A stretch of DNA of 63,785 nucleotides, counting the filler, from Hausera hauseri (Eukaryota), in NCBI GenBank assembly GCA_046269625.1. It is 11 parts of 11 records of this genome, joined end to end, with 100 filler letters (N's around TTAATTAATTAA, not from the genome) between each part and the next. Parts side by side here need not be neighbours in the genome. Positions count along the whole stretch, not along the records: positions 1 to 11,909 come from JBJURY010059995.1; 10 more parts are not named here. The stretch is one strand, 5' to 3'. Positions 1 to 63,785 of this stretch are shown here, piece after piece (within the stretch, counting starts at the first letter, position 1; each line of letters starts with the position of its first letter). Both the position numbers and the translations under genes were made by a program. Below the pieces are notes generated by a model that saw only the letters and a program-made list of their open reading frames with translations, was not told the origin of the DNA and did not search any database.

Positions 1-2
1 AA

Positions 3-998
3 ATCCTGAGCTAATAAACAATCATTTTGAATCATATCCTTATAAATTTGATATTGATTATTTACCATATAATGGAATAAATAATCTATTTTTCCGTTAT
101 AATAACTCATCGGTCTTACTTCTGTGGGATGTACGGTCTTCTGAGCGTTTTCTATTTCTATTTCTGAAACATAAATATTTTCCATATTAGTAGCAAAAAT
201 ATCTTCAACTCCACATCTAGTCACTTTTTCCTTTCGGATGAATCTTATAGAGTCTTCAATTTTCGTGGATATCATAATTGTTGGTGTGTCTATTTGTTCT
301 AATTTATCTTCCTCGTTTTCATTTCCAATGTTTCGTCGTGCAAACGGTGTACTGAGTCGTATTCCTCTGGTCACGTTAAATTTTACCTTTTTTAAAAAGG
401 CCAAATTACATTCAACCACCGGTGCAATCCAAGTAATAATTGAATCAGTAGTTCTACAGTACTCAGTGCCGTACTTACAATTTGTTTTGATCATCAATTG
501 TTTTGATTCCACATCGAATGAAATATCCTTTTCAATAATGGTTAATGTATACAGTGCTTGTACAACAACTCTTGCAACACCATCCACAGTGTTTCCATAA
601 CAATCTCCGTTAGCTGTAATAGACCCTTCCTCATTGATTGTATGATAATTTATAGCGTTTACGGCTGCTGCTATTTCGATTTTGTTATTTATTTTTAATT
701 TTCCTCTTTTTGCCGCATCTCTACATTGATCCATTGTTAATTCATGCGGTTCATTTGGGGTGGCCATTAAGATATTAGTTGAATGTCGATGTATTTTTCC
801 ACAGTGCCATTTCTTTATTTGCCTAGTTAGCTTACATTCTAGCGCTTTTACTCGTATGAATCTATTTTCTTGGTATATCCTGTAATTTTTAGTACCTTCG
901 AATATAAGTTTATCAGGCTCTGCATCTGGACATTTTTCTAGATCAACAAGGGAGTATGAAGCTCCAACCGCTGGATAATCGCAGTCATATGCTCGAAA
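3..998 (-). CDS. Chuvirus-type (class III fusion) glycoprotein ectodomain, N-terminal part
   Basis: FRAYDC..SYSLVDLEKC..LECKLTRQIKKWHCG..DQC..GSITANGDC..VVVQA..C..YC..W..C..RCG..YYNGKIDY..IYKDMIQNDC. Cys spacing and motifs match the Jingchuvirales G pattern as I know it. Preceded by the hydrophobic signal WLIILIIILCRGTHG (999-1043). Confidence 0.85.
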
Positions 999-3900
999 AC
1001 CATGAGTTCCTCGACACAGAATTATAATAAGTATAATTAACCATGTTAGATCATTAGTCCCTTGTCTAGGTAATGTACTACTAAGTAGCCTTTGTGCTTT
1101 AGTAAACAATTCAGAAAATTCATGTTCTCCATGACTATCTATTCTATATTCCTGTTCTGATATTTTACTTTCAGTCTTTTGAGGCTTATCAAAATTCAAC
1201 AAATCATTCCATCCTCCAATTCGATCTATATCTGGAGATATATGTGTTTTCAAAATTTCTATGACTACATCAAAACTACTCTCTCTTTCTTCAGTTGTAT
1301 CCGCCGAATTTTTAATTCTCATTGCTAAATATACTAAAATAGTGATAACTCTATCTTTTGTTAAACCTCCTGTCTTAATCCACTTTTGTATTATTTCACT
1401 ATCGTCTATAAGATCTATCCGTTCTGGTAATTGTTCATTTTTCACCGCAGTTTCTAATCGAACCAACGTTCGCTTTAAGTGATTTTCAATATCAAGAGTG
1501 AATGGCTCATCAATTAATAGGTCATTTTCTACTGGAAATAGGGAATTATAAATTCTCCATAAAATGGGTTTGATTTGCCTTGTTTCAAGATCCATTATTC
1601 GAATTTCACTTTTTCTTAGTGCTTTGGTTAAAGTATCAACTTTAACTTGCTCCCAAAGATTTTTCCTTGGACGACCTTGCGGTCTCTTATCAGTTTGTGT
1701 TGTTTCTTGTCTTGCTTGAAGCATATTTAATATATCTTTTACATTAGCTTCATTAATTAGATTTGATTGTTCTACTTCTTGTGAAATATCACCAATAACT
1801 TGGCTTGTTTGTTCATTCGGTCCTTCTGTCCGAACTGCCAATCCAGGAACTGATTGATCGATTTCCATTCTTTCTTGAGGAGCTGGTGTATGCATTTCAT
1901 CTTCAATATCCAGCCGTCGGATAGCTTCGTTTGATCCCAACACATTCTGTATACGCTGTTCTAGTTCTCTTTGCTTTAAGTTTTCGCTGTCTGTCCAATT
2001 TTCTAAGTGTACTGTAACAATTTCAGTTGGATCCATCCCATCCATAATTCCTAATTCTATCCATGGCCTTTCATAATTTAGGACAGTGCGACCCATAAAT
2101 GTCACTTGTTTTATTTGAATGTTCTCGTCGTCATATTGTAATCTTATCACTTCGATAGTTCCAATCATTGGTTCATCAACGTTTATAATAACTTGAAATT
2201 CACTAGTTTTATTTCTATATTTACCATATATATTTAGTTGAACTATTTCATTTTCCTCTAATCTTCTATCACTCATTCTTTTTTGATTATATCGTTGCAA
2301 TATCTCTTTTGCCATACTTGCTTCCAGTATGTGATCTGCGGCTTGTTTTACTAGAAACTTACGTATTCGAAGAAATCTTTCTCTATCTTCAATTAACCAA
2401 TTCATAATTCTATACATTTTATTCATAACAAGTGTGCAAACGTCCTCTTTATCACTGTTATTTAATAGCATAGTTAAATAATATTCAAACTGATCTTCTT
2501 CCGTTCGTATCTCTTCGATCTCCACCCCTGGGCCAAGCATCATAATTCGAGACATCTCTGTGGTATCTTTCCCTTTTTGGCTCTCGTCGCCGTAATTTTT
2601 ATCAAAAATATTTTTACCTTGCTTACTACCACCGACTATGGATTTGCCTTGACCTGTAAACCACGTATACATTCCTTGTATTCGTTTTGTTTTATCCATC
2701 TTTACTTTAGTACAATATTTTGATTTTTTTGACCGATTTTCGTATTTTGTTTTATCGGTGTAGACTTCTAAACCATTTTTATTTTCTTGACCTTTAGTCA
2801 ATACTGGTGATACATCTCTACTTATCATATGGTACGTATTTTCCTGTCGTACCTGATTAGTTGACTTCTCTTGAGTTGCCCTCAATCTTAGTTGTTTTTC
2901 TATTATTGAACCATCTACTCCATATCTCACTAACATCATCTTTTTATCAATTTTCTCATATTCTTCGTTTTCTTCATCTTTCTCCGATTGAATCCAGTTA
3001 TCCAAAAATACATGATATACCGAGCTATCCAATCGCTCTATTATTTCTCGCAATTTTATAAGTAAAACCATCGATATTTTCATTTCAAATCTTATATTTA
3101 ATTTACTAATACCCAGCATTCTTTTTACGCATTCAATCTCTACTTCACAAACATTATCAAATCCTCTTAAATATCGAATTCGTTTAACTTTTAATACACT
3201 AAGTTCTTTATTCATGGACACTTTGTTAAATTCATTTATCGTCTTAATTATTTCGTCAAAGCAATGACTACACTTATATCTTTGGAAAGAATTAATAGAT
3301 CGTCTGACCTTCAATCGTCTTTCTATTTCATTCTCCTCTTCTACTATATTTTCATTTAAGCCAAAACTTCCTGTCTTTAAAGTCTGTTTTAAATACGTTT
3401 CTAACTTCACTTTATTTATCTCAGTACTAGCTATATTTATGTGTGTCTCCGCATTCTCTTTAACTAATTTTGTTTCACTTACAATTTCACGATTCTGTAA
3501 GTCTACCTTTTTTGATAATTTTTCTGGGTCCTTCAATTTCTCTAGTCGTTTTCTTAAATCATGTCCCGATTCGTCTTTGGATTTTTCAGAATCTACTTTA
3601 TCTTCTTCTTTAATCATTAAACATTGCTTCTTAAATACATTTACTTCATTACAACCCATATTATCAGAATTTTCTAAGAAATTAACATCTATTTCCTTTA
3701 CATTATCATTCAATTTTATCCTTAATCCATCTGGTATACTCGCCTCTCCATTTATATCTGTCTCATTTATCTCATTAATTTCTGAACATCCATCATTAAT
3801 TTTTAGCCGGTTCAAGATTTGCAATTCATTACTCACTTCTATATTTTCGACTTTAATCTTCTCAATCTTTCGAGGTAGAGTTAGAATTTTAAGAGTCTCA

Positions 3901-5975
3901 ACACTCGACTCTTCCGTCAGCTCATTATCGCCCAACCTTTTACTGAATTCACTACAATTCCTAGAATCCGGTTCTACATCCGAATTAGATTGTATATCCA
4001 TTGAAAAATTGTCAATATTACATTCACTATTCAATATTACCGTGTTTAAGTCGAGTTCAGAACTCACATTCTCCTCACTTTCATTACTGGAATCAGTGGA
4101 CGGTGCCTTTAAATAATTTTCACTCAATTCATTTGCCATATAAATACATTCATGTTCCAACAGACTTTCAACATCCTTTATTTTTGACACTTCGGTCAGA
4201 TTTATTTCGACTGCATTTAATTCAGTACTTAGTTTATTTTCGTCTTGACAATACCAATTACTACAACTAGCTCCTTGTGGGTAACCGCCATATTTACTTA
4301 CAAACTTCTTTTCTTCAATTTCCCAAAATTTGAATACTTCATTATCAACATCATCATCCTGACTGATTTCTTCTGGGCAACCATATTCATGCATCATTTG
4401 TTTAATAGTTTTTATCTGTTCTGGATACTCTATTTTCCTACAATAACTATCACTCTTAGATTTTTCTTTTGATTTCTTATTCTTTACTCCAAACATACTA
4501 GCTTGATTTCCATGCAATACTTTTAACCTATCCAATTGAGTTCGCATCTCATCCCTTTCGGCTCTCAATTGTTTCAGTTCGAATTCTACATTTACACTAT
4601 TCGAATTTTGATAGTTTTCAACATTACTATCATAATTTCCTCTTGGATTCCATGTATTTTCATAACATTCCTGATTCTCATTGTCCCCCGATTCATTCAA
4701 TTGTGTCTGGAAATTTTGATTATTTTGCATAAGAGTTAGTTTATTATGGATTACCAACAATGGACATTTCTTCCAAACATGTCCTACTTGATTACAATGA
4801 TAACAAAATCTATTTTCATTCATCATACCTACCTGAGTTGGGCAGTTTCGGGCCACATGTCCCCACTGTGCACAAATATTGCACTGCTCAGGTTGTTGAA
4901 TATAAGGTGGCATTAATACCGGCGTTCTTTTTATTTCTGGGCAAGACTTGGCAATATGTCCAAATTTTTTACATTGGTTACACTGAATTGATCCTCTGTA
5001 ATTGACTTTGTCCCTTTCTAACGCCATTGCTTGTTGCTGTGTAGTTTGTGATCGGAGAGGATATCGTTTTTGTTGTTCTGGAGGGTTAATCCATTGTTTT
5101 CTATTCAAATTTGCTCCAGCGGCCATATCTTTAATAGGAGTACCCATTCTTTGTGGTTCTAGATTTGCCCTTATAGGTGGTTTTACAATATTTGGGTCGA
5201 TATTATGAAACAAATTTTGATTAATGTTCTGGTTAGTGCCTACATTCCAACGAGGCGGACCCCAACGCGGTATCGAAGGAACTTGCCAACCGGCCTGTCC
5301 ATAAGACCACGATGGAGTTCGCCACGCTTGGTTAGTCGGCCTAAAATTTCGATTTGGGTTTTGAAGTCTAGGGTTACTATTTAGGGTTTGGTTGTTATTA
5401 AATGAATTTTGATTGATTTGATTTAATTTATTCTCTACGTTTTCAAAATTTATTGCTTTTCTTATTAATTCACTCAAGGTGGAAACATCACTTTCGATCA
5501 ATTGTCTTTGAAGTTTGGGACTATTAAGTCCGGTGATAAAACAATCTATTAGAATTGGCTCTATAGCAAATATTTTAGGAGGACTCTTATCATCTTTATT
5601 TATTTCCTCTTTCTCTAAAGCTTCTTTGTATCGTTTACCTAGCAATTGTAAAGCAAATGCAAACTTATTAACTGATTCCCCAGGCAATTGCACTCTAGAA
5701 CGCAAACTTCTGAGTTTAGCACTAGACGATGGGTCAGGGTCTAGATTCCGTCGTAGTGTATCTACAAATTTATTCCAACTTAATTTCTCCTTCTCCTCAA
5801 TTTGTAAATAAGCCTGCAATGCTATCCCTTCAAGATGGGCAACTAAACGTTTGATTTTCTCTTTTTCATTCCACTCCAACCCATCTGCTTGTGCTGCGTA
5901 TACTAACATAAAATCGTCAAATTCAGACGGTTCACCTGAATACCTGCCTAAATTTAAATTAGCGAACGTAGACAT
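3..5975 (-). CDS. Gag-accessory-envelope polyprotein of a Gypsy-type LTR element (>=1991 aa, 3' end off-window; not in ORF track)
   Basis: Manual codon-by-codon check found no stop from ATG 5975 (frame open from 6113) to base 3. Capsid-like N-terminus (LGRYSGEPSEFDDF...W...KIKRLVAHLEGIA; MHR-like QLPGESVNKF) and three CX2CX4HX4C knuckles at 4764-4982. No D[ST]G protease, YxDD or DDE motifs seen. Confidence 0.9.
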   Translation of the reverse strand, partial: MSTFANLNLGRYSGEPSEFDDFMLVYAAQADGLEWNEKEKIKRLVAHLEGIALQAYLQIEEKEKLSWNKFVDTLRRNLDPDPSSSAKLRSLRSRVQLPGESVNKFAFALQLLGKRYKEALEKEEINKDDKSPPKIFAIEPILIDCFITGLNSPKLQRQLIESDVSTLSELIRKAINFENVENKLNQINQNSFNNNQTLNSNPRLQNPNRNFRPTNQAWRTPSWSYGQAGWQVPSIPRWGPPRWNVGTNQNINQNLFHNIDPNIVKPPIRANLEPQRMGTPIKDMAAGANLNRKQWINPPEQQKRYPLRSQTTQQQAMALERDKVNYRGSIQCNQCKKFGHIAKSCPEIKRTPVLMPPYIQQPEQCNICAQWGHVARNCPTQVGMMNENRFCYHCNQVGHVWKKCPLLVIHNKLTLMQNNQNFQTQLNESGDNENQECYENTWNPRGNYDSNVENYQNSNSVNVEFELKQLRAERDEMRTQLDRLKVLHGNQASMFGVKNKKSKEKSKSDSYCRKIEYPEQIKTIKQMMHEYGCPEEISQDDDVDNEVFKFWEIEEKKFVSKYGGYPQGASCSNWYCQDENKLSTELNAVEINLTEVSKIKDVESLLEHECIYMANELSENYLKAPSTDSSNESEENVSSELDLNTVILNSECNIDNFSMDIQSNSDVEPDSRNCSEFSKRLGDNELTEESSVETLKILTLPRKIEKIKVENIEVSNELQILNRLKINDGCSEINEINETDINGEASIPDGLRIKLNDNVKEIDVNFLENSDNMGCNEVNVFKKQCLMIKEEDKVDSEKSKDESGHDLRKRLEKLKDPEKLSKKVDLQNREIVSETKLVKENAETHINIASTEINKVKLETYLKQTLKTGSFGLNENIVEEENEIERRLKVRRSINSFQRYKCSHCFDEIIKTINEFNKVSMNKELSVLKVKRIRYLRGFDNVCEVEIECVKRMLGISKLNIRFEMKISMVLLIKLREIIERLDSSVYHVFLDNWIQSEKDEENEEYEKIDKKMMLVRYGVDGSIIEKQLRLRATQEKSTNQVRQENTYHMISRDVSPVLTKGQENKNGLEVYTDKTKYENRSKKSKYCTKVKMDKTKRIQGMYTWFTGQGKSIVGGSKQGKNIFDKNYGDESQKGKDTTEMSRIMMLGPGVEIEEIRTEEDQFEYYLTMLLNNSDKEDVCTLVMNKMYRIMNWLIEDRERFLRIRKFLVKQAADHILEASMAKEILQRYNQKRMSDRRLEENEIVQLNIYGKYRNKTSEFQVIINVDEPMIGTIEVIRLQYDDENIQIKQVTFMGRTVLNYERPWIELGIMDGMDPTEIVTVHLENWTDSENLKQRELEQRIQNVLGSNEAIRRLDIEDEMHTPAPQERMEIDQSVPGLAVRTEGPNEQTSQVIGDISQEVEQSNLINEANVKDILNMLQARQETTQTDKRPQGRPRKNLWEQVKVDTLTKALRKSEIRIMDLETRQIKPILWRIYNSLFPVENDLLIDEPFTLDIENHLKRTLVRLETAVKNEQLPERIDLIDDSEIIQKWIKTGGLTKDRVITILVYLAMRIKNSADTTEERESSFDVVIEILKTHISPDIDRIGGWNDLLNFDKPQKTESKISEQEYRIDSHGEHEFSELFTKAQRLLSSTLPRQGTNDLTWLIILIIILCRGTHGFRAYDCDYPAVGASYSLVDLEKCPDAEPDKLIFEGTKNYRIYQENRFIRVKALECKLTRQIKKWHCGKIHRHSTNILMATPNEPHELTMDQCRDAAKRGKLKINNKIEIAAAVNAINYHTINEEGSITANGDCYGNTVDGVARVVVQALYTLTIIEKDISFDVESKQLMIKTNCKYGTEYCRTTDSIITWIAPVVECNLAFLKKVKFNVTRGIRLSTPFARRNIGNENEEDKLEQIDTPTIMISTKIEDSIRFIRKEKVTRCGVEDIFATNMENIYVSEIEIENAQKTVHPTEVRPMSYYNGKIDYLFHYMVNNQYQIYKDMIQNDCLLAQD
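1197..1590 (-). other. Bcl-2-like domain within the polyprotein
   Basis: BH1-like KWIKTGGLTKDRVITILVYL and BH2-like ILKTHISPDIDRIGGWNDLL in correct order and spacing; upstream BH3-like IENHLKRTLVRLE. Confidence 0.65.
1662..1688 (-). other. AT-hook motif within the polyprotein
   Basis: KRPQGRPRK versus AT-hook consensus K/RPRGRPRK. Confidence 0.6.
2001..2250 (-). other. Ubiquitin/SUMO-like domain within the polyprotein
   Basis: VQLNIYGK..FQVIINVDEPM..VTFMGRTVLNYERPWIELGIMDG..IVTVHL resembles the beta-grasp pattern (FxGxxL..ELGxxDG..IxV); no C-terminal GG. Confidence 0.5.
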
Positions 5976-6197
5976 TTTCTGTTCTTCGAGTTGGTTATAA
6001 TTTTCCTCTAATTCAATAGATTCTTGCTCGAAAACTTTTCTCCTAAAATTTTCTTTAACTAAAACCTTTTCCTGGTATCCTTCCAGACTCACCCTTGAAA
6101 ATTTCTTATAGTCTTATGATCAGAAACTATTTGTACGAATGCTACTCAACGAAATTTTCTGTGTCTAATTTTATAGTCTAGTTTTAATGAGATCAGG

Positions 6198-6215
6198 GTC
6201 CTGGCGTGGTCGCCA
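6198..6215 (-). promoter_or_regulatory. Primer-binding site complementary to a tRNA-Arg 3' end
   Basis: Minus strand TGGCGACCACGCCAGGAC, a few nt after ...AAACA and 220 nt before the gag ATG. TGGCGACC is the tRNA-Arg PBS start known from mdg1/412-type Gypsy elements. Confidence 0.85.
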
Positions 6216-6220
6216 AAATT

Positions 6221-6829
6221 TGTTTGTTTATACGTTATTTTATCACTACCCCGCTCCCAGATTAAATTGTTATGATTTACTTGATTTAACTCTAATTAAT
6301 TTTCCCCCTTTTTTCTTTTTTTAACTACTATGATTTTCGTATTCTTTATCACGTAATTTCCACTTTAACACAAACCTTCTTCAAGGCTTTTATCCCCTTG
6401 CTTTTTCTATCGTTATTTATTAATATCCAAACGAACTGGCTAAAGTGCTCCGAACCCGATTGAGATCAGACAAACTAAAATGACTACGATAGTGTAGGCC
6501 CACAAAAAAACAACTAGGTATGATTTTATCAAAATCAACAAGGAGTTTATCAATCACGAGTAGAAAATTGTGGCAATTTAACAAATCGTCCACAATTTTC
6601 TAACTACACACAGACGATTTTTTTCAAGCACAATATTTAGGGCCTTAGTTTACTTTCTTTCTTTCTAAGAAAGGAAATATGACAATTAAAGTATAATAAT
6701 AAAAAAATTAAGAAAAATTACCACCCACTTGAAAGTAATTTGTTTATTTCTTCTCTTTTTCTATTCCCCAAAAGTCGAAACTCTACAAGCTCGATTGACC
6801 ATCAACGTCGGTTAAGATTTTAAATAACA
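6221..6829 (-). repeat. Putative LTR (~609 bp)
   Basis: Minus strand starts TGTTATTT right after a purine tract and ends AAACA just before the PBS (TGTT...AACA inverted termini). No second copy is in the window, so the 5' boundary is inferred. Confidence 0.6.
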
Positions 6830-6842
6830 TTCTCCCGTTTTC
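6830..6842 (-). promoter_or_regulatory. Putative polypurine tract
   Basis: Minus strand GAAAACGGGAGAA directly before TG. Confidence 0.55.
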
Positions 6843-7173
6843 ATAAATAAGATAACTCGATGATTCTTCCTTTATTTTTTGTCAGTCTTTCTATTTCTAC
6901 TTTGTATATATATATTACTAATTAAAAAAAATGTTAACAATGTGTCTCATGCAATTGTCTTGAAAATTGCTATACAGTGAAATAATCAACCATCTCCACA
7001 GTTCCCATAACAGGAACTGTGCCTCTGAGGCAATCAGATTTACAATAAAAGAAATTTAATGAGAATATTTAATTATTGCCTCAGAGGTAATCAAATTTAC
7101 AATACAATCAGATCTACAACACAAGAGGGGGGACAAAAAAATATCGTCTTCCACTGGCGATAAAAGGTACAGT

Positions 7174-9057
7174 TCATGGTGAATCTAATACGATTTGATC
7201 AGTCCATGATGAAAAGTCGTCAAATAATGAGCGAGTGGGTGTTGGTGTAGGAATGGGTTTCTGAGGGCTTCCGATGGGTAACAAAGTATCTGTATCTGAA
7301 ATATCACCTGATTTTGATTGGGTTGGTATTGTGGAAGTAGGAAAAGTGGTTACATCTGTGCATAATAAGGGGTTAGTGATATTTGTAGTTTGAGATATCT
7401 GAAAGGTTTTTTTTGCTTGGTAATGGAAGGAATTGAGTGGTAAAGATTGCATAGCGGGGCTATCAGCATCTGTCGGTACGCGAAGAGGTGGTAAGAAAAG
7501 ATCTGAGGTAGGGTTTTCGAGGAAAGAAAAGTGTTCCCAATTACATTGTGGGATTGAGGATAGGGGTTTATACGGTAGTGTATTTGCCAAGTCAGATAGG
7601 GCTTGTGGACGCCATGGGGGTAAAAGCCAGTTAAATCGTCGTCTTTCTTTGTAGATGTCATGGACAATAAATATCATGTATTCAGCGTCCATTTTACTTG
7701 GTATAAAGTAATCAGTCGATTTGTATATGGCAGGAAAAGGTTTAAAGCCATTTTGACTATAGTTGAGGTCTATATACCCTAGTAATAGCTTGGCTGAAAG
7801 ATGCCAAAGGTTCAGGAAGTAGAGTGGGTCGAAAGTAACCAATATTCTGCCATATATGGCACGTTGAACATGGGCTCTACAGAGGGCGAAATCTGGTGCA
7901 TGATCAACATCATCTAAAGATATACTATGACAATGTTTATCCACATTATCAATTTTTTCTCTAGGGCAAACAAATGTCTTGTATTTTATGTTAAGTGGTC
8001 CATCTGGATCGGTACTAAGATCACCCAAGTAAATATGAATTACTACAGGAAGACTGCCTGAAAATGCCACGGCGTAGCCGGCGAAAATAATTTCCTGAAT
8101 AGGGTACGGATAGGGTGTTCGAACATAAGAATGTGGGATAGGATTCGGGGGTTGGGGTAGCCAGTCAAGTTCATTTAGGGGCACTTGTCCATTAATTGAT
8201 GTATCCAAATAACGGCGCCAAGGTGGAATATCCACATATTCTAGTTCTATATACGTAACCGAATTCTCTCTCATTAGGATGGTAAAGGAATGTGAACTCC
8301 AGACATCTGCTGTCAAAAGAATAGATTTGAACGAAGATAAGTATACTTTAAATATGGGTAGGGGTGGTCTGTGGATCTCTAATACAACAGATCCTTTAAT
8401 AACAGATAAAAGCATATCTTTTGGTTGTAGTGGAAAATTCTGAATGGAAAATTGTTGGTCTAAGATTTGTCGCATGGGGAATGGCCCATAATTGTGTGAC
8501 CAATAAGAAATCAATATACAGCGATCTTGCAGGCTATTACTTTTGAATTTATTAGGGATTGTGAACACAGAAGGATATTTAAGTGTAATGTTGCGAAATA
8601 ATGTATCAAAACGTACCGAGCGATATGTGGATCTAGAACGTAAAATTTCAAAAAGGAAAGGAATAGATGATCCCTTTGGCAAAAAAATGGGAATGCGTGG
8701 CATTTGTTGCAAGTTGGCAAATTGGATACTTTGCCCGATATTACGGATTGGTGGGGCATACATTAAAAAATAGGAGGTATTAGAATAAGACGTAGAAGCG
8801 AGGGGTAAGAGAAGTAAGGGAGGGTGAATTGTATCCATAGTTTGTTCAACGGATGCTTCACCACTTTCGATGCGGATAGTAGACTGCACATAGGTTGATC
8901 TCTGGAGCGGTATTGATGTCATACGGAGATATCTAACTTCACTGATGCAATAAGTCACTGAGATCACCTTGATGCTTGAGTGATCTAAAAAAGTAAAGTG
9001 GGTGTTAGACCACTGTGCCCAAGCCTGAAAACAATAGGCCGTGGCCGACTTTAATTG
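7174..9057 (-). CDS. Unknown Pro-rich 627-codon domain, probably expressed by stop-codon readthrough
   Basis: Track ORF 7174-8967 is in frame with ORF 9058-9393 and open up to its TGA; context TGA CAA TTA. Confidence 0.7.
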   Translation of the reverse strand, partial: QLKSATAYCFQAWAQWSNTHFTFLDHSSIKVISVTYCISEVRYLRMTSIPLQRSTYVQSTIRIESGEASVEQTMDTIHPPLLLLPLASTSYSNTSYFLMYAPPIRNIGQSIQFANLQQMPRIPIFLPKGSSIPFLFEILRSRSTYRSVRFDTLFRNITLKYPSVFTIPNKFKSNSLQDRCILISYWSHNYGPFPMRQILDQQFSIQNFPLQPKDMLLSVIKGSVVLEIHRPPLPIFKVYLSSFKSILLTADVWSSHSFTILMRENSVTYIELEYVDIPPWRRYLDTSINGQVPLNELDWLPQPPNPIPHSYVRTPYPYPIQEIIFAGYAVAFSGSLPVVIHIYLGDLSTDPDGPLNIKYKTFVCPREKIDNVDKHCHSISLDDVDHAPDFALCRAHVQRAIYGRILVTFDPLYFLNLWHLSAKLLLGYIDLNYSQNGFKPFPAIYKSTDYFIPSKMDAEYMIFIVHDIYKERRRFNWLLPPWRPQALSDLANTLPYKPLSSIPQCNWEHFSFLENPTSDLFLPPLRVPTDADSPAMQSLPLNSFHYQAKKTFQISQTTNITNPLLCTDVTTFPTSTIPTQSKSGDISDTDTLLPIGSPQKPIPTPTPTRSLFDDFSSWTDQIVLDSP

Positions 9058-9350
9058 TCATAAGATAGTTGTATAAACACCATCGGTTTGCCTATTCACA
9101 ATCTCGTCGGGCACAAAATAATTCAAATTAAAGTTAATATCATATTGTGGTATATTTTCATATTCGTTTAGGTACTCTGCATAAAATGTCTTATTGGATC
9201 TCTTAAGATACACGGCAAGTGAACAGCATATTATGATTGCTATACCTGAAATAATAATTACAACCACCCATGTATAGAAGAGAGGGAATGAATTTTGTTT
9301 AGATTTCACAAATGCACTAGTTGTTGAGGCCGGTATACGTGAAAAAAAAA
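9058..9350 (-). CDS. Transmembrane anchor and cytoplasmic tail of the integrase-fused glycoprotein (frameshifted at a T9 run)
   Basis: WVVVIIISGIAIIICCSLAVYL followed by KRSNK and Tyr motifs YENI/YTTI; overlaps the end of the upstream ORF at the homopolymer 9342-9350. Confidence 0.65.
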
Positions 9351-11746
9351 TAAAAGGTAAATTTTTGTTTCCAATTTGAAAAATTTGTTTCAAATAATAT
9401 GGGTTTTTCCAACGGTTTGGGAATTACAAGACGTGTTGTATTGCGTTCATGCGCTGCTGACTCAGACAAGGATTGGTTTGGTGTAAAGTTAACTGTTGTA
9501 GTTAAAGGGTCCATTTTTGTAGGGACAATTCGTGAGTCCAACGTAATGACTTTTGGTCTTATGTGTGGAGGTGAATTAAATGAGAATAAATGTTTTAAGT
9601 TCAGCGTCGTGTTAATTATAGGTTGACGTGATGAGTTTACCAAGATTGCGAACTGAATCCGACATACAGAGGGTCGAAAATGGATATCTTCTTTCTTTAT
9701 TACTACAAGCCGAGGTGAAGACGGTCCCACGGACACCAGCCAATGTTTTCCTATGTATATAGCTTCCAATACTGGAGGGTTCCACCGTGTTCGTAAAACA
9801 TCAATATAAGAATAGGGGATTGCTTTCCACAAAAATGATCCCAATGTAAATAAAGGTTGAACAGGGGGAATCAACCAATCGTGTATGAAATATATGTTTG
9901 TCTCGGATATTGGAATGGTAATTCTGACCCATGTCGGTTTATTATAATATATTGGAAAACGTGGTAAATCAAGGGATAATTTTGGAACAATAGTCCGTCT
10001 AGTAAAATTTAGTCTAATTCCTTCAATCTGTACTAAAACTCCGGATTGTCCTTCAGTCCATAAGTACTGATAAACCAAGAATGGTTCTCTGAAGATCCGA
10101 AACGAAGGTGTTTGTAAAGGTGGCGTTTCCCACCTGTCGACTATTGTCGTTGAACCTTGGTCAAAGAAGGCGAAAGTTTGTTGCACTGTGGGCTTGTCCA
10201 CAGGATAAAAACATGCTCCGCCAGGTGACTCAATTGTACATAGGCCAAGAAATTCTACTGACCGGTTATCCCAAATATGAAATATTAAAACTTTAACAGT
10301 GTTAGTCGTCTGAGGAATATTTGTGTGTAAATAAGTTATCTGGTTTTGATGTCTCCAACCCATATATATTGCTGGTCGACATTCGTAATTTCCTAAGCAG
10401 TGAAGTATGGTAAAAAGGAAAGTTGCGTATAGAATACGACTTTCAAATAATGTAGAGCAAATTGGTTGAGTAGGATCTGTTACTTTTGTTTTATCTTTCT
10501 TTTCATCTTCCGGTTGTTTTATTTCTGGATCTTTACTTTTCGATATGGGCGGAGAAGTCAATTTGCACCATTCTGCTGCTAGACAAACAATTTCATTACG
10601 TTTGCCTACTTTCTTTTTAATAAAAATATTGTTATCTGTAACTCGTTCAACCTGATAAGGTCCTTTCCATGGACGAGTTAGTTTGGGTGATAGACCTTTC
10701 TTTGTTACATGGTCGTAAACCATTATCCAATCATCTACTTGAATTTTATGGGGTCTGGCATGTTTATCATATTGCTTTTTATATTGTTTTTGGTAGTCCA
10801 ATGTTAGTGACTGAGCTAAAGCCCAAGCCTTCGTTAATCTTTCCTTTAGATAGTTTACATAATCTGGTTCACTTTTTGCCAATGCTTCCTTTGGTATAAA
10901 TTCTAAATCTATGGGTAGTAATGGTTCTCTTCCATACATCAAATAGAATGGAGATTCATGCGTTGCTGTGTGTGGCGCAGATCTCAAAGCGAACATACAG
11001 GCTGGGATAAATAGATCCCAATCATCTTGTCGATCGTTTGTTACTGTTGCCAGCATTGACAATAGTGTCCCATTTAATTTTTCTACCATTCCATCTGTTT
11101 GTGGGTGATATGCAGCGGTTTTAAGTTTGTATATAGTAAATAGTCTGCACACTTCTTCAAACATGTGATTTATGAATTCTCTTCCTTGATCTGTTAATGT
11201 TTTTCGTGGAGCACCATACCGAAAAACTATTTCTTCAACAAACAAAGCTGCAACAGTAAATGCCGTCTTATCAGGCATTGGAAAGGCTTCCGGAAATCGT
11301 GTCAAATAATCAATGAATACTAGTATATATTGGTTGCCACTTTGTGTTTTATGTAATGGACCGACAATATCCATTGCAGTAAATTCCATTGGTCTTGCTG
11401 GTGGTGTTATAGGGTGTAATTGCGGTTTACTGCGTAGTCCTCTAGCTCGTCTAGTTGCACAGATTTGACAATCTTTACACCATTGTTCCACATCCTGCTG
11501 AACAGTTCTCCAATAATATTTTGTTTTGATTCTTCCTAACGTTTTTTTGAAAGCCGGATGACACGCCAACATTCCATCATGTTCTTGGTGTAGTATGTCT
11601 TTTCGTTTTTCCAATGGTATTACAATTAGTTGTTTATTACGGTGCCAATATCTTACTAGATCATTAATAATAAGATAGTGTGATCCTTGATTTAATAAAT
11701 GGTGCATCAAGGCTTTCTCTTCCGTATTAATTTTCTTTGTTCTCAA
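9317..11746 (-). CDS. Gypsy/Ty3 integrase with ~370-aa glycoprotein-like C-terminal extension (pol 3' end; 5' part frameshifted and truncated by contig end)
   Basis: HHCC (H..HP..C..C), MDIVGP, DYLTRF, TDQGREF, YHPQTDGMVE, WKGPY; then hydrophobic ILYATFLFTILHCLG (10391-10435) and several N-X-S/T sequons. Confidence 0.9.
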   Translation of the reverse strand: MRTKKINTEEKALMHHLLNQGSHYLIINDLVRYWHRNKQLIVIPLEKRKDILHQEHDGMLACHPAFKKTLGRIKTKYYWRTVQQDVEQWCKDCQICATRRARGLRSKPQLHPITPPARPMEFTAMDIVGPLHKTQSGNQYILVFIDYLTRFPEAFPMPDKTAFTVAALFVEEIVFRYGAPRKTLTDQGREFINHMFEEVCRLFTIYKLKTAAYHPQTDGMVEKLNGTLLSMLATVTNDRQDDWDLFIPACMFALRSAPHTATHESPFYLMYGREPLLPIDLEFIPKEALAKSEPDYVNYLKERLTKAWALAQSLTLDYQKQYKKQYDKHARPHKIQVDDWIMVYDHVTKKGLSPKLTRPWKGPYQVERVTDNNIFIKKKVGKRNEIVCLAAEWCKLTSPPISKSKDPEIKQPEDEKKDKTKVTDPTQPICSTLFESRILYATFLFTILHCLGNYECRPAIYMGWRHQNQITYLHTNIPQTTNTVKVLIFHIWDNRSVEFLGLCTIESPGGACFYPVDKPTVQQTFAFFDQGSTTIVDRWETPPLQTPSFRIFREPFLVYQYLWTEGQSGVLVQIEGIRLNFTRRTIVPKLSLDLPRFPIYYNKPTWVRITIPISETNIYFIHDWLIPPVQPLFTLGSFLWKAIPYSYIDVLRTRWNPPVLEAIYIGKHWLVSVGPSSPRLVVIKKEDIHFRPSVCRIQFAILVNSSRQPIINTTLNLKHLFSFNSPPHIRPKVITLDSRIVPTKMDPLTTTVNFTPNQSLSESAAHERNTTRLVIPKPLEKPILFETNFSNWKQKFTFYFFFTYTGLNN

Positions 11747-11909
11747 ATTCTCTGATTATTTGTAATTCTGGATCCTTTTCCTGTAAACATATTAATTTCT
11801 AAATATCGGTCTCAGTCAATTGATTATCGTGTAAATCTTTATGAAATATTAACATTTGAGAAACATGAATTTGTTTACATTCAGTTTCGAGATTTTCTAA
11901 TTCTTGTTT

Positions 11910-12009
11910 NNNNNNNNNNNNNNNNNNNNNNNNNNNNNNNNNNNNNNNNNNNNTTAATTAATTAANNNNNNNNNNNNNNNNNNNNNNNNNNNNNNNNNNN
12001 NNNNNNNNN
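11910..12009. other. Artificial contig linker (also 16419-16518, 20766-20865, 25000-25099, 29829-29928, 35734-35833, 40151-40250, 45156-45255, 50081-50180, 58127-58226)
   Basis: Identical N44-TTAATTAATTAA-N44 with stops in all six frames. Confidence 0.98.
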
Positions 12010-13109
12010 TATCGAGAACAATGTCGTATTGGTTAATGTAAACATACGCCTCTGAGTATATTGGATCCGAAAATCCCGTTAACTGCATCATATCATGTAG
12101 AAGAATCGATTTTTTAACAAGATTAACTAAAACGATTTGAAAATCAGGCTTCGACAACAGAGGTTTTAAAAGCTGAAGTTTGTGTTGGATGTCATCAAAT
12201 CTAGTGGACTTGATAAAATACGTGGAAAGATTATTCAACTGAATTGGAGCTTTGTACAGATTCACAGAAGAATACTTTTCAATTAACGAGCTAAATACGT
12301 CGACGGATTCAAAACAAAATGCGTGTAAAATACAACACTTTATTAACACATCTCTGTCCAACATCGAGTTTTTTGAAAATACATCTATAACGTTTGTGTG
12401 TGACTTTGTGTCGAGAGAGTTTAATAAAATTTCTATACCGCGACTAACAAGAATTTCGAAAAACTGGTAAGAATCAATTTTCAACAGGCAATAATTGATG
12501 ATTTCGGAAATACTTTTAACAGGTTGTTCTGAATAGCGTCCATTGATGAGTAGATTTTTCACAACCTTTCTATTAACTGTCATGTCGGAAAATTGAATAA
12601 CTTCATGAGCAGCTTTAAGAAGATTATCTAATGGACCAATACAAATTAAAAGATATTGCCTGAATGATGCATCAGGTGACTTGTATAGCAAATTGTGAAG
12701 TATTGGAAAAGGAGGATTCAACATAGAAATTCGGGAAATCATTGATTCCAAATTTTCTTTATCCAATTTACAGTTGATAGAAGGAAGCAATATGTCTACA
12801 GCATCAAACAAGTGCCTCCGAGCAAGTTTGAAAACGGTAATTGCAGCAACATTTTGATCTTTGAAAGGTTTGAGTTTTGAAAGCATCAAAGAAAGTAAAT
12901 CTTTCGATGCGCCACTATGAGCCAATTCGACATAACAGTCATAATCATACAATTGATAATTTTTTTGATCAACACATTTCTCAAAAGCAATCTTTAATAT
13001 TCCTGAACACTTATTAACATCGAAGATTGAAGCATATGACATAGCGAGGAAAGCGTAATCCTGATAGCGCAACGCAATTTTATTCTGTTTCCTGATATCA
13101 GAGTATCGC
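12010..13109 (-). CDS. Unknown helical region, C-terminal part of the chimeric ORF (truncated at contig end)
   Basis: Open in frame with the ferlin part; no motif recognised. Confidence 0.5.
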
Positions 13110-14125
13110 TCAATTTCGTCTTGTGACCAAAAATGCTCTTTCTTTCGAATAACCATCATATTCTCGACAGGAAGATAGCTAAACAGAAAAACAAATCTCC
13201 AATTGAAATTTCCTTCTCCATCCAGGGATCTGTAATGAACATCCGTTTCTTGCTTTTCATCAATACCAGCCAACCATCCCTTAACATAAATATCCGACAT
13301 TTTCTCACCTAACAAATTTTCCTCTTCTAAAATAACGTCTTTCGTATTCCAAACAATAATACGTAATTCATATTGTCTAGCTTTCCGTTGAGTTATGTCA
13401 AATGGCGATCCAAGGTTTTCTATTGCACGTGGAAATATATCGATCCAACATAATAATTTTCCTTGTTCAATTCCTGGTTGTAAAGGGCTGTAAAGTGGCC
13501 TTGTTTCAACATGTTCCTTAGTTAATTGAAACAAGTTTAAAACGTAAAGAGCAAGTCGTTCTTTACTTGGACCGTAATGAGGATTGCTTTTATGCTTTTC
13601 AAACGAAGAAAGTTTAAACTGACGTTGACCAATGCATAACGTTTCGTCATCTTTGAACGTTGGTGGTGGAATGAAATTGTTTTCACAGAAGGTTGTTAAT
13701 ATTTCAAGAGGCTTAAAACAGTCCCTCCATTGATTTGGTCCGTTAATGCAATACGTTTGGGGGATACCACAAGTTGCGCGGAATTTCGTTAGTAAACGAT
13801 TTTCTAAGTCAATTGATGTCTCACCAATAACGTCATCAGTGCTCATTGAATCATAATCTTTAATTCTGATGTATAGATCTTTACTTATTGGAATTGTACA
13901 TTTGATTTCAAACATTCTGCCGAATTCGGGACACAAACAATTTGGTATATAATTGTATTTGTTACTTACGATTTTCTTACCAAGTTGAACTTCAACGTAT
14001 GGATCAGACAGTCTACTTGGGTCATTAGGTTGAAGTTCAACCGCTTTTACAACATATACACGTACAACACATTCAATTGGTTGTGTAGATGGTAAACCTC
14101 TTTCAAGATATTTTGGCGGCAACTT
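13110..14125 (-). CDS. Ferlin C2E and partial C2F region, middle of the chimeric ORF
   Basis: VRVYVVKAVELQPND..DPY, DDVIGETSIDLENR, EHVETRPLYSPLQPGIEQG, YELRIIVWNT, MSDIYVKGW, QETDVHYRSLDGEGNFNWRF. Confidence 0.92.
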
Positions 14126-14294
14126 ATATTCACATCCACTAAATCTAAACATTACATGCCGTTGAACATGTATTCTGTAACCAAACACTCTCTTAATCTT
14201 TGGCTGGAGCATTAGTAAAAGAAAAGAAATAAATTCATTGCGTATACATCCACAAATTTCAGTTAATTTTTGTCTCAAATTATTATGGAATTCA

Positions 14295-16369
14295 GGACTT
14301 AAATTTTTAATTCCAGCATTGATGATACTTGTATAATCACTGCCTTTGGGAAGAGCATATGCATAAAAATATTGATCGAAACCATTCGTTACGGTGATAC
14401 ATGGTGTACCAATGCTGAGTTTCAAAATTGAATCATGATAGATGAATGCAACATATTGACTTTTGATCAAGGCTAATCCATCATTAGAATTATTCACATA
14501 TAAGCCCTTTGTACCCCCTTGCAACTCTGCAGCCAGCTGTTGAACATAATCGTAGGGAGGCTGTTTCAAGAACTGGGTAACAGATGACTGATTCACTGTG
14601 CATGATTTATAAGTGGTTTGTTTTTGGAAATCTTCAAGTGTTGTTATGGCTGATTGCAACCGTAAATTAGTTCGAATTGCACCATAAACTGCAACGTATG
14701 ACAACAGAACAATAATATTAAATATCCACCAAAATACAGCAAGGATTCGTCCGGAAGGTCTGTCGGGTAAAGCAGTGGTTACACCTTGAACAAGTGACCC
14801 GACAAAAAATAAAATTGAGTCTTTAATTCCAAATGATGCTCTATTTGGACTCAGTAAATTGATTAGCGTCAAAACTACTGAGTAGACAATGGTACTTAAT
14901 ATTATTATTACCCACACGAGCCAGTTGAAAACAAGAATAAAATTGAACATTGTTTCATAATTGCTTTTGGTTACTTGTTTGTAGACTATTGCAAGTTTGT
15001 ATGCTTTGAACGTATCGGTCATATCGATATACGGAAGATATGACTTAAAGTACGTAATAGGTCCAACGACAATATCAGCTTGCCCATTTTGTGCTATTAA
15101 AAGTATACCATTTAACTGATTGTTGATTAGCATTCCAGGAAAAGTATTGTAATAAGTTATATTGTATGAAACATTTAAGTTATTCAATATTTGTTCGATC
15201 ATTTCAATACTGTAACCAGGTTTAGTACTGTTTGGAATGACGAACGGATTTTCCACGAGCGCAGCTATTCTGAATGGTACTGCTCTCATTATCTTTAAAA
15301 TATTAGCCGTCGTAGGTTGAAATAAAGGTAGAGTTGGTTGATTGACTGTTACATTACCATTAAGAGTTGCCTCTACATTGCCAACTTGTTGGAAGGAATT
15401 GTTAAAAATGTATACATTTACACCCCATGTTTTCCTGTAAATTGCACTGGTATTAAATGTTAAAATTCCGGTTGATAATGTAACATCTCCTGGTAATGGC
15501 GCATTACATGCATCATAGTCAAGCAGGCGTATCAAAGAATAAGCAATATCACTCAAAATCATATCCCTTTCCCCTACAAGTCTGAGGGAACCGTTGAAGT
15601 TTGATGCACATGTTTGACAGAAATCATATGCAGTAAAGTTATTTGAGAAAAACACGTTCAGTCCAATTTGTTGGTAATTTGTGGCAAATCCGCTGTAAAA
15701 GACGAGCCAACGATATTTCCAATTCAACACTCTCCTTTTATCACAGATCGAAATAAGCTCTACTGTTTCATTGAAATTTAAGTCCGTTGCGATATTTTTT
15801 ATAGATCCGGTTTGTAAAATTGTTGCAATTTGCTCGGCTGTTGAAGAATTGTAATATTGAATGATTTTTATGGCGCCGCTGAATGTACCAAAATAGGCCA
15901 ATGGATTGAATACTCTCCACGGTGTTAAGCTGTCAACGATCCCTGCGTCAATAACAATGATAATTGTTTTGTTTACGTCATTGGCCAACATGTTATTCAT
16001 AACTGATGTGACGTTTTCGACTTTGACGTCGTAAACAAATGGCACAAACTTACATAAATCAGCATAGTCGTCTGATGAAATTTCATTAATCAATGCTGTT
16101 AAAAAAATTTTATAGTCGAATAGAAGTTTACATAGTGGGACAATGGGGCAGTGAATAAAAGCAACAGAAGGGAAAAAACGGTGACTTAAACAAAAACTGC
16201 GGTATGCTTTAAAATCAACAGAGAGACTTACCAAATCATTCCAAAACGAGTCAAACAAAATCGCGAATATGTGTCCATTGTATAATGTCTCATTATTTAG
16301 CCAAAATTTCTGACACCATTTGTTGTTCTTTGCTTTAGTAGACTGGAATTCGACTGAATCTTGCGACAA
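14295..16369 (-). CDS. Divergent ionotropic glutamate receptor-like region (ATD-S1-M1-P-M3-S2, no M4), N-terminal part of a chimeric ORF
   Basis: ENPFV, GYSIEMI, ADIVVGPIT, M1 FNWLVWVIIILS, pore DSILFFVGSLVQG, SGRILAVFWW..SY, YAYALPKGS. Confidence 0.85.
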
Positions 16370-16518
16370 AATAATAAACGGGTTAAATATAATTAATTTA
16401 ACCTCGATTTGTTGGTGCNNNNNNNNNNNNNNNNNNNNNNNNNNNNNNNNNNNNNNNNNNNNTTAATTAATTAANNNNNNNNNNNNNNNNNNNNNNNNNN
16501 NNNNNNNNNNNNNNNNNN

Positions 16519-16953
16519 TTTGTGCTCGTTACATTTCAAACGACTGTTCAACAAACGGGCAGTTATACGACCGATTCGGAAACGTTTACCCATAGAAATG
16601 TGAATTACATCAGTGTGGGTCGGACTGAGGATTTCGTTGAGATGTACGAACAAGATTTTGAGTCTAACGATTATGTTTGCACATATATGCAATCTATCGT
16701 GCGCAACATGGGTTTGCTGAACAAAGACATCAACAATGGCATATCGATGGATTTGTTTAAGCCCACCTATTCATTCTTCATCTTCGTACTGGCTCCGGAT
16801 TATGACGTTAAATAGACTCAACTATCTCAGCTGGAAAATCTGCGACTGGAAGTTCACTTTGCCAAAGCGTTGGAGCAATATACCGTGACGTACATTTACG
16901 GTGTATTTGATGCCGAGGTTGAAATAACGAAAAATGGAACCGTCATTGTATAA
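16519..16953 (+). pseudogene. Polinton/adintovirus major capsid protein, C-terminal part
   Basis: FFIFVLAPD..*..NLRLEVHFAKAL..YGVFDAEVEI; one internal stop. Confidence 0.8.
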
Positions 16954-17049
16954 ATAAAATCCGGTGTGTCTCACTCTTTCTTCAGCTTTGTCGTACTATG
17001 AAGTAATTTATTACTACTATTACTATTATACTTAATTTACATTTAGCTC

Positions 17050-17403
17050 CAGCGATCTCAGTCACTATGGAAAACTGCTCTTGGGCGTAAAATTTTGTGG
17101 CGTGTTTCCAATGAACCGTGTGCCGCTTGATTTACGAAAAACCGGTGTCTTTATTGTCAATACACATACTTCATCGTTGCCGGGCGAACATTGGATTGTG
17201 TGTACGTCCACCATCCGACCAACGTCGTCAGAGTATTCGATCCGCTCGGATTTTACTATCCGTCATTGTTAGTTTTTCAAATTGAACGGAAATCATCATC
17301 ATCATATCATGTTGTATATAATCGAGTTCATTATCAACATCCAATGACTATACTGTGTGGACATTAATGCTTATTGTGGCTTACATTACAATCACTTTTG
17401 TGA
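17050..17403 (+). pseudogene. Polinton adenain-like cysteine protease (frameshifted)
   Basis: FCGVFP, IVNT..PGEHW, FDPLG, YQ...CG motifs across frames. Confidence 0.8.
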
Positions 17404-17588
17404 AATGTGTATTATTTTATTGCTGTTACTGTTTTTTGAACAAATCATGAGAAACAATATAATGTGTGACTTTTCATCACAATCATTCCCCTTATCAGTT
17501 TTGAGTAGTAGTAGTAGTACTCAACCATGAGCTCGTCGTCGTCGTCGTCACCGTACACGACTTTTTACAAAACAAAACGAAACGAGAA

Positions 17589-18555
17589 TTTGACTTTTTA
17601 ACAATGCGTTTTTTCTTTCGTTCGTTTTCGTTTCCGTTGCATTTTTCATCCCGATCCATTGGTCTGATCGCGAGGCGGCTAAAATATGAAATGCTCAACT
17701 ACTGATGGGCTACGTGCTCAACCCATTTCCACAGCCAGCAAACTTGAACAGTGGGAAATTTTTACAGTTTGAAATTTTCCCATCAATTTTTCCCCATGCT
17801 CCCATGGTCAGACCGAGTTGAAATTGTGTGCATTCGACTCACCGACATTCATTTGACGTTGACACCAAACATTGCGAAATTCGTAACTCGTGTCTCGTTT
17901 CTCGTAGAACATTTCCCGTTTTGCTTCTTTTGCATCTAGCGCCGCCCGGTTACATTTTTGACTCTCGCCGTGCTATAAAAATTTCCTCGCCTCATCGAGC
18001 TCTACCGATTTCCATTGGTGACATGTGCGACACATGACATGTGCTTCCGGTTGGGGGGATCTTCCAACCACAAAACATGAAATGCTCAGAATTGCATGAT
18101 AGATGGGGAAAACTTGGTCCCAGGTCCATCTGAACACTTTTTGGGAAGTGCGACAGACCTCTCATTTCTACTACAACGATGATTTTGACTTTAACATTGC
18201 GTTTTTTCGATGATGATGATTTTGACTTTTTAACAATGCGTTTGATTGCATTTTTCACCCCGATCCATTGGTCTGATCGTGAGGTGGCTATAATATGAAA
18301 TTTTCCCCTGCTTATGTGCAATGTATTAGACCAATTTCCTTCTCCGGATGACTTGAACATGGGGAAATTTTATCCCTTTAAAAATTTCCCATGAATTTTT
18401 TCGAATGTTCGCATGGTCTGACCGACTTGCAACAGTGCCCATTGCAATCGCTAATATCGATTTACCCCTTGTACACATTTTCTCAGGGCTAGCAGCATTT
18501 TTCGCGTTACACGTGGAGCATTTACTGTTTTGCTTCTTCCTCTTCTAGCGCCTCT
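17589..18555 (-). repeat. Tandem diverged duplication of a small decayed ORF (17589-17950 and 18220-18555)
   Basis: Shared blocks tttgactttttaacaatgcgttt, ccgatccattggtctgatcg, catggtc.gaccga, ttttgcttctt..tctagcgcc. Confidence 0.7.
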
Positions 18556-19035
18556 CCCTTACATTGCTCGACATCCTTTTCGGCCAGGGGAGGTCATCCG
18601 AAAATTCTAGTAAAATGTTCAGTATAACCAATCAGATGGGAAAACTGGTCGACGGACCAATCAGAATCATGCTGTGGAGAGGACACTTCTACCTACTATC
18701 GCACAACTTCTCAAATTGATTTTTAAGTTCAGGTATTCAATAAAGGTGTTGCATTTTCTTGTTTGAGGTTAGTTATGTAAATACGGATGTTAATTCGGAG
18801 CAATGATAGATGTAGTTGTAGATAAAATGAAGTAACACGAAAAATCTTTGCACCGAGTCGCCGTTTGTGGATGTTCAATATTTGTAAACGATTCGACGTA
18901 GGGGAGTGCTCGTAAGGATTGATGGTGTCTCCAGGAAAACAATGTCAACACACTACAGTGTGTCTCTCCTTAGGTGCTACTTTCAAGGTTGCGTTTGTTC
19001 TAAATTACTAATTCAATTCTTACCTACCCTATGCA

Positions 19036-19325
19036 TGGAAAAATCCTGGTCGTCCATATTTTACAAAAATGGGACATTTGAAAATAATGTGTCCAATTTT
19101 GTAAATTAAAAAAGTAATTGTAAACATGACATAAATTAGAAAATTTTAGAAGTATAAAGTATAAGATGATTTTCTGCACAATATTCATGACTATGCGCCG
19201 CTAATTCTAAAATTGTCTAATTGATGTAATGTATACAATTACATTTTTAATTAACAAAATTGGCCACATTATTTTCAAATGTCCAATTTTTGTGAAGTTT
19301 TGGCGATCCGGATTTTTCTACACTG
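19036..19325. mobile_element. MITE-like element with ~80-bp imperfect inverted repeats
   Basis: ggacatttgaaaataatgtg(t)ccaattttgt at ~19071 is the reverse complement of ~19254-19284; right end CACTG-TA is Tc1-like. Confidence 0.55.
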
Positions 19326-20865
19326 TAATTTACAAATAAAATAATATGCAAAGTAACACCCGTGGTAAATCAGAAATTTAAATTTCAACGTGGGTCCCAA
19401 AAATGTAGTGTTGTAATTTGATATATAGTCGTATTCATCAAATAATTGGCATTATTATGTTTTTGATTTCTGTCTACATACTTTTGTATTCCATAGTATA
19501 ATTATTTGTAAATATTATACACAAGCCAAAAACTAAATATTATAAAGAGTACTAAACAAGTTAAATCTTAATATGCACGTTCATGTAGTATTTTAAATTG
19601 AAATGGTGACTATGTAAAAGTAAGTAGAAAATTGGAAGTCTGCATCCCCTCCGGGGGGGGGGTGCGAATCGATAAATCAATTTGCACGTGACAATCAATA
19701 GTGCACACTGCACTATCGATCGGCAATGTGCTAGGTGACGGTGCCGTTAGGCACCGTTGCTATGCACATTTTTGCACATGTCACAAATCGATAGCTGCAC
19801 ATTGCACAATTGATCGAATCGATCGGGACAAAGTGCTAATCGACAGCGTACATTAGTGCACATCGATTGATGCAGTGTAGGTGCACTGCACATGGGCAAG
19901 TGTACAAAAATCAATAATATCGGTTTTCCGATATTTCCAATATTGATGCAATCGATTGGAAATACGGTGCATTATGTGAATGTGCAATTAGAATTTCAAT
20001 CGATCGAGTGGATTTCGAATAATATCGATCCAAAGTGCAACTGGTGCAAACTACCCATAGTCTTTTTAGGTCCTAAGGAGTCAAAATTTGATACAACATT
20101 TAGCGGGTACAGATAGGAAGTGCCCCATTGTAACCCGGGTCTTCCATCTCAGATTTCCGAAATTCGCTGCACAACTCTATTTTCACTGAATAGTATTGAT
20201 TATCTTGACACCCATAAATTTTTTTGAGAAATCTGAGAGCGTCAGTCGATTCCCCATGTCTTAATGTTTCTATATAGCACTTTGCAAGTGTGCTTTAATC
20301 AATAATAACGGCTTTCCGGTATAACCTTTAAAGTTGAATTTAGTACACGAGCACGTGGAAATCGAAAAATGTAAAAGCGTACACAAATAGAAATAAACAT
20401 ATGCTGTATCCGATTATGACGTCGGATATTCGAAAACTCGAATACAAGTCGAACTTTTCGAATAATTGATTTTCTATTCGCACAGAAGAAAAAATCGAAA
20501 AATCTGAAAACGTAGAAGGATAGAAACCCATATATGGAGAATCAGAATATTACGACAGATATTCGAAAACGGTTTAAATAAAAAAGCCGACTTTTCGATC
20601 GAATTCGAATATTCGAATAGGACCATCGGATTCCCCATGTCCGAAAACCTTTATAGACTAAAAATAGGGTGTGCAAAGTGTTTGGAATAGTCTCAAAATA
20701 AATAAAACATTGAAAAATTCGATAATATTCGGTCAAGAATAAATTATTGGAAAAATCTGATCACTNNNNNNNNNNNNNNNNNNNNNNNNNNNNNNNNNNN
20801 NNNNNNNNNTTAATTAATTAANNNNNNNNNNNNNNNNNNNNNNNNNNNNNNNNNNNNNNNNNNNN

Positions 20866-21830
20866 TTGGAAGAAAAAGACAGAATTTCAGAGATCGAAAC
20901 CGAAAAGACAGCTAAAAGGAAAACCTCCTTCCGCGATTATTTATTCAAGAAAAAAAGTAAAGAAGGAGAAAAGAGACCAAAAGATGACGACAAAAATTTA
21001 AAACTAAAGCAAATAAATAATCCAAGAAAACCAGCAGAAGGATCATCAAAAACAACCCTACAGTCCAGTGCTGAGAAGTCTACGAGGATACCGAGCAAAC
21101 AGAAGGAGCAAATGACAGAAATAAACGTATTACGGAAAAAGAACGCTACGGATGATATACGCTACGCCACTACGGCAGATTACCTCAGGATGTTAATAGC
21201 AACAGAATACTATAGTAAACAAAGGATTAAAGAGGCGATGTTTTTCGTCAAATCAATGCCCGCCAGACAAGTTTACGAGAACACTTATGTCTGGGAAAAT
21301 CCTAAGATCGGGAATTATGTTGCCCCAATATTTTAGTCTAGATGGAACGGTAAGCTTTTAGTCCCCGTGAATAAACCAATCAAGCTGTTATTAAAGAAGC
21401 AATATCAAAAATACCGGTCGACTGGTGAAGTTCCCGATTTAGATCGAGACACTCTCAGCGACTGGACTTTAATACCCCTAGGATATGATCCCAGAAAGAG
21501 TTCCATAAATCCGAAGCAGAAGAGAATCTTTGCCTATTTATACCAGGAACAATACGGGTTAATAATAGAACCTATAGAGATTATGTTAAGAGTCGACTTA
21601 GACGATGAAAATTGGGAAAAGTAGGAAAATGAATGCCCAGTATGCGAGGCAAATCTGACACAAGGATACGTAGTGCTAAATAACCCTGATTGTCGACACA
21701 AATATTGCAGAGACTGCCTAGAGAAATTGACGTTGGATAATTGAAAAACCACATATCCAGTATGCAGAGCGGAAGCCACTGACCTAAAGTACTATTCAAA
21801 CGGTAGTTATACCCGAATAGTTAGAATCAA
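20866..21830 (+). pseudogene. 3' end of a repeated-element ORF ending in a RING finger
   Basis: Same frame across stops; CPVC..CRHKYCRDC..PVCR at 21634-21770; homologous to 44630-45155. Confidence 0.7.
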
Positions 21831-21985
21831 ACCTGACCACAGTTATGAGTTGGAGCCGAACCCCAGAGAACGCCAGCCTAGTACCAGTTCTGGACCCAGT
21901 CTGAGAAGACGCATGGAAATGCTGCGATCGCCGAGACCTTGAGGCACCTCTCCTGACGCAATCGGCACATCTGAGGATGCCGTTC

Positions 21986-22060
21986 AGGGAGGAGAAATGT
22001 TGTAACAACGATAGATAGTGTTGTAACAATGATAGATAGAAATGGAATGTAACAATAGTC
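21986..22060 (+). repeat. PPT and start of a 3' LTR (LTR begins 21998; end not determined)
   Basis: AGGGAGGAGAAA followed by TGTTGTAACA. Confidence 0.6.
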
Positions 22061-23235
22061 TTTGTAAATATTTAATTTGTAGCCAATACAATATTCATAG
22101 AATTGCTGTAGTAAGCTTAAATATAAATTATTTATGGATTCGGAGAAATAGCGAAATTCCGTCGTGTGTAAAATTAAATTATATCTACTTGAATTGGAAC
22201 AATTGATCTGAAAAATGTATGAGAAAAGAAAGAAAATAAAATGTTGTACAAATAATTTATGACGAGTAAATCTATATAAGGACACAAAGTAGAGATAGAA
22301 TCAGAATGCAGTTGCGAATTTTAGAAAAGACTTTGAATTGATTATTTATCTAGTGACATTCTTGACTGATATTCAAACGTTGTGTACGATCCGAGAATAA
22401 ATTATTCGGTAAAGTTTTATTCTTAATAAATCCCTCTATAGTTTATCTTCGCCCTTTAAGGGTGATTAGACGACAATAAGGTTAAAATCAATACTTAAAA
22501 TAAATAGTTAAGAGAGAGACAGTAATAAATCTATTGCAAAGGACTGCAAGCATTGACCAGCAAAGGACGCTGTAAAATCGATACGGTACATTCAGTCTAT
22601 CCGATAACGGCAGACCGAACCTAATAGCAAATAAACTTCCAGTGCAATTACTGTTATATAGCAGGAGACGATTAGGGCCCACCCCAATATATAACAATAT
22701 GAACGAAATTTTTGCGCATATTTTTTTATTCAATAACATTTTGGATTCGATTGAAAGCAAATAAGAATATAATTTATTTTCATTGCCTTTTCGTTTTATT
22801 TGAGGAAAAGTAAAGAGAAATATATTAAGTTTTAGGGATAAAAGAAGAATGAGTCTTTCGACCTTATTGCTTAATCTCTATTAATTAACTATTTAGCAGT
22901 CTATGGGTTTCTATTAAATTACTCGACCTTGTACGAGACCGACACCAAAAGATGCACACTGATCGACTCTTCTTGTTTAAGTAACTTTAGAACAAATAGT
23001 ATTTTAACATCATTATACCAAAGTGGGTAAGGGTCTTGTAACTCCTCTTTAATTAAATTATTCGGTTAATATTAAAGATTAAACGTGACCCGACAGTTGC
23101 GCGATAGACATGTGCGCCGACAAAAAAACGCCCATTAAAACGCGACGTCAAATTCTCCACGATAGAATCGCGACGACAAATGCGCGATGACAAGTACAAT
23201 CCAATCACAAAAAAGCATAGATAATAATGTTTAAT

Positions 23236-24631
23236 TTAGATGTCAATATTATGAAACAAGGCACGCAGATAGTCCTTAAGATCACGCCCTGCATATTTAG
23301 AAAGAAATGCAGCAAGACGTCTTGATAGTTGAGCGTATTTAGACTTTCTGGTAATTCCGCTCTGTATACGACTGATGGTTTGTTCTGTTAAGTCTTGTTC
23401 ACGACGGAAATGATCAACCAATATGTGAATAGTAGGATATTGGCACGCGACAGACGATTGGAACGCGTTATACCAACCCTCTGAGTTATTTGTTCGCGGC
23501 AAGTCATCAGCAACACGTCCTCGCATGTTCCACATGGTGATAGGAAACAACGGGTTGGCTCGTCGATTGCGTCTCAAGCAACCAACATAATTGTTTATCT
23601 AGTAATCATAAACATTTTTGAGATTATCGGGTCTACTCGCTCAGTTCATCGAAAGCGGACCCAATATACTCCAGAGGAACGAAACTCAGTGCAATTAGCA
23701 TCTTTGAATACATTTTAATGTTCTCGTTGTCGCGATACAAATGAGATAAACCTTTGTTTTGTATTCTACACTATAATGACTGATCAAGTTGAAACAGACA
23801 ACCAAGTACGATAGCATTTAGAAGTACAGTAGACAGTGCGTTCATACCTCCTTGCTCAAAATCGATCAGAATGTTAATAGGCGTGAGATTGTCATAGTTC
23901 TGGCACTTTCCGGAAAACCCGATCATAGTTAGGTCGTGTTTTTGTTCCCATGAGCACATTAATGGAATTGAGCGATTCTCAATTAAAGCATGTATGGTAA
24001 ATACCTGTAGAAATATCTTGGGAGCTACCTTGAATGTTCCGTCCATAAAGCAGTGCAGATATTGCTCCAAAAATTACAAATTTGCTGCAGTGCCGAACAT
24101 GGAGATTCTGTTTGTGTCTTGATTACTCGAATCCCAGAGAAGCAAATTTTCAGAAAGTGTTGTTACCTTCATAGTATCCGGGAGAATGATGTCTTTAATA
24201 GAATCTGGCCTCGGACTGGTGACATAAGGTGCCTTTCGTTTCCGCTCGACAGTACGTTGGCTTGTCGAATACGACGGCAAAAGATGGGTTGCTTCCAGCG
24301 AGACTGCTGCTGTGCTGTTCAAAATAATTTGACGAGGTTTTTCCACTCCATTTTCAGCTTGTTCGCGTATAGTCGCCTTCATTTTCTCGCTTTTATTTTT
24401 TGCGATATTTGGTGCGTGCATATGTTCAGTACTTGTTTGTAACGTCTCGTCTGTTTTCTTACGTCTGCCGGCACTCTTAACGCACCTCCACGAAGACGAT
24501 CCATCTTTATTTACCTTGTCGCATCGATATCGATAACTTTCATACAGCAGTTGTTGTTTTCCTTTCGGTGACCTAATAATATCCATGTAGTATTTTACTG
24601 ATTGTGTTGTGTTGATGTTTTGTCGTCCCAA
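23236..24631 (-). mobile_element. MULE (Mutator-like) transposase pseudogene with N-terminal FLYWCH
   Basis: KGKQQLLYESYRY..WRC, MDGTFKVAP..QVFTIHA, IDFE, GCLF, RTNN..EGW; stops and frameshifts. Confidence 0.9.
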
Positions 24632-24999
24632 TAAATATCCATCTAATATTGCACTAATTGTGTTTTGTTGATGTTTTCTTGACCTAATAAATATTCATGT
24701 AATAGTTGACTAATTGTTTTTTGTTGATGTTTTGTCGACCTAATAAATATCCATCTAATATTTTACTAATTGTGTTGTGTTGATGTTTTGTCGACTAATA
24801 AATATCCATCTAATATTGCAGTAATTGTGTTTTGTTGAAGTTTTGTCGACCTAATAATATCCATCTAATATTTTACTAATTGTGTTGTGTTGATGTTTTG
24901 TCGACCTAATAAATATCCATCAAATATTTGACTAATTGTGTTTTGTTGATGTTTTGTCGACCTAATAAATATCCATCTAATATTTGACTAATTGTGTTT
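24575..24999. repeat. ~59-bp tandem repeat, ~7 copies
   Basis: Unit taataaatatccatctaatattttactaattgtgttttgttgatgttttgtcgacc. Confidence 0.9.
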
Positions 25000-25099
25000 N
25001 NNNNNNNNNNNNNNNNNNNNNNNNNNNNNNNNNNNNNNNNNNNTTAATTAATTAANNNNNNNNNNNNNNNNNNNNNNNNNNNNNNNNNNNNNNNNNNNN

Positions 25100-28000
25100 T
25101 GAAAATCACAGAACCCTCTATGGACACGATTATACAACGCTTCTTCCACGACAATGTTATAGACACACAACGACCATCAGAATTTTTACGCACATCTTTG
25201 GCACATCTGCACACTCTCGGTGTCACTAAAGAACACTACCCCGAACTATTGCGTCATTACTTTCTTAACGCGTTACTCATCCAAATTCGGGCTTTATTTA
25301 CCGTGGTGGAGGACTCCACGGCTATTGAAAAATTGGCCGAATTAGCCGCTAAACACATGATGTTCTACAATTACATTTACCACCAGTCGTTTCGGCGGCA
25401 GTTGCCCCTAATGATATTCAATCCAATAACATATCAATAGAACAACAACTCAATCAGCTATGTGCTAAAAATACCGCACTAAACGCAACCATTAACAATA
25501 TAAACAACAAATTGATCTAGCTTTTCCTGTCTCGGCGAAGGGATTTTCTTGCTGAACGCGCCAATTCTGCATCTAAAAACCGGTCACCATCGCCTGCGCG
25601 GTCATCAATCTGCTATTATCAAAACAGATTCAATAAGAATGCCAAGAAATGCAGCCTAGGATGCAAATTTTACAACAGAAGTTTTTCTTCAGACACCGTT
25701 GTTTGCATTTACCACGCAAAGTTGAAAAATCAAGCCCGTAAATGCATTCCAGGCTGCACTTTTAAACTAGATACGAACGACGGACACTACCTTTTCTTCT
25801 AATAGTCGTCCTAGTTCACCTTTTCAAAAAAACTAAATTTGCCGCAAGAAGTCATGCAAACTCTGGTAAAGGCACTACTTTACTTTCTGAATGCCGACAC
25901 GACTTTTCTGCTGTCTTTACTCTAAAGGCTCCAATCACCGCTCCTACGACGCAATCCGTTGATTTCCTCATTGATACAGGTGCAGCGATTTCCTTATTAC
26001 CACAATTTTTTCCTGTACAAAATTCACCATTCAGAATTAAACCCTTACACACCGCTTCAGGTCAACCGCTGCACATTTCTGGCACGGCTAAATTATCTTT
26101 TATCTTACCAAAATTTCCTTCACCTTTCCACTGGACGTTCACAGTTGCCAACGTCGAAATGACAATTTTAGGGTCCGATTTCCTATCACATTATAATTTA
26201 TTGGTTGACTGCAGTTAACGATGTCTGAGGAGCGGCATCACTAGCAGCATTGCTGAGCATGCCAATAGCATTTCGACTACGGTGCAATCAATCGAGACAC
26301 AGAGGTCAATTTTGGGAAAATCAATAAATAATTCGAATTTCCATAACAATTATTCAATTCGTAAATTTTTAAATAATAATATTGATCTTCTATCGATGTT
26401 CGATGTCGATAATTGTGGTACTTCCACCAATGTTCATTCACTTGACGAAATCACTTTATCCAACACCATTTTAAATTCGACCATCTTACACCAAATATCA
26501 CTTGTGTGCACATCACAAAACAATTCACAAATCGCAGCCGCTACTACTCAAGCTGCTTCATCATCATCATCAAATCTATCACAGTTGCCTACAACTTTAC
26601 AGCAATTCCGTGCCACATCATGTCCACGCGTACTTAAAAAGATCGTTCGTTTACATATACAAGCAGCACTGTACATCACAATTACACAGCATTAACGACC
26701 AATATGCCAAAAGATACGACCACTGTCACCTTGTCGTAGACAGGCTGCAGAAGCCGAATTTCTTGAACTAGAACGCTCCGGAATTTTACGCCGTCCCAAA
26801 TCTCCTTGGTCGTCACCTTTACACATTGTACAAAAAAGGACTGTACTTTTAGACCATGCGGTGACTGCCGCCAGTTGATCAACTTGACAATCATGGATGC
26901 ATACCCCTTGACACTCATCAAGGACATCCTGCATCGCCTTAATTCAACTATCATTTATTCGACCAACGATTTGGCCAAAGCATACCACCAAATACCGGTG
27001 GCACCCGAAGACATAAAAAAACTGCCGTTACTACTTCTTTTGGCCTCTACGAGTACCTGTTTATGCCATTCTGTTTGCGAAATGCCGCACATACTTTCCA
27101 GCGACATATCGACTCAATTCTCTCAGATTTCCCGTTTGCGCACCCTTAAATTGATGATATTCTGATCGTTTCGTCTTCGGTCAAACAACACGAGGAACAC
27201 CTTTGCGCGATATTCCAACGCCTTCACCACCATAATCTCCAAGTCAATTTCGACAAATGCCATTTTTCAAAAAACTCATCAACTTTTTAGGCCACGTTAT
27301 TTCACCAGACGGCCACTCTCCTCAACCAGACCGAGTTGAAGCCATTAAAAATATCCAATTGCCACGTACAACCACCGAAATGCGCAGCTTCCTCGGTACC
27401 CTACACTTTGTATATAAATATGTACGATATTGCTCCGAATTGACACCACTATTTGCACACTTAAGCGGTGGCAAAAAACATCAGCCAATCCAGTGGACAC
27501 CTGAGTTGGTAGACAAATTTGATAAATTACGCGAAGGAAATAAGACCATCGACATTCTCGCTTTCCCCAAGCCTGATGCAGAACTCATCCTTACTACATA
27601 CGCTTCAACAACTGAGGTAGGTGCTGTACTTCACCAGATCTACAAAGGATAAAATCAACCGCTAGAATTTTTCTCTCGCAAGCTAACACCCCCTGAAACC
27701 AGATACTCAACGTTCGATCGAGTTATTGGCCATTGTTCTTGCTTTAAAGCATTTCTCCCACCTACTTGTCGCTCGCCATTTTACTATACAAACCGATCAC
27801 AAAACCTTACTTATAACATCATAGCTATGAAACATGCTTCCACACGCCAAGAATGACAAATATCATACTTGTCGACTTTTAACTCCGACATAAAACATAT
27901 TAATGGGGGTAATAAATTGGTGTCCGACTTTTTATCTAGGTCGGTTAGTTCGATTAATTTTTCACAGATTTTTACGCTAGCTCAACTTTAACAGAACCAG

Positions 28001-29828
28001 CCACCTCAAGACATGCTTAATTCTTTAAAGTCTTGCACAATTGTTGACGGCGTGACTTTAGACATTTCCAAACCAGGTTATTCCGTAATAATTCTCGCAC
28101 CATCATTGCAAAGGCGAGAATTTAATAGCGTACATTCGCTACACCACCCTGATGCTAAAGCCACTTTTTGTTTACTCCATCGACAAGTAATATGGCAGTC
28201 AATGCGTTCTTATGTGCAGGCGTGGGTTAAAGAGTGTGTGGATTGCCGAAAATTCAAAACAACTAAACATTTAAAGACACCATTGTTCCACTTCCCCTGC
28301 ACATTGCGTTTCGACATCATTGGCCCTTTTCCTCCAGACAGAGGTTATCAATTCATTCTCACCATGATGAATCGTTCCTCGCGATGGCCAGAAGCCATCC
28401 CTCTGCGCAGCACGAACACAGATACCATAGCTGACGTTTTCATTCGTACATGGATTAGCAGGTTTGGATCACCTCGTTTTATCGTCACGGAATAGGGTCC
28501 ACACTTTGAATCCAACCTGTTCAAATCCCTTGTTAACCGATTGGGGTTCCATTACATGCATACTACGCCTTACCATCCCCAATCGAATGGCCTTCTAGAA
28601 CGCTTCAACCGAACATTGAAAACGTCACTAGGAATTGTTGCATCGTCCAACACTAGTTGGACGAATCTTCTTCCGTTTGTTCTGCTTGGCTGGCTGAACA
28701 CTCCGTCTACTTCTACGGGATGCTCACCTACTGAAGCCTTATTCGGAGCTCCTGTACGATCATTGTTCGAACCAACTGCTTTACACGACACTCCTACAGA
28801 TGAAACGACACGGACGGCGCGAAATCCCTTCGTTACGGTCAGCAAAGATTCGCTCTGTAGGATACTTCACAAAGACAAAACATATTTACCCGAAGACTTG
28901 TATTCGACAAAATTCGTATGGCTAAAAAATCAAACACCGTGCAGTTTTCAGCCGCGGTATCTGGGGCCCTATAAACTGATATAGCTGCATTCATATCATG
29001 CTATTATCTCTAAAGACGGCAAAGAACTTACAGTACATATTACCAACTTAAAGTCCGCCTTCTTTGTCGACGACACTTTACCAATGGACACGTCAACCTC
29101 TTTCCTCACTCCTACACTTCCTACTCTTCCTTTATCTGTTGCTACATCAGTTTAACCTCCTCCTTCTGCTTCTAGTTCTACTTCATCATTCTCCACACCT
29201 TTTACTTTTATTTCTATCTCTTTTCCTTTTTCTACCACTCCCGCTGTGTCATTTTCTACTTCTACTCTTCCGCCTAACAGAATTCCAATTTCTACTTCAA
29301 TTTCCGTTTCTCGTCCTTCATCTTCTAACACTGTCTTGAATACCTTTAACCGTCCATTTTCAACAATGTCTCTTCTTCCTTCACCTTCTTCTTCTCTTCA
29401 TTTTGACTCGTCTTTGCACAACACAACATTCACTACAAAATCTGACAATTTTTTCCCTAACTTCAACCTCTGCAAGCAAACACATCCCATAAAGACAACA
29501 TATGCAGAGTCATATTTAGCAAGTATAGCAGGGAAAAATCAGTAGAATGCACCAAACGTCTTGCTTACACTAAGACCAATTGACACAGGCTCTTTTTGTT
29601 TAGCGATTTTTTCTTTCCGTCTATTTTGATTTTTATAGTTTTCACTTTGCCACGGAGGTGATGTGGTGCCCACGATGGCCGGTGCCCATTGGCCTATTTG
29701 GTCGGGCGCGGCAGGGCGTCCGTTGCCGCCTCGTCGGGCTCATAGTCGGGTCCGATCTTCCGCCTCTAAATCGACTGTCAAGAAAAACACGTACTATAAA
29801 TGATCGTACTCAACAATGTCCTTCGATG
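25100..29828 (+). mobile_element. Decayed CsRN1-like Gypsy LTR retrotransposon (gag-PR-RT-RH-IN, PPT, partial 3' LTR from 29662)
   Basis: CHCC-type gag fingers, FLIDTGA, RPCGD, DDILI, YSTFDREL, DIIGP, YHPQSNGLLER, RYLGPY; many stops and frameshifts. Confidence 0.9.
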
Positions 29829-29928
29829 NNNNNNNNNNNNNNNNNNNNNNNNNNNNNNNNNNNNNNNNNNNNTTAATTAATTAANNNNNNNNNNNNNNNN
29901 NNNNNNNNNNNNNNNNNNNNNNNNNNNN

Positions 29929-30870
29929 ATAAGATGATTCGTTAATTGGCATATATAGTCGAATGTCCATCCACTTTCCTTAGACTCACTTTCATCTGCT
30001 TCGTGGACTATTTTATTGATTTCATTTAGAATAATTTCTTCGATATCAGTGTCCATCAATACGAATTTTCCGGTGGTCTTGAATGCCCGTTTTATGATTT
30101 TACCAACAATATTAGTATGTATAGTTTCTAGCAAAAAATTCACCTTGATCGCATTTAAATCTGGTATTGCATCCTCCAAAATAGCAGCGATTTCCGACTT
30201 GCGATTTTCCAGAAATTGAACAATACTCCAGGTTTCTGCATCGTTTTGCGGTTCAATTGAATATTCCCGTACTTTGCACTTCATGGCGTGTTTGACTGCT
30301 GTTCTTTTTCCTGGTGCCTTTTGGTATATTTTGTGTGCTGGCTTTGCTTTTCTTTTCTGTTTGATATATCATTTGATGTTGAAGGGACTGGTTGATCTAT
30401 GACAATAGCATCTGTTGTTGAGGGAACTAGTGGATCTTCCATTGCTTCCTTTAATAAATCACGTTTTCTTTTTGATTGAAATTGACCCTAATGTGATCCA
30501 TGTTTATGTAGAAAATCCTCATAATTCGATGTCTCTCATGTTTGGCACTTAGGACAAACATAATATTGTACTCCATAATGCCTGACTCCGTAGTACTGCA
30601 TACCACTTGGCATTATCTTGTACGTGATTTTTGACGAAGACGAGTGATCGGATGTTGAAGGCGATAATTGCGATGTCATTTCGATAGATATTTTTCTTTT
30701 AGACTCTTTTTGGAATTGATTTGTGTCCATTGCGTTGCTGGTAAAATTCCATATAAGGCAAATCATTTTTCGATCGTCATACTGGACATATAAATCCATG
30801 TTTTGAAGCATAATATTTCTGCATCTTCTGATGGCACTTCTCTGGATTTTCGTGCTGGGTATTTGCACAA
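29929..30870 (-). pseudogene. N-terminal region of Polinton-type protein-primed polB with upstream Zn-finger-like motif
   Basis: KVNFLLE..RAFKT..ESKESGWT matches 33906-34150 and 57960-58126; YVCPKC..H..H. Confidence 0.7.
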
Positions 30871-32362
30871 TAATTCGTATACGTTTTACACTAGAAAATT
30901 ATTTTATTAAAATCAACAAACGGAAACAAATCTTACTTCATTCCTTTTTTATTAAAATATTGATAGACTATGTAACAATTACTGTATTGATATTGTTTCC
31001 TTAATTTATGTTTCATTTTAAACAACTTTATTAGTTGATTATATTAAGTTCTTATTTAACCTCATTTCATGATTTATGCCAATCTTCGTGCTGAGTAATG
31101 GCAGAAAATGTACTAAATATAAAGAAATGTACTTTAAAACATTTTGGATTTTCAATGTTCATATATGCATTTAATATTCACAGTACTAACTGTTCTGCCT
31201 GATAAAAAGTTCACATGACATATTTAATGTTCCTCCTACCTTTGCTCAGCTGGACGGCGTCACATCTTTATTGTGACGTCCACTTCCTATTCGACTTATT
31301 GAGATTTTTCATTTGATACATAACTCAACATCGTATTCCATCATTGGTACACACACATTTGCTTTTTGACTGACGTACGTAAATGGATGTTTAAAATTTT
31401 TTCATTACGCACATGCGTTACGATCAACCGGCAACCAGTTTATTGGTACCGGTTCAGGTGGGCTTTGATGATTTTTTTTTCACTGACTTCCAAGAGAGGA
31501 CCCTCTGACGATTTTCCGGTTTATTCATCTTTGCGCGGCCGCAGAATGATTTATTTCAATTCGGACACCTGTATCGGATAGTCCTCGCCAGTTTATTTCA
31601 TTTGATATACGACTCCATACGGGACTCCATTATCATTGCACACATGGGAGTCTGTGACATCATCGGTGCATCGTGCGCCGTTCATTCCGGTGTCGTTCGG
31701 CTACTCATCGCCCGATTGTTACGGGACCGGTGGCATTTCATCAATAATGTTTCCCAGTTCCCCTTAAACCATATGCCGGTCGTGGCTCACTTTCTTAATC
31801 GCCCCATGAACCCGCGGTACATCCGATTGATTTTGTTCCTTCAACATTTGATGTGCCCCGGTCGTCCCTTCATTTCTGTGCCACACGGCCATTCCTTCCA
31901 TCATAACCATTTCCTTCTAACATCAGCTTTTTTGGCTCCGCCCTCTGTTTCTATGGTGCACCGTACAAAATTGCCGATGTGATTTTTGAAATCTCCGTTG
32001 CCAAATTGACAAATCCCGAACCAGTGTGCGCATCAAGCATTCTTCGTATTGACTGCGCGGGGGGAGGGTTGAGCCAGGACCGGCATTTTTCTACTTCTCT
32101 GGCGTCTGCAGCAGTTTATATACGAAATGGGTTTCTCCACTTCCACTCGGACCAACTACTTGTATAACTGAATTATTTTAAATAGTCCATTAATAAAAAA
32201 ATGTTACACTTGCTTGTTTATGTTGAAAGTTTATTTGGTTGACATAATTAAATGAAATTAATGTTAATAAAATGAGACGCCATATATATTTTTTTAATTA
32301 ATACAGAAACATAAATTATTAAAATCAGTAACAGGATACAAAAAAGAAAACTATTACACAAT

Positions 32363-34790
32363 TTATTTTTTAGCACTTTTTACACTAATTGCAATGTGAG
32401 TACGCGTCTTAATACCGTCTTCTTGAATCACACGTTTGTCATCCCTATTATTCAGATTCATTTTCTGCAGATGTACAGTCGTCACAATATGTGAATGGGA
32501 TCTGATTGAATTCATCATATTAATTTTTACCTGATCACCATGTAGTGCCTTAATATAGTCATCCATAGTTAATTGATCTCGTACAACCGCCCGCTGGGCA
32601 CCTTTTGGCCGTTTCTTAATGATATCACCGACAGCTCACGCATACATTTTTAACACGGGACCCACGAATCGTGTGATTATTGAGCTGTTCACTTCGTCTT
32701 TAAACTTCCCCAATACTTTTTTATTGACTAAAGAGTGATTCGGGTGATTCGCTGGATAATCACTCGTATTCATGTTTTATGCCATCACCATGGAATTCGC
32801 AAAAATATCTCTCGTTTTTATGCTAAACATGAGTGAGTCTGTATCCATGTACCGTAATTGCAGATTTTCCCAGCCAAACCTAAGCAGCATTGTGTTATAG
32901 TGGAAGTCGTACATGAGTATTTTGCTCAAATCCAAAATACACAAGCAGACATATATTAGCTTACTGAATTTGATCCGGTCTTTTCCGAAGTCAATACAGA
33001 TGAGGTTTTCCATGTAGATTTCCGAATTTCGAAATGTTCGTTTTCTAATGAGTTTTCTCGCTCGCTTCCACTCGGTAACCAGTTCGATATTTTGCCGCTT
33101 CCTTATATTTTCCATCGTCTTCCCGAACATGGCATTGTTGTAAAGCTTGAAGCTCCGTACTAAATTGAATGTAACGTTCTAGCCAGGGGATTGACTGAAT
33201 TGCAATGTCCTTCCGATTTCAGTGACTTTCAGCCCATGTTGAATGGCCTGTTGAAGTAGTCGACACTATACAACGTACCGTTATCGATTACCGAGATGTA
33301 GAATCAGATTTTTTAATTTTTCACTTCTGAAGCTCGGTACCTTAACCGATTCCGGCAGAAATGACAGCTGGTTATGTAGTTTATGTAAGTTCTTATGGTA
33401 CTCAATACCCACTTGAAATATATACCCTGCGGAGGATGTTGGACTAATTTCCATTATGTCCGTATCCATGTTGCCGATCCATTCCGTCCATCTGAAGTCT
33501 CCGTACGGAAGATAGTGGGACATGGCCCACCCGTAGACATTGTTAGCATACAGATATGTGATGTACCGTGTCTCTTTTTCTCATCGTACTTTTTACCCAT
33601 ATGCTTATTGTTGGCTTCAGCGTATCGGTGCACTACTTGATACAGTCCACCACGAATCCCATGCTCCAGCATGATAATTATGTTAGTCTTTATCTGCAGT
33701 TGTACCTTGGTATGTTTCAATATTGCATTCCAAGAGATTCCAGGGGTAGTGAAATAATGTGCCGGATCTACTTTGTATGTGGCCATGGTGACAGCTCTGA
33801 ATCTCTTGAATACATCAGTGAGCAACAGTCCGTCAGTCTTCAGGCACACGTCACTGTACTTTGTATGTTTGACCCAGTCGGGTAGCGGAATATAGGAGGA
33901 ACCACCTATTGGCGAATACTTACTCGAATACTCAGTTGTCGGATTGCAGATAGCATCCATCCGCTTTTCTTCATTTCGCTTTCTCCAGTTTCATTGATTA
34001 ATTTTTCGAATTCACCATCATTGAAATCCTGTAAATCAGTTTCTTTAAGCACGGGCTTATTCACAGTTTTGAATGCCCGTTGTGTCGTTTCGCCACCGAC
34101 GTTAACGAACAATGCTTCAAGGAAAAAGCTTATTTTAAGTGAATTGTTGCAATATACTTCATCCTGTAAAATTCCTTGGACCTCCGACTGGCAGAATTCC
34201 GGAAATTCACGGATTGTCTGCGTATGATAGTTTGTGTGGGTTTTGGTTCATAGCATGTTTTTCGGCTACTCGGACTCAACGGCTTTATTTGGTTTTGCAT
34301 TCGAATGTGTTTTAAGTTTGACTGCCGTGGTTGTGTTGACTGTACTTGTTGACAGCTGCGTAGTTTGCATGCATGTTTGCAGAATATCACGTTTCTTCAG
34401 TGTTTCAAAGCGTGCAAGATGGTCTGTGTGGAGATTATAAAAGTCAGGGAATTGAGATTTTTCTGTAGTTTTACAATTTGGGCAGACAGTAAATTGATCC
34501 ATTAAATCTGGTCAAATATTTTTCCATTTCTTGGGAGTTGAGAAAGATGTTGATTTCGAGATTTGGTTTCTTTCTTGAGGTAGAATTGATTGAGACATTT
34601 GTTTCTCTGTGAGTGATGCATTAAACTGATTTGAATGTCGTTTATGCTGTTCGTAAAATTCCAAATACGAAGCAGCATCGGCAGATTGACATTGTGGGCA
34701 TAAGTAATAAATAAGTCCGTTTTTTGACGTTTTGTAATGTTTTCATATCTGATGGCATTGACCTAGACCATGCATTTTTGAATTGCAATA
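32363..34790 (-). pseudogene. Polinton/adintovirus polB, internally deleted and frameshifted
   Basis: GSSYIPLP, DPAHYFTTPG, IRGG, FGKTMENIRKR, YMDTDSL, GKFKDE, DDKR. Confidence 0.9.
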
Positions 34791-34914
34791 ATTGCCATAT
34801 AATTTGAACTATAAATATTTAAATATAGGTAAATAAAAAATCAATATTTTTACTTATTCATGTTTAAAGAGATAAAGTGATTGTGTTAAATGATAAACGA
34901 GAATAAATAAGTTG

Positions 34915-35733
34915 TATTTGGGGGTATCATAAAGTTTTAATTATCGATATCAACAGAATGACTTACAAAGTTAAATGTCAAATGTTTAAGTTAAGTCTTC
35001 TCTACATAGTTACCCTGCAGAGCCGCACATTTCTACTAGCGTTTCTTGATCTTCCACAAACCATCATTAAAGAATTCCTGAGATTGCTTTAAGAACTACT
35101 GCTCTCATTCCGAAATTACGTCATCTGTGTTATCAAATCACCGATCCCGTAGTGGTTTCTTCATCTTAGGAAAGAGAAAGAAGTCGCCGGGTGCGAGATC
35201 AGGCAAATAGGGAGGATGAGGCAATATTTCTTAATCGCACTTCTCAGCTTCCACCATAGATCCTTGGGCTGAATGTTCGGGGGCATTGTCGGTTAGGAGA
35301 CGGACACCTTTGCTAATCATACTGCGACGTTTTTCTTTCACTGCATCTCGTTATTTCTGCACAAGGGTGCAGTAGTAAATACTGGTGAGCGTTTGACCCT
35401 TCAGAATTTAATCAGTTAGGATCACACTATTACAGTTCCCAAAAACAGAAAGCATAACCTTTCCTGCAGATTTCTATATCTTAGCCCTTTTGGGGGAGGG
35501 GAGGAGGAGTGTTTCCACTGTTTGCTTATTTCTTTGGTCTCTGTATCATACAAGTAGACCTAGTATTCACCAATAGTTATGAGACGATCAGAAAAATTCT
35601 TTTCATCCTGCTACAAAAGGGTCAACATCTGCTGTGGAAGTTCACATCGAGTTTGCTTTCGAAATGTAGTCAACAATAGGGGAACCCATCGGGCTGACAC
35701 TTTAGACACGTGCAGTTGGTCATGTATAATTTT
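34915..35733 (-). mobile_element. Mariner transposase pseudogene, 3' two-thirds with degenerate TIR
   Basis: KVSARWVP, QWKH..SPPPK, PPYLPDLAPGDFFLF. Confidence 0.85.
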
Positions 35734-37199
35734 NNNNNNNNNNNNNNNNNNNNNNNNNNNNNNNNNNNNNNNNNNNNTTAATTAATTAANNNNNNNNNNN
35801 NNNNNNNNNNNNNNNNNNNNNNNNNNNNNNNNNCAGCATACGGCAACTTCATAAATTTAAGACGCGTGGAATTTATTCCAACAGGTTGGACACGTCTAAT
35901 TTAAGAAAACTAGCGAGATATAAACATTAATTATATAACTACAAACGAAAAAAAAATGTTAAACACATACACAACAATTGGTATTAATGAATGTCGTATG
36001 GGAATATGTATTAGTGCCTTCATTTTTCTTGGCTTTGGATTTGTAAGTCGAAAAGCCACGATTTCTGGGAATTGAATCCACTCAACAAACGAGTGTTTCA
36101 GCCATTAGAAGTGATTAAAAGTGTATGTCCTAAACGCTCAGCAGAGATAACAAAAAAAGTCATTCCTGAATAGTTTACGGAGGTCACGATACTAATGACA
36201 TATTGAACATAAATAAGGAAGCAAATGGTTATCTATTAGTTATTGCGATAAATGTACAGTTCATAAGAAGTATAGCAAAATTGACAGTGAGAAAAGGAGA
36301 AAAACAGATAAAGAACAAAGAACAGAAGACCTACAGTTCAGTGGCGAGATACCAGTATTACATAATTTAAAACTACAGGGAACGCTATATACGCTGGAGT
36401 ATTTGCATCAAAGATACTAAATATTAAAATGGCACATGGAAAAACGGCAACTAGGTCCGGTAGACACAAATATAAATATATACCTACCTGACGATTTCCT
36501 TGTCTGTGAAAACTTGGAGATGTAGCGGTAATCTGCAGCTTTATCCAGCTTTTATAATTGGTTTGGCAAATCAATAAATGACGTAGGCACATACATTTCT
36601 GCCACGCTCATGATGATAACATCGTGCACGACGTGACGATAGTAGCGTATTTTTGGGGGAGGGCCATGGGGGAGGGAGTATTTTCTTATATGCGGTATAT
36701 ATCCCCCCCCAGCTGGGGGAGAGCGTCGAGGTAAGAGGGAGATTACTCTTTTTTAAGGGCCAGACAATTCTTGTATATTTTGTTTTTAATGAGGTAATTG
36801 ATTAGCTAATTAGGTGTTTTGTAAAATCTTATTTAAATAATAGTTATGTATAGGTGTAATAGTTGATGTCCGCTGAAGGTGGTGGGGTCGGCCAAAGAGG
36901 CTGGGGTAGGCTGCTGTGAGGTCGCCGGAGCATCCGTCGGATCGCCGGTAATTAATTAATTGCTGTCGGGGTAAGGGGCGTGACTAAGACCGAATCAGCG
37001 GGTTTTTCTTCATCATCGTTCTTTGTGATGACGTAATTTCTTTAATTACGTGCAGTAAGGGGTTGTGGTGGTGACGGGTCTTTGTATCGGTAGTGTGTTT
37101 GGTATCGTCAGGTGCCGTGAGGTGTGGGTCAAGGCTATTTTCTTTTAATGTCGCGGTTCTCAAAGGGGTTGGGGGTGGTGTAGGTCGGTTTCTTTGTGT

Positions 37200-38775
37200 T
37201 TGGGGGTGATATTTTCTGTTACGGGCATGTTTCTTAAGGGTACTGCCGCTGGTTTAGGGCAACTTCGTCATGCTTGTGCGTGACTTTGTGAGTGAATGGG
37301 GGTAAGGAGCGGCGATATTTTCTGTTAAAGTCGCGTTTCTTAAGGGTACTACCGGTAGTTTAGCTCGACTTCGTCGTGCTTGGGCGTGACTTTGTGAGTG
37401 AATCGGGGTAAGGAGTGGCAATAATTTCTATTACAATCGGGTTTCTTAAGGGTATTGCCGCTGGTTAGGTAGCTTTCCTCGCACTTATGGGTGTTTTTTG
37501 CGAGTGAATCGGTGTAGGGCAGGGCGAGATTTTCTGTTAACGTCGCATTTCTTACGTTGGCGGGTGGTGGTTTCGGTCGACTTTTTTGCGTTTAGGGACA
37601 TTAAGTGGGGATATTTTTCTGTTACGGGTACGTTTCTTAGAGTGCTGTCGGGGGTTTAGGTCGACTTCCTCGCACTTGTGGATGTTTCTGGAGGCGAGTC
37701 GGCATATGAGAGGGTGAGATTTTCTGCCACGGGCAGGTTTCTTAAGGGTACTGCCGCTGGTTTAGGGCGACTTTGTCGCGCTTGTGGATGTTTTTGGGAC
37801 CGAGTCGTCGCAAGGAACGGGATATTTTTCTGTTATGGGCGTGTTTCTTAAGGGTACTGCTGCTGGTTTAGGTCGACTTCGTCGCATTTGGGTATGTCTT
37901 TGGGACCGAGTCGGGGTAAGGAATGGTGAGGTTTTCTGTTACAGATGTGTTTCTTACGGTTGTGGGTGTGGTTTAGGGCAACGTTTACATGTTTAGGACC
38001 ACATAAATGGGTATTTTTTCTTTTTAACTCGCGTTTCTCAAGCACACTGCCGGTGGATTTGTTCGACTTCCTCGAGCTTGTGCGTGTTTTTGCGAGCGAG
38101 TTGGGGTAAGAAACGGTGAAATTTTCTGTTAAAGTCACGTTTCTTAAGGGCACTGCCGCTGGTTTGGGGCGACTTCATCACGCTTGTGTATGTTTTTGGA
38201 AGCAAGTCGCGGCCATGAACAGTGAGCTTTTCTGTTAAAGTCGCGTTTCTTATGGTTGCGGGTGTGATTTAAATCTTGTCTAGTGACAAGTAAGGGAAGG
38301 TATTTTCTGCTAAGGTCGTTTTTCTTTGAGTGCTGCCGGTAGTTTTGGTCGACTTCATCGAGTTTGTGGGTGTTCTTGGGAGCGAGTCGGGGTAAGGGAT
38401 GGTGAGAATTTATGGTAAAGTCGCGTTTCTTAAGGGTACTGCCGCTGGTTTAGGGCGACTTCATCGCACTTGTGGGTGTCTTTGGGACCGAGTCGGGGCA
38501 AGGAACGGTGAGATTTTCTGTTAAAATTGCGTTTCTTAAGGGTACTACCAGTGGTTTTGGTCGACTTCATCGCGTTTGTGGGTGTTTTTGCGAGTGAATC
38601 GGGATAGGGTACTGCCGCTGGTTAGGTCGATTTCCTCGCACTAGTGGATGATTTTGCGAGTGAATCGGGGTATGGACGGGGGTATTTTTCTGTTAAAGTC
38701 GTGTTTCTTAGAGTGCTCGCGGTAGTTTTGGTCGATTTCGTCGCGTTTTGGCGTGTCTTTGGGAGCGAGTCGAGG
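37200..38775. repeat. Diverged ~105-bp minisatellite, ~15 copies
   Basis: Recurring ttttctgtta..gtttcttaagggtactgccgctggtttagg.cgacttc..gagtcggggtaagg. Confidence 0.9.
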
Positions 38776-38821
38776 TTTATGTTACAGTCGCCTTTACATT
38801 CCCAAATTTCCTGACACCCTA

Positions 38822-38995
38822 TTTTTCTTCTTCTTCTTTTTCTTCTTCTTCTTCGTACGCCTTCAGATGTCAACTTGAATTTTCTTAAAGAAAGCAGCTT
38901 GAGGTCATCAGCCCCTCCATACAGCTTGACTTGGACCGTCACTGGGGACGGCCACAGAAACTTTCCCTGTTCCTCGTATAATGGACAGTTTTGAG
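38822..38995 (-). mobile_element. 3' end of a non-LTR retrotransposon with (GAA)n tail
   Basis: CPLY..LWP..KLYGGADDL followed by a GAA microsatellite. Confidence 0.5.
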
Positions 38996-39414
38996 GCTGG
39001 GTGAAAGCCTGGGGCTGATAAATTAACTTAGTTATGCGCCTGTGTCTAGGAAAAATGTGAACAGTAACGCCACATTCCCCTATCGTTGGTTATCATCTGA
39101 GTCACGTGCGTATTTTGTTTTTGTCGGCATTGACGCTGAAACCGTAAATGAAACTGAATCAGTAATGTTCTCAGTCAATGTTTCATTATCATTATATAGC
39201 CTTTTCTAATGCTATTATTATTGAAGGTCTACTGTGTCTTTGATCTTGCTAACTTCTGTTGAGATGGGCATTTAGTTTTCCAGGTGTATTTCTGCCATTC
39301 AGTCTCGTTTTCGATCTGGCTTCTATCCTACACCCTAATGTTTAAGTCGACAAGGCGTGATCTGCCCTGATTACATTCTCATTAAATGACCAAATCATTT
39401 TATTATTATTTCTC

Positions 39415-39690
39415 ATTGTCATCATCATTATCTGCCTTGGATGAAGACCGCCAAAGCAGCCATCATCCATCACGCCTAGTGGTATCTCATAGGGCAGCAC
39501 TTTTCTCGGCCTGCAGCCAGCCTCTGTGGTGCTTGCTGTTCTTTTCTGCTTCCCAAACTGTTCCACGCCAGGTTGTCTTCGGTCGTCCTCTTTTTCTTTT
39601 TCCCTCTGGTGTCAGTGCATTGTAGTCCTGTTGATGTCCTCCGGATCTTTCCTGAGGACATTTCCAAACCATCATCGTTTTTTTTTCTAA
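39415..39690 (-). mobile_element. RTE-clade LINE 3' end
   Basis: TPEGKRKRGRPKTTWR and an (ATG)n-like tail. Confidence 0.7.
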
Positions 39691-40064
39691 TCATTGCATG
39701 TAAATATTCGTGTACAGTTCAAGTGAGAATCTACTGATTAGTAATACCCGTGTTCACGTTACTCTCATTTTTTTCTCATTATACTCAGATAATATGTATT
39801 CTAATGTTTGCTGAAGAGAATAATGTATGTTATTAATTTATTTTTCTACGCTGAATTACCATTTGTGACCTACTTACTGAATAACCTCTTATATTTAATT
39901 AGCACAAAAAAAAAATCCCCAATTTTATTATAAAATAACAGATTAATTAATAATACTATTGCTTGTTAAATCTGCTTTCTGGCATTGTTTTGACGTGTGT
40001 GTCAATAGGATTTCTATTTGTTTTTAAACACTTATCAGTAAAATCAGAAAGAGACAAGCATCTA

Positions 40065-40150
40065 TGATTGGTTATATTTTAAGAAGAGAAAGTCTGGAGA
40101 ACTTGGTCACCACAGGCAAAATACCAGGAAGTAGAAGCCGTGGTCAGCAA
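40065..40150 (+). mobile_element. RTE/BovB-like LINE C-terminal fragment
   Basis: GYILRRESLENLVTTGKIPGSRSRG. Confidence 0.55.
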
Positions 40151-40535
40151 NNNNNNNNNNNNNNNNNNNNNNNNNNNNNNNNNNNNNNNNNNNNTTAATT
40201 AATTAANNNNNNNNNNNNNNNNNNNNNNNNNNNNNNNNNNNNNNNNNNNNCGGTACTTTTCAGAGTAGATTTCATAACTAATTCTTTCGATTAAAACCAA
40301 GTTGGAGAAAAAAGATAATTCAAAATTATATTCGACAAGCTTTGTGAATTTTACCGAAATAAACACACGGAATTGGGTTCAATTGCCTGAACGTTTGAAC
40401 GCACCTGTTAGGGAATTAAATTCTTAAGGCGGGGAAGTCGGACCGGACTATGGATCCGACGCGAGAGCAACGGAAGTCCAGCCGTGCCCAACCAAATGGG
40501 CCAAAGGGCACTGGCCGCTGTGGGCAACACAGGAG

Positions 40536-40880
40536 CTACTGCTTTTGCAACATTTTAATACCATTTTGGAAAATGTTCAAAAACCATTCCAAGGAGTACC
40601 TATACATTGGATCTATTTTAGCCAAATCGGAGATACGGAAAAACAAGAGTTGTGTACAAACGGCGACCGGAATATAACGTGAACGAGTCTCATCAATACT
40701 CTTTTCAATCTGTTCGGCAATAATCACTCTTGATTCGATTTCGTTTGATTTGAGCTTTGACGCCTCCAACGTTTGTATTAAATAAATGTTGCCTTCAGTT
40801 TTCCTCAATTCTTGTCTCATTTTAGCATTACTAACAATAAGTTAGTTTTTTGCATTTCCCAAATTGGGTCGTTCTGTAAC
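40536..40880 (-). pseudogene. Axonemal dynein heavy chain fragment
   Basis: ERPNL..LIVSNAKMRQEL..LEASK..IDETRSRYIPVA..LLFF.ISDLAKIDPMY.YSLEWF.NIF. Confidence 0.85.
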
Positions 40881-41109
40881 TTTTGGAAGTGACGAAGATG
40901 GTGTCGGCTGATTAATAAGCCGTCCAGGATTTGGTCTTGTTGAAGAGGCGATCAATTTAAATGATTCCTTTTTCACAGATTTTTAATCCATCAAGCTATC
41001 CATGCTATTTGATCGACTCAAAAAGGTTCTTTTGGCATATGTACAGCCACATTAGCAACAATCTGTTGAATGTCATGCTTAGGAGGAGTACCATCAACGG
41101 TATGAAGAT

Positions 41110-43590
41110 TTATGCTGCTTCGAAAATTTCTGCATGTTTCAGTGAAGTAGGCTGTATTTGTTTAGCTCGTGTTTCTAACGTGATCAGACGTTTCAGCTGC
41201 TCAAATTTGTCTTCTTGACTTGGATACATTTTCTCAAACAATATATGTTTCTTCAAAAGTGCAAGAGTTTCTTCTAAACTTTGGCCATAATTTTCCGTTT
41301 TAATATGGGGTTCCTTAGAAATAAGCCAAGCCTCAGCAAGTGCAGCGTCTCTGGTCCATTGATACATTTCTATCATTAACGAAAGGTGATCTAGAAGATT
41401 GAACAATTTATCATATAATTCATCTCTCTTTCGAGTTAGTTCCTTGCATTTCACTTTGATCTCATTCGATCTGACATAATTCGTTCGAAATAATATGCGT
41501 CCTAAATTAAAGCAAATAGAAAAATTTTCTTCTTTAGAGTCCATTTCCGTTTTCAGTGAACGATGATTATTCAATAGTAATTCTATTCCGCAAACGTCTC
41601 TAAATATGAAAAGGTATAGTCTCAGTGACTAACATTAATCGGGTTGAACCTTGGTTTCTGTTTTAAATCCATTTGTAAACTGATGTCATGTGCCCAGATC
41701 ATTAGTTCACAAACCATGGACAAAAACTTATGAAAATCAGCTAATTCAATATTGTTAAGATGACGGTCTTCTAATAATTTTCGAAGGTTTTTGAATGCTT
41801 CAACCAGTTCGCTGCGTTTTAGAATTAACCTAGCTTCTCTGTCTTTGGAATACAGGAGAAGAGCAACTGAGACCGATACAGCATTTCCGAGTCTAATCTT
41901 GATAAGTCTTTTTCAAAAGCCTTTAACTGTCGCTGTAATATTGTAACCGAGTTCTGTTCTTTTCCAATATTGTTCATAGTTTCAAGAGTAATTTTCTTCT
42001 CTTCAATACACTCTATCAGAAACTAACAATCATAATACCATTGATGAAGGTACCAAGCTGACTTTAGCAATTGAATCCTTGTATCAATTAGTTCAAGTAA
42101 ATCGGCCCAAATTTCATTAATTCAATCTTTCCATTTGGAAATGGAATGTGAAAACGGATGTTTACCAATAATAAATTTGTCAAATCGTTTAATAGCCTCG
42201 TTAACTTTCGCTGAACCGACTTTATTCGTTTCATTGGCGAAAATTGCAAAGCGTTCTCGAAGTTGAGTACACTGATCTAGATCTCGTCCAGACTCATCAT
42301 TTCGAGCAACTTTAGTTTTAGCCATAATCCATTGCTGAATATTTTCAACTGTTTATAATTTATGTTATGTATTCGGCAAACTTCGAGATTTAAGAACATA
42401 TCGTTTGTGTCGCAATATGTGATAAACAGCGATATTTCCACTTTCTTTTCATCACATATCCTTCGTAATGCTGAATAATTCCTTTCAAGATTCTCTTGAA
42501 CATTGGAATATGCATCCGGTAACGAACGGCATTTTTGCCGCAAATTTTCAACAACAGTAAAATAACCCTTTATTTCATTTTCTAATGTTTTATGACGCCT
42601 GACAACTTTCCTAATTATGTTATCCTCCTTTTTGTCTAATTTCAGAGTTATTAAGTCGAGTTCTTTTTCACTTAACCAGGAGCTGGATTCAGAAACGTCG
42701 AGTAAGTATTCTTGGATCTTCTGTTGATTTATTAAATTACCCATAAATGTATCAAAAACATTCAGCAATTTGAGTTTTGTCTGCAAATTATCAACGGCTT
42801 CAGTTACCAAAGTTGTCTTTGAATGAGCATTTTGAATATATTGATTGCCAGTTTGTATCAGATTCAATATTCTATCCTTTCTATTTTCTATCTCATTTCC
42901 AATTGACTTATGTCTTCCTTGAAGTCTCTGACAATCTTGAAGACTGCACACGGAATGAAGCTGTTTTGCACGATTGTTAATAACGTCGACTTTTTCGTTT
43001 ATCCAATCCATTTCTCCGTCGCAGTCATGGAGATATTGTTCTCTTTCTTTGAGCTTGTTTACCAAGCTTAACTTGTCACCCAAAGGCGCAGCAAGGCTTT
43101 CCAGACCCGACTGTACTTGAGCATGGATCATTTGGTATTGTTCGGCTTTTTCTGGAAATTGTTGCTGGAGTAAGTCTGAATGACCTTTCAGATAATCTAT
43201 AAGTTTTTTCTTGTCTTCCAATTCTTGATTTTTTTCACTCGGACTTTTCAATTTGTTGTTAATCACTCTAAGACCTGTTCTTGCATCATGCTGCTCATCA
43301 TCGGATACTATCTGTGATTCAATGGATTGTAACCAATATATTACTGATTGTAACGACTCATTAAATGTCACATCTTTATCAGCATCCTTGAAGCTGTTCA
43401 GTCGATTTTCGAGAGCCTTCGTAACTTCTTCTTTTTCTCTAATCCATAATCGAACAGAATCCACTCCATACAGAAAGCCGTAGTTATATTCAACGGGTTT
43501 GATAGATATTGGTATGAATTCTTTTAATATTTGAGAGAAAAATTCATTATGGAGGTTTGAGAAATTAGTTTCCTTAATTTCTGACACCAT
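41110..43590 (-). pseudogene. Beta-spectrin fragment (C-terminal spectrin repeats) with introns 42335-42381 and 41600-41649 and disabling stops
   Basis: Spectrin-repeat W motifs; KPR|DVCGIELLLNNHRSLKTEMD and YQWTRDAALAEAWL..EQLKRLITLE match beta-spectrin repeats 16-17; premature TGA at 42122. Confidence 0.85.
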
Positions 43591-44629
43591 TGTTTATTTC
43601 TAGGCATTTGGGAAGAAATTTGCATATAAATTCTATTGAAGAAAATGACAGACTTAAATAACGGGAAACTTTATTTATTTATTTTTTTAAATCAATAACT
43701 ATACAATTTTTTATCTACAATAGTCTACAAATATTAATATACCTTATAAATGCTACGCAGTATGAGAAAATATATTCGGAAACATCTGGAAAAGACAGGT
43801 AAAGCTAGTGTATAAATAATATAGATTTGAATCTGAATTTCTGTATAACTGGTGTTCGATTTACGACAACAAAAAATCGTTTAAACTTATTTTTCAGTCG
43901 TTGCATATGGCTAGTAGTCGGACCGATACGTCGACGATTTCCTAGGGCTGATAGGAATGCTTTTTGAACACTGTTGGCAGGCTGTTAAACTGGCGTTTCT
44001 GATGGATCTGTTTCATCAAGTTTCTTTTCATCTTCCTCCAATTTCTGATTAAATGATTAAAATGTCTGACCAGCATTGTTGCCAAGACCGTACAATTCAC
44101 TATGCTCGGTAAACGCTTTCCGATACCGTTTCCAATGGGCAGCATAAACCACTGCATGTTCGATTACATTGCTAAAATATTCGGTCATTGATGAATTCTG
44201 TTTCGTTCTGCTGTCTGTGTCATTTGGTTGGCAAGAATATTCACGTTAAACAATGGAATTGTTTTTAATGTCATTTGTTTTTGCCGGTGTTGGTTTGAGT
44301 TTACTTGGGTTATTTTTGCACTGGCTGCAGCTGAATTGTGGTGACGCCCAAGTCCGCGGCACCACATGTACGATAATGGAAAATATCGTAAAATAATATT
44401 TATTTACAATATGCTGTTTATAACAGTATTCACAAATCGGACGTCTTACATCTTTCTGGACGCTTTACAATGCGTCAGTAGAGGTGACACCATAACATGG
44501 CTGTCTTATGAAATTTACTCGTCCACGTAAGCTCATATCTGAGTCCGTACTCGGCTGAGTTTCTAGGGGATTTGTTTTCAATTCATAAGTGTAATGAGGT
44601 TTTATTCGGACTACACGAATATAACTACC

Positions 44630-45155
44630 GTTCAAAAAATATTTCAGTTCAGTCGCTTTGGCCCGACACACTGGATATGTAGTTTTGCCATTGTCTAGGG
44701 TCTATTTTTCCCAGAAATCTCGACAATATTTATGTCGACACATATCCTTGACTGAGGTTCGCTTCATATACTGGGCATTAGTTCTCTTCCATATCCCATT
44801 TCTCATAATTTAAATCTACCCTTATTTTGAGCTCTATGGATTCGAATATGAGACCAACTTTATCTTGGTATAAGTAACCATGGATTTTTTTCTGTTTGGG
44901 ATTTACGGAACGCTTTTTCGGGTCACAACCTACTGGTAATAATATCCAATCAGCGATGATATCTCGATCTGAATGGGAAATTTCGCCATCTGTTTGATAC
45001 TTCTGATACTGCTTCTTTAACAAAGCTTTCATTTGCTTGTCTACTGGCACTGTCAACTTGCAGTTTCTTTTCGATTAAAAAACTGGAGCAATATACTTTC
45101 CTATTTTATGGTTTTTTCAAATGTAGGTATTTTCGTATACGTCTCGTACTAGTGT
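44630..45155 (-). pseudogene. Second copy of the RING-terminated repeated-element ORF
   Basis: LLKKQYQKY..DRD..DW.L.P.G.DP.K.S.NPKQK shared with 21367-21624; CRHKYC..PVCRA. Confidence 0.75.
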
Positions 45156-46684
45156 NNNNNNNNNNNNNNNNNNNNNNNNNNNNNNNNNNNNNNNNNNNNT
45201 TAATTAATTAANNNNNNNNNNNNNNNNNNNNNNNNNNNNNNNNNNNNNNNNNNNNGATAATTTACGATTACACCAATTTCTTGATCATGCAATCCGAAAA
45301 AGAAAACATACAGCAATACTCCGGCGTCCAGATGTAACTATCCTGAATATTTGCGATGGCCTACCGACCTGGACCGTGTGGAGTGGAACACGATAATACT
45401 GTTATTTTGCTATAACCCTACAAACGAATAAAATTTCATTTATTTCATACATTTAATCGTGACCCGTACAGAGATTTTATACTCATGTATTCTCGTCTAC
45501 ATACACGCAATAAAAAGAACGGAATTAAGATTAGGTTATTCTAAACTTCTTTTACNNNNNNNNNNTCTTTTACTTAGAAGTGCTTTTACACCCACGAAAT
45601 ATATAATACAGGCCCACCCACTCTCCAGCCACCACCAAAGTGGCCACTTACCACCGTTATTTTTGCCCGTAAAAGGGTCTTATGACAGCGCTGCTACTCC
45701 TGTATGGCAATTAATTCGTCGTACAACAGCTACAAGCTACGCCAAAAGCAATCCTACCGGTCATATTGTACATTTTAACGTCATAGTTGACGACATAAAG
45801 TATCTACCGGTTGAACCCCGAACATAGAAGTCACAATTACATGCAGCCGCAGAAGCTCGTATCACCAGAGTTTCCGATGAACTCGATAACACATTCTTCA
45901 CGTGAGACGCTTCACCATTTGAATTGTCAACATATGCATCAGGTTCAAACAGCGATGCACAAAGTGTCCTAAGATTTATAACGTGAACCGTGTCACAATA
46001 TTCAACACTAATGTTGAATGGAAACTTCCAGCAGGAAGACCTCCACGGTTATACGTAGTTAGTCAGCCGTTTGAAATCAGGATCCGCTAGAGTTTTGTAC
46101 GTCAAAATTGTACCTACCCTTGACAAAAATACCACAGATAAAGTCCGACACCTGTCACCAGTTTTATCCGCCGTTGCACCGGGAATCTTATTCTTTCATA
46201 TCCCACTGGCAAAGATTATTTGGGTTTTCCACACGGGCAAAGAAAATCTTTACACCCTGACTGTAAAACTGTCTGATTCCAAAACTTGTCAAATATACAT
46301 GCCCAATCATACACGGCTTGAACCCACCATCTCCGCGGGAAACTTGGCTATCCCGAAATTTGCCACCGGCCACGGCAAGGCTGAAGCTACGGACACCCAC
46401 CCTATGCCATAGGGTCGAACGGCACTTTTTGTTGCCACCCCACGACACGCCACGGGTCACACGACCTCTCCTCATTTCCTATTTTTTTCGTAAATAACAA
46501 ACACATTTGCACAAATGCAGTAACACATTTAAACACGGCGGCAATGTATAACTTTATCTCCACCCTTCTTTGCACACCAGACTTCTACCTCACACTTTAC
46601 GGCGCCACAATATATCTCGTTGGGAATCTGCAACCCTCTTCCATCTATATTCACCTTCACTTTCACTTTCGCATCCGTGGTGGC

Positions 46685-48801
46685 ATGGATTCGTCATCCA
46701 CGGACAAAACCCACCAAACCATCGATCTCTATCACTTATTTACCTTAACAAAGCACTTTAAACACTTTGACACAGCATACACTCTCCACTCATTCACCCT
46801 GCACAGAATACTTCCTCGACAGCCAAAATTCTACCAAAACATGGTTGAAACTTTATCAATTCTGGCTCCAATCACAAAACCTCGTCGACCCCTTATCCAA
46901 AGCCAACAGCCTGCTTTTCACTTAACTGCTTCCATCAAAACCAAAATTACAAACATCATCGACATCTTTCACCACACCGATCCATATGTTCAACTTTATA
47001 ATGCCGTTCTTAAGCTCACTGAGCCGTAAATCGACTCTATCATTCACATGTTCTTCAACGACAACGCCATGGGCCTTCAGAAGCCTTCTGAATTCTTGCG
47101 CACATCTTTGTCTCACCTCAATACTCTTGGCATAACATCTCAGCTTAGTCCAGAACTTCTCGTCGTTGCTTTTTAACGCATTGCCCCTTCAAATAAGAGC
47201 TTTTCTCACTGTTGTCGAAGATTCCACGGCACTGGAAAAGTTAGCCAAACTGGCGGACAAAGCCTATGAAGTGCTGCACTCACACACAGCACCAACTGTC
47301 TCTGCGGCATTAACAACAAACCATCAACAACAAAATGCAATGCTGTAGCAACAAATTTCGCAATTAAGCACAGAAAACGAAATGTTGCAAAAGACAGTTA
47401 ATAACATAAACGAGAAATTAAATGAGTTGACTGCGCCTCAACGAGGTTTTTCTAGGGATGATTCCCCTAATGTATTTCATCAACGACAAAGACGGTCGTC
47501 TATTTGCTACTATCATAAATTTGGTAACAATGTGCAGAAATGCTGCAACGGTTGTAAATTTTACTCCCCAAATTTTAATACAAGCAACATTGTTTGCATC
47601 TATCACTCAAAATTAGGAACAAAAGCACAAAAATGCTTACATGGCTGTAACTACAACATGCATAATAAAATCAACAATATTAAACCCACACAAAATAGTA
47701 GGCCAGACTTACCAGCTATGAAAAGCTGATTTCGCCGCTAGGACACACGCCAAGTTCTAGCAAAGGCAACAACCTACAAAAAGATAGCCGACATATTTCT
47801 TTTGCTGTATTCACGTTGGATGCAGCAGTCGTCACTCCAACAAAGCAAAACATTAATTTTCTCATAGGCAGTGGCACAGCAATCTCTTTACTATTACCAA
47901 CACAGCATATCCAAAACAATTTCACTTCAAAAAAGCAACTGTTCACTGCCTACGGTGAACCTTTACAAACTTTTGATGTTAGCATATAAACCTTTACATT
48001 TCCAAATTTCCCAAACACATTCACTTGGAAATGTACAGTAGCCAATGTACGCACACCTACACTAGATTCAGACTTTGTGCCCCACTACAATTTACTTGTA
48101 GACTGCAAACGATGTTCCTTAAAGTGCGGAAATAATTTTAATCAAATTAGCAGCATTTTGGTGACCACCCGTGCGATCACTTCCAGCAAGTCAATACTAA
48201 AGAAAACAACTTCCTATTTAAATTATTTTTATAATCATTCATTATATAGAAATTTTTATTACGGCAACAAATACGATATTGACAACTGCGTGGCATCTAT
48301 TACTGACAGTACAGCTGCCAACACCATCTTCAACACGAACATTCTGCACCTAATACCACCTAGTCACAACACCTCCTCTGCAACTCATACCTGAACTGCA
48401 TACAGTCACGATGCACCGACACCATCTGAAAACTTTTCATCTTTGCCCTCTGACTTACAGCAGTATATTTCGTCTTCCTGCACACGTCTGTTGCAAAAAG
48501 ACAAATCATTTGTACCACCTCAATCCACCTTCCATCACATAGTAAGAGCACATCAAAGACCAATACGGCAAAAGGTCCACTCACAGTCGCCTCGCCGCAG
48601 ACAGGCAGCGGATGCTAATTTTCTCGAACTGGAAAAATCAAGAAAAATCAGAAGATCCAAATCTTCGTGGTCCTCACCCCTGCATGTGGTTCCAAAAAAG
48701 ATGGTACCTTTCACCCATGCAGTGATTACCGCCAACTCAGCATCATAACAACAATGGATGCCTACCCTCTACCATTAATCAACGATATCCTTCACAGGCT
48801 C
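46685..48801 (+). mobile_element. Decayed CsRN1-like Gypsy gag-PR-RT start (truncated in RT)
   Basis: EDSTALEKLAKLAD, CYYHKFG..KC..C twice, WSSPLHVVPKK, DAYPLPLINDIL; homologous to the copy at 25100-29828. Confidence 0.85.
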
Positions 48802-49974
48802 TGTGGTGCCGTGGGCTCGGGCGTCGCCGGGATAAAGCTACAAGTATGTTTTCAAAATCGAAAACATCGAATGCCTATCAAAACTTAATGCAAGAAGTTC
48901 AAGAAAGAAATTTCACTCCAAACCACGATAAAATTGAAAGAGATTCTACGGACAACATGAAACTTTGTTACAGTTACTACAGCGGTGTATGCTTTCGTGA
49001 AAAGACCGAAATAAATCATTGACCTCCAACCAAAAACTGTTCTGTTACCAATGATCCAAAAACCAATGACCAAGAAATTGCATTAGTCGATTTTGATGTT
49101 CTGCCAAAGTAAAAACATGCATCGAATATTTGCTCTATTTAGCCTCAGGTTCGGACTTCACCGAATTGTTTCGATGAATTCTTTAATCGTTCAAAAATTG
49201 AAGCAACATCGAAATTGCTTATATTACTCAAATAACTTTGATATCAAACTTTTAAAACCAAATTATGAACCATGAAAATAAACATGCAAATGATGACAAG
49301 AAAACCGTTTTGATCATAAATAAGTCAGCTCTATATATGAAACAACTCCATATAATCTTTAATATAGAAAAGAAATATTCAATATCATCATAATTGTGAC
49401 GAGGTCCAGCAAACATACCGTAATCTCTAACAAAAACCAATCAAAAGTTTTATGTTGTAAACTACAATGGCATAAAATTATCTGCCCAGAAATCAGAAGC
49501 GGAAATGCCAATAAATCCAAATGGAAAAGGAAAACCTTTAAGATCTCAGATATTAAATACCCATTAAAATATCAATTATGCAATTAGCATTAATATAGAG
49601 ATATGTTCAAGAAGGTTAATGTTTACCACAGTTTCGTAAATCAAATCAATGAAAGTATTTACTAGATTAATATTTGAATTATGTCGGCTTTATCATAATA
49701 CTGCCATTCCAGAACATAAATGTACCAGGAAGTATTGAAAATACAAAAATGTGTACAAGATATTCTTTTAGCTGTAATTAGAATATTTTGCAAATACGTG
49801 AAACACAGAAGATATTTAATATTTTTGTATGAAAATAATTTATCAAATATTGACTGAATTAGTTATTTAAAATCTGGTTGATACAAGAAAATATAATTAG
49901 TTATTACGTTGTCTTCCGTTTTTGAACATTCATTTTTTTTGGAATTTTTGCTGTTATACAAAGAATTAACAATA

Positions 49975-50080
49975 CTGATGAAACTAAACGTAAGGAATGG
50001 ATTAAAAAATCCGGAAAAATAACACTTTGTGGTCCGTTAAATCTGGATTTCTTCGATCAACCGAAATATCTATTGCCGGG
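49975..50080 (+). pseudogene. Polinton major capsid protein internal fragment
   Basis: RKEWIKKSGKITLCGPLNLDFFDQPKYLLP. Confidence 0.65.
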
Positions 50081-50180
50081 NNNNNNNNNNNNNNNNNNNN
50101 NNNNNNNNNNNNNNNNNNNNNNNNTTAATTAATTAANNNNNNNNNNNNNNNNNNNNNNNNNNNNNNNNNNNNNNNNNNNN

Positions 50181-50658
50181 CGGTCCACACATTGTAAATG
50201 TTTTTGATTCTGCCACCCATGCTGACGGTTTGCTTCAGTGGCAACATACCCAATGGTTTTGGTCAAATGAGTTGTTTTCGTGTCTGCACTGTAATTCACA
50301 GCAGTTTCAAGGTGTGCTTTGATACTGTATAGACGGATATGCCTTCGATGTTGACGTTGTTTAGAGTCAGTGAAGCCTCCTGGAACAGTGTGACGAAAAC
50401 GTAATTGGTCGGTGTGACAGTGTGTGTTGCAGCAAAAACTGTTGACGAATCCTTTTTAACAATGCCTCTTACATAAAGTAGCGTATAGTTCAAATCCAGG
50501 TATTCATTGTCCGATGCCATAATGTTGAATTGAATGTCAATATTATCGTTCGCTGAAACAAAATCAACAAGGTATATTTCTTAAAATGCCGCATTGTCAA
50601 TAACAACTTGTGGCGCCGCTTTGACAAATATACGCAATTCAGATTTTGCAGATGCCAT
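50181..50658 (-). pseudogene. Polinton major capsid protein, N-terminal part
   Basis: KSELRIF..PQ..IQFNI..EYLDLNYTLLYV..PTNY..TLF..LNN. Confidence 0.85.
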
Positions 50659-50741
50659 TAATCAATCGAAAATTGTATGACAACGACGTTTGCTTATAGC
50701 TGATGAACTCGATGATGATCTAAGTTTTCGTTTTCTTATCA

Positions 50742-51030
50742 TTAAGCTACTGCCAGCCAATTGTTTTTGACTGATTCAACGACTCCCGGTGCAGCTCTTT
50801 TTATTCCGTACAATGCGTGTTCTTTCAGTAATGGCATAATCGATTTGTTTTCATATAATACGTCCTGTGCCGTTTTTGCTGCCACGGCACCGACAAGCTT
50901 CAACATCGGGAATGCTAAGCGTGCCAATGTACGCAACTATCCAGAGCCATACTGTTTACCAACGAAATATGGTAGTTCACCACCCTTCTGTGGCTTACTG
51001 TAAAAGGAAACGATTTCAGAATTAATCGTA
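50742..51030 (-). pseudogene. Small conserved Polinton ORF upstream of MCP (Gly-rich amphipathic)
   Basis: QKGGELPYFVGKQYGSG*LRTLARLAFPMLK. Confidence 0.6.
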
Positions 51031-53208
51031 TGGGATTTGACGGAAATGAAGCGTTATACTGGTTATAGTACCGTACAGAAATTCAATAAGGAAGCCCACG
51101 TCACAACAACTATTCACTTCAGCATTGTTCATAGATGTAGATGCCACAGGTATGTACATTGGATTGTAGAGATTGACAGTGACATTGTCGCCAGCAGTAT
51201 ACTTGCTGCTTTCCGAATAAATTGCACGGACTAGCGGTACACGTATTCCATGGACCAAAATCGGTTCGGTGACATTCACGTAAATGTACATTTGACTTAG
51301 TCCCGTTTTCAATTTGGATTTGAGTGTTGCAACATGTGCCGCATCCGTCGCCGCAATCCGCTGTTTCTCGAAACCCAATACCATGTCCAAAGCTTTGTAC
51401 AACGAAATGTCGACAATATCCTTAAGCAGTTCAAATTTAATGTACCAATTTTCATCTGACTCAAAAACTTTAAATATCGCCTTGTACTTTTGATTTGAAG
51501 AAGAAAAGTGTTGACAGAGATGTGCTACAAATTCGCAATAGACATTGTCTCCAGTCGATACGTATGACCTTTACACCCCTTTTATTGTATAGATAAATTT
51601 TACCATTGCCACGTAATATACGGAACTTAATCTAGGAGCAACTACATATATACTTTTAATATCATTACCTTTGTACTTTGTATTTTTGAATTCTAATTTC
51701 TGCGCCATCTTAGAGGACTCAAAAGTAACGGTAAATTCAAAATCTGCCATAAAATGTAAGTTTTGATCTATAAAAAACACCGATCTTGCGAATATACCGT
51801 AATTTTCTTCGGTCGTGAAAATGGTCGATTCTCCAACTGTTATTTATTGCTAATAAGTGTCAGAGGACAAAAGTGTGTTTTGGTTTCAGTAACAGTCTTG
51901 TTGTACGTTATTTTCATACTACTTTCAATGTCACCGGTGCGTAGGGAAAGTTAAATTCCGTCAGTGCCACCTCCCATTTTTCATGAAATAAATACAAATA
52001 ATTATTCTAATCTACAACGTATTCACTGGCTGAATTGTTCGGACGAGTCGTTAGACAACTGTTGCTCGGCAACACCATATAAATACTCATGATCTCGAAA
52101 ATGCTGATGATGATGAAAACGCAGTTTCTTTATTATTGACGTTGAGAAGTCGAAAATGTAACGTAAATATGTCGTTGATCCGAACAGAAATTTAACGTGT
52201 TCTCAAAATTCATCAAGCATATACACGGAAATACTGTGCACAATATTGTGAGGCGATGATACGTACATAGGTCTGAACATAATAACGTGAACAGTTTCAC
52301 CCGATGATGTCTTGTACGTGTCAGAATCCAGTTTAATAGAAGCCCGTATTTGTTTACGTTCTCCACCAACGAGTACGAATTAGGTTAAGTTTGTTAAAAT
52401 GTTGATTCGGTGAAGTGCTCTATAGAGTTATGGTTTGTATTTGGCAACAATAGATCGTCCTAACATTTTTTGATAGAATTCGCGTTGTGAAAAACCCATA
52501 TTCCTAGCCAATAATTCATCAAAGGCAAAATACGTAACCTTGTCATGTAGTATAATCTAAATATGACCATCTGCGTTTATTTCAGGTGTCTTCACGCGTA
52601 ATGTAGCCATTTTCTTGACGTATTCAAACAATTCCAGTTCCGTTTCCATTAATAAATCGTGTGGTATAATATAATAGCACAAGACTGATTCTGACTTAGT
52701 TCACTTTGCTATAATATGGATTCCGCATAGGATGATAGGCCCAATTTTTCACCAATTGTAACATGTCCACCCAGCCGTAGACGTTTTGAGTGTATACTTA
52801 GTGATTGAAAACCCCATGCCTGAGCATTATCTATAGAATAAAGTGCATTTCCATGGGATTTCAATGCATTAGTTTCATACGACAGTTTGAAAAATAAGCA
52901 TAATCCGAAAAATTTTCTCGCGAATAATTGCGAAGAATGATTCGGATATTGTGTCGGATTGTCCGCAAACGACTTGAAATAGGGTAGGTTTCTTGTCCGG
53001 TAAAGTAAATACCACTGTTTTGACGTATTGCCTTTGGTGAAAATGTAAATGTGAATTCCGTCAAAGCCACTTCCCAGGCTCCCTGGGGTAAATCGACCGG
53101 TTTGTCCAAGTGCACGGTAAACTGTTTAGCTGTACTGTCGTCATTGTCGTCGTCGTCATGTTGTGATAATGATCTGTTACTATCAAGTACCAAATAAATG
53201 CTCATCAC
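51022..53208 (-). pseudogene. Polinton minor capsid (penton) with long central insert
   Basis: N-terminal YLVLDSN..FTVHL..LPQGAWEVALTE; C-terminal MYIY..I.V..PLVR..PMYIPV..ITLHFR. Confidence 0.75.
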
Positions 53209-54241
53209 TCAATCTGCGATGCAAAAATCCAACTCGGTGTAGTGTATCCGTGCCACTTGACGAGATATTGTTTATTCGAACCTTTGCCACGTGAACGTAG
53301 AATTTCCTAAATACGATATACATCGGGTTTCTGGACAGTACCTGCAATTCCTGTTCGTAGAATTTACCGCATATTTCTTCACCGTTTTCATCCTCTAAAA
53401 CTTACATGACAGGTGTTTGTTTTGTGTTTATTGCCGAAATTCGGAAAGACTCGTCGCTACAGTTCTGATTAAAACTCTTAATGAATGGTGTCGTACTTAT
53501 TTTCGAAATACGTATGTAAGCACCGATTTTATATTTTGGGCGTTTAAATGCCTGTCGTCCTCGTCGGTTTTGATGAAGCCACATGTTCAAATCATCGATT
53601 ACGTCAACTGGCCGTAATCAGTTGATACTACAATGTGTCGAATAATTGTATGCATGAATAATACCCGGTAATACATCTAACCAGCGTTTGTTGCCTTGCT
53701 TCGTAAATAATTTGTTTAGGCGACCGCGCAATGTTCGATTAAATCGTTCAACGAGTGCAGCTTTGTACTGGTAAAACATCGAGTAGTGGTCTACGCCGAA
53801 CCGTTTCAAAACTGCTGCAACGTGGGCGTTGTAGAATTCCTTACCCAAATCCGTTATTAAATGCTTCGGTGGCTGTTGTTGTTGTTGTTGTATCAGTGTC
53901 TGAACAGCGTCGGCAATCTCTTTACCGGATTCAGATTTCACAGCTATGGCACGTGCAAAACAACTAAACACATCAATACATGTCAGCGCGTACCGATATC
54001 CATCGTTGATGCTTGCGTACGGAATCATTTCCATCAGATCCATTTGCCATACATTATTTACACCGACAGCACGGTATGCACGAGTTGGAAACCGCCTTCT
54101 TATCGGTTTGTTTAGGCTGTATGCTAACTGTTTCCCGAGCCAACGTTGGGTCTGTTGCTGAGTCTGTTTGACAGTCTTTGCCAGTTTGTCGACGCCAATA
54201 TACCCGACTGGATAACGCGGATCTAACCACACGTCGTCCAT
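53207..54241 (-). pseudogene. Polinton retroviral-type integrase with C-terminal chromodomain
   Basis: WQMDL, CIDVFS, TDLGKEFYN, LVERFNRTL; downstream GKFYEQEL and YLVKWHGY..WI. Confidence 0.9.
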
Positions 54242-54384
54242 CGTTGTCGTCGATGGTGTCGGTTTTGCTTACATTGCAACAATTTGAACGAAACGTAAAT
54301 GAAAGATTCGGTAAACTGGGACAGAAAGATGAAAACAATGCTCCCATATCGCAAATCACCATATACTTACAGTCATCGTTTATA

Positions 54385-54708
54385 TTAAACGGTTCCACCA
54401 ATGAGTCCACCCAGTAATGACGTGACAACCTGTAGAATTGCACCAAGGAATCCGCCATCTTGCTGGTACATGACCTCTCGTTTTACTCGTTTACTACGAG
54501 CGTTGGCAAAGCCAATGAGTCGCTTTCGATACTCTAGTGAATTCTGCTTCCCACCAAAAATGTAAACGTGACCCACAAGAATATTGTACAAAATTTCCAT
54601 CAAATCGTTTACTACAAACTGTGGGAATGATCACAGCATGTTTCGCTCATGTCTCGTAGGTGCCTTGAGCAAAGCAATAAAGTACGGCTGACTACGTTTG
54701 AATCGCAT
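54385..54708 (-). pseudogene. Small conserved Polinton ORF (QxGGFLG motif)
   Basis: EILYNILVG..QQDGGFLGAIL. Confidence 0.55.
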
Positions 54709-54949
54709 TTTTGGGTGTATTGATGCTGATGAGACGTAGTTGTTTATAACCATTGCCACTATCACGGTAAATTGCGTCTAGCTGTTGTTCGAAGCATAGA
54801 ATTGATTAATCGCTTGACTGTAGCGATGGATCATTTTGATATACCTTTCTTGCCGCCGGACACCCGCTTGGTAGTAGGTTTACGTTTAACAATTCTTTTT
54901 CGGAAATTCTTCATTTTTATCATAATCATGTCGTCGATTTTCGAATTTG

Positions 54950-55560
54950 TTTGGAGACACATCTTTCTGATTGAAAATGTCTGTTCATATACGCATGTCA
55001 TCGGGACACTATTGTGTAAAGTCGATAAACAGGTATCCGTGTGGCTCGGTCGTAGCATCATGATATGAATCGATCAAGTAGGCTTGGTTGTGAGGAAATG
55101 CTTGTCGTGTAACATAATCAATGATAATCTGATCACGGGGATTTTTGAAGAACACCACATAGTGTACGTTTAGATTTCTTCATCGATGCTGACCGCCATG
55201 ATGGAACATGTTTTGCGTAATGAAAATAACCGTCACACCACGGTGACGTGCAATCTTCGTGAACAGGTTGTTAAAGTCCGATTGTTTCGCGGCTTCCTAA
55301 AATAAATCGTCGATGACAATAACGTCATCGTTGCGTAGTGTCTCAGACCAGTTCTCATCAAACCTATCAACTACCGTTATCGATTTCAATTTACAAAATT
55401 CCCGATGTGTCAGACCGGACTCACCATCATCGCCAACACACTGATGCCAGTGTGTGATTGTACTGCGGTGAATAGAACATGTCACGGCAGTTCTGCAATA
55501 TTTTACACACCAAGTGTGTTTTGCAACTTCTACTGGGGCCTACAATCTGGAAAATGGCAT
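54950..55560 (-). pseudogene. Polinton A32-like packaging ATPase
   Basis: Degenerate Walker A IVGPSRSCKT, VIVIDDL, RHRGVTVIFITQN, VFFKNPRD. Confidence 0.85.
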
Positions 55561-55576
55561 CATTTTGCAGCTTCAT

Positions 55577-58126
55577 CTAATAATAGTAATAATACAAACT
55601 TTCTTCACCACATGATTTGTCCAGTAATGCCATACTCGCATATATTGGCTTGCTGAATTGCAAGGATGTTTTCAGCATATGGATGCTGACCAAGATCTCA
55701 GCATATATGGTGCTTCTGCGGAAGTTCGGCTTGGCAATGAGCTTCTTCGCTCGCGTCCACTCACACACCAAGTCGATGTTGATCCTGTTGCGGATATTCT
55801 CCATAGTCTTGCCCGAAACGCTGTTGTTGTAAAGCTTAAATTGGTCCCTCTCAAAGTCATTCTTGGCATTTGTCCGCAGCTTGGTATTCAGATCTATGTA
55901 GGGCTGCAGCCAGTTAGACTGGCTGAACTGCAGGGCCCGATGGATCTTAGTGATGCGGAATACATTTCTCACAGCTTGCTGGAGATTTATGTAGTGGACA
56001 ACATACCTCTCCCTACTATCCGGGTCGAAGAGCAGCTTTCCATGCTTTCCATGGGGCGGAGGCTTGCTCTCAGGAAGGAATGGCAGCTGTTGATGCATTG
56101 TGTGGATAGAAGTCGGATATTCCATATCCACCTTCAGTATGTAGCCCGTATCTCCAGTGGGATCCAGGACCAGTATAATGATGTTTTCAAAATGCTCTAC
56201 CCACTTGAAGTCATCATGTGGCAATGGGGCGCTCATTGCCCATCCATATAAGCTGTTAGCATCCAGGTACCATATATATGAGGATTCCTTGGATGGATCA
56301 TACTGGGCCATATATTTGCTGTTGGCCTCGCTATACCGGTGAATGGCCTGGCACATTCTAATGCCGCTCTCAATGAGGATCAGGTCCTAATCCTTTATTT
56401 ATCTGCAGCATAATACCAGTATATCTCAACATAGCTGCCAAACTCATCCCCGGAGCCGTAAAGAAATGAGCCGAATCCAATGCATGGCTCTTCATCGTAA
56501 CATCCCTGAAACTTTCAAAAACATCCGTCAGTAGCAGCACGTCCGTCTTGATGTATATGTCAATGCCTTCTCCCAATGTTAGGCATTGAAATGCATGCCA
56601 GACGTTCTGGGCATGCTGATAATCCTCATCACTAATATCACAATCCGAGAGGATATTGTAAAATTCCTTCTTGGTCAGCAATGAGGTTTCATCCAGTGTT
56701 TCCCATGATGTTATATAGCACTAGAAAAACACGCCTTTCTTCTTGAATAGGTCAAATGTAGCGGGGAAGAACCGCTTAGTCTCCTTGAATTCTTCTGCAA
56801 GGTTCTTCACTAAACTGTCAAGTGAAGACGACATAAAACAGAAGCTGACTACGAAGGGAAGCCTGATTTTTCCAACATGCGTCGCAAATGTGACATACTT
56901 CTCCTCACTATTATAAATCACGTTAATGTTCCTCTCAACGTTTCCCAGTTCCGAACAATGAAGTGGGAAATATAGACACTGAGATTATGGAACATTACAG
57001 ACACATGTACATGTTTTGCAACGTAGATTGCAGTTATTGCATGCCGCACCTCGATATGTGCCTGTAAAATGGCAATGATTCTTGACTTTATAATTCCCCT
57101 TAGTAAATGATTTGGAGCACAACATGCTGTGGCCTTGCGCCATTCTTCTTGCTTATTCGACATGCTCATTGTATCCTTATGCCGCTGCAGCATATCTCCA
57201 ATCCTATGAGCCACATCTTCAAGTCGTTTCATGAAATAAGCTGCTGCGCCTGAACCACATGCAATATGATAAAAGCTCATGATAATCATATGCCGTTGTG
57301 CTGCTATGTTGTGGATTAGGACTGCAACTCTGAACTGAACGCAGAATAGCCTCAAAATCGAAATACATTATTATTCAGACCTTGATCTTCTTCTAAAACT
57401 ACTTGAATTCAGTGTAATCCTCCTTGGAAAATTCTGGCCTTATACAATATTTGTTGTTGCAGTACATATTGTGCTCTGCAGGCTTCGATACAGCTACATC
57501 GCCACTGAAATTGGACAAGCATCGTTTGCAAATTTCTACTTGTCCATGATGTTTCGTAATTTGGGATATGACTAGCCGCTCAAAGTCTTTGATCCAAACA
57601 TAATGCTTCTTTTCTCCGTCGTCTAGTAGAAACAGATCCCTATGATCTTCCAATTCAACATCGCATATCTGCAGGGGATAGAATTTTTCCTTCTCATCCA
57701 ATCCCAAGATATTGATTGATATATTGTTGACTTTTTCAAATTTTTTGACTTTATCTATGGATGGTGAGAACTTGATACATTGGAAATCATAGTTGTGCTG
57801 CGCATCCTTATATAGCCAAACTCCTGAAGCATGATTTTGATCCGTTGCTAGTTTTAATAGAATGGCATACATGAAACATATGTTGTCGATATTATGGACA
57901 TTGACACATGCTTTTTTATTAGCGATGCAATCAGGGAGCTGAATATATGAACTGTCCCGCATGTGGGAGTACTTGTGCATATACACAAGCAATTTCTTGA
58001 TAGTTGCCAGAGTCCATCCGCTCTTCTTATCTTGGCTCTCCCCGGCTTCACAGATCATCCTCTCGTGCGCCTCTTGCAGCCATTCTGCTATATTAGTGTT
58101 TTCCAATATGGGCCCATTTTTGGTCT
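55577..58126 (-). pseudogene. Polinton polB with endonuclease VII-like insert, C-terminus missing
   Basis: SSYIQLP, N.DN.CFMYA, HCHFTGTYRGAACNNCNL, DANSLYGWAM, KLYNNSV.GKTMENIR; YxDTDS absent. Confidence 0.9.
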
Positions 58127-58226
58127 NNNNNNNNNNNNNNNNNNNNNNNNNNNNNNNNNNNNNNNNNNNNTTAATTAATTAANNNNNNNNNNNNNNNNNN
58201 NNNNNNNNNNNNNNNNNNNNNNNNNN

Positions 58227-61200
58227 ATAGATTCTTCAATGATAGCGCTATGGGTACACAAAAACCATCCGATTTACTCAGAACCTCTCTCGCTCAACTG
58301 CAAACACTCGGCGTTACAAATCAAAATAATTCCGATCTTTTACGACGTTACTTTCTAAACGCATTACCGATTCAGATCATGGTCCTGCTTACCATTGTCG
58401 AGGAATCGACGGCGCTAGATAAGTTAGCCGAACTTGCAGACAAAACGTACGAGGTCTTACACTTAAACACACAACCTATCATTTCTGCAGCGCTTACAGC
58501 AAATGACAACACAATAGAATATCAAATACAATAGTTGCGGGCCGAAATCGCAACCCTATATAACATAATAAACAATATCTACGATAGATTAAATGAGATC
58601 TCTATGACTTAGCGAAAGGGTTCTGCCTACGATTGCACACGTTCTGTACCCAGAGGTCGATCACCTTCTCCTACGCGATCGCTGATCTGTTTTTGCCATG
58701 ATAGGTTTGCTGATAAAGCACAAAAAGTCATCTCGGGTTCCGCTTTTACACCCAAAAGTATCAAGTTAACAACGCTATTTGCATTTACCACGCAAAGTCT
58801 AAGCATGATGCATATAAGTGTATCCCTGTTTGTACCTTTAGAAGCAACAATCAACATACGAACGTGGGACGTTCTCTCTTACCTTCTAACAGCCGTCCAA
58901 GTTCACAACTTCCAAAAAACTAGTACCGCCGCCAAAGCTTATGGCAAGTCCTGGCGAAGGCCATTCTCCGGTTTCTACCAGCCGAAAACTTTCTTTCGCC
59001 GCATTTACAGTTAAATCAATAACTAAATTACCAAGAACTCGCCACATAGACTTCCTTGTAGATTCAGGTGCAACGATTTCTTTACTGCTGCTCACCTTTC
59101 CAACTAAACACACTTCATCCAAATATAAACCTCTATTTACAGCTTCCGGACAACCGCTACATGTTTCCCGTACTTGTAGGCTTTCTTTTACCCGTCTGAA
59201 ATTTACTGCAACGTTCCACTAAATGTTTACCGTTGTAGACATCCAGACAGTTATTTTAGTTTCCGACTTTCTTTCGCTCTACAATCCCCTTGTAGATTAC
59301 AAATAATGTTGCTTAACAAGTGGTTGCAATAAGGAGCGAAACGGTCATGCCGATACCATTTCGGCTGTCGTGCAAATGAATGCAACTCGAAAATCGATAT
59401 TAAAAAACCGTTGAACAAACCTTTTTTACAATCATGGTACCTTGTTTTATACGTTATTGATAAACAATATTACTGACGATTGGATTTTACACGGCGATAA
59501 GCATGATTCCGTTACCACTACCAAATCATTAGATAAAACTACCATCTACAATACCATTTTCAATACTACCATCCTGCATCGAATACCACTTCATTTTAGA
59601 TCACCAAATAACGCCAAAATTGCAACAGTTACCGATAAAACCATCTCGCTTCCAACAAACTTTTCACAATTACCTGAAAGTCTGTAGAAATTCATTAACG
59701 TATCCTGTTCTAGAATAATTCAAAAAGACAGATCTTTTACACCAGCCAGTACCACTTTTCACCACATTGTAACACAATATCAAAGAACTATCCGACAAAA
59801 AGTGCGTTCATTACCTCCCTGTCGTATACAGGCCATTGAAGTCGAATTTTTAGACCTCGAACGGTACGTCATTGTACGTCGCTCTAAATCCACATGGTTG
59901 TCGCCATTACATGTCGTGCAAAAGAAGAATGGAACTTTTAGACCATATGGTGATTATCGTCAGTTGAACACTTTGACAATAATGTATGCATCCCGCTACC
60001 ACTCATTAAGGATATCTTACACCGTCTTAATAACACAACAATTTATTCTACCATTGATTTATTCAAAGCCTGTTACCAAATTCCGGTGGGATCTGAAGAT
60101 ATAGAAAAAACAGCCGTAACCACTCCTTTCGGCCTTTATGAATATCCGTACATGTCTTTCGGCCTACGGAATGCTGCGCAGAGTTTTCAACGCCACATCG
60201 ATGCTATCCTTTCTAATTTTCCTTATGCTCATTCATATATTGATGACATATTAGTTGTTTATTCAACCAAACAAGACGAGGAACACCTCAGATCACTCTT
60301 TCTACGTTTACACCAGCATAACCTACAGATCAATTTTATTATATGTCACTTTTTCCAGAAGCGTATAAATTTCCTTGGTCGCATTATTTTTTCTGAAGAT
60401 TACTCGCGTCGGTCCGATCGAGTTAAAGCCCTAAAAAATGTGCAGCTACCTGAAAAACAACAGAAATGAGGGGCTTTTTGGGAACTTTGCACTTAGTTCA
60501 CAAGTATGTGCCGCACTGCTCTGAACTTACCGCATCATTTGCACACCTCAGTGGTGGAAAAAAACACCAACCAATACAATGGACTTTCAAATTAGTAAAC
60601 AAATTCAAAAGTCTATTAGAATGTTTGAAAACAGTCGAAATATTAGCGTTCGCTAAGCATGATGCACAGCTATCCTTACTACAGACCCCTCTACTACCGC
60701 CATAGGAGCTGTACATCAGATTTATAAAGGCGAATATCATCCGCTGGAGTTCTTTTCACGCAAACTAACACCCACGTTCGACCGAGAACTACTGGCGATA
60801 GTTCTCTCCTTGAAATATTTTTCACATTTGCTCACTGCGCGACGTTTCACCATACAAATTAACCATAAACGCCTAATAAACATCATGGGAATAAAACATA
60901 CTTCTACTCGACAGAAACAGCAGATTTCCTACTTGTTGACATTTAATTTTGAAATAAAACATATCAACGGCGTTAACAACTTAGTCGCCGATTTTTTATC
61001 TTGGTCAGTAAGTTCAATCAACTTTAAGCCTATTCTCACTCTAAACCAGCTCCAAGGAAAACAACCACCCCAAAACATCCTTAAATATTTTACTTCCTGT
61101 AATATAATTGATGGAGTAGCTTTCGACACGTCTAAACCAGGACAGTCTAAAGTAATCTTAGCTCCTGCCTTGCAAAACAGGCATTCAACAGCGGACATTT

Positions 61201-62640
61201 TCTACATCACCTTGGTGCTAAGGCCACCTTTCGCTTGTCTCACCGACAAGTAATCTGGCTGTCTATGCGTTCTGATGTGCAAGCGTGGGTTAAGGAATGT
61301 TAGGCCTGCCAGAAATTTAAAACCATCAAGCATTTGAAGCCACCACTATATCATTTCCCTTGCACATCGCGTTTCGAGTCCGTACATATAGGTCTTGTTG
61401 ACCCTCTCCCTCCTGAAAACGATCATCAGTTCATTTTGACCATGATGGATCGTTCCTCAAGATGGCCAGAAGCCTTTCCTCTGCGAAGCATTAACATGGA
61501 CACAATAGCCGACGTTTTCATACGTTCTTGGATCAACAGGTTTGGATCCCCTAGGTTCATTATTGCAGACCAAGGTACTCAGTTTGAATAAAACTTGTCG
61601 AAATCACTGGTTAACCGATTAGGAATCAGCCTCATACACACAATACCGTATCAATCCCAATCAGATGGTCTTCTGGAGAAATTCCACAGAACACTGAAAA
61701 CATCACTGAGAATCCTCGCTGAATCCAATAGTAGTTGGACAGCCCTTCTTCCGTTAGTTCTACTAAATTGGCGAAACTCTCCTTCCACTTCTACAGGTTA
61801 TTCACCTACGGAAGCCCTATTCGGAGCACCCTTACGTTCACTATTCGAGCTTACTGCCTTGAAAGATACACCTACCGACGAAGCTATCCGAACGGCACAG
61901 AATCATTTTGTCTCAGTCAGAAAAAATTCATTCTGCTGAACAATACATAATAATAATAAGTACCTACCCGACGATTTATATTCTGCAAAGTTTGTCTGGC
62001 TGAGAAATCAGACGCCGTGCTGTTTTCAACCGCGGTATTTAGGACCATACAAACTCGTTCAATTGCACTCTCACAATGCTATTATTTCTAAAGACGGTAA
62101 GGAACTGGCGGTGCATATCAACTATGTCAAGCCTGCATTTTTCGTATACGATACCCCCAAAATGGACTCTTCTACCCCTTTTTTGACTCCTCCACCTTGT
62201 ACTTTTTTAGTTCCTACACCCCCTACACCCCTTTCCATTCCGACCCCTATACCTACTCCTTTAACCGACCCTACTCCAAACTCCCTTCTACTAACCTTCC
62301 AACCTTTCCTTCCTTTTCTCCTACATATATTCCGCCAGCTTCTTTTTCGACCCTGAACGACACAACACCTTCAACTACGAAATCCGACATTACTTTACCT
62401 CAATCATCTCCGCAACCAGATTCAAAGACATTGACAAATTGCAAATAAGTCACATTTAGTACCTACAGTAAGGAGATTAACACTGCAGGGTTAGAACGAC
62501 TTATTCATACAAAGGCCACTTAGACCACCGACACTGTTTCTACACATTTTCTACTTTTTTAGCAATCTAGTCGTTGTTTTACCACGGGGGGGGGGTGTGA
62601 CGTCGTGCCCAACAAGGGTTTTTTATTGACATGTAAATAC
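58227..62640 (+). mobile_element. Third decayed CsRN1-like Gypsy copy; G-rich PPT 62586-62595, 3' LTR starts 62596
   Basis: FLVDSGA, TPFGLYEY..FGLRNAAQSFQR, YIDDIL, DQGTQFE, RYLGPY; G10 followed by TGTGAC. Confidence 0.9.
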
Positions 62641-62895
62641 ATAATTATTGTTTTTTTCTCTTTCTTTATTTGTCTTTGTAATTGCCGACGTTTTCATGCA
62701 CTTTTATCGTTTTGTCCCATAGTGCTAGAACATAGCTTCAAAAATTATTTTTGAAAGAGCAAAATAAAAATGGCAGTGAAGGATCCAATAATTCGACAGT
62801 ATTTCTCGTATTTTCCAAAGTATTTGCGAATTCTCTTCAACATACATGTGGTTAACAACACAGTGTAGTCGATTTACGTGCGGAGTATCCGAAAG

Positions 62896-63460
62896 ATGCC
62901 AAAAAACGTTGATGTAAACGAAGATTGCATATTCATGCACAACAAACCAGATATGTATGAAGTTTCCTCAACACACTTTCCGATGTCGTTGCAAAGTACG
63001 CCATCAGGCAATCAGAGCCTGATCGCACTAGTAACAGGAGGTACCCTAACTAACGCCGGTTACATTCCCATACCAGCTCCATGACATCCCAGTTTGAATC
63101 AGCAAATCATATTACAAGACTTTTCCCAACCTCCAATGGGTCAACCATTCGATAAATGCCCCATAATCTGCAGTTTATTGGCCCTCCGCTGTTGTCCAAT
63201 AACCTGGTGCTCTTCACTGCCGGCACCGATCCTGTGGATCTGTAGTTACACCGACTGTCGGGTCCACGATTTGCAACGATTCCAAAAAAGAGTGATCGTG
63301 CCAGGAGATTGATCATTACGGCATGCATCGTGGGACATATAATCGTCATAGGGTGGTCTCTGATGACTTATCTACATCGTTATGCTATTTTAATGTTCCT
63401 CCGTAGGTTTATTAAGACTATCTGCGACAGCGAAAGCGCCTGGTGCAACTTAAGAAACCT
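62896..63460 (+). pseudogene. CD225/dispanin-like membrane protein pseudogene (intronless)
   Basis: Pro/Gln-rich N-terminus, IICSLLAL.CCP..LPA..ICS, D...K..RARRLIITACIVG.II; in-frame stop and frameshift. Confidence 0.5.
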
Positions 63461-63785
63461 GACCCATCCCATTTATTACTCAAACTTCATTTATTCCTGT
63501 TGTTCGACATCCGCCTAAGTATGATGCAATAAGCACTGATGATGTAACACAAGTAATCAGTTAGAAAATTTTCCGTTGTCACCGTAAACGAAAGCAGCAA
63601 AGTTGATATTTTGTTTGAAAGTTTATTTTATTTTTCCTTGAGTCTTTCTTCGGATTTGACATCTGAATACGTTATTCCACCTTGCGTATATTTATGTTTC
63701 CGTATATTTGTTTGTTTGTGGCGAATAGTTTCAGTTAAAACAAACGGTATTCTACTTTAATAACTAAACTCATTTTTACTGTATA

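Follow-up and report, generated by a model that had tools for sequence, protein, structure and literature searches.

A Gag-cargo-envelope frame in Hausera hauseri, probably from a Burro-like Ty3/gypsy LTR element of the order gag-cargo-env-pol

The planarian elements Burro and GYPSM1 are LTR retrotransposons of giant size and gypsy-like type. For Burro, a single ORF is described as encoding Gag, a Ubi/SUMO-like domain, BCL2, env and PR, with gag and pol flanking an in-frame env, and the same account leaves env processing and movement between cells open for elements of this type (PMC6431247). Errantiviruses with an HSV/gB-type glycoprotein and the order GAG-ENV-POL are described from Platyhelminthes, Bryozoa and Nematoda (PMC13524379). 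Anakin elements carry the same chuvirus/gB glycoprotein type within an LTR element (PMC7642597), but are of BEL/Pao lineage, whereas the Gag and integrase studied here have gypsy-type relatives. Troyka was rejected as a match, as its available description gives it no env (PMC12440569). The frame that we describe here makes up the first half of a retrovirus-like animal element present in many copies. Probably this is a Burro-like Ty3/gypsy LTR element whose order is gag-cargo-env-pol and of which the assembly shows a permuted or tandem piece.

The window is the whole stretch of DNA analysed (63,785 nucleotides); at its position 1 a contig of 11,909 bp ends. On the minus strand a single frame without stops runs from 6113 to 3 (2037 codons) and is open at the window end; its ATG at 5975 gives 1991 aa, in agreement with the uninterrupted frame of at least 1991 codons claimed in an earlier note. 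Given the base composition, the probability of an equally long frame by chance is ~1e-79. That note had also placed the frame intact among decayed elements; this was not confirmed, the decayed neighbors being located on separate contigs, with 10 artificial N spacers in between. Gag, a spacer, cargo and a glycoprotein follow one another along the frame:

3..5975, minus strand: Gag-cargo-Env ORF, 1991 aa, stop-free, open at the contig end
5376..5960, minus strand: Gag capsid region, aa ~6-200, by Ty3_capsid match and Gag identity to relatives
5049..5066, minus strand: RYPLRS motif, aa 304-309, candidate chromatin tether
4764..4982, minus strand: three CCHC zinc knuckles, aa 332-404
2400..4745, minus strand: long acidic, lysine/asparagine-rich spacer of ~800 residues, without family match
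1980..2270, minus strand: possible ubiquitin/SUMO-like domain, a lead only
1659..1682, minus strand: AT-hook-like PQGRPRKN, GRP core at aa 1434
1197..1403, minus strand: Bcl-2-like helical domain, about aa 1525-1593, BH1-BH2-type half with a GGW end
996..1052, minus strand: hydrophobic signal-like stretch ahead of env, aa 1642-1660
3..1001, minus strand: chuvirus/gB-type (class III) fusion glycoprotein, N-terminal half, env being truncated where the contig stops

Neither the whole ORF nor env found a match in word-index protein searches, while a HMMER search gave matches; matches to mS25 and glutamate dehydrogenase were considered chance. Single-sequence folds were poor (pLDDT 36 and 57) and Foldseek returned no match for them. 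Another contig in the window also carries an odd multi-gene frame.

The Gag has the capsid and CCHC nucleocapsid of Ty3/gypsy (Metaviridae) elements. Ty3_capsid matched weakly on one tile (E 8.8e-4), identity to the Gag of the database relatives P0003, P0006, P0154 and P0156 was 25-35%, and the knuckles lie at aa 332, 365 and 391. By published description, Burro/GYPSM1 share an N-terminal Gag with three CCHC knuckles. The RYxLR motif sits within Gag here, whereas in P0154-type polyproteins it stands behind the integrase (8/9 clade relatives, against 0/39 other integrase polyproteins); it was not found in the window's own integrase ORF. We take the RYxLR of this Gag to resemble the chromatin-binding motif of foamy virus Gag, and it may serve as a chromatin tether. 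In the source consulted, the foamy virus motif has a key arginine (PMC6042332).

Between Gag and the glycoprotein, the earlier note had seen no protease, RT or RNase H, and this held: a profile search of positions 1-6200 in six frames found no protease or RT-RH remnants. The RT-RH profile did find decayed pol elsewhere in the window (E 5e-38), whilst the PR profile was weak (best control E 0.009).

The cargo was assigned with graded confidence. A ubiquitin/SUMO-like domain may lie ahead of the Bcl-2-like domain: Atlas feature matches to SUMO-like/ubiquitin clusters were 0.78-0.81, below the 0.9 mark, the equivalent place in P0006 gave a ubiquitin match (E 0.031), and the stretch's own predicted fold was uninformative. 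The GRPRK of the window aligned to RGRPK of P0006, and GRP[RK] arose by chance in 461 of 20000 shuffles. Profile A1, built from 7 sequences, was compared with PDB; the top match was Bcl-xL (E 4.4e-5) and the best 60 of 189 matches were all Bcl-xL or Bcl-2. The window sequence alone, without relatives, gave no Bcl-2 match, and Pfam Bcl-2 was found in relatives P0002 and P0040. By this profile, which includes relatives, a BCL2-like domain directly precedes env, as in Burro-like elements. Burro/GYPSM1 are likewise described with Ubi/SUMO-like and then BCL2-like cargo (PMC6431247), the former a lead only in the window. Pfam found no MATH, BIR, Smc or ankyrin domain in the half of the element present. 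These belong to Burro as described, and Burro/GYPSM1 exceed 30 kb where we estimate 16-20 kb here with an LTR of ~0.6 kb, so that by its estimated size and the cargo of that half this is not Burro in the strict sense.

The glycoprotein matched PF24664 (E 7e-26), a chuvirus/mononegavirus (HSV/gB-type) envelope such as Burro-like and GAG-ENV-POL elements carry. It aligned to aa 1133-1475 of P0154, whose env extends to ~1782. The order in the frame is thus Gag, ~800-residue spacer, possible ubiquitin-like stretch, GRP motif, Bcl-2-like domain and chuvirus/gB-type glycoprotein. Of the order Gag-Ubl-AT-hook-Bcl2-envelope proposed earlier, all but the ubiquitin-like domain stood, the Bcl-2-like one by profile. 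The env is in frame behind Gag and cargo with no pol between, as in Burro-like elements (in Burro/GYPSM1 a mononegavirus-like fusion glycoprotein is described in frame behind BCL2; PMC6431247), and is fused to Gag rather than being a separate ORF after pol as in canonical gag-pol-env errantiviruses. The order is non-standard, as had been claimed, but not new, having been described for Burro (PMC6431247) and the GAG-ENV-POL group (PMC13524379). The latter, by description, share a gB/chuvirus-type env before pol in multi-copy Ty3/gypsy elements, the position of pol here being inferred; the description at hand does not mention Bcl-2/ubiquitin-like cargo, a post-integrase membrane protein or an extra 3' ORF (PMC13524379).

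Whether the element lacks pol cannot be read from the window DNA, since position 1 is the contig end and env is cut about halfway; the copying enzymes are likely missing from the frame only because the assembled DNA ends there. We therefore turned to relatives. An env search returned 150 matches, 19 of them at least 900 aa long. Among the 12 best long env relatives (E <= 2e-17), 10 had a protease behind env in one protein and 5 had RT by Pfam. Two proteins, P0154 (3865 aa) and P0156 (4029 aa), span Gag-env-PR-RT-RH-IN in full; in the P0154 group, Env-PR-RT-RH-IN form one frame followed by a signal-ectodomain-TM tail. P0154, P0156, P0151, P0008, P0007 and P0006 are ~30% identical to the window in env and 42-48% in integrase. 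The Bcl-2-type GGW motif is absent from P0154 and P0156, and neither the ~800-aa spacer nor the 627-codon ORF described below matches any P0154-type polyprotein. The protein of P0006 stops within env and has the window's order of Gag, possible ubiquitin-like stretch, GRP, Bcl-2 and env, the GRP-Bcl-2-env part being the common ground with our frame. Judging from these sequences, protease, reverse transcriptase, RNase H and integrase likely follow in the same polyprotein beyond the point where the contig stops. That the gag-env-pol order is kept but pol has its own frame, entered after env through a frameshift or read-through, is decidedly improbable: the close relatives P0002 and P0011 stop close to the C-terminus of env and carry no protease, and the GAG-ENV-POL account describes its ORFs in that arrangement, fusion being left unstated in the description at hand (PMC13524379), but a single protein contains both env and pol in P0007, P0008, P0017, P0021, P0151, P0154 and P0156.

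The element has many related copies. The comparison covers the gag-env stretch, and most related contigs are 85-95% alike, so the earlier description of the element as recent and potentially infectious is not supported; that it is selected is weakly suggested. In both runs, related contigs covered 30/30 bins, and 19 and 3 of them extend past the ends of the stretch; loose ends were located beyond position 3. No single related contig spans the whole stretch, which could fit an assembly chimera or a one-copy in-frame pol deletion from a canonical gag-pol-env element, as could the odd multi-gene frame on the other contig. Such a chimeric gag-glycoprotein join or unique deletion had been named as what might undo the earlier claim. 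We regard this reading as largely refuted, and give it hardly any credence: unrelated proteins show the same order, the spacer holds no PR or RT remnant although the RT-RH profile works elsewhere in the window (the PR profile being weak), and the 15 joints listed, of 16, were of low depth, none marking a pol-sized insertion.

The remainder of the contig carries an LTR and an integrase:

6198..6215, minus strand: putative PBS-like site TGGCG..
6222..6829, minus strand: single putative LTR, ~608 bp, TG...CA, purine tract before and PBS after
6830..6841, minus strand: polypurine tract
7174..9057, minus strand: orphan 627-codon ORF between integrase and LTR
9058..10444, minus strand: post-integrase tail, type I membrane-protein-like, broken by a frame change
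10538..11716, minus strand: Ty3/gypsy integrase (H2C2 + rve) of the env-in-frame clade, with a stop and a frame change just before it

The PBS-like site, with its first base at 6215, precedes the ATG by 240 nt (by 223 nt if counted from the 18th base), close to the ~220 nt first reported. One LTR-like unit with the polypurine tract on one side and the PBS on the other fits Ty3/gypsy; no second LTR copy was found within the window, and Rfam gave nothing at gathering level around the LTR. The integrase lies upstream of the shared LTR, on the same contig as the gag-env frame. Searched alone, its nearest matches were env-in-frame polyproteins (44-50% identity; the remaining 39 of the 44 had 29-42%), with a maximum of 51% to any relative found. 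In a quick tree it fell in a 10-row clade (SH-aLRT 99) with 5 env-bearing proteins among its rows, and env and integrase similarity ranks agreed weakly across 7 relatives (Spearman 0.68, p = 0.09). All 44 integrase relatives carry the RT/RNase H/H2C2 Pfam set, which we take to mark gypsy. Anakin membership was rejected, the gypsy-type set being present in 44/44. IMG/VR gave no relative of the window integrase, and a metagenome scan with it gave generic gypsy loci only.

The contig ends map onto P0154 aa 1475 and 2944. In 5 relatives the interval between the mapped ends is 3.3-7.1 kb and holds PR-RT-RH; relatives have PR-RT-RH-IN in that order, while the window contig has only the gypsy-type integrase. 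The earlier claim of an element without pol is thus not supported, with the contig ending mid-env, relatives running on into PR-RT-RH-IN and a clade-matched integrase on the contig; the window data do not establish a pol-less element. The gag-env frame has no stops or frame changes, as against one stop and two frame changes in the integrase half, so the two halves may derive from different copies. This difference would also suit a two-part system, in which an intact multi-copy gag-cargo-env unit without pol borrows enzymes from an LTR-sharing partner, as would the 6 kb present without pol and the ending of P0002 and P0011 at env. We think it unlikely, given that the contig stops within env, that an in-frame protease is present in 10 of the 12 top-ranking long env relatives and that the contig ends flank the relatives' PR-RT-RH interval. 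Its fuller form would be a divergent gypsy lineage with divided work, the partner supplying pol, a second surface protein and the 627-aa orphan, while the intact, multi-copy unit would form particles that carry anti-apoptotic cargo and a chromatin tether of their own, RYxLR having moved from integrase into Gag; this we consider doubtful to the same degree.

Under the preferred reading of a Burro-like element, we infer that the contig shows one family in permuted order (3' end, LTR, 5' end), as collapsed LTRs or two tandem copies would produce, and that the complete element would be about 16-20 kb. RNA driven by the LTR would be translated as one polyprotein, and the signal-like stretch at aa ~1642-1660 would direct env to the ER. 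Gag, cargo, env and enzymes would then be freed by signal peptidase together with a protease of the element itself, Gag packaging the RNA together with a tRNA primer. The GRP and RYxLR motifs could act as DNA or chromatin tethers, the Bcl-2-like module might dampen host-cell death, and env could permit cell-to-cell passage. The element would add a divergent member to the little-studied retroelements with an envelope and apoptosis-related cargo within the Gag polyprotein.

The 627-codon ORF had no Pfam, PDB or NCBIfam match, and the integrase tail had no family match and no BLAST match to relatives' tails. What is new here is minor: a divergent lineage, RYxLR in Gag rather than behind integrase, and this orphan ORF. 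The layout itself recurs in many assemblies, where integrase is followed by a second membrane protein. In the window the TM helix of the integrase tail sits in a 121-codon piece (9423-9061), and by inspection the same signal-ectodomain-TM layout is also present in the tails of P0007, P0008, P0151 and P0154-P0157.

The minus-strand Gag-cargo-env frame (cargo being the domains between Gag and env) is stop-free from 6113 to 3, and its first ATG lies at 5975, leaving 1991 codons up to the window end. The chance of a frame of such length is ~1e-79 (computed at this base composition). The single uninterrupted frame is a real feature. It is open-ended, exiting the first piece (1-11909) of a window in which 10 N spacers join 11 pieces. 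The other, decayed elements are on other pieces, so the earlier note's description of a frame intact among decayed neighbors carries no information about the locus of the frame itself. The features of this region are as follows (aa counted from the ATG).

6829-6222, minus strand: LTR-like unit, upstream of the frame, same strand
Directly before the LTR-like unit, minus strand: purine tract
6215, minus strand: PBS, upstream of the frame, same strand
Gag, minus strand: Ty3 capsid, weak match (Pfam)
aa 332-404, minus strand: three CCHC knuckles (Pfam)
From aa ~1642, minus strand: Monjiviricetes fusion glycoprotein PF24664 (Pfam, E 7e-26; its best stretch covers profile positions 4-211 of 653)

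The glycoprotein begins with a hydrophobic, signal-like stretch. Bcl-2 was not detected when the window sequence was searched alone. A Bcl-2-like profile built from the window and six relatives matched Bcl-xL (E 4.4e-5), the 60 matches listed of 189 all being Bcl-xL or Bcl-2, and Pfam weakly detected Bcl-2 in the related database polyproteins P0002, P0040 and P0006. At aa 1434 a GRPRK motif was aligned opposite RGRPK of P0006. The ubiquitin-like domain is a lead: Atlas feature scores against SUMO-like and ubiquitin clusters were 0.78–0.81 and the equivalent place in P0006 matched ubiquitin at E 0.031, while the window tile gave no Pfam match and uninformative predicted folds. A spacer of ~800 residues carries no domain assignment. 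Protease and RT-RNase H profiles had no match in the six frames of 1-6200; as a control, the RT profile did recover decayed pol in other parts of the window (E 5e-38), the protease profile being weak (best control E 0.009).

According to PMC6431247, Burro, a giant planarian gypsy-like LTR element, has a single ORF of ~4900 aa that encodes Gag, CCHC knuckles, motifs of Ubi/SUMO and BCL2 type, a mononegavirus-like env placed between BCL2 and protease, and lastly pol. Compared by description, Burro and the window frame have in common a Gag with CCHC knuckles, BCL2-like cargo and then env. GAG-ENV-POL elements of gB type are recorded in PMC13524379 for Platyhelminthes (9 rows), Bryozoa (10 rows) and Nematoda.

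Searching with the last 500 aa of the frame (HMMER) gave 163 matches, 19 of the 150 listed being at least 900 aa long. Protease followed env within the same protein in 10 of the 12 best long relatives, and Pfam detected RT in 5 of these 12. A pol in a separate frame behind env is improbable. P0006 breaks off within env. P0011 finishes near the env C-terminus without protease, as does P0002, a shorter protein, and the seven remaining long matches were distant, with no pol seen.

Further upstream, past the purine tract, lie an orphan 627-codon ORF and then an ORF bearing a gypsy integrase, which continues into a signal-like stretch, a frame change and a transmembrane helix. As a separate query this integrase gave 44 matches. 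The five nearest (44–50% identity) include P0154 (3865 aa) and P0156 (4029 aa), both complete Gag-env-PR-RT-RH-IN proteins; P0155 and P0157 start within pol. In a quick tree of 50 integrases, that of the window grouped with five env-bearing proteins inside a clade of 10 rows (SH-aLRT 99), and by inspection these relatives, too, carry a terminal signal-ectodomain-TM tail behind the integrase. Env and integrase scores were weakly correlated across seven relatives (rho 0.68, p 0.09). An RYxLR motif, noticed after the fact, stands behind the integrase in 8/9 clade members vs 0/39 other integrase polyproteins; in the window it is at aa 304 of Gag (342/20000 shuffles by chance), not in the integrase ORF.

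The left contig end corresponds to P0154 aa 1475 (mid-env) and the window integrase match begins at P0154 aa 2944. In five relatives the gap between the contig ends is 3.3–7.1 kb and takes in the remainder of env plus PR, RT and RH. The 'no pol' of the earlier note is most likely an appearance produced by the contig end, which cuts the frame mid-env. No second LTR copy was found within the window; lying between the integrase side and the gag-env side, one LTR acts as 3' LTR of the former half and 5' LTR of the latter. Probably, this is a Burro-like Ty3/gypsy element (gag-cargo-env-pol, ~16–20 kb), assembled as 3' end-LTR-5' end by LTR collapse or tandem copies, its putative Burro-like membership resting on architecture. 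A pol-less unit with a helper sharing its LTR is unlikely. One stop and one frame change immediately precede the integrase, and given these lesions the halves may come from different copies. The Burro-like element would be a new, divergent addition to an already described layout; literature keyword searches found no paper on a pol-less form, a post-integrase membrane protein or the motif shift. Signal peptidase together with the protease of the element would process its polyprotein, the Bcl-2-like module would act anti-apoptotically, and chromatin tethering and cell-to-cell entry may also occur.

The stretch is present in two sequencing runs (shares 0.69 and 0.16), the former possibly being the source sample and so not independent support. 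Stretch 1-6660 had 4349 and 400 matching contigs, with 30/30 bins covered and none of the contigs spanning it whole; 19 and 3 contigs extended past its ends, and loose ends lay beyond position 3 in both runs. Contigs of X1, one of the runs, were alike at ≥99% (485), 95–99% (943), 90–95% (1866) or <90% (1055), and the family is multi-copy and diverse. Both X1 indels listed within the ORF were of three letters. The 40 best-supported of 932 differences comprised 19 silent, 21 replacing and 0 stops (silent share vs 33% expected, p 0.04), with 9/13 silent in env and 7/22 in the spacer. A chimera or one-copy deletion is very improbable. Of the suggestion 'recent or selected', selection is retained as a weak indication that env is under purifying selection; recent activity is conjectural. 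At 5986-6660 summed contig depth was 57–125 in leader and LTR vs hundreds or thousands in the ORF, and with the loose ends at 5986 this indicates subfamilies that seem to share the ORF and differ in leader and LTR.

On the coding strand (minus) of 7174-10444, which comprises the integrase tail and the 627-codon ORF, C exceeds G and A is about level with T, the gag-env half being A-rich instead, and this 3' part was perhaps acquired separately. At 7021-7088 (minus), ahead of the purine tract in 3' untranslated sequence, is a hairpin with ~14-bp arms and a weak Rfam match below gathering. In P0151, P0009, P0005, P0155 and P0157 a single polyprotein carries up to seven protease-like repeats together with cargo of ankyrin and C2H2 type. 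The database entry of P0007 assigns it to a Flavobacteriaceae MAG, which probably reflects contamination.

Elsewhere, an ordinary gypsy family that lacks env is represented by three decayed copies on separate contigs (25766-28984, 47584-48813, 58769-62137). Decayed pieces with protein-primed DNA polymerase B and rve integrase (51022-58124 and 33454-33990, minus) are presumably Polinton/Maverick-like. A tandem array of a ~106-bp unit with strong GC skew occupies 37107-38776. The whole 4.4-kb contig at 12011-16417 (minus) is one stop-free frame in which an ionotropic glutamate receptor is fused to ferlin C2 domains, a stretch with no assignment and part of coatomer beta, and looks like an in-frame chimera or stitched gene model. 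Spectrin-repeat exons and a FLYWCH-bearing transposon piece (41110-43593 and 24074-24694, minus), together with the glutamate receptor, indicate an animal host.

Follow-up and report, generated by a model that had tools for sequence, protein, structure and literature searches.

The glycoprotein-coding stretch at the start of the window (the whole 63,785-nucleotide stretch that we analysed, a series of contigs with N spacers between them, of which the first spans 1-11909) is very probably the part of a multi-copy Ty3/Gypsy LTR element that encodes Env. A single frame of this element encodes Gag, a long linker, a domain with a predicted Bcl-2 fold, an internal signal and then a glycoprotein of class III, G. 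As we read it, the element is likely Burro-like, with an env inherited from an old Gag-Env-Pol lineage and with Pol likely following Env; we favored this over a fresh capture because the same layout has already been described for the flatworm Burro elements. All features discussed here are on the minus strand, where a stop-free frame of 2037 codons (6113-3) runs off the contig, the longest frame seen in 200 shuffles being 137 codons. Counted from its first Met, the Gag-linker-Bcl-2-Env polyprotein frame covers 3-5975 and has not closed where the contig ends. The glycoprotein region under study makes up the last 347 codons of the 2037. Read along the minus strand, the integrase frame comes first (11755-9317), then a short frame that carries a transmembrane segment (9423-9058) and a frame of 627 codons (9057-7174); after ~950 bases without coding sequence come the primer site (6215-6199) and the 2037-codon frame (6113-3). 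From these visible parts we estimated a rough element size of ~16 kb.

Translation of positions 3-1043 meets no stop and gives, in order, a hydrophobic stretch, FRAYDC and a cysteine-rich domain; the region codes for the N-terminal half of a chuvirus/herpes gB-type glycoprotein of class III. The glycoprotein itself (3-1001, cut by the contig end) matched Pfam PF24664 (Monjiviricetes_fusion) with an E-value of 3e-25 and 88.7 bits (cut-off 27), and all 11 cysteines of the mature G were conserved in at least 90% of 50 aligned homologs. An AlphaFold2 model of G (pLDDT 88.4) had chu-like virus G proteins as its best Foldseek matches among viral models (E-value 5e-20), and when compared with 48,161 solved chains it was led by HSV-1 gB (Z 9.7, rmsd 7.5, 247 residues aligned), the top 12 rows all being class III fusogens, their domains or antibody complexes. 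By sequence, a 50-row G profile reached herpesvirus gB weakly (best E-value 0.0027), and a single-sequence PDB search with G returned nothing relevant. The first-pass annotation had proposed a signal peptide followed by FRAYDC and a chuvirus-type G with the typical cysteine pattern, and had suggested profile and structural comparisons as a check; these results bear it out. About half of G is present in the window, with its C-terminal anchor beyond the contig end; in full-length relatives a hydrophobic segment follows G. No other part of the polyprotein is as hydrophobic as the putative internal signal of Env (1002-1052), which would be cleaved before FRAYDC. This signal lacks a start codon (the nearest Met is ~90 codons upstream) and has a hydrophobic counterpart ahead of G in all 16 of the relatives examined.

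A search with G of 1.84 billion representatives gave 170 matches at E-values up to 0.001. The best were long proteins with G inside them, with Gag before it and/or protease, RT, RNase H and integrase after it (P0009, P0010, P0012, P0019, P0023, P0024 and P0154); eight retroelement polyproteins matched with E-values of 1e-49 to 1e-40 and 31-35% identity, while the named chuvirus G proteins P0046 and P0091 matched at 4e-9 and 6e-6. Wherever a relative was long enough, Env continued into protease or RT, and the Pol order protease, RT, RNase H, integrase held in P0009, P0010, P0019, P0024 and P0154. Searches for the relatives' DNA loci found none in viral contigs, none in metagenome contigs with a single protein query and one, L001, with an alignment; L001 is a metagenome contig that carries Gag, Env, protease, RT, RNase H and integrase as a single 2693-codon frame. 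The other relatives are known only as protein sequences, which show neither LTRs nor stop contexts. A word-based search for longer G homologs recovered none among 1553 candidates.

At the other end of the frame, the capsid region of Gag (5394-5843, residues 91-240 of the 2037) had weak matches to Retrotrans_gag (E-value 6.8e-5) and Ty3_capsid (6.2e-4), both below the curated cut-off, and was followed by three CCHC zinc knuckles (4764-4982) found by a motif scan (zf-CCHC E-value 2.4e-9). Pfam returned no BEL/Pao family for Gag at E-values up to 10, which agrees with the first-pass assignment of the element to Gypsy rather than BEL/Pao. The same annotation had G fused in frame to Gag; the two do share one frame, but ~1240 residues separate the knuckles from the Env signal, so G is not directly fused to Gag. 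This linker contains an AT-hook-like GRPR motif (1662-1682), which also occurs upstream of G in P0006, P0010, P0011, P0012 and P0154 and which was not significant in Pfam (E-value 8.4, in the relative P0011), and a candidate ubiquitin-like domain (2016-2267), a short motif that aligns with a weak ubiquitin match of P0011 (E-value 0.031) and for which direct searches with the window gave no significant match. A motif and hydropathy scan of the 2037 residues found no protease or RT motif. Upstream, 240 bases before the Gag ATG, there is a tRNA-Arg-type primer binding site (6199-6215) that differs at one of 12 bases from the tRNA-Arg(UCG/UCU) ends given in supplement 1 of PMC13524379, in agreement with the tRNA-Arg type proposed earlier; 17 identical bases occur in L001, there 36 bases before the first ATG. 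A putative single LTR (6221-6829) was delimited by eye from TGTTA after a purine run to CA five bases before the primer site, and no second LTR copy was found within the window, which also contains no target-site duplication, no RT and no joint between Env and Pol.

The element appears to be a multi-copy family, as 4346 contigs of sequencing run X1, possibly the run from which the window itself derives, aligned to 1-6600, most of them less than 99% alike. A contig from a second study covered 919-1127, the joint of linker, signal and G, with one difference, and for this reason we do not regard the joint as an assembly chimera. Indels among copies were mostly frame-preserving: none of the nine listed fell before position 2766, and the two X1 indels in the in-frame region were of three bases each. 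Some low-depth single contigs skipped parts of the Gag-Env frame, and contigs of both X1 and the second study extended past the 1-6600 stretch. Eighteen of the 40 variable sites covered (another 892 lie beyond these) were at third codon positions (p 0.08), which gives no firm sign of selection.

The domain just upstream of the signal (1185-1601), shared by the window and six relatives, is predicted to fold like Bcl-2. A seven-row profile of these sequences, chosen partly by eye, matched Bcl-xL with an E-value of 4.5e-6, and all 60 of the profile matches listed were Bcl-2 family proteins or fusions of them. The predicted model of the region (pLDDT 68.5) aligned to Bcl-2 proteins over 133 residues with an rmsd of 3.5 and a Z of 12.3, a value close to the level reached by chance in helical bundles; the first 31 rows were all of the Bcl-2 fold, and the first unrelated row had a Z of 5.9. 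Foldseek also pointed to the Bcl-2 fold, weakly (E-value 3e-3). The window sequence by itself had no Pfam or PDB match in this region, the ESM Atlas gave no usable match for it, and a search of 1430 candidates with the Bcl-2 profile recovered only the profile's own two short rows. The BH2-like GGW motif is kept, and the degenerate BH1 (NWGR) keeps its basic residue and loses its glycine; because that glycine is not kept, BH3 binding is uncertain. Several other relatives have no Bcl-2 domain ahead of G. Searches of the literature under general terms found nothing relevant on a Bcl-2-like domain in LTR elements, Burro apart. The first-pass annotation had overlooked both this domain and the integrase half upstream.

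In that half, a Ty3/Gypsy integrase with H2C2, rve and GPY domains by Pfam (9317-11755) continues in frame into a weakly hydrophobic stretch (10391-10438) and ~350 residues of no known family. Named homologs that bore a family name were labeled Gypsy, Ty3-G, 17.6, Tf2 or K02A2.6, and neither Pfam nor these labels yielded BEL/Pao-type integrase or Gag domains. Among 127 homologs the closest were P0180, P0154, P0010, P0181, P0155 and P0009, and a tree of 128 rows placed the window in a nine-row clade (support 98) with the Env-bearing P0154, P0010 and P0009; the other three Env-bearing rows formed a neighboring group, with weak support for joining the two. Since the integrase belongs to the Env lineage, the contig probably represents a single element whose two halves meet at its LTR, and 7174-11909 would be the 3' end either of this element or of a sister copy. 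The integrase half of this copy is broken: no frame is open between the contig end and the integrase, each of the three being interrupted by stops, and the short frame that overlaps the end of the integrase frame (9058-9423) carries its transmembrane segment (hydropathy 3.44) and tail in a different frame from the preceding ectodomain-like stretch. A signal and an anchor follow the integrase in one frame in L001, P0009, P0010 and P0154, and P0019 has the signal with a weaker anchor; the window's own post-integrase signal scored 1.88, under the threshold of 1.9. The relatives' post-integrase tails gave no alignment with that of the window and mostly none with each other.

After the window's own anchor comes the stop UGA CAA UUA, and in frame behind the UGA lies the 627-codon open frame (7174-9057), which is of no known family, had no Pfam or PDB match and compares with a longest frame of 178 codons in 300 shuffles. 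The stop fits the readthrough motif CARYYA (PMC4132726), a context that follows 12 of the 6813 stop triplets in the window. Because we came upon this context in hindsight and in a copy that is broken, and because the L001 stop does not have it, decay seems as likely as recoding here. By eye the same stop also seemed to carry an FN3 motif, which we dropped when neither Pfam nor PDB supported it.

For the phylogeny of G, 100 of 152 sequences passed a coverage filter and were used with FastTree, and 34 hand-picked rows were used with IQ-TREE; the trees were unrooted, with no outgroup and with two named chuviruses sampled. FastTree placed the window in a 25-row clade (support 99) with the polyproteins, and in IQ-TREE it shared a clade of 16 rows (100/99) with every one of the 11 polyprotein rows, while Sanya chuvirus 1, Tacheng tick virus 4 and the named insect copies lay outside that clade. 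Neither tree grouped the window's G with the two named chuvirus G proteins, and forcing it together with the chuvirus and insect G proteins cost 38.6 log-likelihood units (p-AU 0.010, for a group named after the tree had been seen). The first-pass annotation had inferred that a Gypsy lineage captured a chuvirus G independently, and had called for such a phylogeny; that a capture of this kind took place fairly recently, with fusion to Gag, now seems quite unlikely to us. In its favor, the best viral structural matches are chu-like G proteins and named chuvirus G proteins occur among the sequence matches, and with no outgroup in the trees the whole retroelement clade may stem from one ancient viral capture. 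Against it, the polyproteins have far better E-values than the named chuvirus G proteins, and the window nests within their clade, the constrained tree being rejected for the two named chuviruses sampled. In these trees G lies inside an old clade of Gag-Env-Pol retroelement polyproteins, and a new chuvirus-to-Gypsy capture is not supported; the trees are silent on the direction of the first gene transfer, being unrooted and including only two named chuviruses.

We also considered that the Gag-Bcl-2-Env frame might be a non-autonomous or defective element with no Pol of its own, the integrase coming from a different, related neighbor, and we regard this as unlikely. The missing protease and RT motifs would fit it, as would a broken integrase half next to an intact Gag-Env half and a single LTR with inferred bounds, the contig alignment having covered 1-6600; however, the contig ends with the frame unclosed and about half of G read, which would put Pol outside our view, contigs of both runs reach past the aligned stretch, relatives that are long enough go on into protease or RT, and the integrase falls in the same lineage as Env. 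An assignment to BEL/Pao would bring the element into line with the BEL/Pao elements with chuvirus-like G noted in the available text of PMC13524379. We find it hardly credible, given a Gag that matches Retrotrans_gag and Ty3_capsid with no BEL/Pao family at E-values up to 10, and an integrase with H2C2, rve and GPY whose named homologs are Gypsy, Ty3-G, 17.6, Tf2 and K02A2.6.

If the element is Burro-like in the way we propose, its genomic RNA, primed by tRNA-Arg, would be translated into one polyprotein, of which Gag, the linker and the Bcl-2 domain would remain cytosolic; the internal signal would direct G into the ER, and signal peptidase would cleave ahead of FRAYDC. The C-terminal anchor of G, present in relatives, would then stop transfer, leaving protease, RT, RNase H and integrase back in the cytosol, and the element's protease would process the polyprotein. 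The cut signal could leave the Bcl-2 domain tethered to the membrane like a tail-anchored Bcl-2 protein, where it might damp apoptosis in the producing cell, and trimeric G would fuse the membranes of an enveloped particle and its target. A bolder version, which we offer tentatively and consider rather doubtful, would make these elements infectious Ty3/Gypsy viruses with an envelope, whose polyprotein yields two surface proteins: a class III fusogen before Pol and, after integrase, a second membrane protein, variable in sequence among relatives, as its attachment partner. The Bcl-2 domain would then be anchored by the Env signal and, here, readthrough of UGA-CAA-UUA would add a 627-residue extension.

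On this evidence the Burro layout of Gag, Bcl-2, in-frame class III Env and Pol would extend to a larger family, many of whose members stand without a name in public assemblies. A form about half the size of Burro would offer easier test cases for questions left open in PMC6431247, as far as its available text goes: whether infectious particles are made, and whether the Bcl-2 domain blocks host cell death. Should the second membrane protein serve in attachment, fusion and attachment would be divided between two proteins of one retroelement, which would add something genuinely new. The second signal-plus-anchor protein behind the integrase, seen in relatives, and the UGA-CAA-UUA stop ahead of the 627-codon frame are possibly undescribed; the available description of Burro (PMC6431247) mentions no second membrane protein in that position, nor is such a two-protein arrangement described in the available text of PMC13524379.

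Among known systems the closest in layout is Burro/GYPSM1, giant planarian Ty3/Gypsy elements that, in the available parts of PMC6431247 (Arkhipova and Yushenova 2019), are described as having Gag, three CCHC knuckles, Smc, MATH, Ubi/SUMO and BCL2 domains, an in-frame Env with matches to mononegavirus fusion glycoproteins, and then Pol, and are presented as the first case of an in-frame env between gag and pol. The window has in common with them a retrotrans_gag domain with three CCHC knuckles, a long linker, a BCL2-like domain (by prediction) directly before Env and an in-frame Env; the protease and Pol that follow Env in Burro are seen in relatives of the window. The cargo listed for Burro in the same text includes Smc, MATH, BIR, ankyrin and dUTPase. 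The window's linker has none of these at Pfam E-values up to 10, and an ankyrin match occurs in P0154 after Env, a part that the window lacks. Where Burro is reported to have a ubiquitin/SUMO-like domain before BCL2, the window has the motif common to P0011, with no significant match, and Burro is given as more than 30 kb, about twice the ~16 kb estimated here. The element is therefore likely Burro-like, a kinship by architecture and not by tree or sequence, and we have filed it as Burro-like rather than as Burro because what we compared was architecture, not size, RT kinship or host.

Other elements share parts of this layout. As far as the available text of PMC13524379 (Chary and Hayashi 2026) goes, a gB-type Env linked to Chuviridae G occurs in many Gypsy elements, and HSV/gB-type errantiviruses of Platyhelminthes, Nematoda and Bryozoa have the order GAG-ENV-POL; these are like the window's lineage in having a Ty3/Gypsy Pol and a gB-type Env between Gag and Pol. 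The same text makes no mention of Burro, Bcl, a polyprotein or an in-frame fusion, and in its table all ten Arg_UCG_UCU elements carry an F-type Env, whereas that of the window is gB-type. Gypsy fragments beside chuvirus-type glycoproteins have been noted as well (PMC10084718, Dezordi 2023, in the part available), and Troyka (PMC12440569, likewise available in part) was set aside as a comparison. The named insect and chuvirus G proteins fall in a separate clade from the window's G. Mosquito BEL/Pao elements with a chuvirus G, reportedly the subject of work by Dezordi in 2020, have the same glycoprotein family in an LTR element of a different superfamily. Finally, the predicted fold of the Bcl-2-like domain is that of viral Bcl-2 proteins such as ASFV A179L, KSHV Bcl-2, iridovirus GIV66 and adintovirus Bcl2; unlike these, the window's domain is part of a retroelement polyprotein and has a degenerate BH1, and in place of a tail anchor it has the Env signal ~45 residues downstream.

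Among the protein relatives recovered in homologue searches with the glycoprotein G of the Burro-like element, six (P0154, P0010, P0012, P0008, P0006 and P0023) each carried at least two aspartic-protease motifs. P0154, which is 4844 residues long, had five such motifs, together with ankyrin and C2H2 matches and one more internal signal. Another of these relatives, P0009 (HBK71150.1), and a relative of the window's integrase, P0180, are eukaryote-type Gypsy polyproteins filed under bacterial MAG names (Flavobacteriaceae, Turicibacter); these labels probably reflect binning contamination.

Elsewhere in the window we saw a minus-strand frame of ~1500 codons without stops (11954-16462), which was an intronless join of unrelated host-gene pieces, namely from an ionotropic glutamate receptor, ferlin C2 and dsrm domains and the C-terminus of coatomer beta. 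This frame may represent a retroposed mRNA mosaic, or else an assembly chimera. Three contigs had stretches in common (25693-28680, 47584-48769 and 58769-61758) that were 65-77% identical with their order kept, and these are probably decayed retroelements related to one another. One contig of the window has a tandem repeat at its end (24554-24999), with a period of 56 bases, and diverged repeat units recur about every 106 bases in an array at 37107-38776.

In the element contig, a short palindromic and repeated segment (7015-7100), noticed by eye, sits in the non-coding stretch that follows a 627-codon frame. This frame, which had no match in Pfam or the PDB, is an in-frame extension separated from a transmembrane frame by UGA-CAA-UUA (9052-9060, minus strand), a stop codon and downstream sequence that fit the CARYYA readthrough context (PMC4132726).

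Follow-up and report, generated by a model that had tools for sequence, protein, structure and literature searches.

A Bcl-2-like domain upstream of the in-frame envelope of a retroelement with Burro-like layout in Hausera hauseri

Related Systems and Layout of the Element

The closest described systems are the giant gypsy-like elements of planarians known as Burro or GYPSM1 (Jurka, 2007; Grohme et al., 2018, via PMC6431247). According to the part of PMC6431247 that deals with them, these elements are 25–30 kb in size and harbor an ORF of about 5000 aa, whose polyprotein comprises Gag, three knuckles, a Ubi/SUMO-like and a BCL2-like domain, and then an in-frame Env, with protease and RT following in the same frame. 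Experiments are called for there, and on the BCL2-like domain the same part contains neither groove residues nor a topology or an experiment. BURRO1 transcripts are up after PIWI knock-down, as reported in a passage of PMC8532177, and the relevant part of PMC13238120 contains nothing on cargo. A second related group are the HSV/gB-type errantiviruses with GAG-ENV-POL order, described from flatworms, nematodes, and bryozoans (PMC13524379); in the main text of that paper the terms Bcl, Burro, apopto-, and ubiquitin occur 0 times, and cargo is left untreated. Viral Bcl-2 mimics are described from dsDNA viruses and include GIV66, A179L, CNP058, KsBcl-2, and M11L. In the parts of PMC11209288 and PMC5691656 that cover them, they are encoded by genes that stand alone, and many possess a tail anchor of their own and have had their BH3 binding measured. 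A functional test of a retroelement Bcl-2 or an account of its anchor topology was not found in the openly searchable literature.

The window analyzed here is a stretch of 63,785 nucleotides from H. hauseri, in which 11 short contigs are joined by N spacers and pieces of animal-type genes (spectrin, glutamate receptor, ferlin) indicate animal DNA. The Bcl-2-like domain, of which no second copy was found within the window, is located on the first contig (1–11909). There, a minus-strand open frame of 2037 codons runs from 6113 to position 3 at the contig end, and encodes Gag with three zinc knuckles, a long spacer, the Bcl-2-like domain, a hydrophobic stretch, and a gB-type Env, in this order (Table 1). 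A sequence-only reading had assigned the domain to a retroelement, which agrees with its position in one frame with Gag and Env. The capsid-like domain begins about 45 codons past the first Met.

Table 1. Features of the element on the first contig of the window (positions along the window).
Feature	Position	Strand	Basis or remark
N-terminal part of gB/chuvirus-type Env ectodomain	3..998	-	Pfam Monjiviricetes_fusion E 3.7e-23; 139 relatives; contig end cuts Env
Hydrophobic stretch LTWLIILIIILC (1014–1049) plus RGTHG, predicted internal Env signal peptide	999..1049	-	hydropathy; predicted cut between 999 and 998
Bcl-2-fold domain, polyprotein aa 1504–1644	1182..1604	-	model residues 17–157 align to Bcl-2 structures; PDB profile matches
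BH2-equivalent with GGW	1197..1244	-	Asp where 6/7 relatives have Trp and 1/7 Tyr
BH1-equivalent (end of helix 4, helix 5)	1326..1382	-	TKDR at 1350–1361 where Bcl-xL has NWGR
Helix in BH3 position	1437..1502	-	model helix 51–72; without L-x-x-x-G-D signature
Possible ubiquitin/SUMO-like domain	1989..2276	-	by eye
Gag	4764..5975	-	capsid-like domain 5526–5843, Retrotrans_gag E 1.5e-5; three CCHC zinc knuckles 4764–4982, zf-CCHC, 3 stretches
Primer-binding-site-like sequence starting TGGCG	6198..6215	-	sequence
Accessory frames of 121 and 627 codons, after integrase and before gag leader	7174..9423	-	no Pfam family
End of pol, integrase	9320..11755	-	Integrase_H2C2 E 3.8e-16, rve E 2.8e-10

The integrase on the contig is of gypsy type and the Env after Gag of gB/chuvirus type, as would fit an enveloped Ty3/gypsy element; the RT lies outside the contig. 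Within 7174–10500 (minus strand), the integrase bears a C-terminal extension of about 400 aa after a hydrophobic stretch, for which no Pfam family was matched, and the accessory frame of 121 codons also contains a hydrophobic stretch. A non-coding stretch that ends at the primer-site-like TGGCG (6215) separates the accessory frames from the gag frame. Since the integrase is located upstream of gag, the end of one element and the start of one element meet on the contig, which would represent either a tandem copy or a collapsed assembly. Purine tracts occur on the minus strand at 6300–6322 and 6246–6258, 85 and 30 bases before the TGGCG, and the nearer one is followed by a 25-base TG...CA stretch (6221–6245, minus strand); the region 6215–6322 could be a terminal repeat of very short length or else a junction that has been collapsed. 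In run X1, which may be the window's own sample, 4734 contigs were placed on the 6.1 kb, of which 3328 show a likeness below 95%, which argues for a diverse multi-copy family.

In its layout, as judged from an 11.9-kb partial contig that ends inside Env, the element is Burro-like. As in Burro, a Gag with three CCHC knuckles stands at the start of a long polyprotein, the BCL2-like motif directly precedes an in-frame Env that is akin to the fusion proteins of mononegaviruses, the element has accessory ORFs, and it is multi-copy. The MATH, BIR, and ankyrin domains of Burro were not found in the sequenced part, which stops in Env; a search of 95 tiles from the three long frames of the element gave neither these nor a dUTPase. 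A possible ubiquitin-like domain was seen here by eye, and for 1989–2276 there was no Pfam match and no phmmer match of E <0.09 among the relatives collected. One relative, P0008, shows a weak ubiquitin match (E 0.031) at a similar place. That Burro elements carry BCL2-like and ubiquitin-like domains had been mentioned in the sequence-only reading and is stated in section 7 of PMC6431247. The pairing with a fusogen, which had been taken as the unusual part, is not new, as the same order of BCL2 and then Env has already been published for Burro (PMC6431247). With the gB-type errantiviruses the element shares gene order, as far as the contig reaches, and Env type, and the start of its Env resembles Smed_errantivirus_1 and _2 by eye. 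The domain is like the dsDNA-virus mimics in that they have the same fold at 9–19% identity and altered BH motifs, and unlike them in that it is part of a retroelement polyprotein and that its anchor would be the Env signal peptide.

Several other regions of the window were recorded. The whole 4.4-kb contig at 12011–16417 (minus strand) is one stop-free frame of 1469 codons that crosses pieces of unrelated host genes (glutamate receptor, ferlin C2 plus dsRBD-like, coatomer beta), and would be either an intron-free mosaic or an assembly chimera. Two decayed copies of another gypsy family with 68% DNA likeness are located at 26461–29128 and 59549–62206. Broken remnants at 33454–33990 and 53618–58178 resemble, by eye, a DNA polymerase and an integrase of the Polinton type, and tandem arrays plus a 281-base inverted repeat were observed at 37204–38776, 24569–24999, and 19038–19318.

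Identity and Anatomy of the Domain

The Bcl-2-like domain had originally been placed at 1197–1590 on account of two motifs. Both are present in the minus-strand frame where they had been reported, namely the BH1-like GGLTKDRVITILVY at 1329–1370 and the BH2-like HISPDIDRIGGWNDLL at 1197–1244. The place of the domain was thus correct, and its extent was slightly too narrow compared with the folded domain (about 1182–1604; Table 1). With the single sequence, Pfam Bcl-2 (PF00452) matched 1197–1400 alone at E 0.067 and 14.2 bits (cut-off 31.4; profile positions 36–100), and this match disappeared once the flanks were added. In a control with 137 tiles of 68 aa the Bcl-2 match was found only in the target tile (1/137), and about 16 of the 136 other tiles matched unrelated families as well or better. 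Given this number and the weak Pfam score, the two motifs alone amount to no more than chance. None of the candidates from the word-index protein searches scored (0/504, 0/1852, and 0/7995), pattern matches from the viral and metagenome locus scans were not confirmed (0/17 and 0/73), the ESM Atlas search gave no usable match, and single-sequence PDB searches were blank. The single-sequence AlphaFold model (pLDDT 40.7; best Z 6.8 in the fold search, with no Bcl-2 among 50 rows) is uninformative rather than negative. ARCH_RTEL1 (Pfam E 0.06–0.13) was rejected as a candidate because it is missing from the fold matches.

Thus, with the single-sequence tests all weak or blank, it might be that the segment is not Bcl-2 at all, but a helical segment with a chance GGW. 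A scan of 1.84 billion representatives with the query 3–2300 yielded 139 matches, which were driven by Env, and 28 of these relatives, picked for sequence upstream of Env, were scanned against Pfam. Five of the 28 independently matched Pfam Bcl-2 directly before Env, at the same place as in the window (E 7.7e-5 to 0.055, none of them reaching the cut-off). Two further carriers, P0010 and P0015, were added by eye for GGW, resulting in seven carriers. A profile from these seven rows, with the window left out, finds aa 1509–1641 at E 1.5e-9 as the best of 1182 six-frame pieces, whereby five of the seven rows had already been aligned across the domain region by the scan itself. The profile from P0015 and P0068 alone, which have no such alignment overlap, failed to recover the window at E <=1, and this result, like the choice of two of the seven relatives by eye for GGW, speaks for the chance reading. 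An 8-row alignment was built from the window and the seven relatives, which share 11–24% identity with the window. With the resulting profile against the PDB, the best 60 of 206 matches all belong to the Bcl-2 family, with a top E of 1.1e-5 to Bcl-xL.

The alignment-based AlphaFold model reaches a pLDDT of 66 overall (76–86 over residues 81–150) and a pTM of 0.59, and displays the helical bundle with central hydrophobic helix 5 that defines the Bcl-2 fold. The pLDDT is <50 at model residues 11–23, 42–51, and 69–81, and the N-terminal half, which forms one groove wall, is poorly modelled. In a structure search of 48,161 chains, the top 33 rows have the Bcl-2 fold (best Z 12.9 over 141 residues, rmsd 3.3), as does every one of the 23 chains that score Z >=8, and the best other fold has Z 5.5. 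Helical bundles can score Z near 13 through arrangement alone, a caveat that is answered by the unbroken single-family run and the gap to other folds. Foldseek returned probability 1.00 and TM 0.48–0.61, with 39 of the 40 matches listed belonging to the Bcl-2 family by title, and against viral models 11 of the top 16 were named Bcl-2, Bak, or BALF1; neither search gave a match at E 0.001 or better. Z values of the model are 10–13 to BH3-binding members vs. 4.4–5.7 to A52, B14, A46, and A49, a difference to which model bias may contribute. The structure prediction and Foldseek check proposed beforehand, for which any other predicted fold would have spoken against the domain, thus gave a Bcl-2 bundle. 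As the profile and three fold searches concur with the independent Pfam matches of the relatives, the chance reading is largely refuted and we regard it as extremely unlikely. The domain, which had been called Bcl-2-like, is almost certainly derived from Bcl-2; this identity is significant because of the relatives' profiles and the alignment-based model, not because of the motifs alone.

The anatomy of the domain deviates from that of canonical members. The NWGR motif, which canonical pro-survival proteins have at the start of helix 5, had been called degenerate and indeed reads TKDR in the window. Among the seven rows that cover this position, the fourth place is Arg in three and Lys in four, and neither Trp nor Gly occurs at its place in any row (0/7 each). 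In BH2, GW is invariant in the alignment, and the preceding Trp position is Asp in the window's copy. The BH3 signature is L-x-x-x-G-D. Its Gly-Asp pair is absent from the helix at model residues 51–72 (region pLDDT about 57), and thus the domain has no BH3 signature in helix 2 of the kind that marks Bax/Bak-type pro-death members.

Predicted Anchor and Distribution of the Module

A hydrophobic stretch between BH2 and Env is present in 8/8 module carriers and also in relatives without the Bcl-2 module, and small residues occupy positions -1 and -3 in 25 of the 38 relatives with such a stretch. Both observations argue for the stretch being the Env signal peptide. Signal peptidase would then cleave after the hydrophobic stretch, and the upstream product would retain the stretch as an anchor. 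We consider the resulting topology, with an ER tail anchor, to be likely. The linker between BH2 and the anchor varies from 28 to 59 aa among carriers.

What the analysis adds to the known layout is the family-wide loss of WG and the patchy presence of the module. Among the 24 informative relatives, i.e., those with 110 or more residues before Env, seven have the module and 17 lack it, a count in which carriers score by construction. On an Env tree of 23 rows, which is poorly resolved, five carriers need 5 changes vs. a mean of 4.7 for shuffled labels, and carriers are united in 0% of bootstrap trees. One origin of the module would be compatible with the well-supported branches of this tree. 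Env runs into protease in the carrier P0010 and into RT and integrase in P0011, P0012, and P0021.

Individual relatives vary in the cargo that precedes Env. P0019 lacks the Bcl-2 module and has a stretch before Env that looks ubiquitin-like by eye, and in P0015 more than 1100 residues without an assigned family lie ahead of the module. In the gag-env-pol relatives P0009, P0012, P0013, P0010, and P0024, Env is followed by at least two stretches that resemble retropepsin. P0011, a 2627-aa env-protease-RT-integrase polyprotein filed as hypothetical protein of a Flavobacteriaceae MAG, is probably animal DNA in a bacterial bin.

Possible Functions

The sequence-only reading had suggested that the element may modulate host apoptosis. 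In our estimation, the likeliest role of the domain, with about an even chance, would be that of a pro-survival decoy anchored at the ER membrane. Signal peptidase would cut after the hydrophobic stretch, Env would pass into the ER lumen, and the stretch would stay on the upstream product as a C-terminal tail anchor, as in cellular Bcl-2 proteins. The anchored domain would face the cytosol, and the protease of the element may free it from Gag. The groove, with the basic residue of NWGR kept, would bind BH3 helices of host pro-death proteins and thereby delay death of the particle-making cell. In favor of a decoy, Arg or Lys is present at the NWGR Arg position in 7/7 rows despite their low identity, and this Arg forms the hallmark salt bridge with the BH3 Asp, as described in a section of PMC5691656. 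The BH3 signature, which the domain lacks, is needed by pro-death members and is missing from some pro-survival members (PMC7022251, in the part on BH motifs). The kept basic residue together with the missing signature thus fits the decoy reading. Viral proteins without recognizable BH motifs can still bind BH3 partners, according to a passage of PMC11209288, and a second apoptosis-related domain, BIR, is reported for Burro in the part of PMC6431247 cited above. Against a decoy stands the loss of Trp and Gly of NWGR in 7/7 rows, to which the window's copy adds the loss of the BH2 Trp. Mouse Boo, in which the motif reads SWSQ, does not bind any pro-death partner (PMC5691656, in the part concerned), and in Bcl-xL the exchange G138A impairs Bax binding and leaves BAD binding intact (bioRxiv 10.64898/2026.06.23.733989, in the part concerned). 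Furthermore, the module is absent from 17 of the 24 informative relatives, which argues that it is dispensable, and the poorly modelled groove wall, the Foldseek E above 0.001, and the variable linker also count against a decoy.

The loss of Trp and Gly argues for altered or no groove binding, which makes a groove-independent function at the ER the main rival. It could be that the Bcl-2 scaffold has been re-purposed for a job with calcium channel, autophagy, or innate-signalling partners, which we regard as possible, though doubtful. This would fit the loss of WG throughout the family, the predicted anchor, which is ER and not mitochondrial, and the precedents of Bok and several poxviral Bcl-2-fold proteins. 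Bok, together with IP3R, acts at the ER, N1L uses a separate surface to block NF-kB (both in passages of PMC11209288), and in vaccinia A49 the fold is present but the function is not (PMC4358236, in the part concerned). However, a groove-independent job does not go well with the basic groove residue kept in all seven rows, nor with a model that is nearer to BH3-binding members than to A52, B14, A46, and A49, as far as this is not model bias. A structural role in the particle, in which helical bundle and anchor would form a matrix-like tether between the capsid precursor and the Env membrane, appears unlikely. The domain is made 1:1 with Gag and Env from one frame, and the early start of the capsid leaves scant space for an N-terminal matrix domain; yet P0013, P0024, and P0025 have in-frame Gag, signal peptide, and Env without the module, which argues that assembly does not need it.

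Very unlikely, in our view, is a decaying passenger without present function. In favor of decay, the copy in the window shows more degeneration than those of the relatives, with Asp at the BH2 Trp position, and most relatives are without the module, which was lost or absent. Against decay, the frame is intact over 2037 codons, and a divergent sister contig of 1637 letters from X1, to which joints were assigned by its depth value, is colinear with 517–2153 with no net length change. Among the islands of this contig with a DNA likeness of 80% or more is one on BH2 (1191–1244), which may hint at constraint on the sequence. The best-supported 40 of 1422 differences comprise 19 synonymous and 21 non-synonymous changes and 0 stops. 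As none of them lies inside the domain and transitions dominate, no claim on selection is made.

Overall, the order of the domains is already in print. In the openly searchable literature, retroelement Bcl-2 has so far been annotated only, and the dsDNA-virus mimics are the studied ones. The present analysis gives fold-level support for such a domain, a small family whose members share an altered groove, and a topology that can be tested. As a tentative and rather speculative scenario, enveloped gag-env-pol retroelements of several animal hosts, beyond planarians, may have acquired Bcl-2 in a single ancient capture, remodelled its groove with loss of WG and retention of the basic residue, and tethered the domain to the ER through the Env signal peptide; this would make it a class of Bcl-2 mimic borne by retroelements, with its own partner specificity, that would have been kept or dropped by lineage. 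If the proposed function is true, invertebrate endogenous retroelements would manipulate host cell death like large viruses.

What the first reader, a model, noticed from the sequence alone, without database searches (positions are those of the whole stretch)
6198..6842. Internal PPT-LTR-PBS junction linking a pol-bearing unit to a gag-env unit
Seen: on the minus strand, integrase and extra ORFs are followed by PPT, a ~609-bp TG..CA segment, a PBS and then gag. Three readings are possible. (a) One giant element ordered LTR-gag-env...pol-extra-LTR, circularly permuted by repeat collapse or tandem insertion. (b) Two partner elements sharing an LTR, one supplying enzymes and one supplying capsid plus envelope, i.e. 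a bipartite retroelement. (c) An assembly chimera through a shared LTR. Either (a) or (b) would be an unusual architecture.
Basis: partly seen in the sequence, partly recalled or inferred. Interest (0 to 1): 0.85.

Follow-up and report, generated by a model that had tools for sequence, protein, structure and literature searches.

The report
Rotated gag-env-pol flatworm-type retroelement
The junction is real, but the two halves are most likely the tail and the head of one large virus-like jumping gene whose envelope gene sits between its capsid and enzyme genes, a layout already published for flatworm elements, probably joined end-to-start through its terminal repeat by the assembly.

Summary
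The junction is there as described on the minus strand: integrase, extra ORFs, a purine tract (6842-6830), a 609-bp TGTT..AACA segment (6829-6221), a tRNA-Arg-type primer site (6215-6198), then gag. It lies in an 11,909-bp contig holding no protease, RT or RNase H.

Both halves trace to the same family. Relatives encode gag, a gB/mononegavirus-type env, protease, RT, RNase H and integrase in one ORF, followed by the same extra cargo. One relative has the same 17-nt primer site. The window's env and integrase fall at compatible places in separate trees. The contig is most likely a rotated view of one element of about 15.5-19.5 kb, broken in the env-pol middle (reading a, about 0.88).

That order is published: planarian Burro (PMC6431247) and GAG-ENV-POL errantiviruses (PMC13524379). 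This scan has noted the class before on other DNA. Nothing supports a bipartite pair. LTR pairs, target-site duplications and a read spanning the junction were not shown.

Small extras: a Bcl-2-like domain, a second membrane protein after integrase, and an ISG20-like exonuclease ORF that appears to lack most catalytic residues. New member of a known kind.

The parts
10556..11755 (-). Integrase (H2C2 zinc finger 11620-11444, rve core 11398-11132, C-terminal part); the 3' end of pol. The last ~150 nt of the contig (11756-11909) are not in one open frame with it.
   Evidence: Pfam; 42-50% identity to integrases of env-in-frame polyproteins; frames
9317..10435 (-). In-frame extension after integrase: likely signal peptide plus ectodomain of a second type I membrane protein
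   Evidence: Read by eye and by position against relatives, which end with signal..ectodomain..transmembrane..tail. The window's signal was below my hydropathy cut-off
9058..9423 (-). Frame holding the likely transmembrane anchor (9267-9211) and tail of that membrane protein. It is a different frame from the integrase ORF, so the gene is broken here in this contig
7174..9057 (-). Separate ORF (581 aa from the ATG at 8919): divergent homolog of the ISG20/REXO-like DEDD exonuclease ORF of relatives; catalytic residues appear mostly lost
   Evidence: BLASTP E 3e-6 and 4e-6 to L002 and L001 ORFs; alignment; profile hits ISG20L2 E 1.3e-11; atlas leads only
6830..6842 (-). Polypurine tract
   Evidence: Sequence
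6221..6829 (-). Putative LTR, 609 bp, TGTT..AACA, two AATAAA signals; single copy in the window
   Evidence: a 96.5%-identical variant contig in run X1
6198..6215 (-). Primer-binding site, tRNA-Arg(UCG/UCU) type
   Evidence: One mismatch in 12 to tRNA-Arg UCG/UCU ends listed in PMC13524379 supplement 1; 17 nt identical in L004 just before its gag-env-pol ORF
4764..5975 (-). Gag: capsid-like region from ATG 5975 and three CCHC knuckles (4982-4764)
   Evidence: Pfam zf-CCHC; matches gag of P0152, P0154, L002 (E 1e-15 to 1e-17)
1590..4763 (-). Long charged, likely coiled-coil or unstructured spacer of about 1050 aa; no family assigned
   Evidence: No Pfam hit
1200..1589 (-). Bcl-2-like domain
   Evidence: Six-sequence profile hits Bcl-xL E 3.2e-5; model pLDDT 72; all listed fold hits are Bcl-2 family, probability 0.99-1.00 but E only 0.004-0.015
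3..1052 (-). N-terminal half of env (gB/mononegavirus-type fusion glycoprotein), in frame with gag, cut by the contig end
   Evidence: Pfam PF24664 E 1.7e-25; run contigs reach past the end

Best explanation
The contig is most likely a rotated view of one large Ty3/gypsy LTR retroelement with the order LTR - primer site - gag - Bcl-2-like - env - (protease, RT and RNase H inferred, absent from the contig) - integrase - second membrane protein - exonuclease-like ORF - purine tract - LTR. Shown: each part listed and its order on the contig, and relatives that carry homologs of both halves in one continuous ORF. Inferred: the assembler ran from the element's 3' end through the shared LTR into its 5' end and broke in the conserved env-pol middle, where many diverged copies tangle. 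A genomic tandem sharing one LTR, or a one-LTR circle, would give the same junction. Inferred mechanism: transcription from the 5' LTR; one polyprotein whose env signal and anchor thread it into the ER and back so that pol ends up cytoplasmic; release by signal peptidase and the element's protease; tRNA-Arg priming of minus-strand DNA and purine-tract priming of the plus strand; env would allow cell-to-cell spread; the Bcl-2-like domain would dampen apoptosis; the exonuclease-like protein would act as a non-catalytic RNA-binding or decoy protein.
For: 1) Of 28 env relatives scanned (chosen mostly for length from 150 listed), all 28 carry PF24664 and 11 have a protease domain in frame after env; 4 of these run on through RT, RNase H and integrase. 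2) 3 of 4 metagenome loci have env-PR-RT-RH-IN in one ORF; the fourth ends in env. L002 matches the window's gag, env, integrase and ORF2 in that order. L004 has the same 17-nt primer site before its ORF. 3) An independent integrase search gave P0152 and P0154 (47-48% identity), which are gag-env-pol polyproteins that also match the window's gag and env. 4) Integrase tree, 38 rows: the window is sister to 12 rows (92/79), of which 8 carry env and 4 begin downstream of where env would lie. Env tree, 32 rows: compatible position. With the same 10 intact polyproteins, env and integrase identities track each other (Spearman 0.88, 45 pairs) and all 10 window points lie within 1.4 SD of that line. 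5) Run X1 lays 4349 contigs of 85-100% likeness on 1-6670, so the family is large and diverse; summed depth is highest at the broken left end. 6) The order is published, and shared-LTR tandems are common in LTR elements (PMC5932611 passages).
Against: The window's own env and integrase were never seen on one molecule with pol between them; no listed piece spans the laid stretch. The LTR has no second copy here and no target-site duplication was seen. Tree support for the window's place is moderate and not starred, and its env is on a long branch. The rank correlation of the window's own env and integrase identities is weak (rho 0.32, p 0.37, n 10). The closest relatives are only 30% (env) to 50% (integrase) identical, apart from one env fragment at 54%. 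The region before env is longer than in most relatives.
Confidence: 0.88

Rival explanations
1. Bipartite system: a gag-Bcl2-env element without pol and a pol-integrase element without gag-env share one LTR and complement each other.
For: Not excluded directly, because the contig stops inside env and just before integrase. P0002 and P0011 end at or just after env, and P0002 sits on a 20-kb contig. Seven more distant env proteins scanned show no protease.
Against: All near relatives that extend far enough keep env and pol in one ORF. The env-less near integrase proteins are N-terminally incomplete, and two have env-bearing cluster mates. Both halves occupy compatible tree positions.
Confidence: 0.04
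2. Chimera of two different elements that share only a similar LTR, joined by assembly or by recombination.
For: Short-contig assembly of a very diverse family. In run X1 a zero-difference contig stops 2 bases from the LTR's 3' end, which suggests a graph branch there (record 6).
Against: Env and integrase are about equally distant from the same relatives, so any chimera would be between close kin with the same layout, which leaves the architecture unchanged. Run X1 holds 0.66 of the sampled words of 4500-11900, which spans both sides.
Confidence: 0.08

Closest known systems
Burro / GYPSM1 giant gypsy-like LTR retrotransposons of planarians (review PMC6431247: passages and section 7 read in full; Grohme et al. 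2018 not held)
   Same: Gag with three CCHC knuckles, long charged region, Bcl-2-like domain, then env related to mononegavirus fusion proteins in frame before pol; accessory ORFs.
   Different: Smaller: LTR 609 bp and an estimated 15.5-19.5 kb against more than 30 kb. No MATH, BIR, ankyrin or ubiquitin-like Pfam hit in the contig. The review does not mention a membrane protein after integrase or an exonuclease ORF for Burro. No Burro sequence was compared directly.
GAG-ENV-POL HSV/gB-type errantiviruses, including Smed_errantivirus_1-6 (Chary and Hayashi, eLife, PMC13524379: abstract, section 5 part 1 of 2, passages and supplement rows)
   Same: Same gene order and env type. The six Schmidtea env rows in supplement 2 resemble the window's env family by eye. 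Nine flatworm elements are listed, with up to 215 copies.
   Different: No primer site is listed for the Schmidtea elements, whereas this one has an Arg-type site. The window's lineage branches outside most relatives I found. Similarity to the paper's sequences was judged by eye only.
DEDDy exonuclease ORF3 of bdelloid rotifer Juno and Vesta LTR retrotransposons (PMC5408684, passages)
   Same: A 3'-5' exonuclease-family ORF downstream of pol.
   Different: The rotifer ORFs are RNase D-like with intact catalytic residues. Here the family is ISG20/REXO-like, and the window's copy appears to keep only one of four acidic residues.

Membership tests
Ty3/gypsy LTR retrotransposon | Purine tract, TG..CA terminal repeat and tRNA primer site flanking the internal region | tested here: met
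Ty3/gypsy LTR retrotransposon | Two LTR copies with a target-site duplication | tested here: inconclusive
   One copy in the window; run contigs too short; no host genome held
Ty3/gypsy LTR retrotransposon | Pol order PR-RT-RH-IN with a gypsy-type integrase | tested here: inconclusive
   Only integrase is on the contig; the order is seen in relatives
GAG-ENV-POL gB-type errantivirus / Burro-like | Env in frame directly after the gag region | tested here: met
   ORF 6113-3: zf-CCHC and PF24664 in one frame
GAG-ENV-POL gB-type errantivirus / Burro-like | Pol follows env within the same element | tested here: inconclusive
   Not on this contig; met in near relatives; tree positions compatible
GAG-ENV-POL gB-type errantivirus / Burro-like | Env of the gB/mononegavirus class | tested here: met
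   PF24664 Monjiviricetes_fusion E 1.7e-25
Burro in the strict sense | Gag with CCHC knuckles and a Bcl-2-like domain before env | tested here: met
Burro in the strict sense | Total length above 30 kb | tested here: not met
   LTR 609 bp; missing middle 3.1-7.1 kb in 11 relatives, giving an estimate of 15.5-19.5 kb
Burro in the strict sense | RT or integrase phylogeny with named Burro sequences; planarian host | not testable with these tools
   No named Burro sequence came from any call; host not determined
Active DEDD exonuclease (ORF 9057-7174) | Four catalytic acidic residues plus His or Tyr | tested here: not met
   Alignment: D-x-E of motif I absent, motif II acidic residue and motif III His absent, last Asp aligned; only three sequences at 18-27% identity, so the register is uncertain

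The most novel reading that the evidence does not exclude
A bipartite envelope-bearing retroelement: one partner supplies capsid, Bcl-2-like protein and envelope, the other supplies the enzymes, a second membrane protein and a catalytically dead ISG20-like protein, and both use one LTR and primer site.
Probability: 0.04. Interest if true: 0.8.

Novelty: new member of a known kind. Interest (0 to 1): 0.2.

Why it matters
The finding removes an apparent oddity. An internal purine tract-LTR-primer site junction is what a collapsed or tandem multi-copy LTR element gives, and the env-before-pol order is already in print. What remains is modest. It is a fairly deep-branching lineage of GAG-ENV-POL elements with a clean, short LTR and an Arg primer site. 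Its ISG20-like ORF stays open for 627 codons while apparently losing its catalytic residues (my estimate 0.4 that it is a functional pseudo-nuclease). If so, it would be a candidate RNA-binding or silencing-decoy protein. My searches found no paper on that ORF type or on the second membrane protein in these elements, but the library lacks most subscription papers.

Tried and rejected
No host genome was held, so LTR pairs and target-site duplications could not be sought. A word-index search with the env half among longer proteins found nothing, whereas the exhaustive HMMER search did. Viral contigs and prokaryote genome contigs gave no relative. The first env alignment was too diverse to search with. 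The tool for looking up contigs of a protein was closed, so LTRs and flanks of the ENA relatives (P0152, P0154 and others) were not seen. Sequencing runs: no RNA holder was listed, which says nothing about expression. Contigs were laid only on 1-6670, so the purine-tract side and the whole junction were not covered; summed depths are not copy numbers. ORF 9057-7174: no Pfam hit, no hit in the word-index search, none among earlier notes by sequence; its model was unusable (pLDDT 37) and the fold search on it is meaningless. The Bcl-2-like region alone gave no PDB hit and no Pfam Bcl-2 hit for the window member; only the profile and the model did. My hydropathy scan did not flag the window's two presumed signal peptides. 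The atlas search for env did not complete. I rejected the idea that the 1503-codon ORF at 11954-16462 is the missing pol: it lies on another contig and holds host gene pieces. Rows left out of the integrase tree: 17 near-identical cluster mates and hits aligning over fewer than 250 residues.

Full report
Setting. The window is 11 unrelated contigs joined by N-padded linkers. The finding lies in contig 1 (1-11909). No host genome is held.

Observation. On the minus strand the contig reads: integrase ORF 11755-9317 (Pfam H2C2 and rve), a short frame with a transmembrane segment (9423-9058), a 627-codon ORF (9057-7174), a purine tract (6842-6830), a 609-bp segment from TGTT to AACA (6829-6221), a 5-nt spacer, an 18-nt primer site (6215-6198), and a 2037-codon ORF running off the contig end. 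The primer-site core occurs once in the window's two strands. Its first 12 nt differ at one base from tRNA-Arg(UCG/UCU) ends tabulated in PMC13524379 supplement 1. The 609-bp segment has no second copy in the window. The contig has no protease, RT or RNase H, so 'pol-bearing' means integrase only.

The gag-side ORF. It holds a gag region, three CCHC knuckles (Pfam scores two), about 1050 residues with no family, a Bcl-2-like domain and the first half of an env. Env matches PF24664, the Monjiviricetes fusion glycoprotein (E 1.7e-25). A six-sequence profile of the domain before env hits Bcl-xL (E 3.2e-5). Its model (pLDDT 72) returns only Bcl-2-family folds in the listed rows, with weak E-values. 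The window sequence alone gave no such hit.

What follows env in relatives. An exhaustive search with the Bcl-2-like and env region found 154 proteins at E up to 0.001. I scanned 28 of the 150 listed, chosen mostly for length. All 28 carry PF24664, 11 have a protease in frame after env, and 4 of these continue through RT, RNase H and integrase. A metagenome scan gave 4 loci. L001, L002 and L004 each have env-PR-RT-RH-IN in a single ORF of 2693-3703 codons; L003 ends within env. L002 matches the window's gag, env, integrase and, weakly, the 627-codon ORF, in that order. L004 has 17 nt identical to the window's primer site just before its ORF.

What precedes integrase in relatives. A separate integrase search among long proteins gave 28 hits, 4 with PF24664 on record. 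The five best by identity (44-50%) are P0153, P0154, P0152, P0155 and P0156. P0152 and P0154 are whole gag-env-pol polyproteins that also match the window's gag and env. P0156 has a 3735-aa cluster mate with env. P0153 and P0155 begin at or just before RT and cannot be scored. The top hit by E-value (P0151, 33% identity, several integrase stretches) has no env.

One lineage or two. In a 38-row integrase tree the window is sister, at 92/79 support (not starred), to 12 rows: 8 with env and 4 incomplete (17 cluster mates and short hits were left out). In a 32-row env tree it falls with P0001 inside the same group, outside P0007 and the core and apart from L004 and P0017. With 10 intact polyproteins the two trees are compatible, env and integrase identities correlate (0.88 over 45 pairs), and the 10 window points lie within 1.4 SD of the line. 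Against this, the window's own rank correlation is weak (0.32, p 0.37) and its env branch is long. The part missing between the contig's two ends is 3.1-7.1 kb in 11 relatives, so the element would be about 15.5-19.5 kb with two LTRs.

Why the contig is rotated. Two runs hold the stretch, at 0.66 and 0.14 of sampled words; the better one may be the source sample. On 1-6670, X1 lays 4349 contigs (485 at 99% or more, the rest 85-99%) and X2 lays 400. Some reach beyond the laid stretch's ends, both runs show loose ends before the left end, an LTR variant with 10 differences and one gap in 286 bases exists, and no listed piece spans the stretch. This fits a large, diverse family whose conserved middle breaks the assembly while the LTR links tail to head (inference). 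A real shared-LTR tandem, which is common in LTR elements (PMC5932611 passages), or a one-LTR circle (general knowledge) would look the same.

Extra cargo. Relatives end their polyprotein with a second signal, an ectodomain, a transmembrane segment and a tail. In the window the anchor is in another frame from the integrase ORF, and the contig's last 150 nt are also out of frame, so this copy or assembly path is slightly broken. The 627-codon ORF is a distant homolog of the exonuclease ORFs of L001 and L002 (E 4e-6 and 3e-6; RNase_T in those two). The joint profile hits ISG20L2 and ISG20, a signal probably carried by the two relatives. In the three-way alignment the window lacks the motif I D-x-E and the motif III His. 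Atlas features point to DEDDh clusters at lead level only (0.83-0.87). A model failed.

Comparison with what is known. The review PMC6431247 (section 7 read in full) describes planarian Burro elements with gag, three knuckles, Bcl-2-like, env related to mononegavirus fusion proteins, then pol, in one ORF, and calls it the first in-frame env between gag and pol. PMC13524379 (abstract, section 5 part 1, passages, supplement rows) reports GAG-ENV-POL gB-type elements in Nematoda, Bryozoa and Platyhelminthes. Exonuclease ORFs after pol are known in rotifer elements (PMC5408684 passages). The element works like these and meets the features I could test, except Burro's size. No named sequence was placed in my trees, and the host is not established; a flatworm is suggested only by these likenesses and by unchecked earlier notes. 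Earlier notes of this scan describe the same class on other DNA; I used them as leads to the eLife paper.

Verdict. Observation confirmed. Reading (a) about 0.88, chimera of different elements 0.08, bipartite 0.04. New member of a known kind; interest 0.2.

Noticed in passing
window 12010-16418 (contig 2), minus strand: One stop-free frame of about 1469 codons joins intron-free pieces of an ionotropic glutamate receptor, a ferlin (C2 and dsrm_Ferlin), an unassigned stretch and a coatomer beta C-terminal piece. It looks like a mosaic of host mRNA fragments; earlier notes on the same assembly report LTR-linked mosaics of this kind.
   Followed up: partly
window 37107-38776 (contig 7): Degenerate tandem array with a unit of about 106 bp.
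   Followed up: no
window 25100-29828, 45256-50080, 58227-63785: Three decayed, mutually related gypsy-type pol remnants, judged by eye from translations and shared repeats.
   Followed up: no
window 29929-35733 and 50181-58126: Fragments that look by eye like Polinton/Maverick DNA polymerase and integrase genes; names recalled, not from a library search.
   Followed up: no
window 42277-43593 (contig 8): Spectrin-repeat host gene piece with long uninterrupted frames.
   Followed up: no
P0007 (accession HBK71150.1): A full env-pol retroelement polyprotein is deposited as a hypothetical protein of a Flavobacteriaceae metagenome-assembled genome, likely eukaryotic contamination of that bin.
   Followed up: no
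P0152, P0154, P0198, L001, L002: These relatives carry two or more aspartic-protease-like domains, some after integrase, and P0153, P0155 and P0198 carry ankyrin repeats.
   Followed up: no

Follow-up and report, generated by a model that had tools for sequence, protein, structure and literature searches.

We report a stop codon in a multi-copy Ty3/gypsy retrotransposon family, TGA 9060–9058 on the minus strand, that lies in the context of the leaky stop of tobamoviruses and is followed by 627 open in-frame codons. Upstream of it stand, in order, an integrase, a signal-peptide-like stretch, a predicted ectodomain, and a predicted membrane helix with a short tail. From these sequence features, we consider TGA 9060–9058 to be probably a programmed readthrough site of the family, which would tether a pseudonuclease to the inner face of the membrane protein. 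The site lies in the first contig, at positions 1–11909 of the window, by which we mean the whole stretch of 63,785 nucleotides analyzed here, with contigs joined by N spacers. The features, in the order of the minus strand, are as follows.

10451..11755, minus strand: Ty3/gypsy integrase (HHCC zinc finger, D-D-35-E core, GPY motif) and linker, the 3' part of pol (Pfam)
10394..10450, minus strand: predicted signal-peptide-like hydrophobic stretch, internal and in frame with the integrase (hydropathy)
9351..10393, minus strand: predicted ectodomain of ~350 aa, of no known family (sequons)
9342..9350, minus strand: T9 run, the frame break of the analyzed copy (three-frame translation)
9208..9270, minus strand: predicted transmembrane helix (hydropathy 3.09)
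9061..9207, minus strand: tail of 49 residues carrying two tyrosine motifs, predicted to be cytoplasmic (sequence)
9049..9063, minus strand: readthrough-type stop context xxA-UGA-CAA-UUA-xxG (sequence; motif as in PMC3159437)
9004..9049, minus strand: predicted stem-loop, core 9046–9041 with 9013–9008, extendable to 9049/9004 (RNA folding)
9025..9031, minus strand: splice-acceptor-like TTTTCAG, where cleavage would fall between two codons of the 627-codon frame, with 9024 as the first base after it
7174..9057, minus strand: 627-codon extension, without a membrane helix (ORF, hydropathy)
7498..8295, minus strand: DEDDh/DnaQ-exonuclease-like part, probably catalytically dead, taken as a lead (Atlas, NCBIfam, alignment)
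6678..6692, minus strand: exact 15-nt reverse complement of 9048–9062 (stop and context), in the downstream non-coding region (sequence)

Context of the stop codon

On the minus strand the stop reads ATC TTA TGA CAA TTA AAG, and the next in-frame stop, TGA 7176–7174, follows only after the 627 open codons, just as a first-pass annotation of this DNA had described. That annotation had also recognized a tobamovirus-type motif after the stop, and the match is more complete than first noted in that the full xxA-stop-CAA-UUA-xxG is present. Across the whole window, 68 stops close at least 100 open codons, and TGA 9060–9058 alone among them is followed by CARYYA; the other 11 of the 12 stop+CARYYA triplets in the window precede at most 54 open codons. 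The computed probability is 0.003 for CARYYA given a stop and 3.5e-5 per stop for the full xxA-stop-CAAUUA-xxG. The full motif is present at two of the 6,813 stop triplets counted across the window: TGA 9060–9058 and, on the opposite strand, the distal complement. The motif at 9049–9063 is far beyond chance. A 20-letter pattern of the stop site had no match in metagenomes, and within the window it matched only itself.

The xxA-stop-CAA-UUA-xxG arrangement is described as invariant across 105 tobamovirus sequences (PMC3159437), and the context of TGA 9060–9058 agrees with every invariant position except the stop itself. By the usual classes of readthrough signal, the site has the type I features, stop+CAR-YYA with A at −1 and G at +9, but not the UAG of most natural type I cases; nor does it have the CUA or CGG that follows UGA in type II, the codon here being CAA. 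CARYYA is functional behind UGA as well (PMC3542737), and in a mammalian reporter UGA-CARYYA gave about 15% readthrough (PMC4132726). Such junctions can also fail in a reporter, as did the in-frame UGA of Tca2 (PMC2194720); further background on readthrough is given in PMC3441728 and PMC13517186.

With UGA as the stop, decoding as sense has to be weighed, either by selenocysteine insertion or under a variant genetic code, and hairpins do occur downstream of the ORF, with weak microRNA-family matches only. An Rfam scan of positions 6000–9500 at E up to 1 returned no SECIS family, however, and the extension itself terminates at TGA. The five long ORFs contain 76 TGG codons and no in-frame TGA, which indicates the standard code. 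We therefore rejected both selenocysteine and a variant code, and we regard sense decoding of this UGA as highly improbable.

The element upstream of the stop

The minus strand of the contig holds ORFs of 812 codons (11755–9317), 627 codons (9057–7174), and 2,037 codons (6113–3, which runs off the end), and 150 nt separate the start of the first of these from the contig end at 11909. The 812-codon ORF begins with the integrase, which matches Integrase_H2C2 (E 3.8e-16) and rve (E 2.8e-10) in Pfam. With its HHCC finger, residues D129, D189, and E225 at the spacing of 35, and GPY at 365, it has the full set of HHCC finger, D-D-35-E, and GPY/F that marks the Ty3/gypsy group. No direct repeat that could represent an LTR pair was found inside contig 1–11909; purine tracts lie at 6762 and 6322, and there is what we take to be a PBS-like motif at 6215. 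A search for tRNA genes found none. Pieces of ionotropic-receptor, ferlin, and spectrin genes in other parts of the window make an animal host likely.

Beyond the integrase, the features point to a glycosylated membrane protein. The stretch at 10394–10450 is the top hydropathy window (1.37) of the 812-aa ORF, and eight N-glycosylation sequons follow it, as against one in the 435 residues before. The ectodomain had no match in Pfam, NCBIfam, PHROGs, or Atlas and nothing among longer proteins or viral contigs; its one weak match among 1.8 billion representatives, over 50 aa of a repetitive 4,544-aa protein, was judged uninformative. A recognizable errantivirus env fusion protein of the F or gB type was rejected for want of any Pfam or Atlas match. 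We likewise discounted a match to Orthoreo_P10 (Pfam E 0.053) as evidence for a fusogen, since it is below the cut-off and spans the membrane helix only.

In the analyzed copy, the integrase frame breaks at the T9 run and ends at TAG 9319–9317. The membrane helix and the 49-residue tail occupy the neighboring frame, and what TGA 9060–9058 closes is this 121-codon frame without an AUG, not the long integrase ORF. With the frame broken upstream, ribosomes coming from pol would stop at 9319–9317. Three-frame translation reveals additional frame or stop breaks near 11730–11800, and together with the break at the T run these mark the analyzed copy as decayed. It is probably dead and is unlikely to use the stop site from unspliced RNA.

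The third ORF, 6113–3, encodes gag and then, in frame, a mononegavirus-type fusion protein (Monjiviricetes_fusion, E 3.2e-23), a gag-env layout like that of giant flatworm gypsy elements. It shares the contig with the upstream integrase block, and the two may belong to one family.

The 627-codon extension

The extension has no membrane helix and would therefore lie on the cytoplasmic side after readthrough. Its best Atlas clusters are DEDDh_C/RNase_T (0.85, a lead only), all four weak NCBIfam matches of a 94-residue core are to DEDDh/DnaQ types (E 0.057–0.26), and the core can be aligned by eye with Escherichia coli DnaQ. A Pfam search of the extension found no nuclease domain, a profile of 14 DEDDh sequences scored it at −0.4 bits (10 of 500 shuffles scored as high), and hhalign gave the comparison with DEDDh a probability of 0.2. 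No homologs were found among proteins of near or greater length, PDB sequences, phages, PHROGs, metagenome contigs, or E. coli. Two single-sequence AlphaFold models, with pLDDT values of 30.5 and 31.7, were unusable; a Foldseek search with one low-pLDDT model gave nothing at E ≤ 0.001 and was set aside. Comparison of the two halves of the extension showed no internal duplication in the output examined. We think it fairly likely, from the family matches and the alignment, that the extension has an exonuclease-like fold.

Five residues, D4, E6, D95, H154, and D159, are invariant in six known DEDDh domains. The extension keeps two of these five catalytic columns (D4 and D159), with an uncertain register at both the first and the last motif, and a catalytically complete DEDDh exonuclease, which calls for the whole D-E-D-H-D set, was rejected on this ground. 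If exonuclease-like, the extension is probably a dead enzyme.

Such a domain need not be reached through the stop codon. It could have its own ORF3, with translation beginning at an AUG inside the extension (codon 46 or 74), either on a subgenomic RNA or through reinitiation, and the stop context would then be a coincidence. The first AUG of the extension is at codon 46, the first in a strong context is at codon 74, and separate DEDDy ORF3s are present in bdelloid LTR elements (PMC5408684). This reading makes accidents of the stop context, the frame match, and the 45–73 open codons without an AUG (chance 0.003–0.16; for the 45 that precede the first AUG, 0.03–0.16), and we consider it improbable.

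Predicted structure and possible splice signal downstream of the stop

Two pairings downstream of the stop had been proposed in the first-pass annotation, and each holds in part. The outer stem, GGCCAC/GUGGUC (9046–9041 with 9013–9008), is strong in a 61-nt fold, with pair probabilities of 0.93–0.97, but it is lost in longer windows, where two other hairpins of near-equal energy take over. The inner stem, GGCCU/AGGCU, forms in the longer folds but competes with another register in the 61-nt fold. The extended stem 9049/9004 would begin 8 nt past the stop, and the predicted structure starts at the usual distance of 8–11 nt; a spacing of ~8 nt is typical of stimulatory structures (PMC13517186, PMC3159437, PMC3542737). 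Folding z-scores are modest and depend on the window, at −2.56 (100 nt), −2.15 (48 nt), −1.53 (61 nt), and −0.91 (150 nt). Among 227 windows of 60 nt, 9055–8996 ranks second in stability, owing in part to its GC content. By eye, most other copies have at 9047 a letter complementary to 9006, where the analyzed copy is mismatched (a one-sided change), and a change at 9032 sits in the loop of the inner stem. A stem-loop downstream of TGA 9060–9058 is a plausible prediction.

The same stretch contains a rival signal to readthrough. The TTTTCAG at 9031–9025 could be a 3' splice site from which the extension is made on a spliced RNA of its own, by cis-splicing or with a flatworm spliced leader, and the conserved patch around the stop would then be a branch point and acceptor. 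The tract has 10 pyrimidines in 12 positions, no upstream AG, and phase 0, and it lies 33 nt past the stop; the chance of a strict TTTTCAG-R in phase within 45 codons is 0.002. In flatworms the spliced leader terminates in AUG and the acceptors conform to UUNYAG (PMC12582326, PMC9851317), so if the host is a flatworm, a leader joined here would supply a start codon at codon 12 and give a protein of 617 aa. Splicing requires no upstream translation and could thus work even in the broken copy. Set against this, loosely defined acceptors are common (seven equally pyrimidine-rich ones in 5.8 kb), a UUNYAG in phase within 45 codons has a chance of 0.10, and the acceptor falls inside the predicted stem-loop. 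Splicing also accounts neither for the stop context, with its chance of 3.5e-5, nor for the way the extension continues exactly in the frame of the upstream tail. We judge it unlikely as the source of the extension, and it could coexist with readthrough.

A second element that may act on the stop is the 15-nt complement, which sits 2.4 kb downstream. The expected number of matches to this 15-mer in 5.8 kb is 3e-5. Perfect inverted repeats of at least 15 bp numbered one in 11 other segments of the window, or about 0.11 per 5.8 kb, and by hand calculation the chance of such a repeat covering the stop site is about 0.001. The duplex of 9048–9062 with 6678–6692 has a computed energy of −16.4 kcal/mol. 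In tombusvirids and luteovirids, distal pairing regulates readthrough, acting via the downstream structure and not the stop (PMC3542737). The complement here could instead be no more than a templated scrap, or it could silence splicing.

Other copies of the family

The element is a multi-copy family. On positions 7170–9800 we placed 873 contigs from one sequencing run, X1, and 34 from another, X2, most of them less than 95% alike; X1 is possibly the source sample; X2 may represent a relative or carry-over. Variant figures are drawn from the best-supported 40 of 875 rows. Among these, no row from either run falls within 9048–9063, with flanking rows at 9047 (1,800 of 1,954 in depth, 39 contigs) and 9064 (954 of 1,078, 25 contigs). 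A majority change within 9048–9063 is unlikely, because it would outrank rows with a depth near 100, and a majority sense codon at the stop is unlikely for want of any such row. As to conservation of stop+CARYYA across copies, which the first-pass annotation had named as a check on its reading, the best 40 of 875 rows speak against a majority change, and minority changes are possible. TGA 9060–9058 is unlikely to be private to the analyzed copy. No relative was found in other sequence collections, such as viral contigs and metagenomes.

These rows also bear on whether the TGA arose as a plain nonsense mutation that interrupted the once continuous polyprotein of a decayed lineage. The analyzed copy does carry other breaks, and Burro-like elements join many domains in one ORF (PMC6431247). 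A random nonsense change would not fall in such a context, however, and in the best 40 of 875 rows neither run has a majority change at the stop, leaving this origin quite improbable in our view.

Within the extension, 12 of the 21 changes among the best 40 of 875 rows are silent, compared with an expected share of 0.34 for transitions (p 0.023) and 0.22 for all changes (p 6e-4); in the ectodomain part, 7 of 14 changes among the same rows are silent. Both changes in codons 1–45 of the extension, among the rows listed, are non-silent. Of the best 12 of 17 indel rows, eight lie in the extension, each in a single contig and six as close compensating pairs. One-base length differences at 9339–9342 are present in seven X1 contigs (99 of 353 in depth) and three X2 contigs (14.8 of 19.8), so the break at the T run is not common to all copies; it may be common to many copies in X1, where ≈28% of the depth differs in length. 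Of 30 bins, the one that contains the stop has the greatest depth (1,226), with bin 9634–9721 close behind (1,139), and some contigs cease matching at 9016 (four) or 9066 (three). The depth peak and the match ends near the stop are suggestive only, and depth is a poor basis for ranking.

Discussion

The idea that 7174–9057 is made as a C-terminal extension draws support from the type I context, the distance of the stem, the other copies, and the silent bias, whereas the broken frame of the analyzed copy and the in-phase acceptor weigh against it. We propose that in intact copies the pol frame would extend across the internal signal peptide to encode a membrane protein that is glycosylated and crosses the membrane once, and that most ribosomes would terminate after the 49-residue tail of this protein. 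A minority would insert an amino acid at the UGA, aided by CAA-UUA and by the stem 8–11 nt downstream, and would thereby append a soluble domain that faces the cytoplasm. The appended part, in all likelihood a DEDDh exonuclease without activity if it is one, would bind RNA or partners rather than cut, and the element would yield a small, fixed share of membrane-tethered pseudonuclease. More speculatively, the distal 15-nt complement may gate the stop site by long-range pairing.

SIRE1, a Sirevirus of the Ty1/copia group, reportedly has a readthrough motif at its pol/env stop and had been offered as the analogy for this site. Its in-frame stop between reading frames is cited in PMC2194720. Both are LTR elements with the last ORF in frame behind one stop, but the analogy is inverted here: the integrase is of the gypsy and not the copia type, the env-like membrane protein precedes the stop, and the exonuclease-like part after it has no membrane helix. 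The definition of a Sirevirus as a Ty1/copia element with an env-like ORF downstream of a leaky stop thus does not describe this element.

Closer parallels to the signal itself come from viruses. The site shares A at −1, CAA-UUA, and G at +9 with the tobamovirus replicase stop (A-UAG-CAA-UUA; PMC3159437, PMC3542737). As in the coat proteins of benyviruses and pomoviruses, readthrough would give some molecules of a structural protein an additional domain (PMC3159437, PMC3542737), and the compact stem-loop that follows a 9-nt spacer in benyviruses resembles the predicted local stem here. Unlike these type I cases, the stop is UGA instead of UAG, the host is likely an animal, the carrier is an LTR retrotransposon, and the extended protein is a predicted membrane glycoprotein rather than a capsid protein or replicase. 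With the type II signals of alphaviruses and furoviruses (PMC3159437), the site has in common UGA and, by prediction, a stem ~8 nt downstream, but its next codon is CAA and not CUA or CGG, and its predicted stem is local rather than extended. In tombusvirids and luteovirids, too, the readthrough region has a complement at a distance on its 3' side (PMC3542737); theirs pairs with the downstream structure, whereas the complement here covers the stop and the hexamer.

Among retrotransposons, the Juno and Vesta elements of bdelloid rotifers (PMC5408684) are likewise LTR elements with an extra ORF of the 3'-5' exonuclease family after pol. Their ORF3 is of the DEDDy type with intact catalytic residues, whereas the domain here is DEDDh-like, probably dead, and placed behind a predicted membrane protein and a putative leaky stop; the terms readthrough and stop codon are absent from that account. 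The planarian Burro/GYPSM1 elements (PMC6431247) and the flatworm errantiviruses of GAG-ENV-POL order (PMC13524379) resemble the present family in their multi-domain polyproteins with accessory domains, and the passages searched in these two sources make no mention of readthrough or an exonuclease. Taken at its fullest, our reading would be that a hybrid signal, composed of UGA with the plant-virus hexamer, a local stem, and the 15-nt complement of the stop 2.4 kb away, hangs a dead DEDDh nuclease on the cytoplasmic glycoprotein tail as a membrane-tethered, RNA-binding factor whose amount is switched by long-range pairing; we offer this composite as a doubtful possibility.

Most known cases of CARYYA readthrough come from plant viruses, and descriptions of stop bypass in LTR elements concern gag/pol or pol/env joints. 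A literature search, with most subscription journals outside its coverage, returned no report of the present arrangement. The site would place a familiar mechanism where it was not expected, next to a clear-cut rival and a curious antisense element. If true, the finding would represent a new use of a leaky stop, after the tail of a membrane protein in a likely animal gypsy element, where it would act as a dosage switch for an accessory pseudonuclease at the membrane, and the family would provide a test case for the role of the many exonuclease-like extra ORFs in retrotransposons.

Sequence features around the readthrough-type stop

The Ty3/gypsy element carries a predicted ectodomain and membrane helix upstream of a TGA in a readthrough-type context (9048-9062), behind which a 627-codon extension stays open.

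9342-9350, minus strand: T9 run separating ectodomain from membrane helix
7021-7088, minus strand: hairpin of two similar palindromic units, shortly past the extension end
6678-6692, minus strand: 15-nt exact reverse complement of the stop context

The length of the T9 run differs from copy to copy, most likely as a result of decay; less probably, slippage at the run could act as a switch between secreted and anchored forms. The hairpin has a weak microRNA-family score in Rfam (26.7 bits against a cut-off of 71.8).

Other contents of the window

Ten artificial spacers (N44-pad-N44) lie between contigs, from 11910 to 58226, and contigs adjoining across them are therefore not linked.

12014-16417, minus strand: 1,468 stop-free codons
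42280-43593, minus strand: 438-codon spectrin-repeat ORF
28088-28861, plus strand: gypsy-type integrase remnant
61187-61825, plus strand: gypsy-type integrase remnant
53621-54022, minus strand: gypsy-type integrase remnant
37107-38776: diverged tandem-repeat array (units of ~106 bp)

The first is an intronless mosaic of host genes, in which part of an ionotropic glutamate receptor is combined with ferlin C2 and dsrm domains and with a piece of coatomer beta. All three integrase remnants are distant (23-27% identity).

A gag-env reading frame

3-6113, minus strand: 2,037-codon ORF, gag plus fusion glycoprotein
6215: PBS-like motif, noted with this ORF

Gag with CCHC knuckles is followed by a long spacer, a signal-like stretch and, in the same frame, a Monjiviricetes-type fusion glycoprotein (Pfam E 3.2e-23), the gag-env layout of Burro-like elements. 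This ORF may form the leading part of a further copy, arranged in tandem and belonging to the same family as the Ty3/gypsy element with the readthrough-type TGA (9060-9058).
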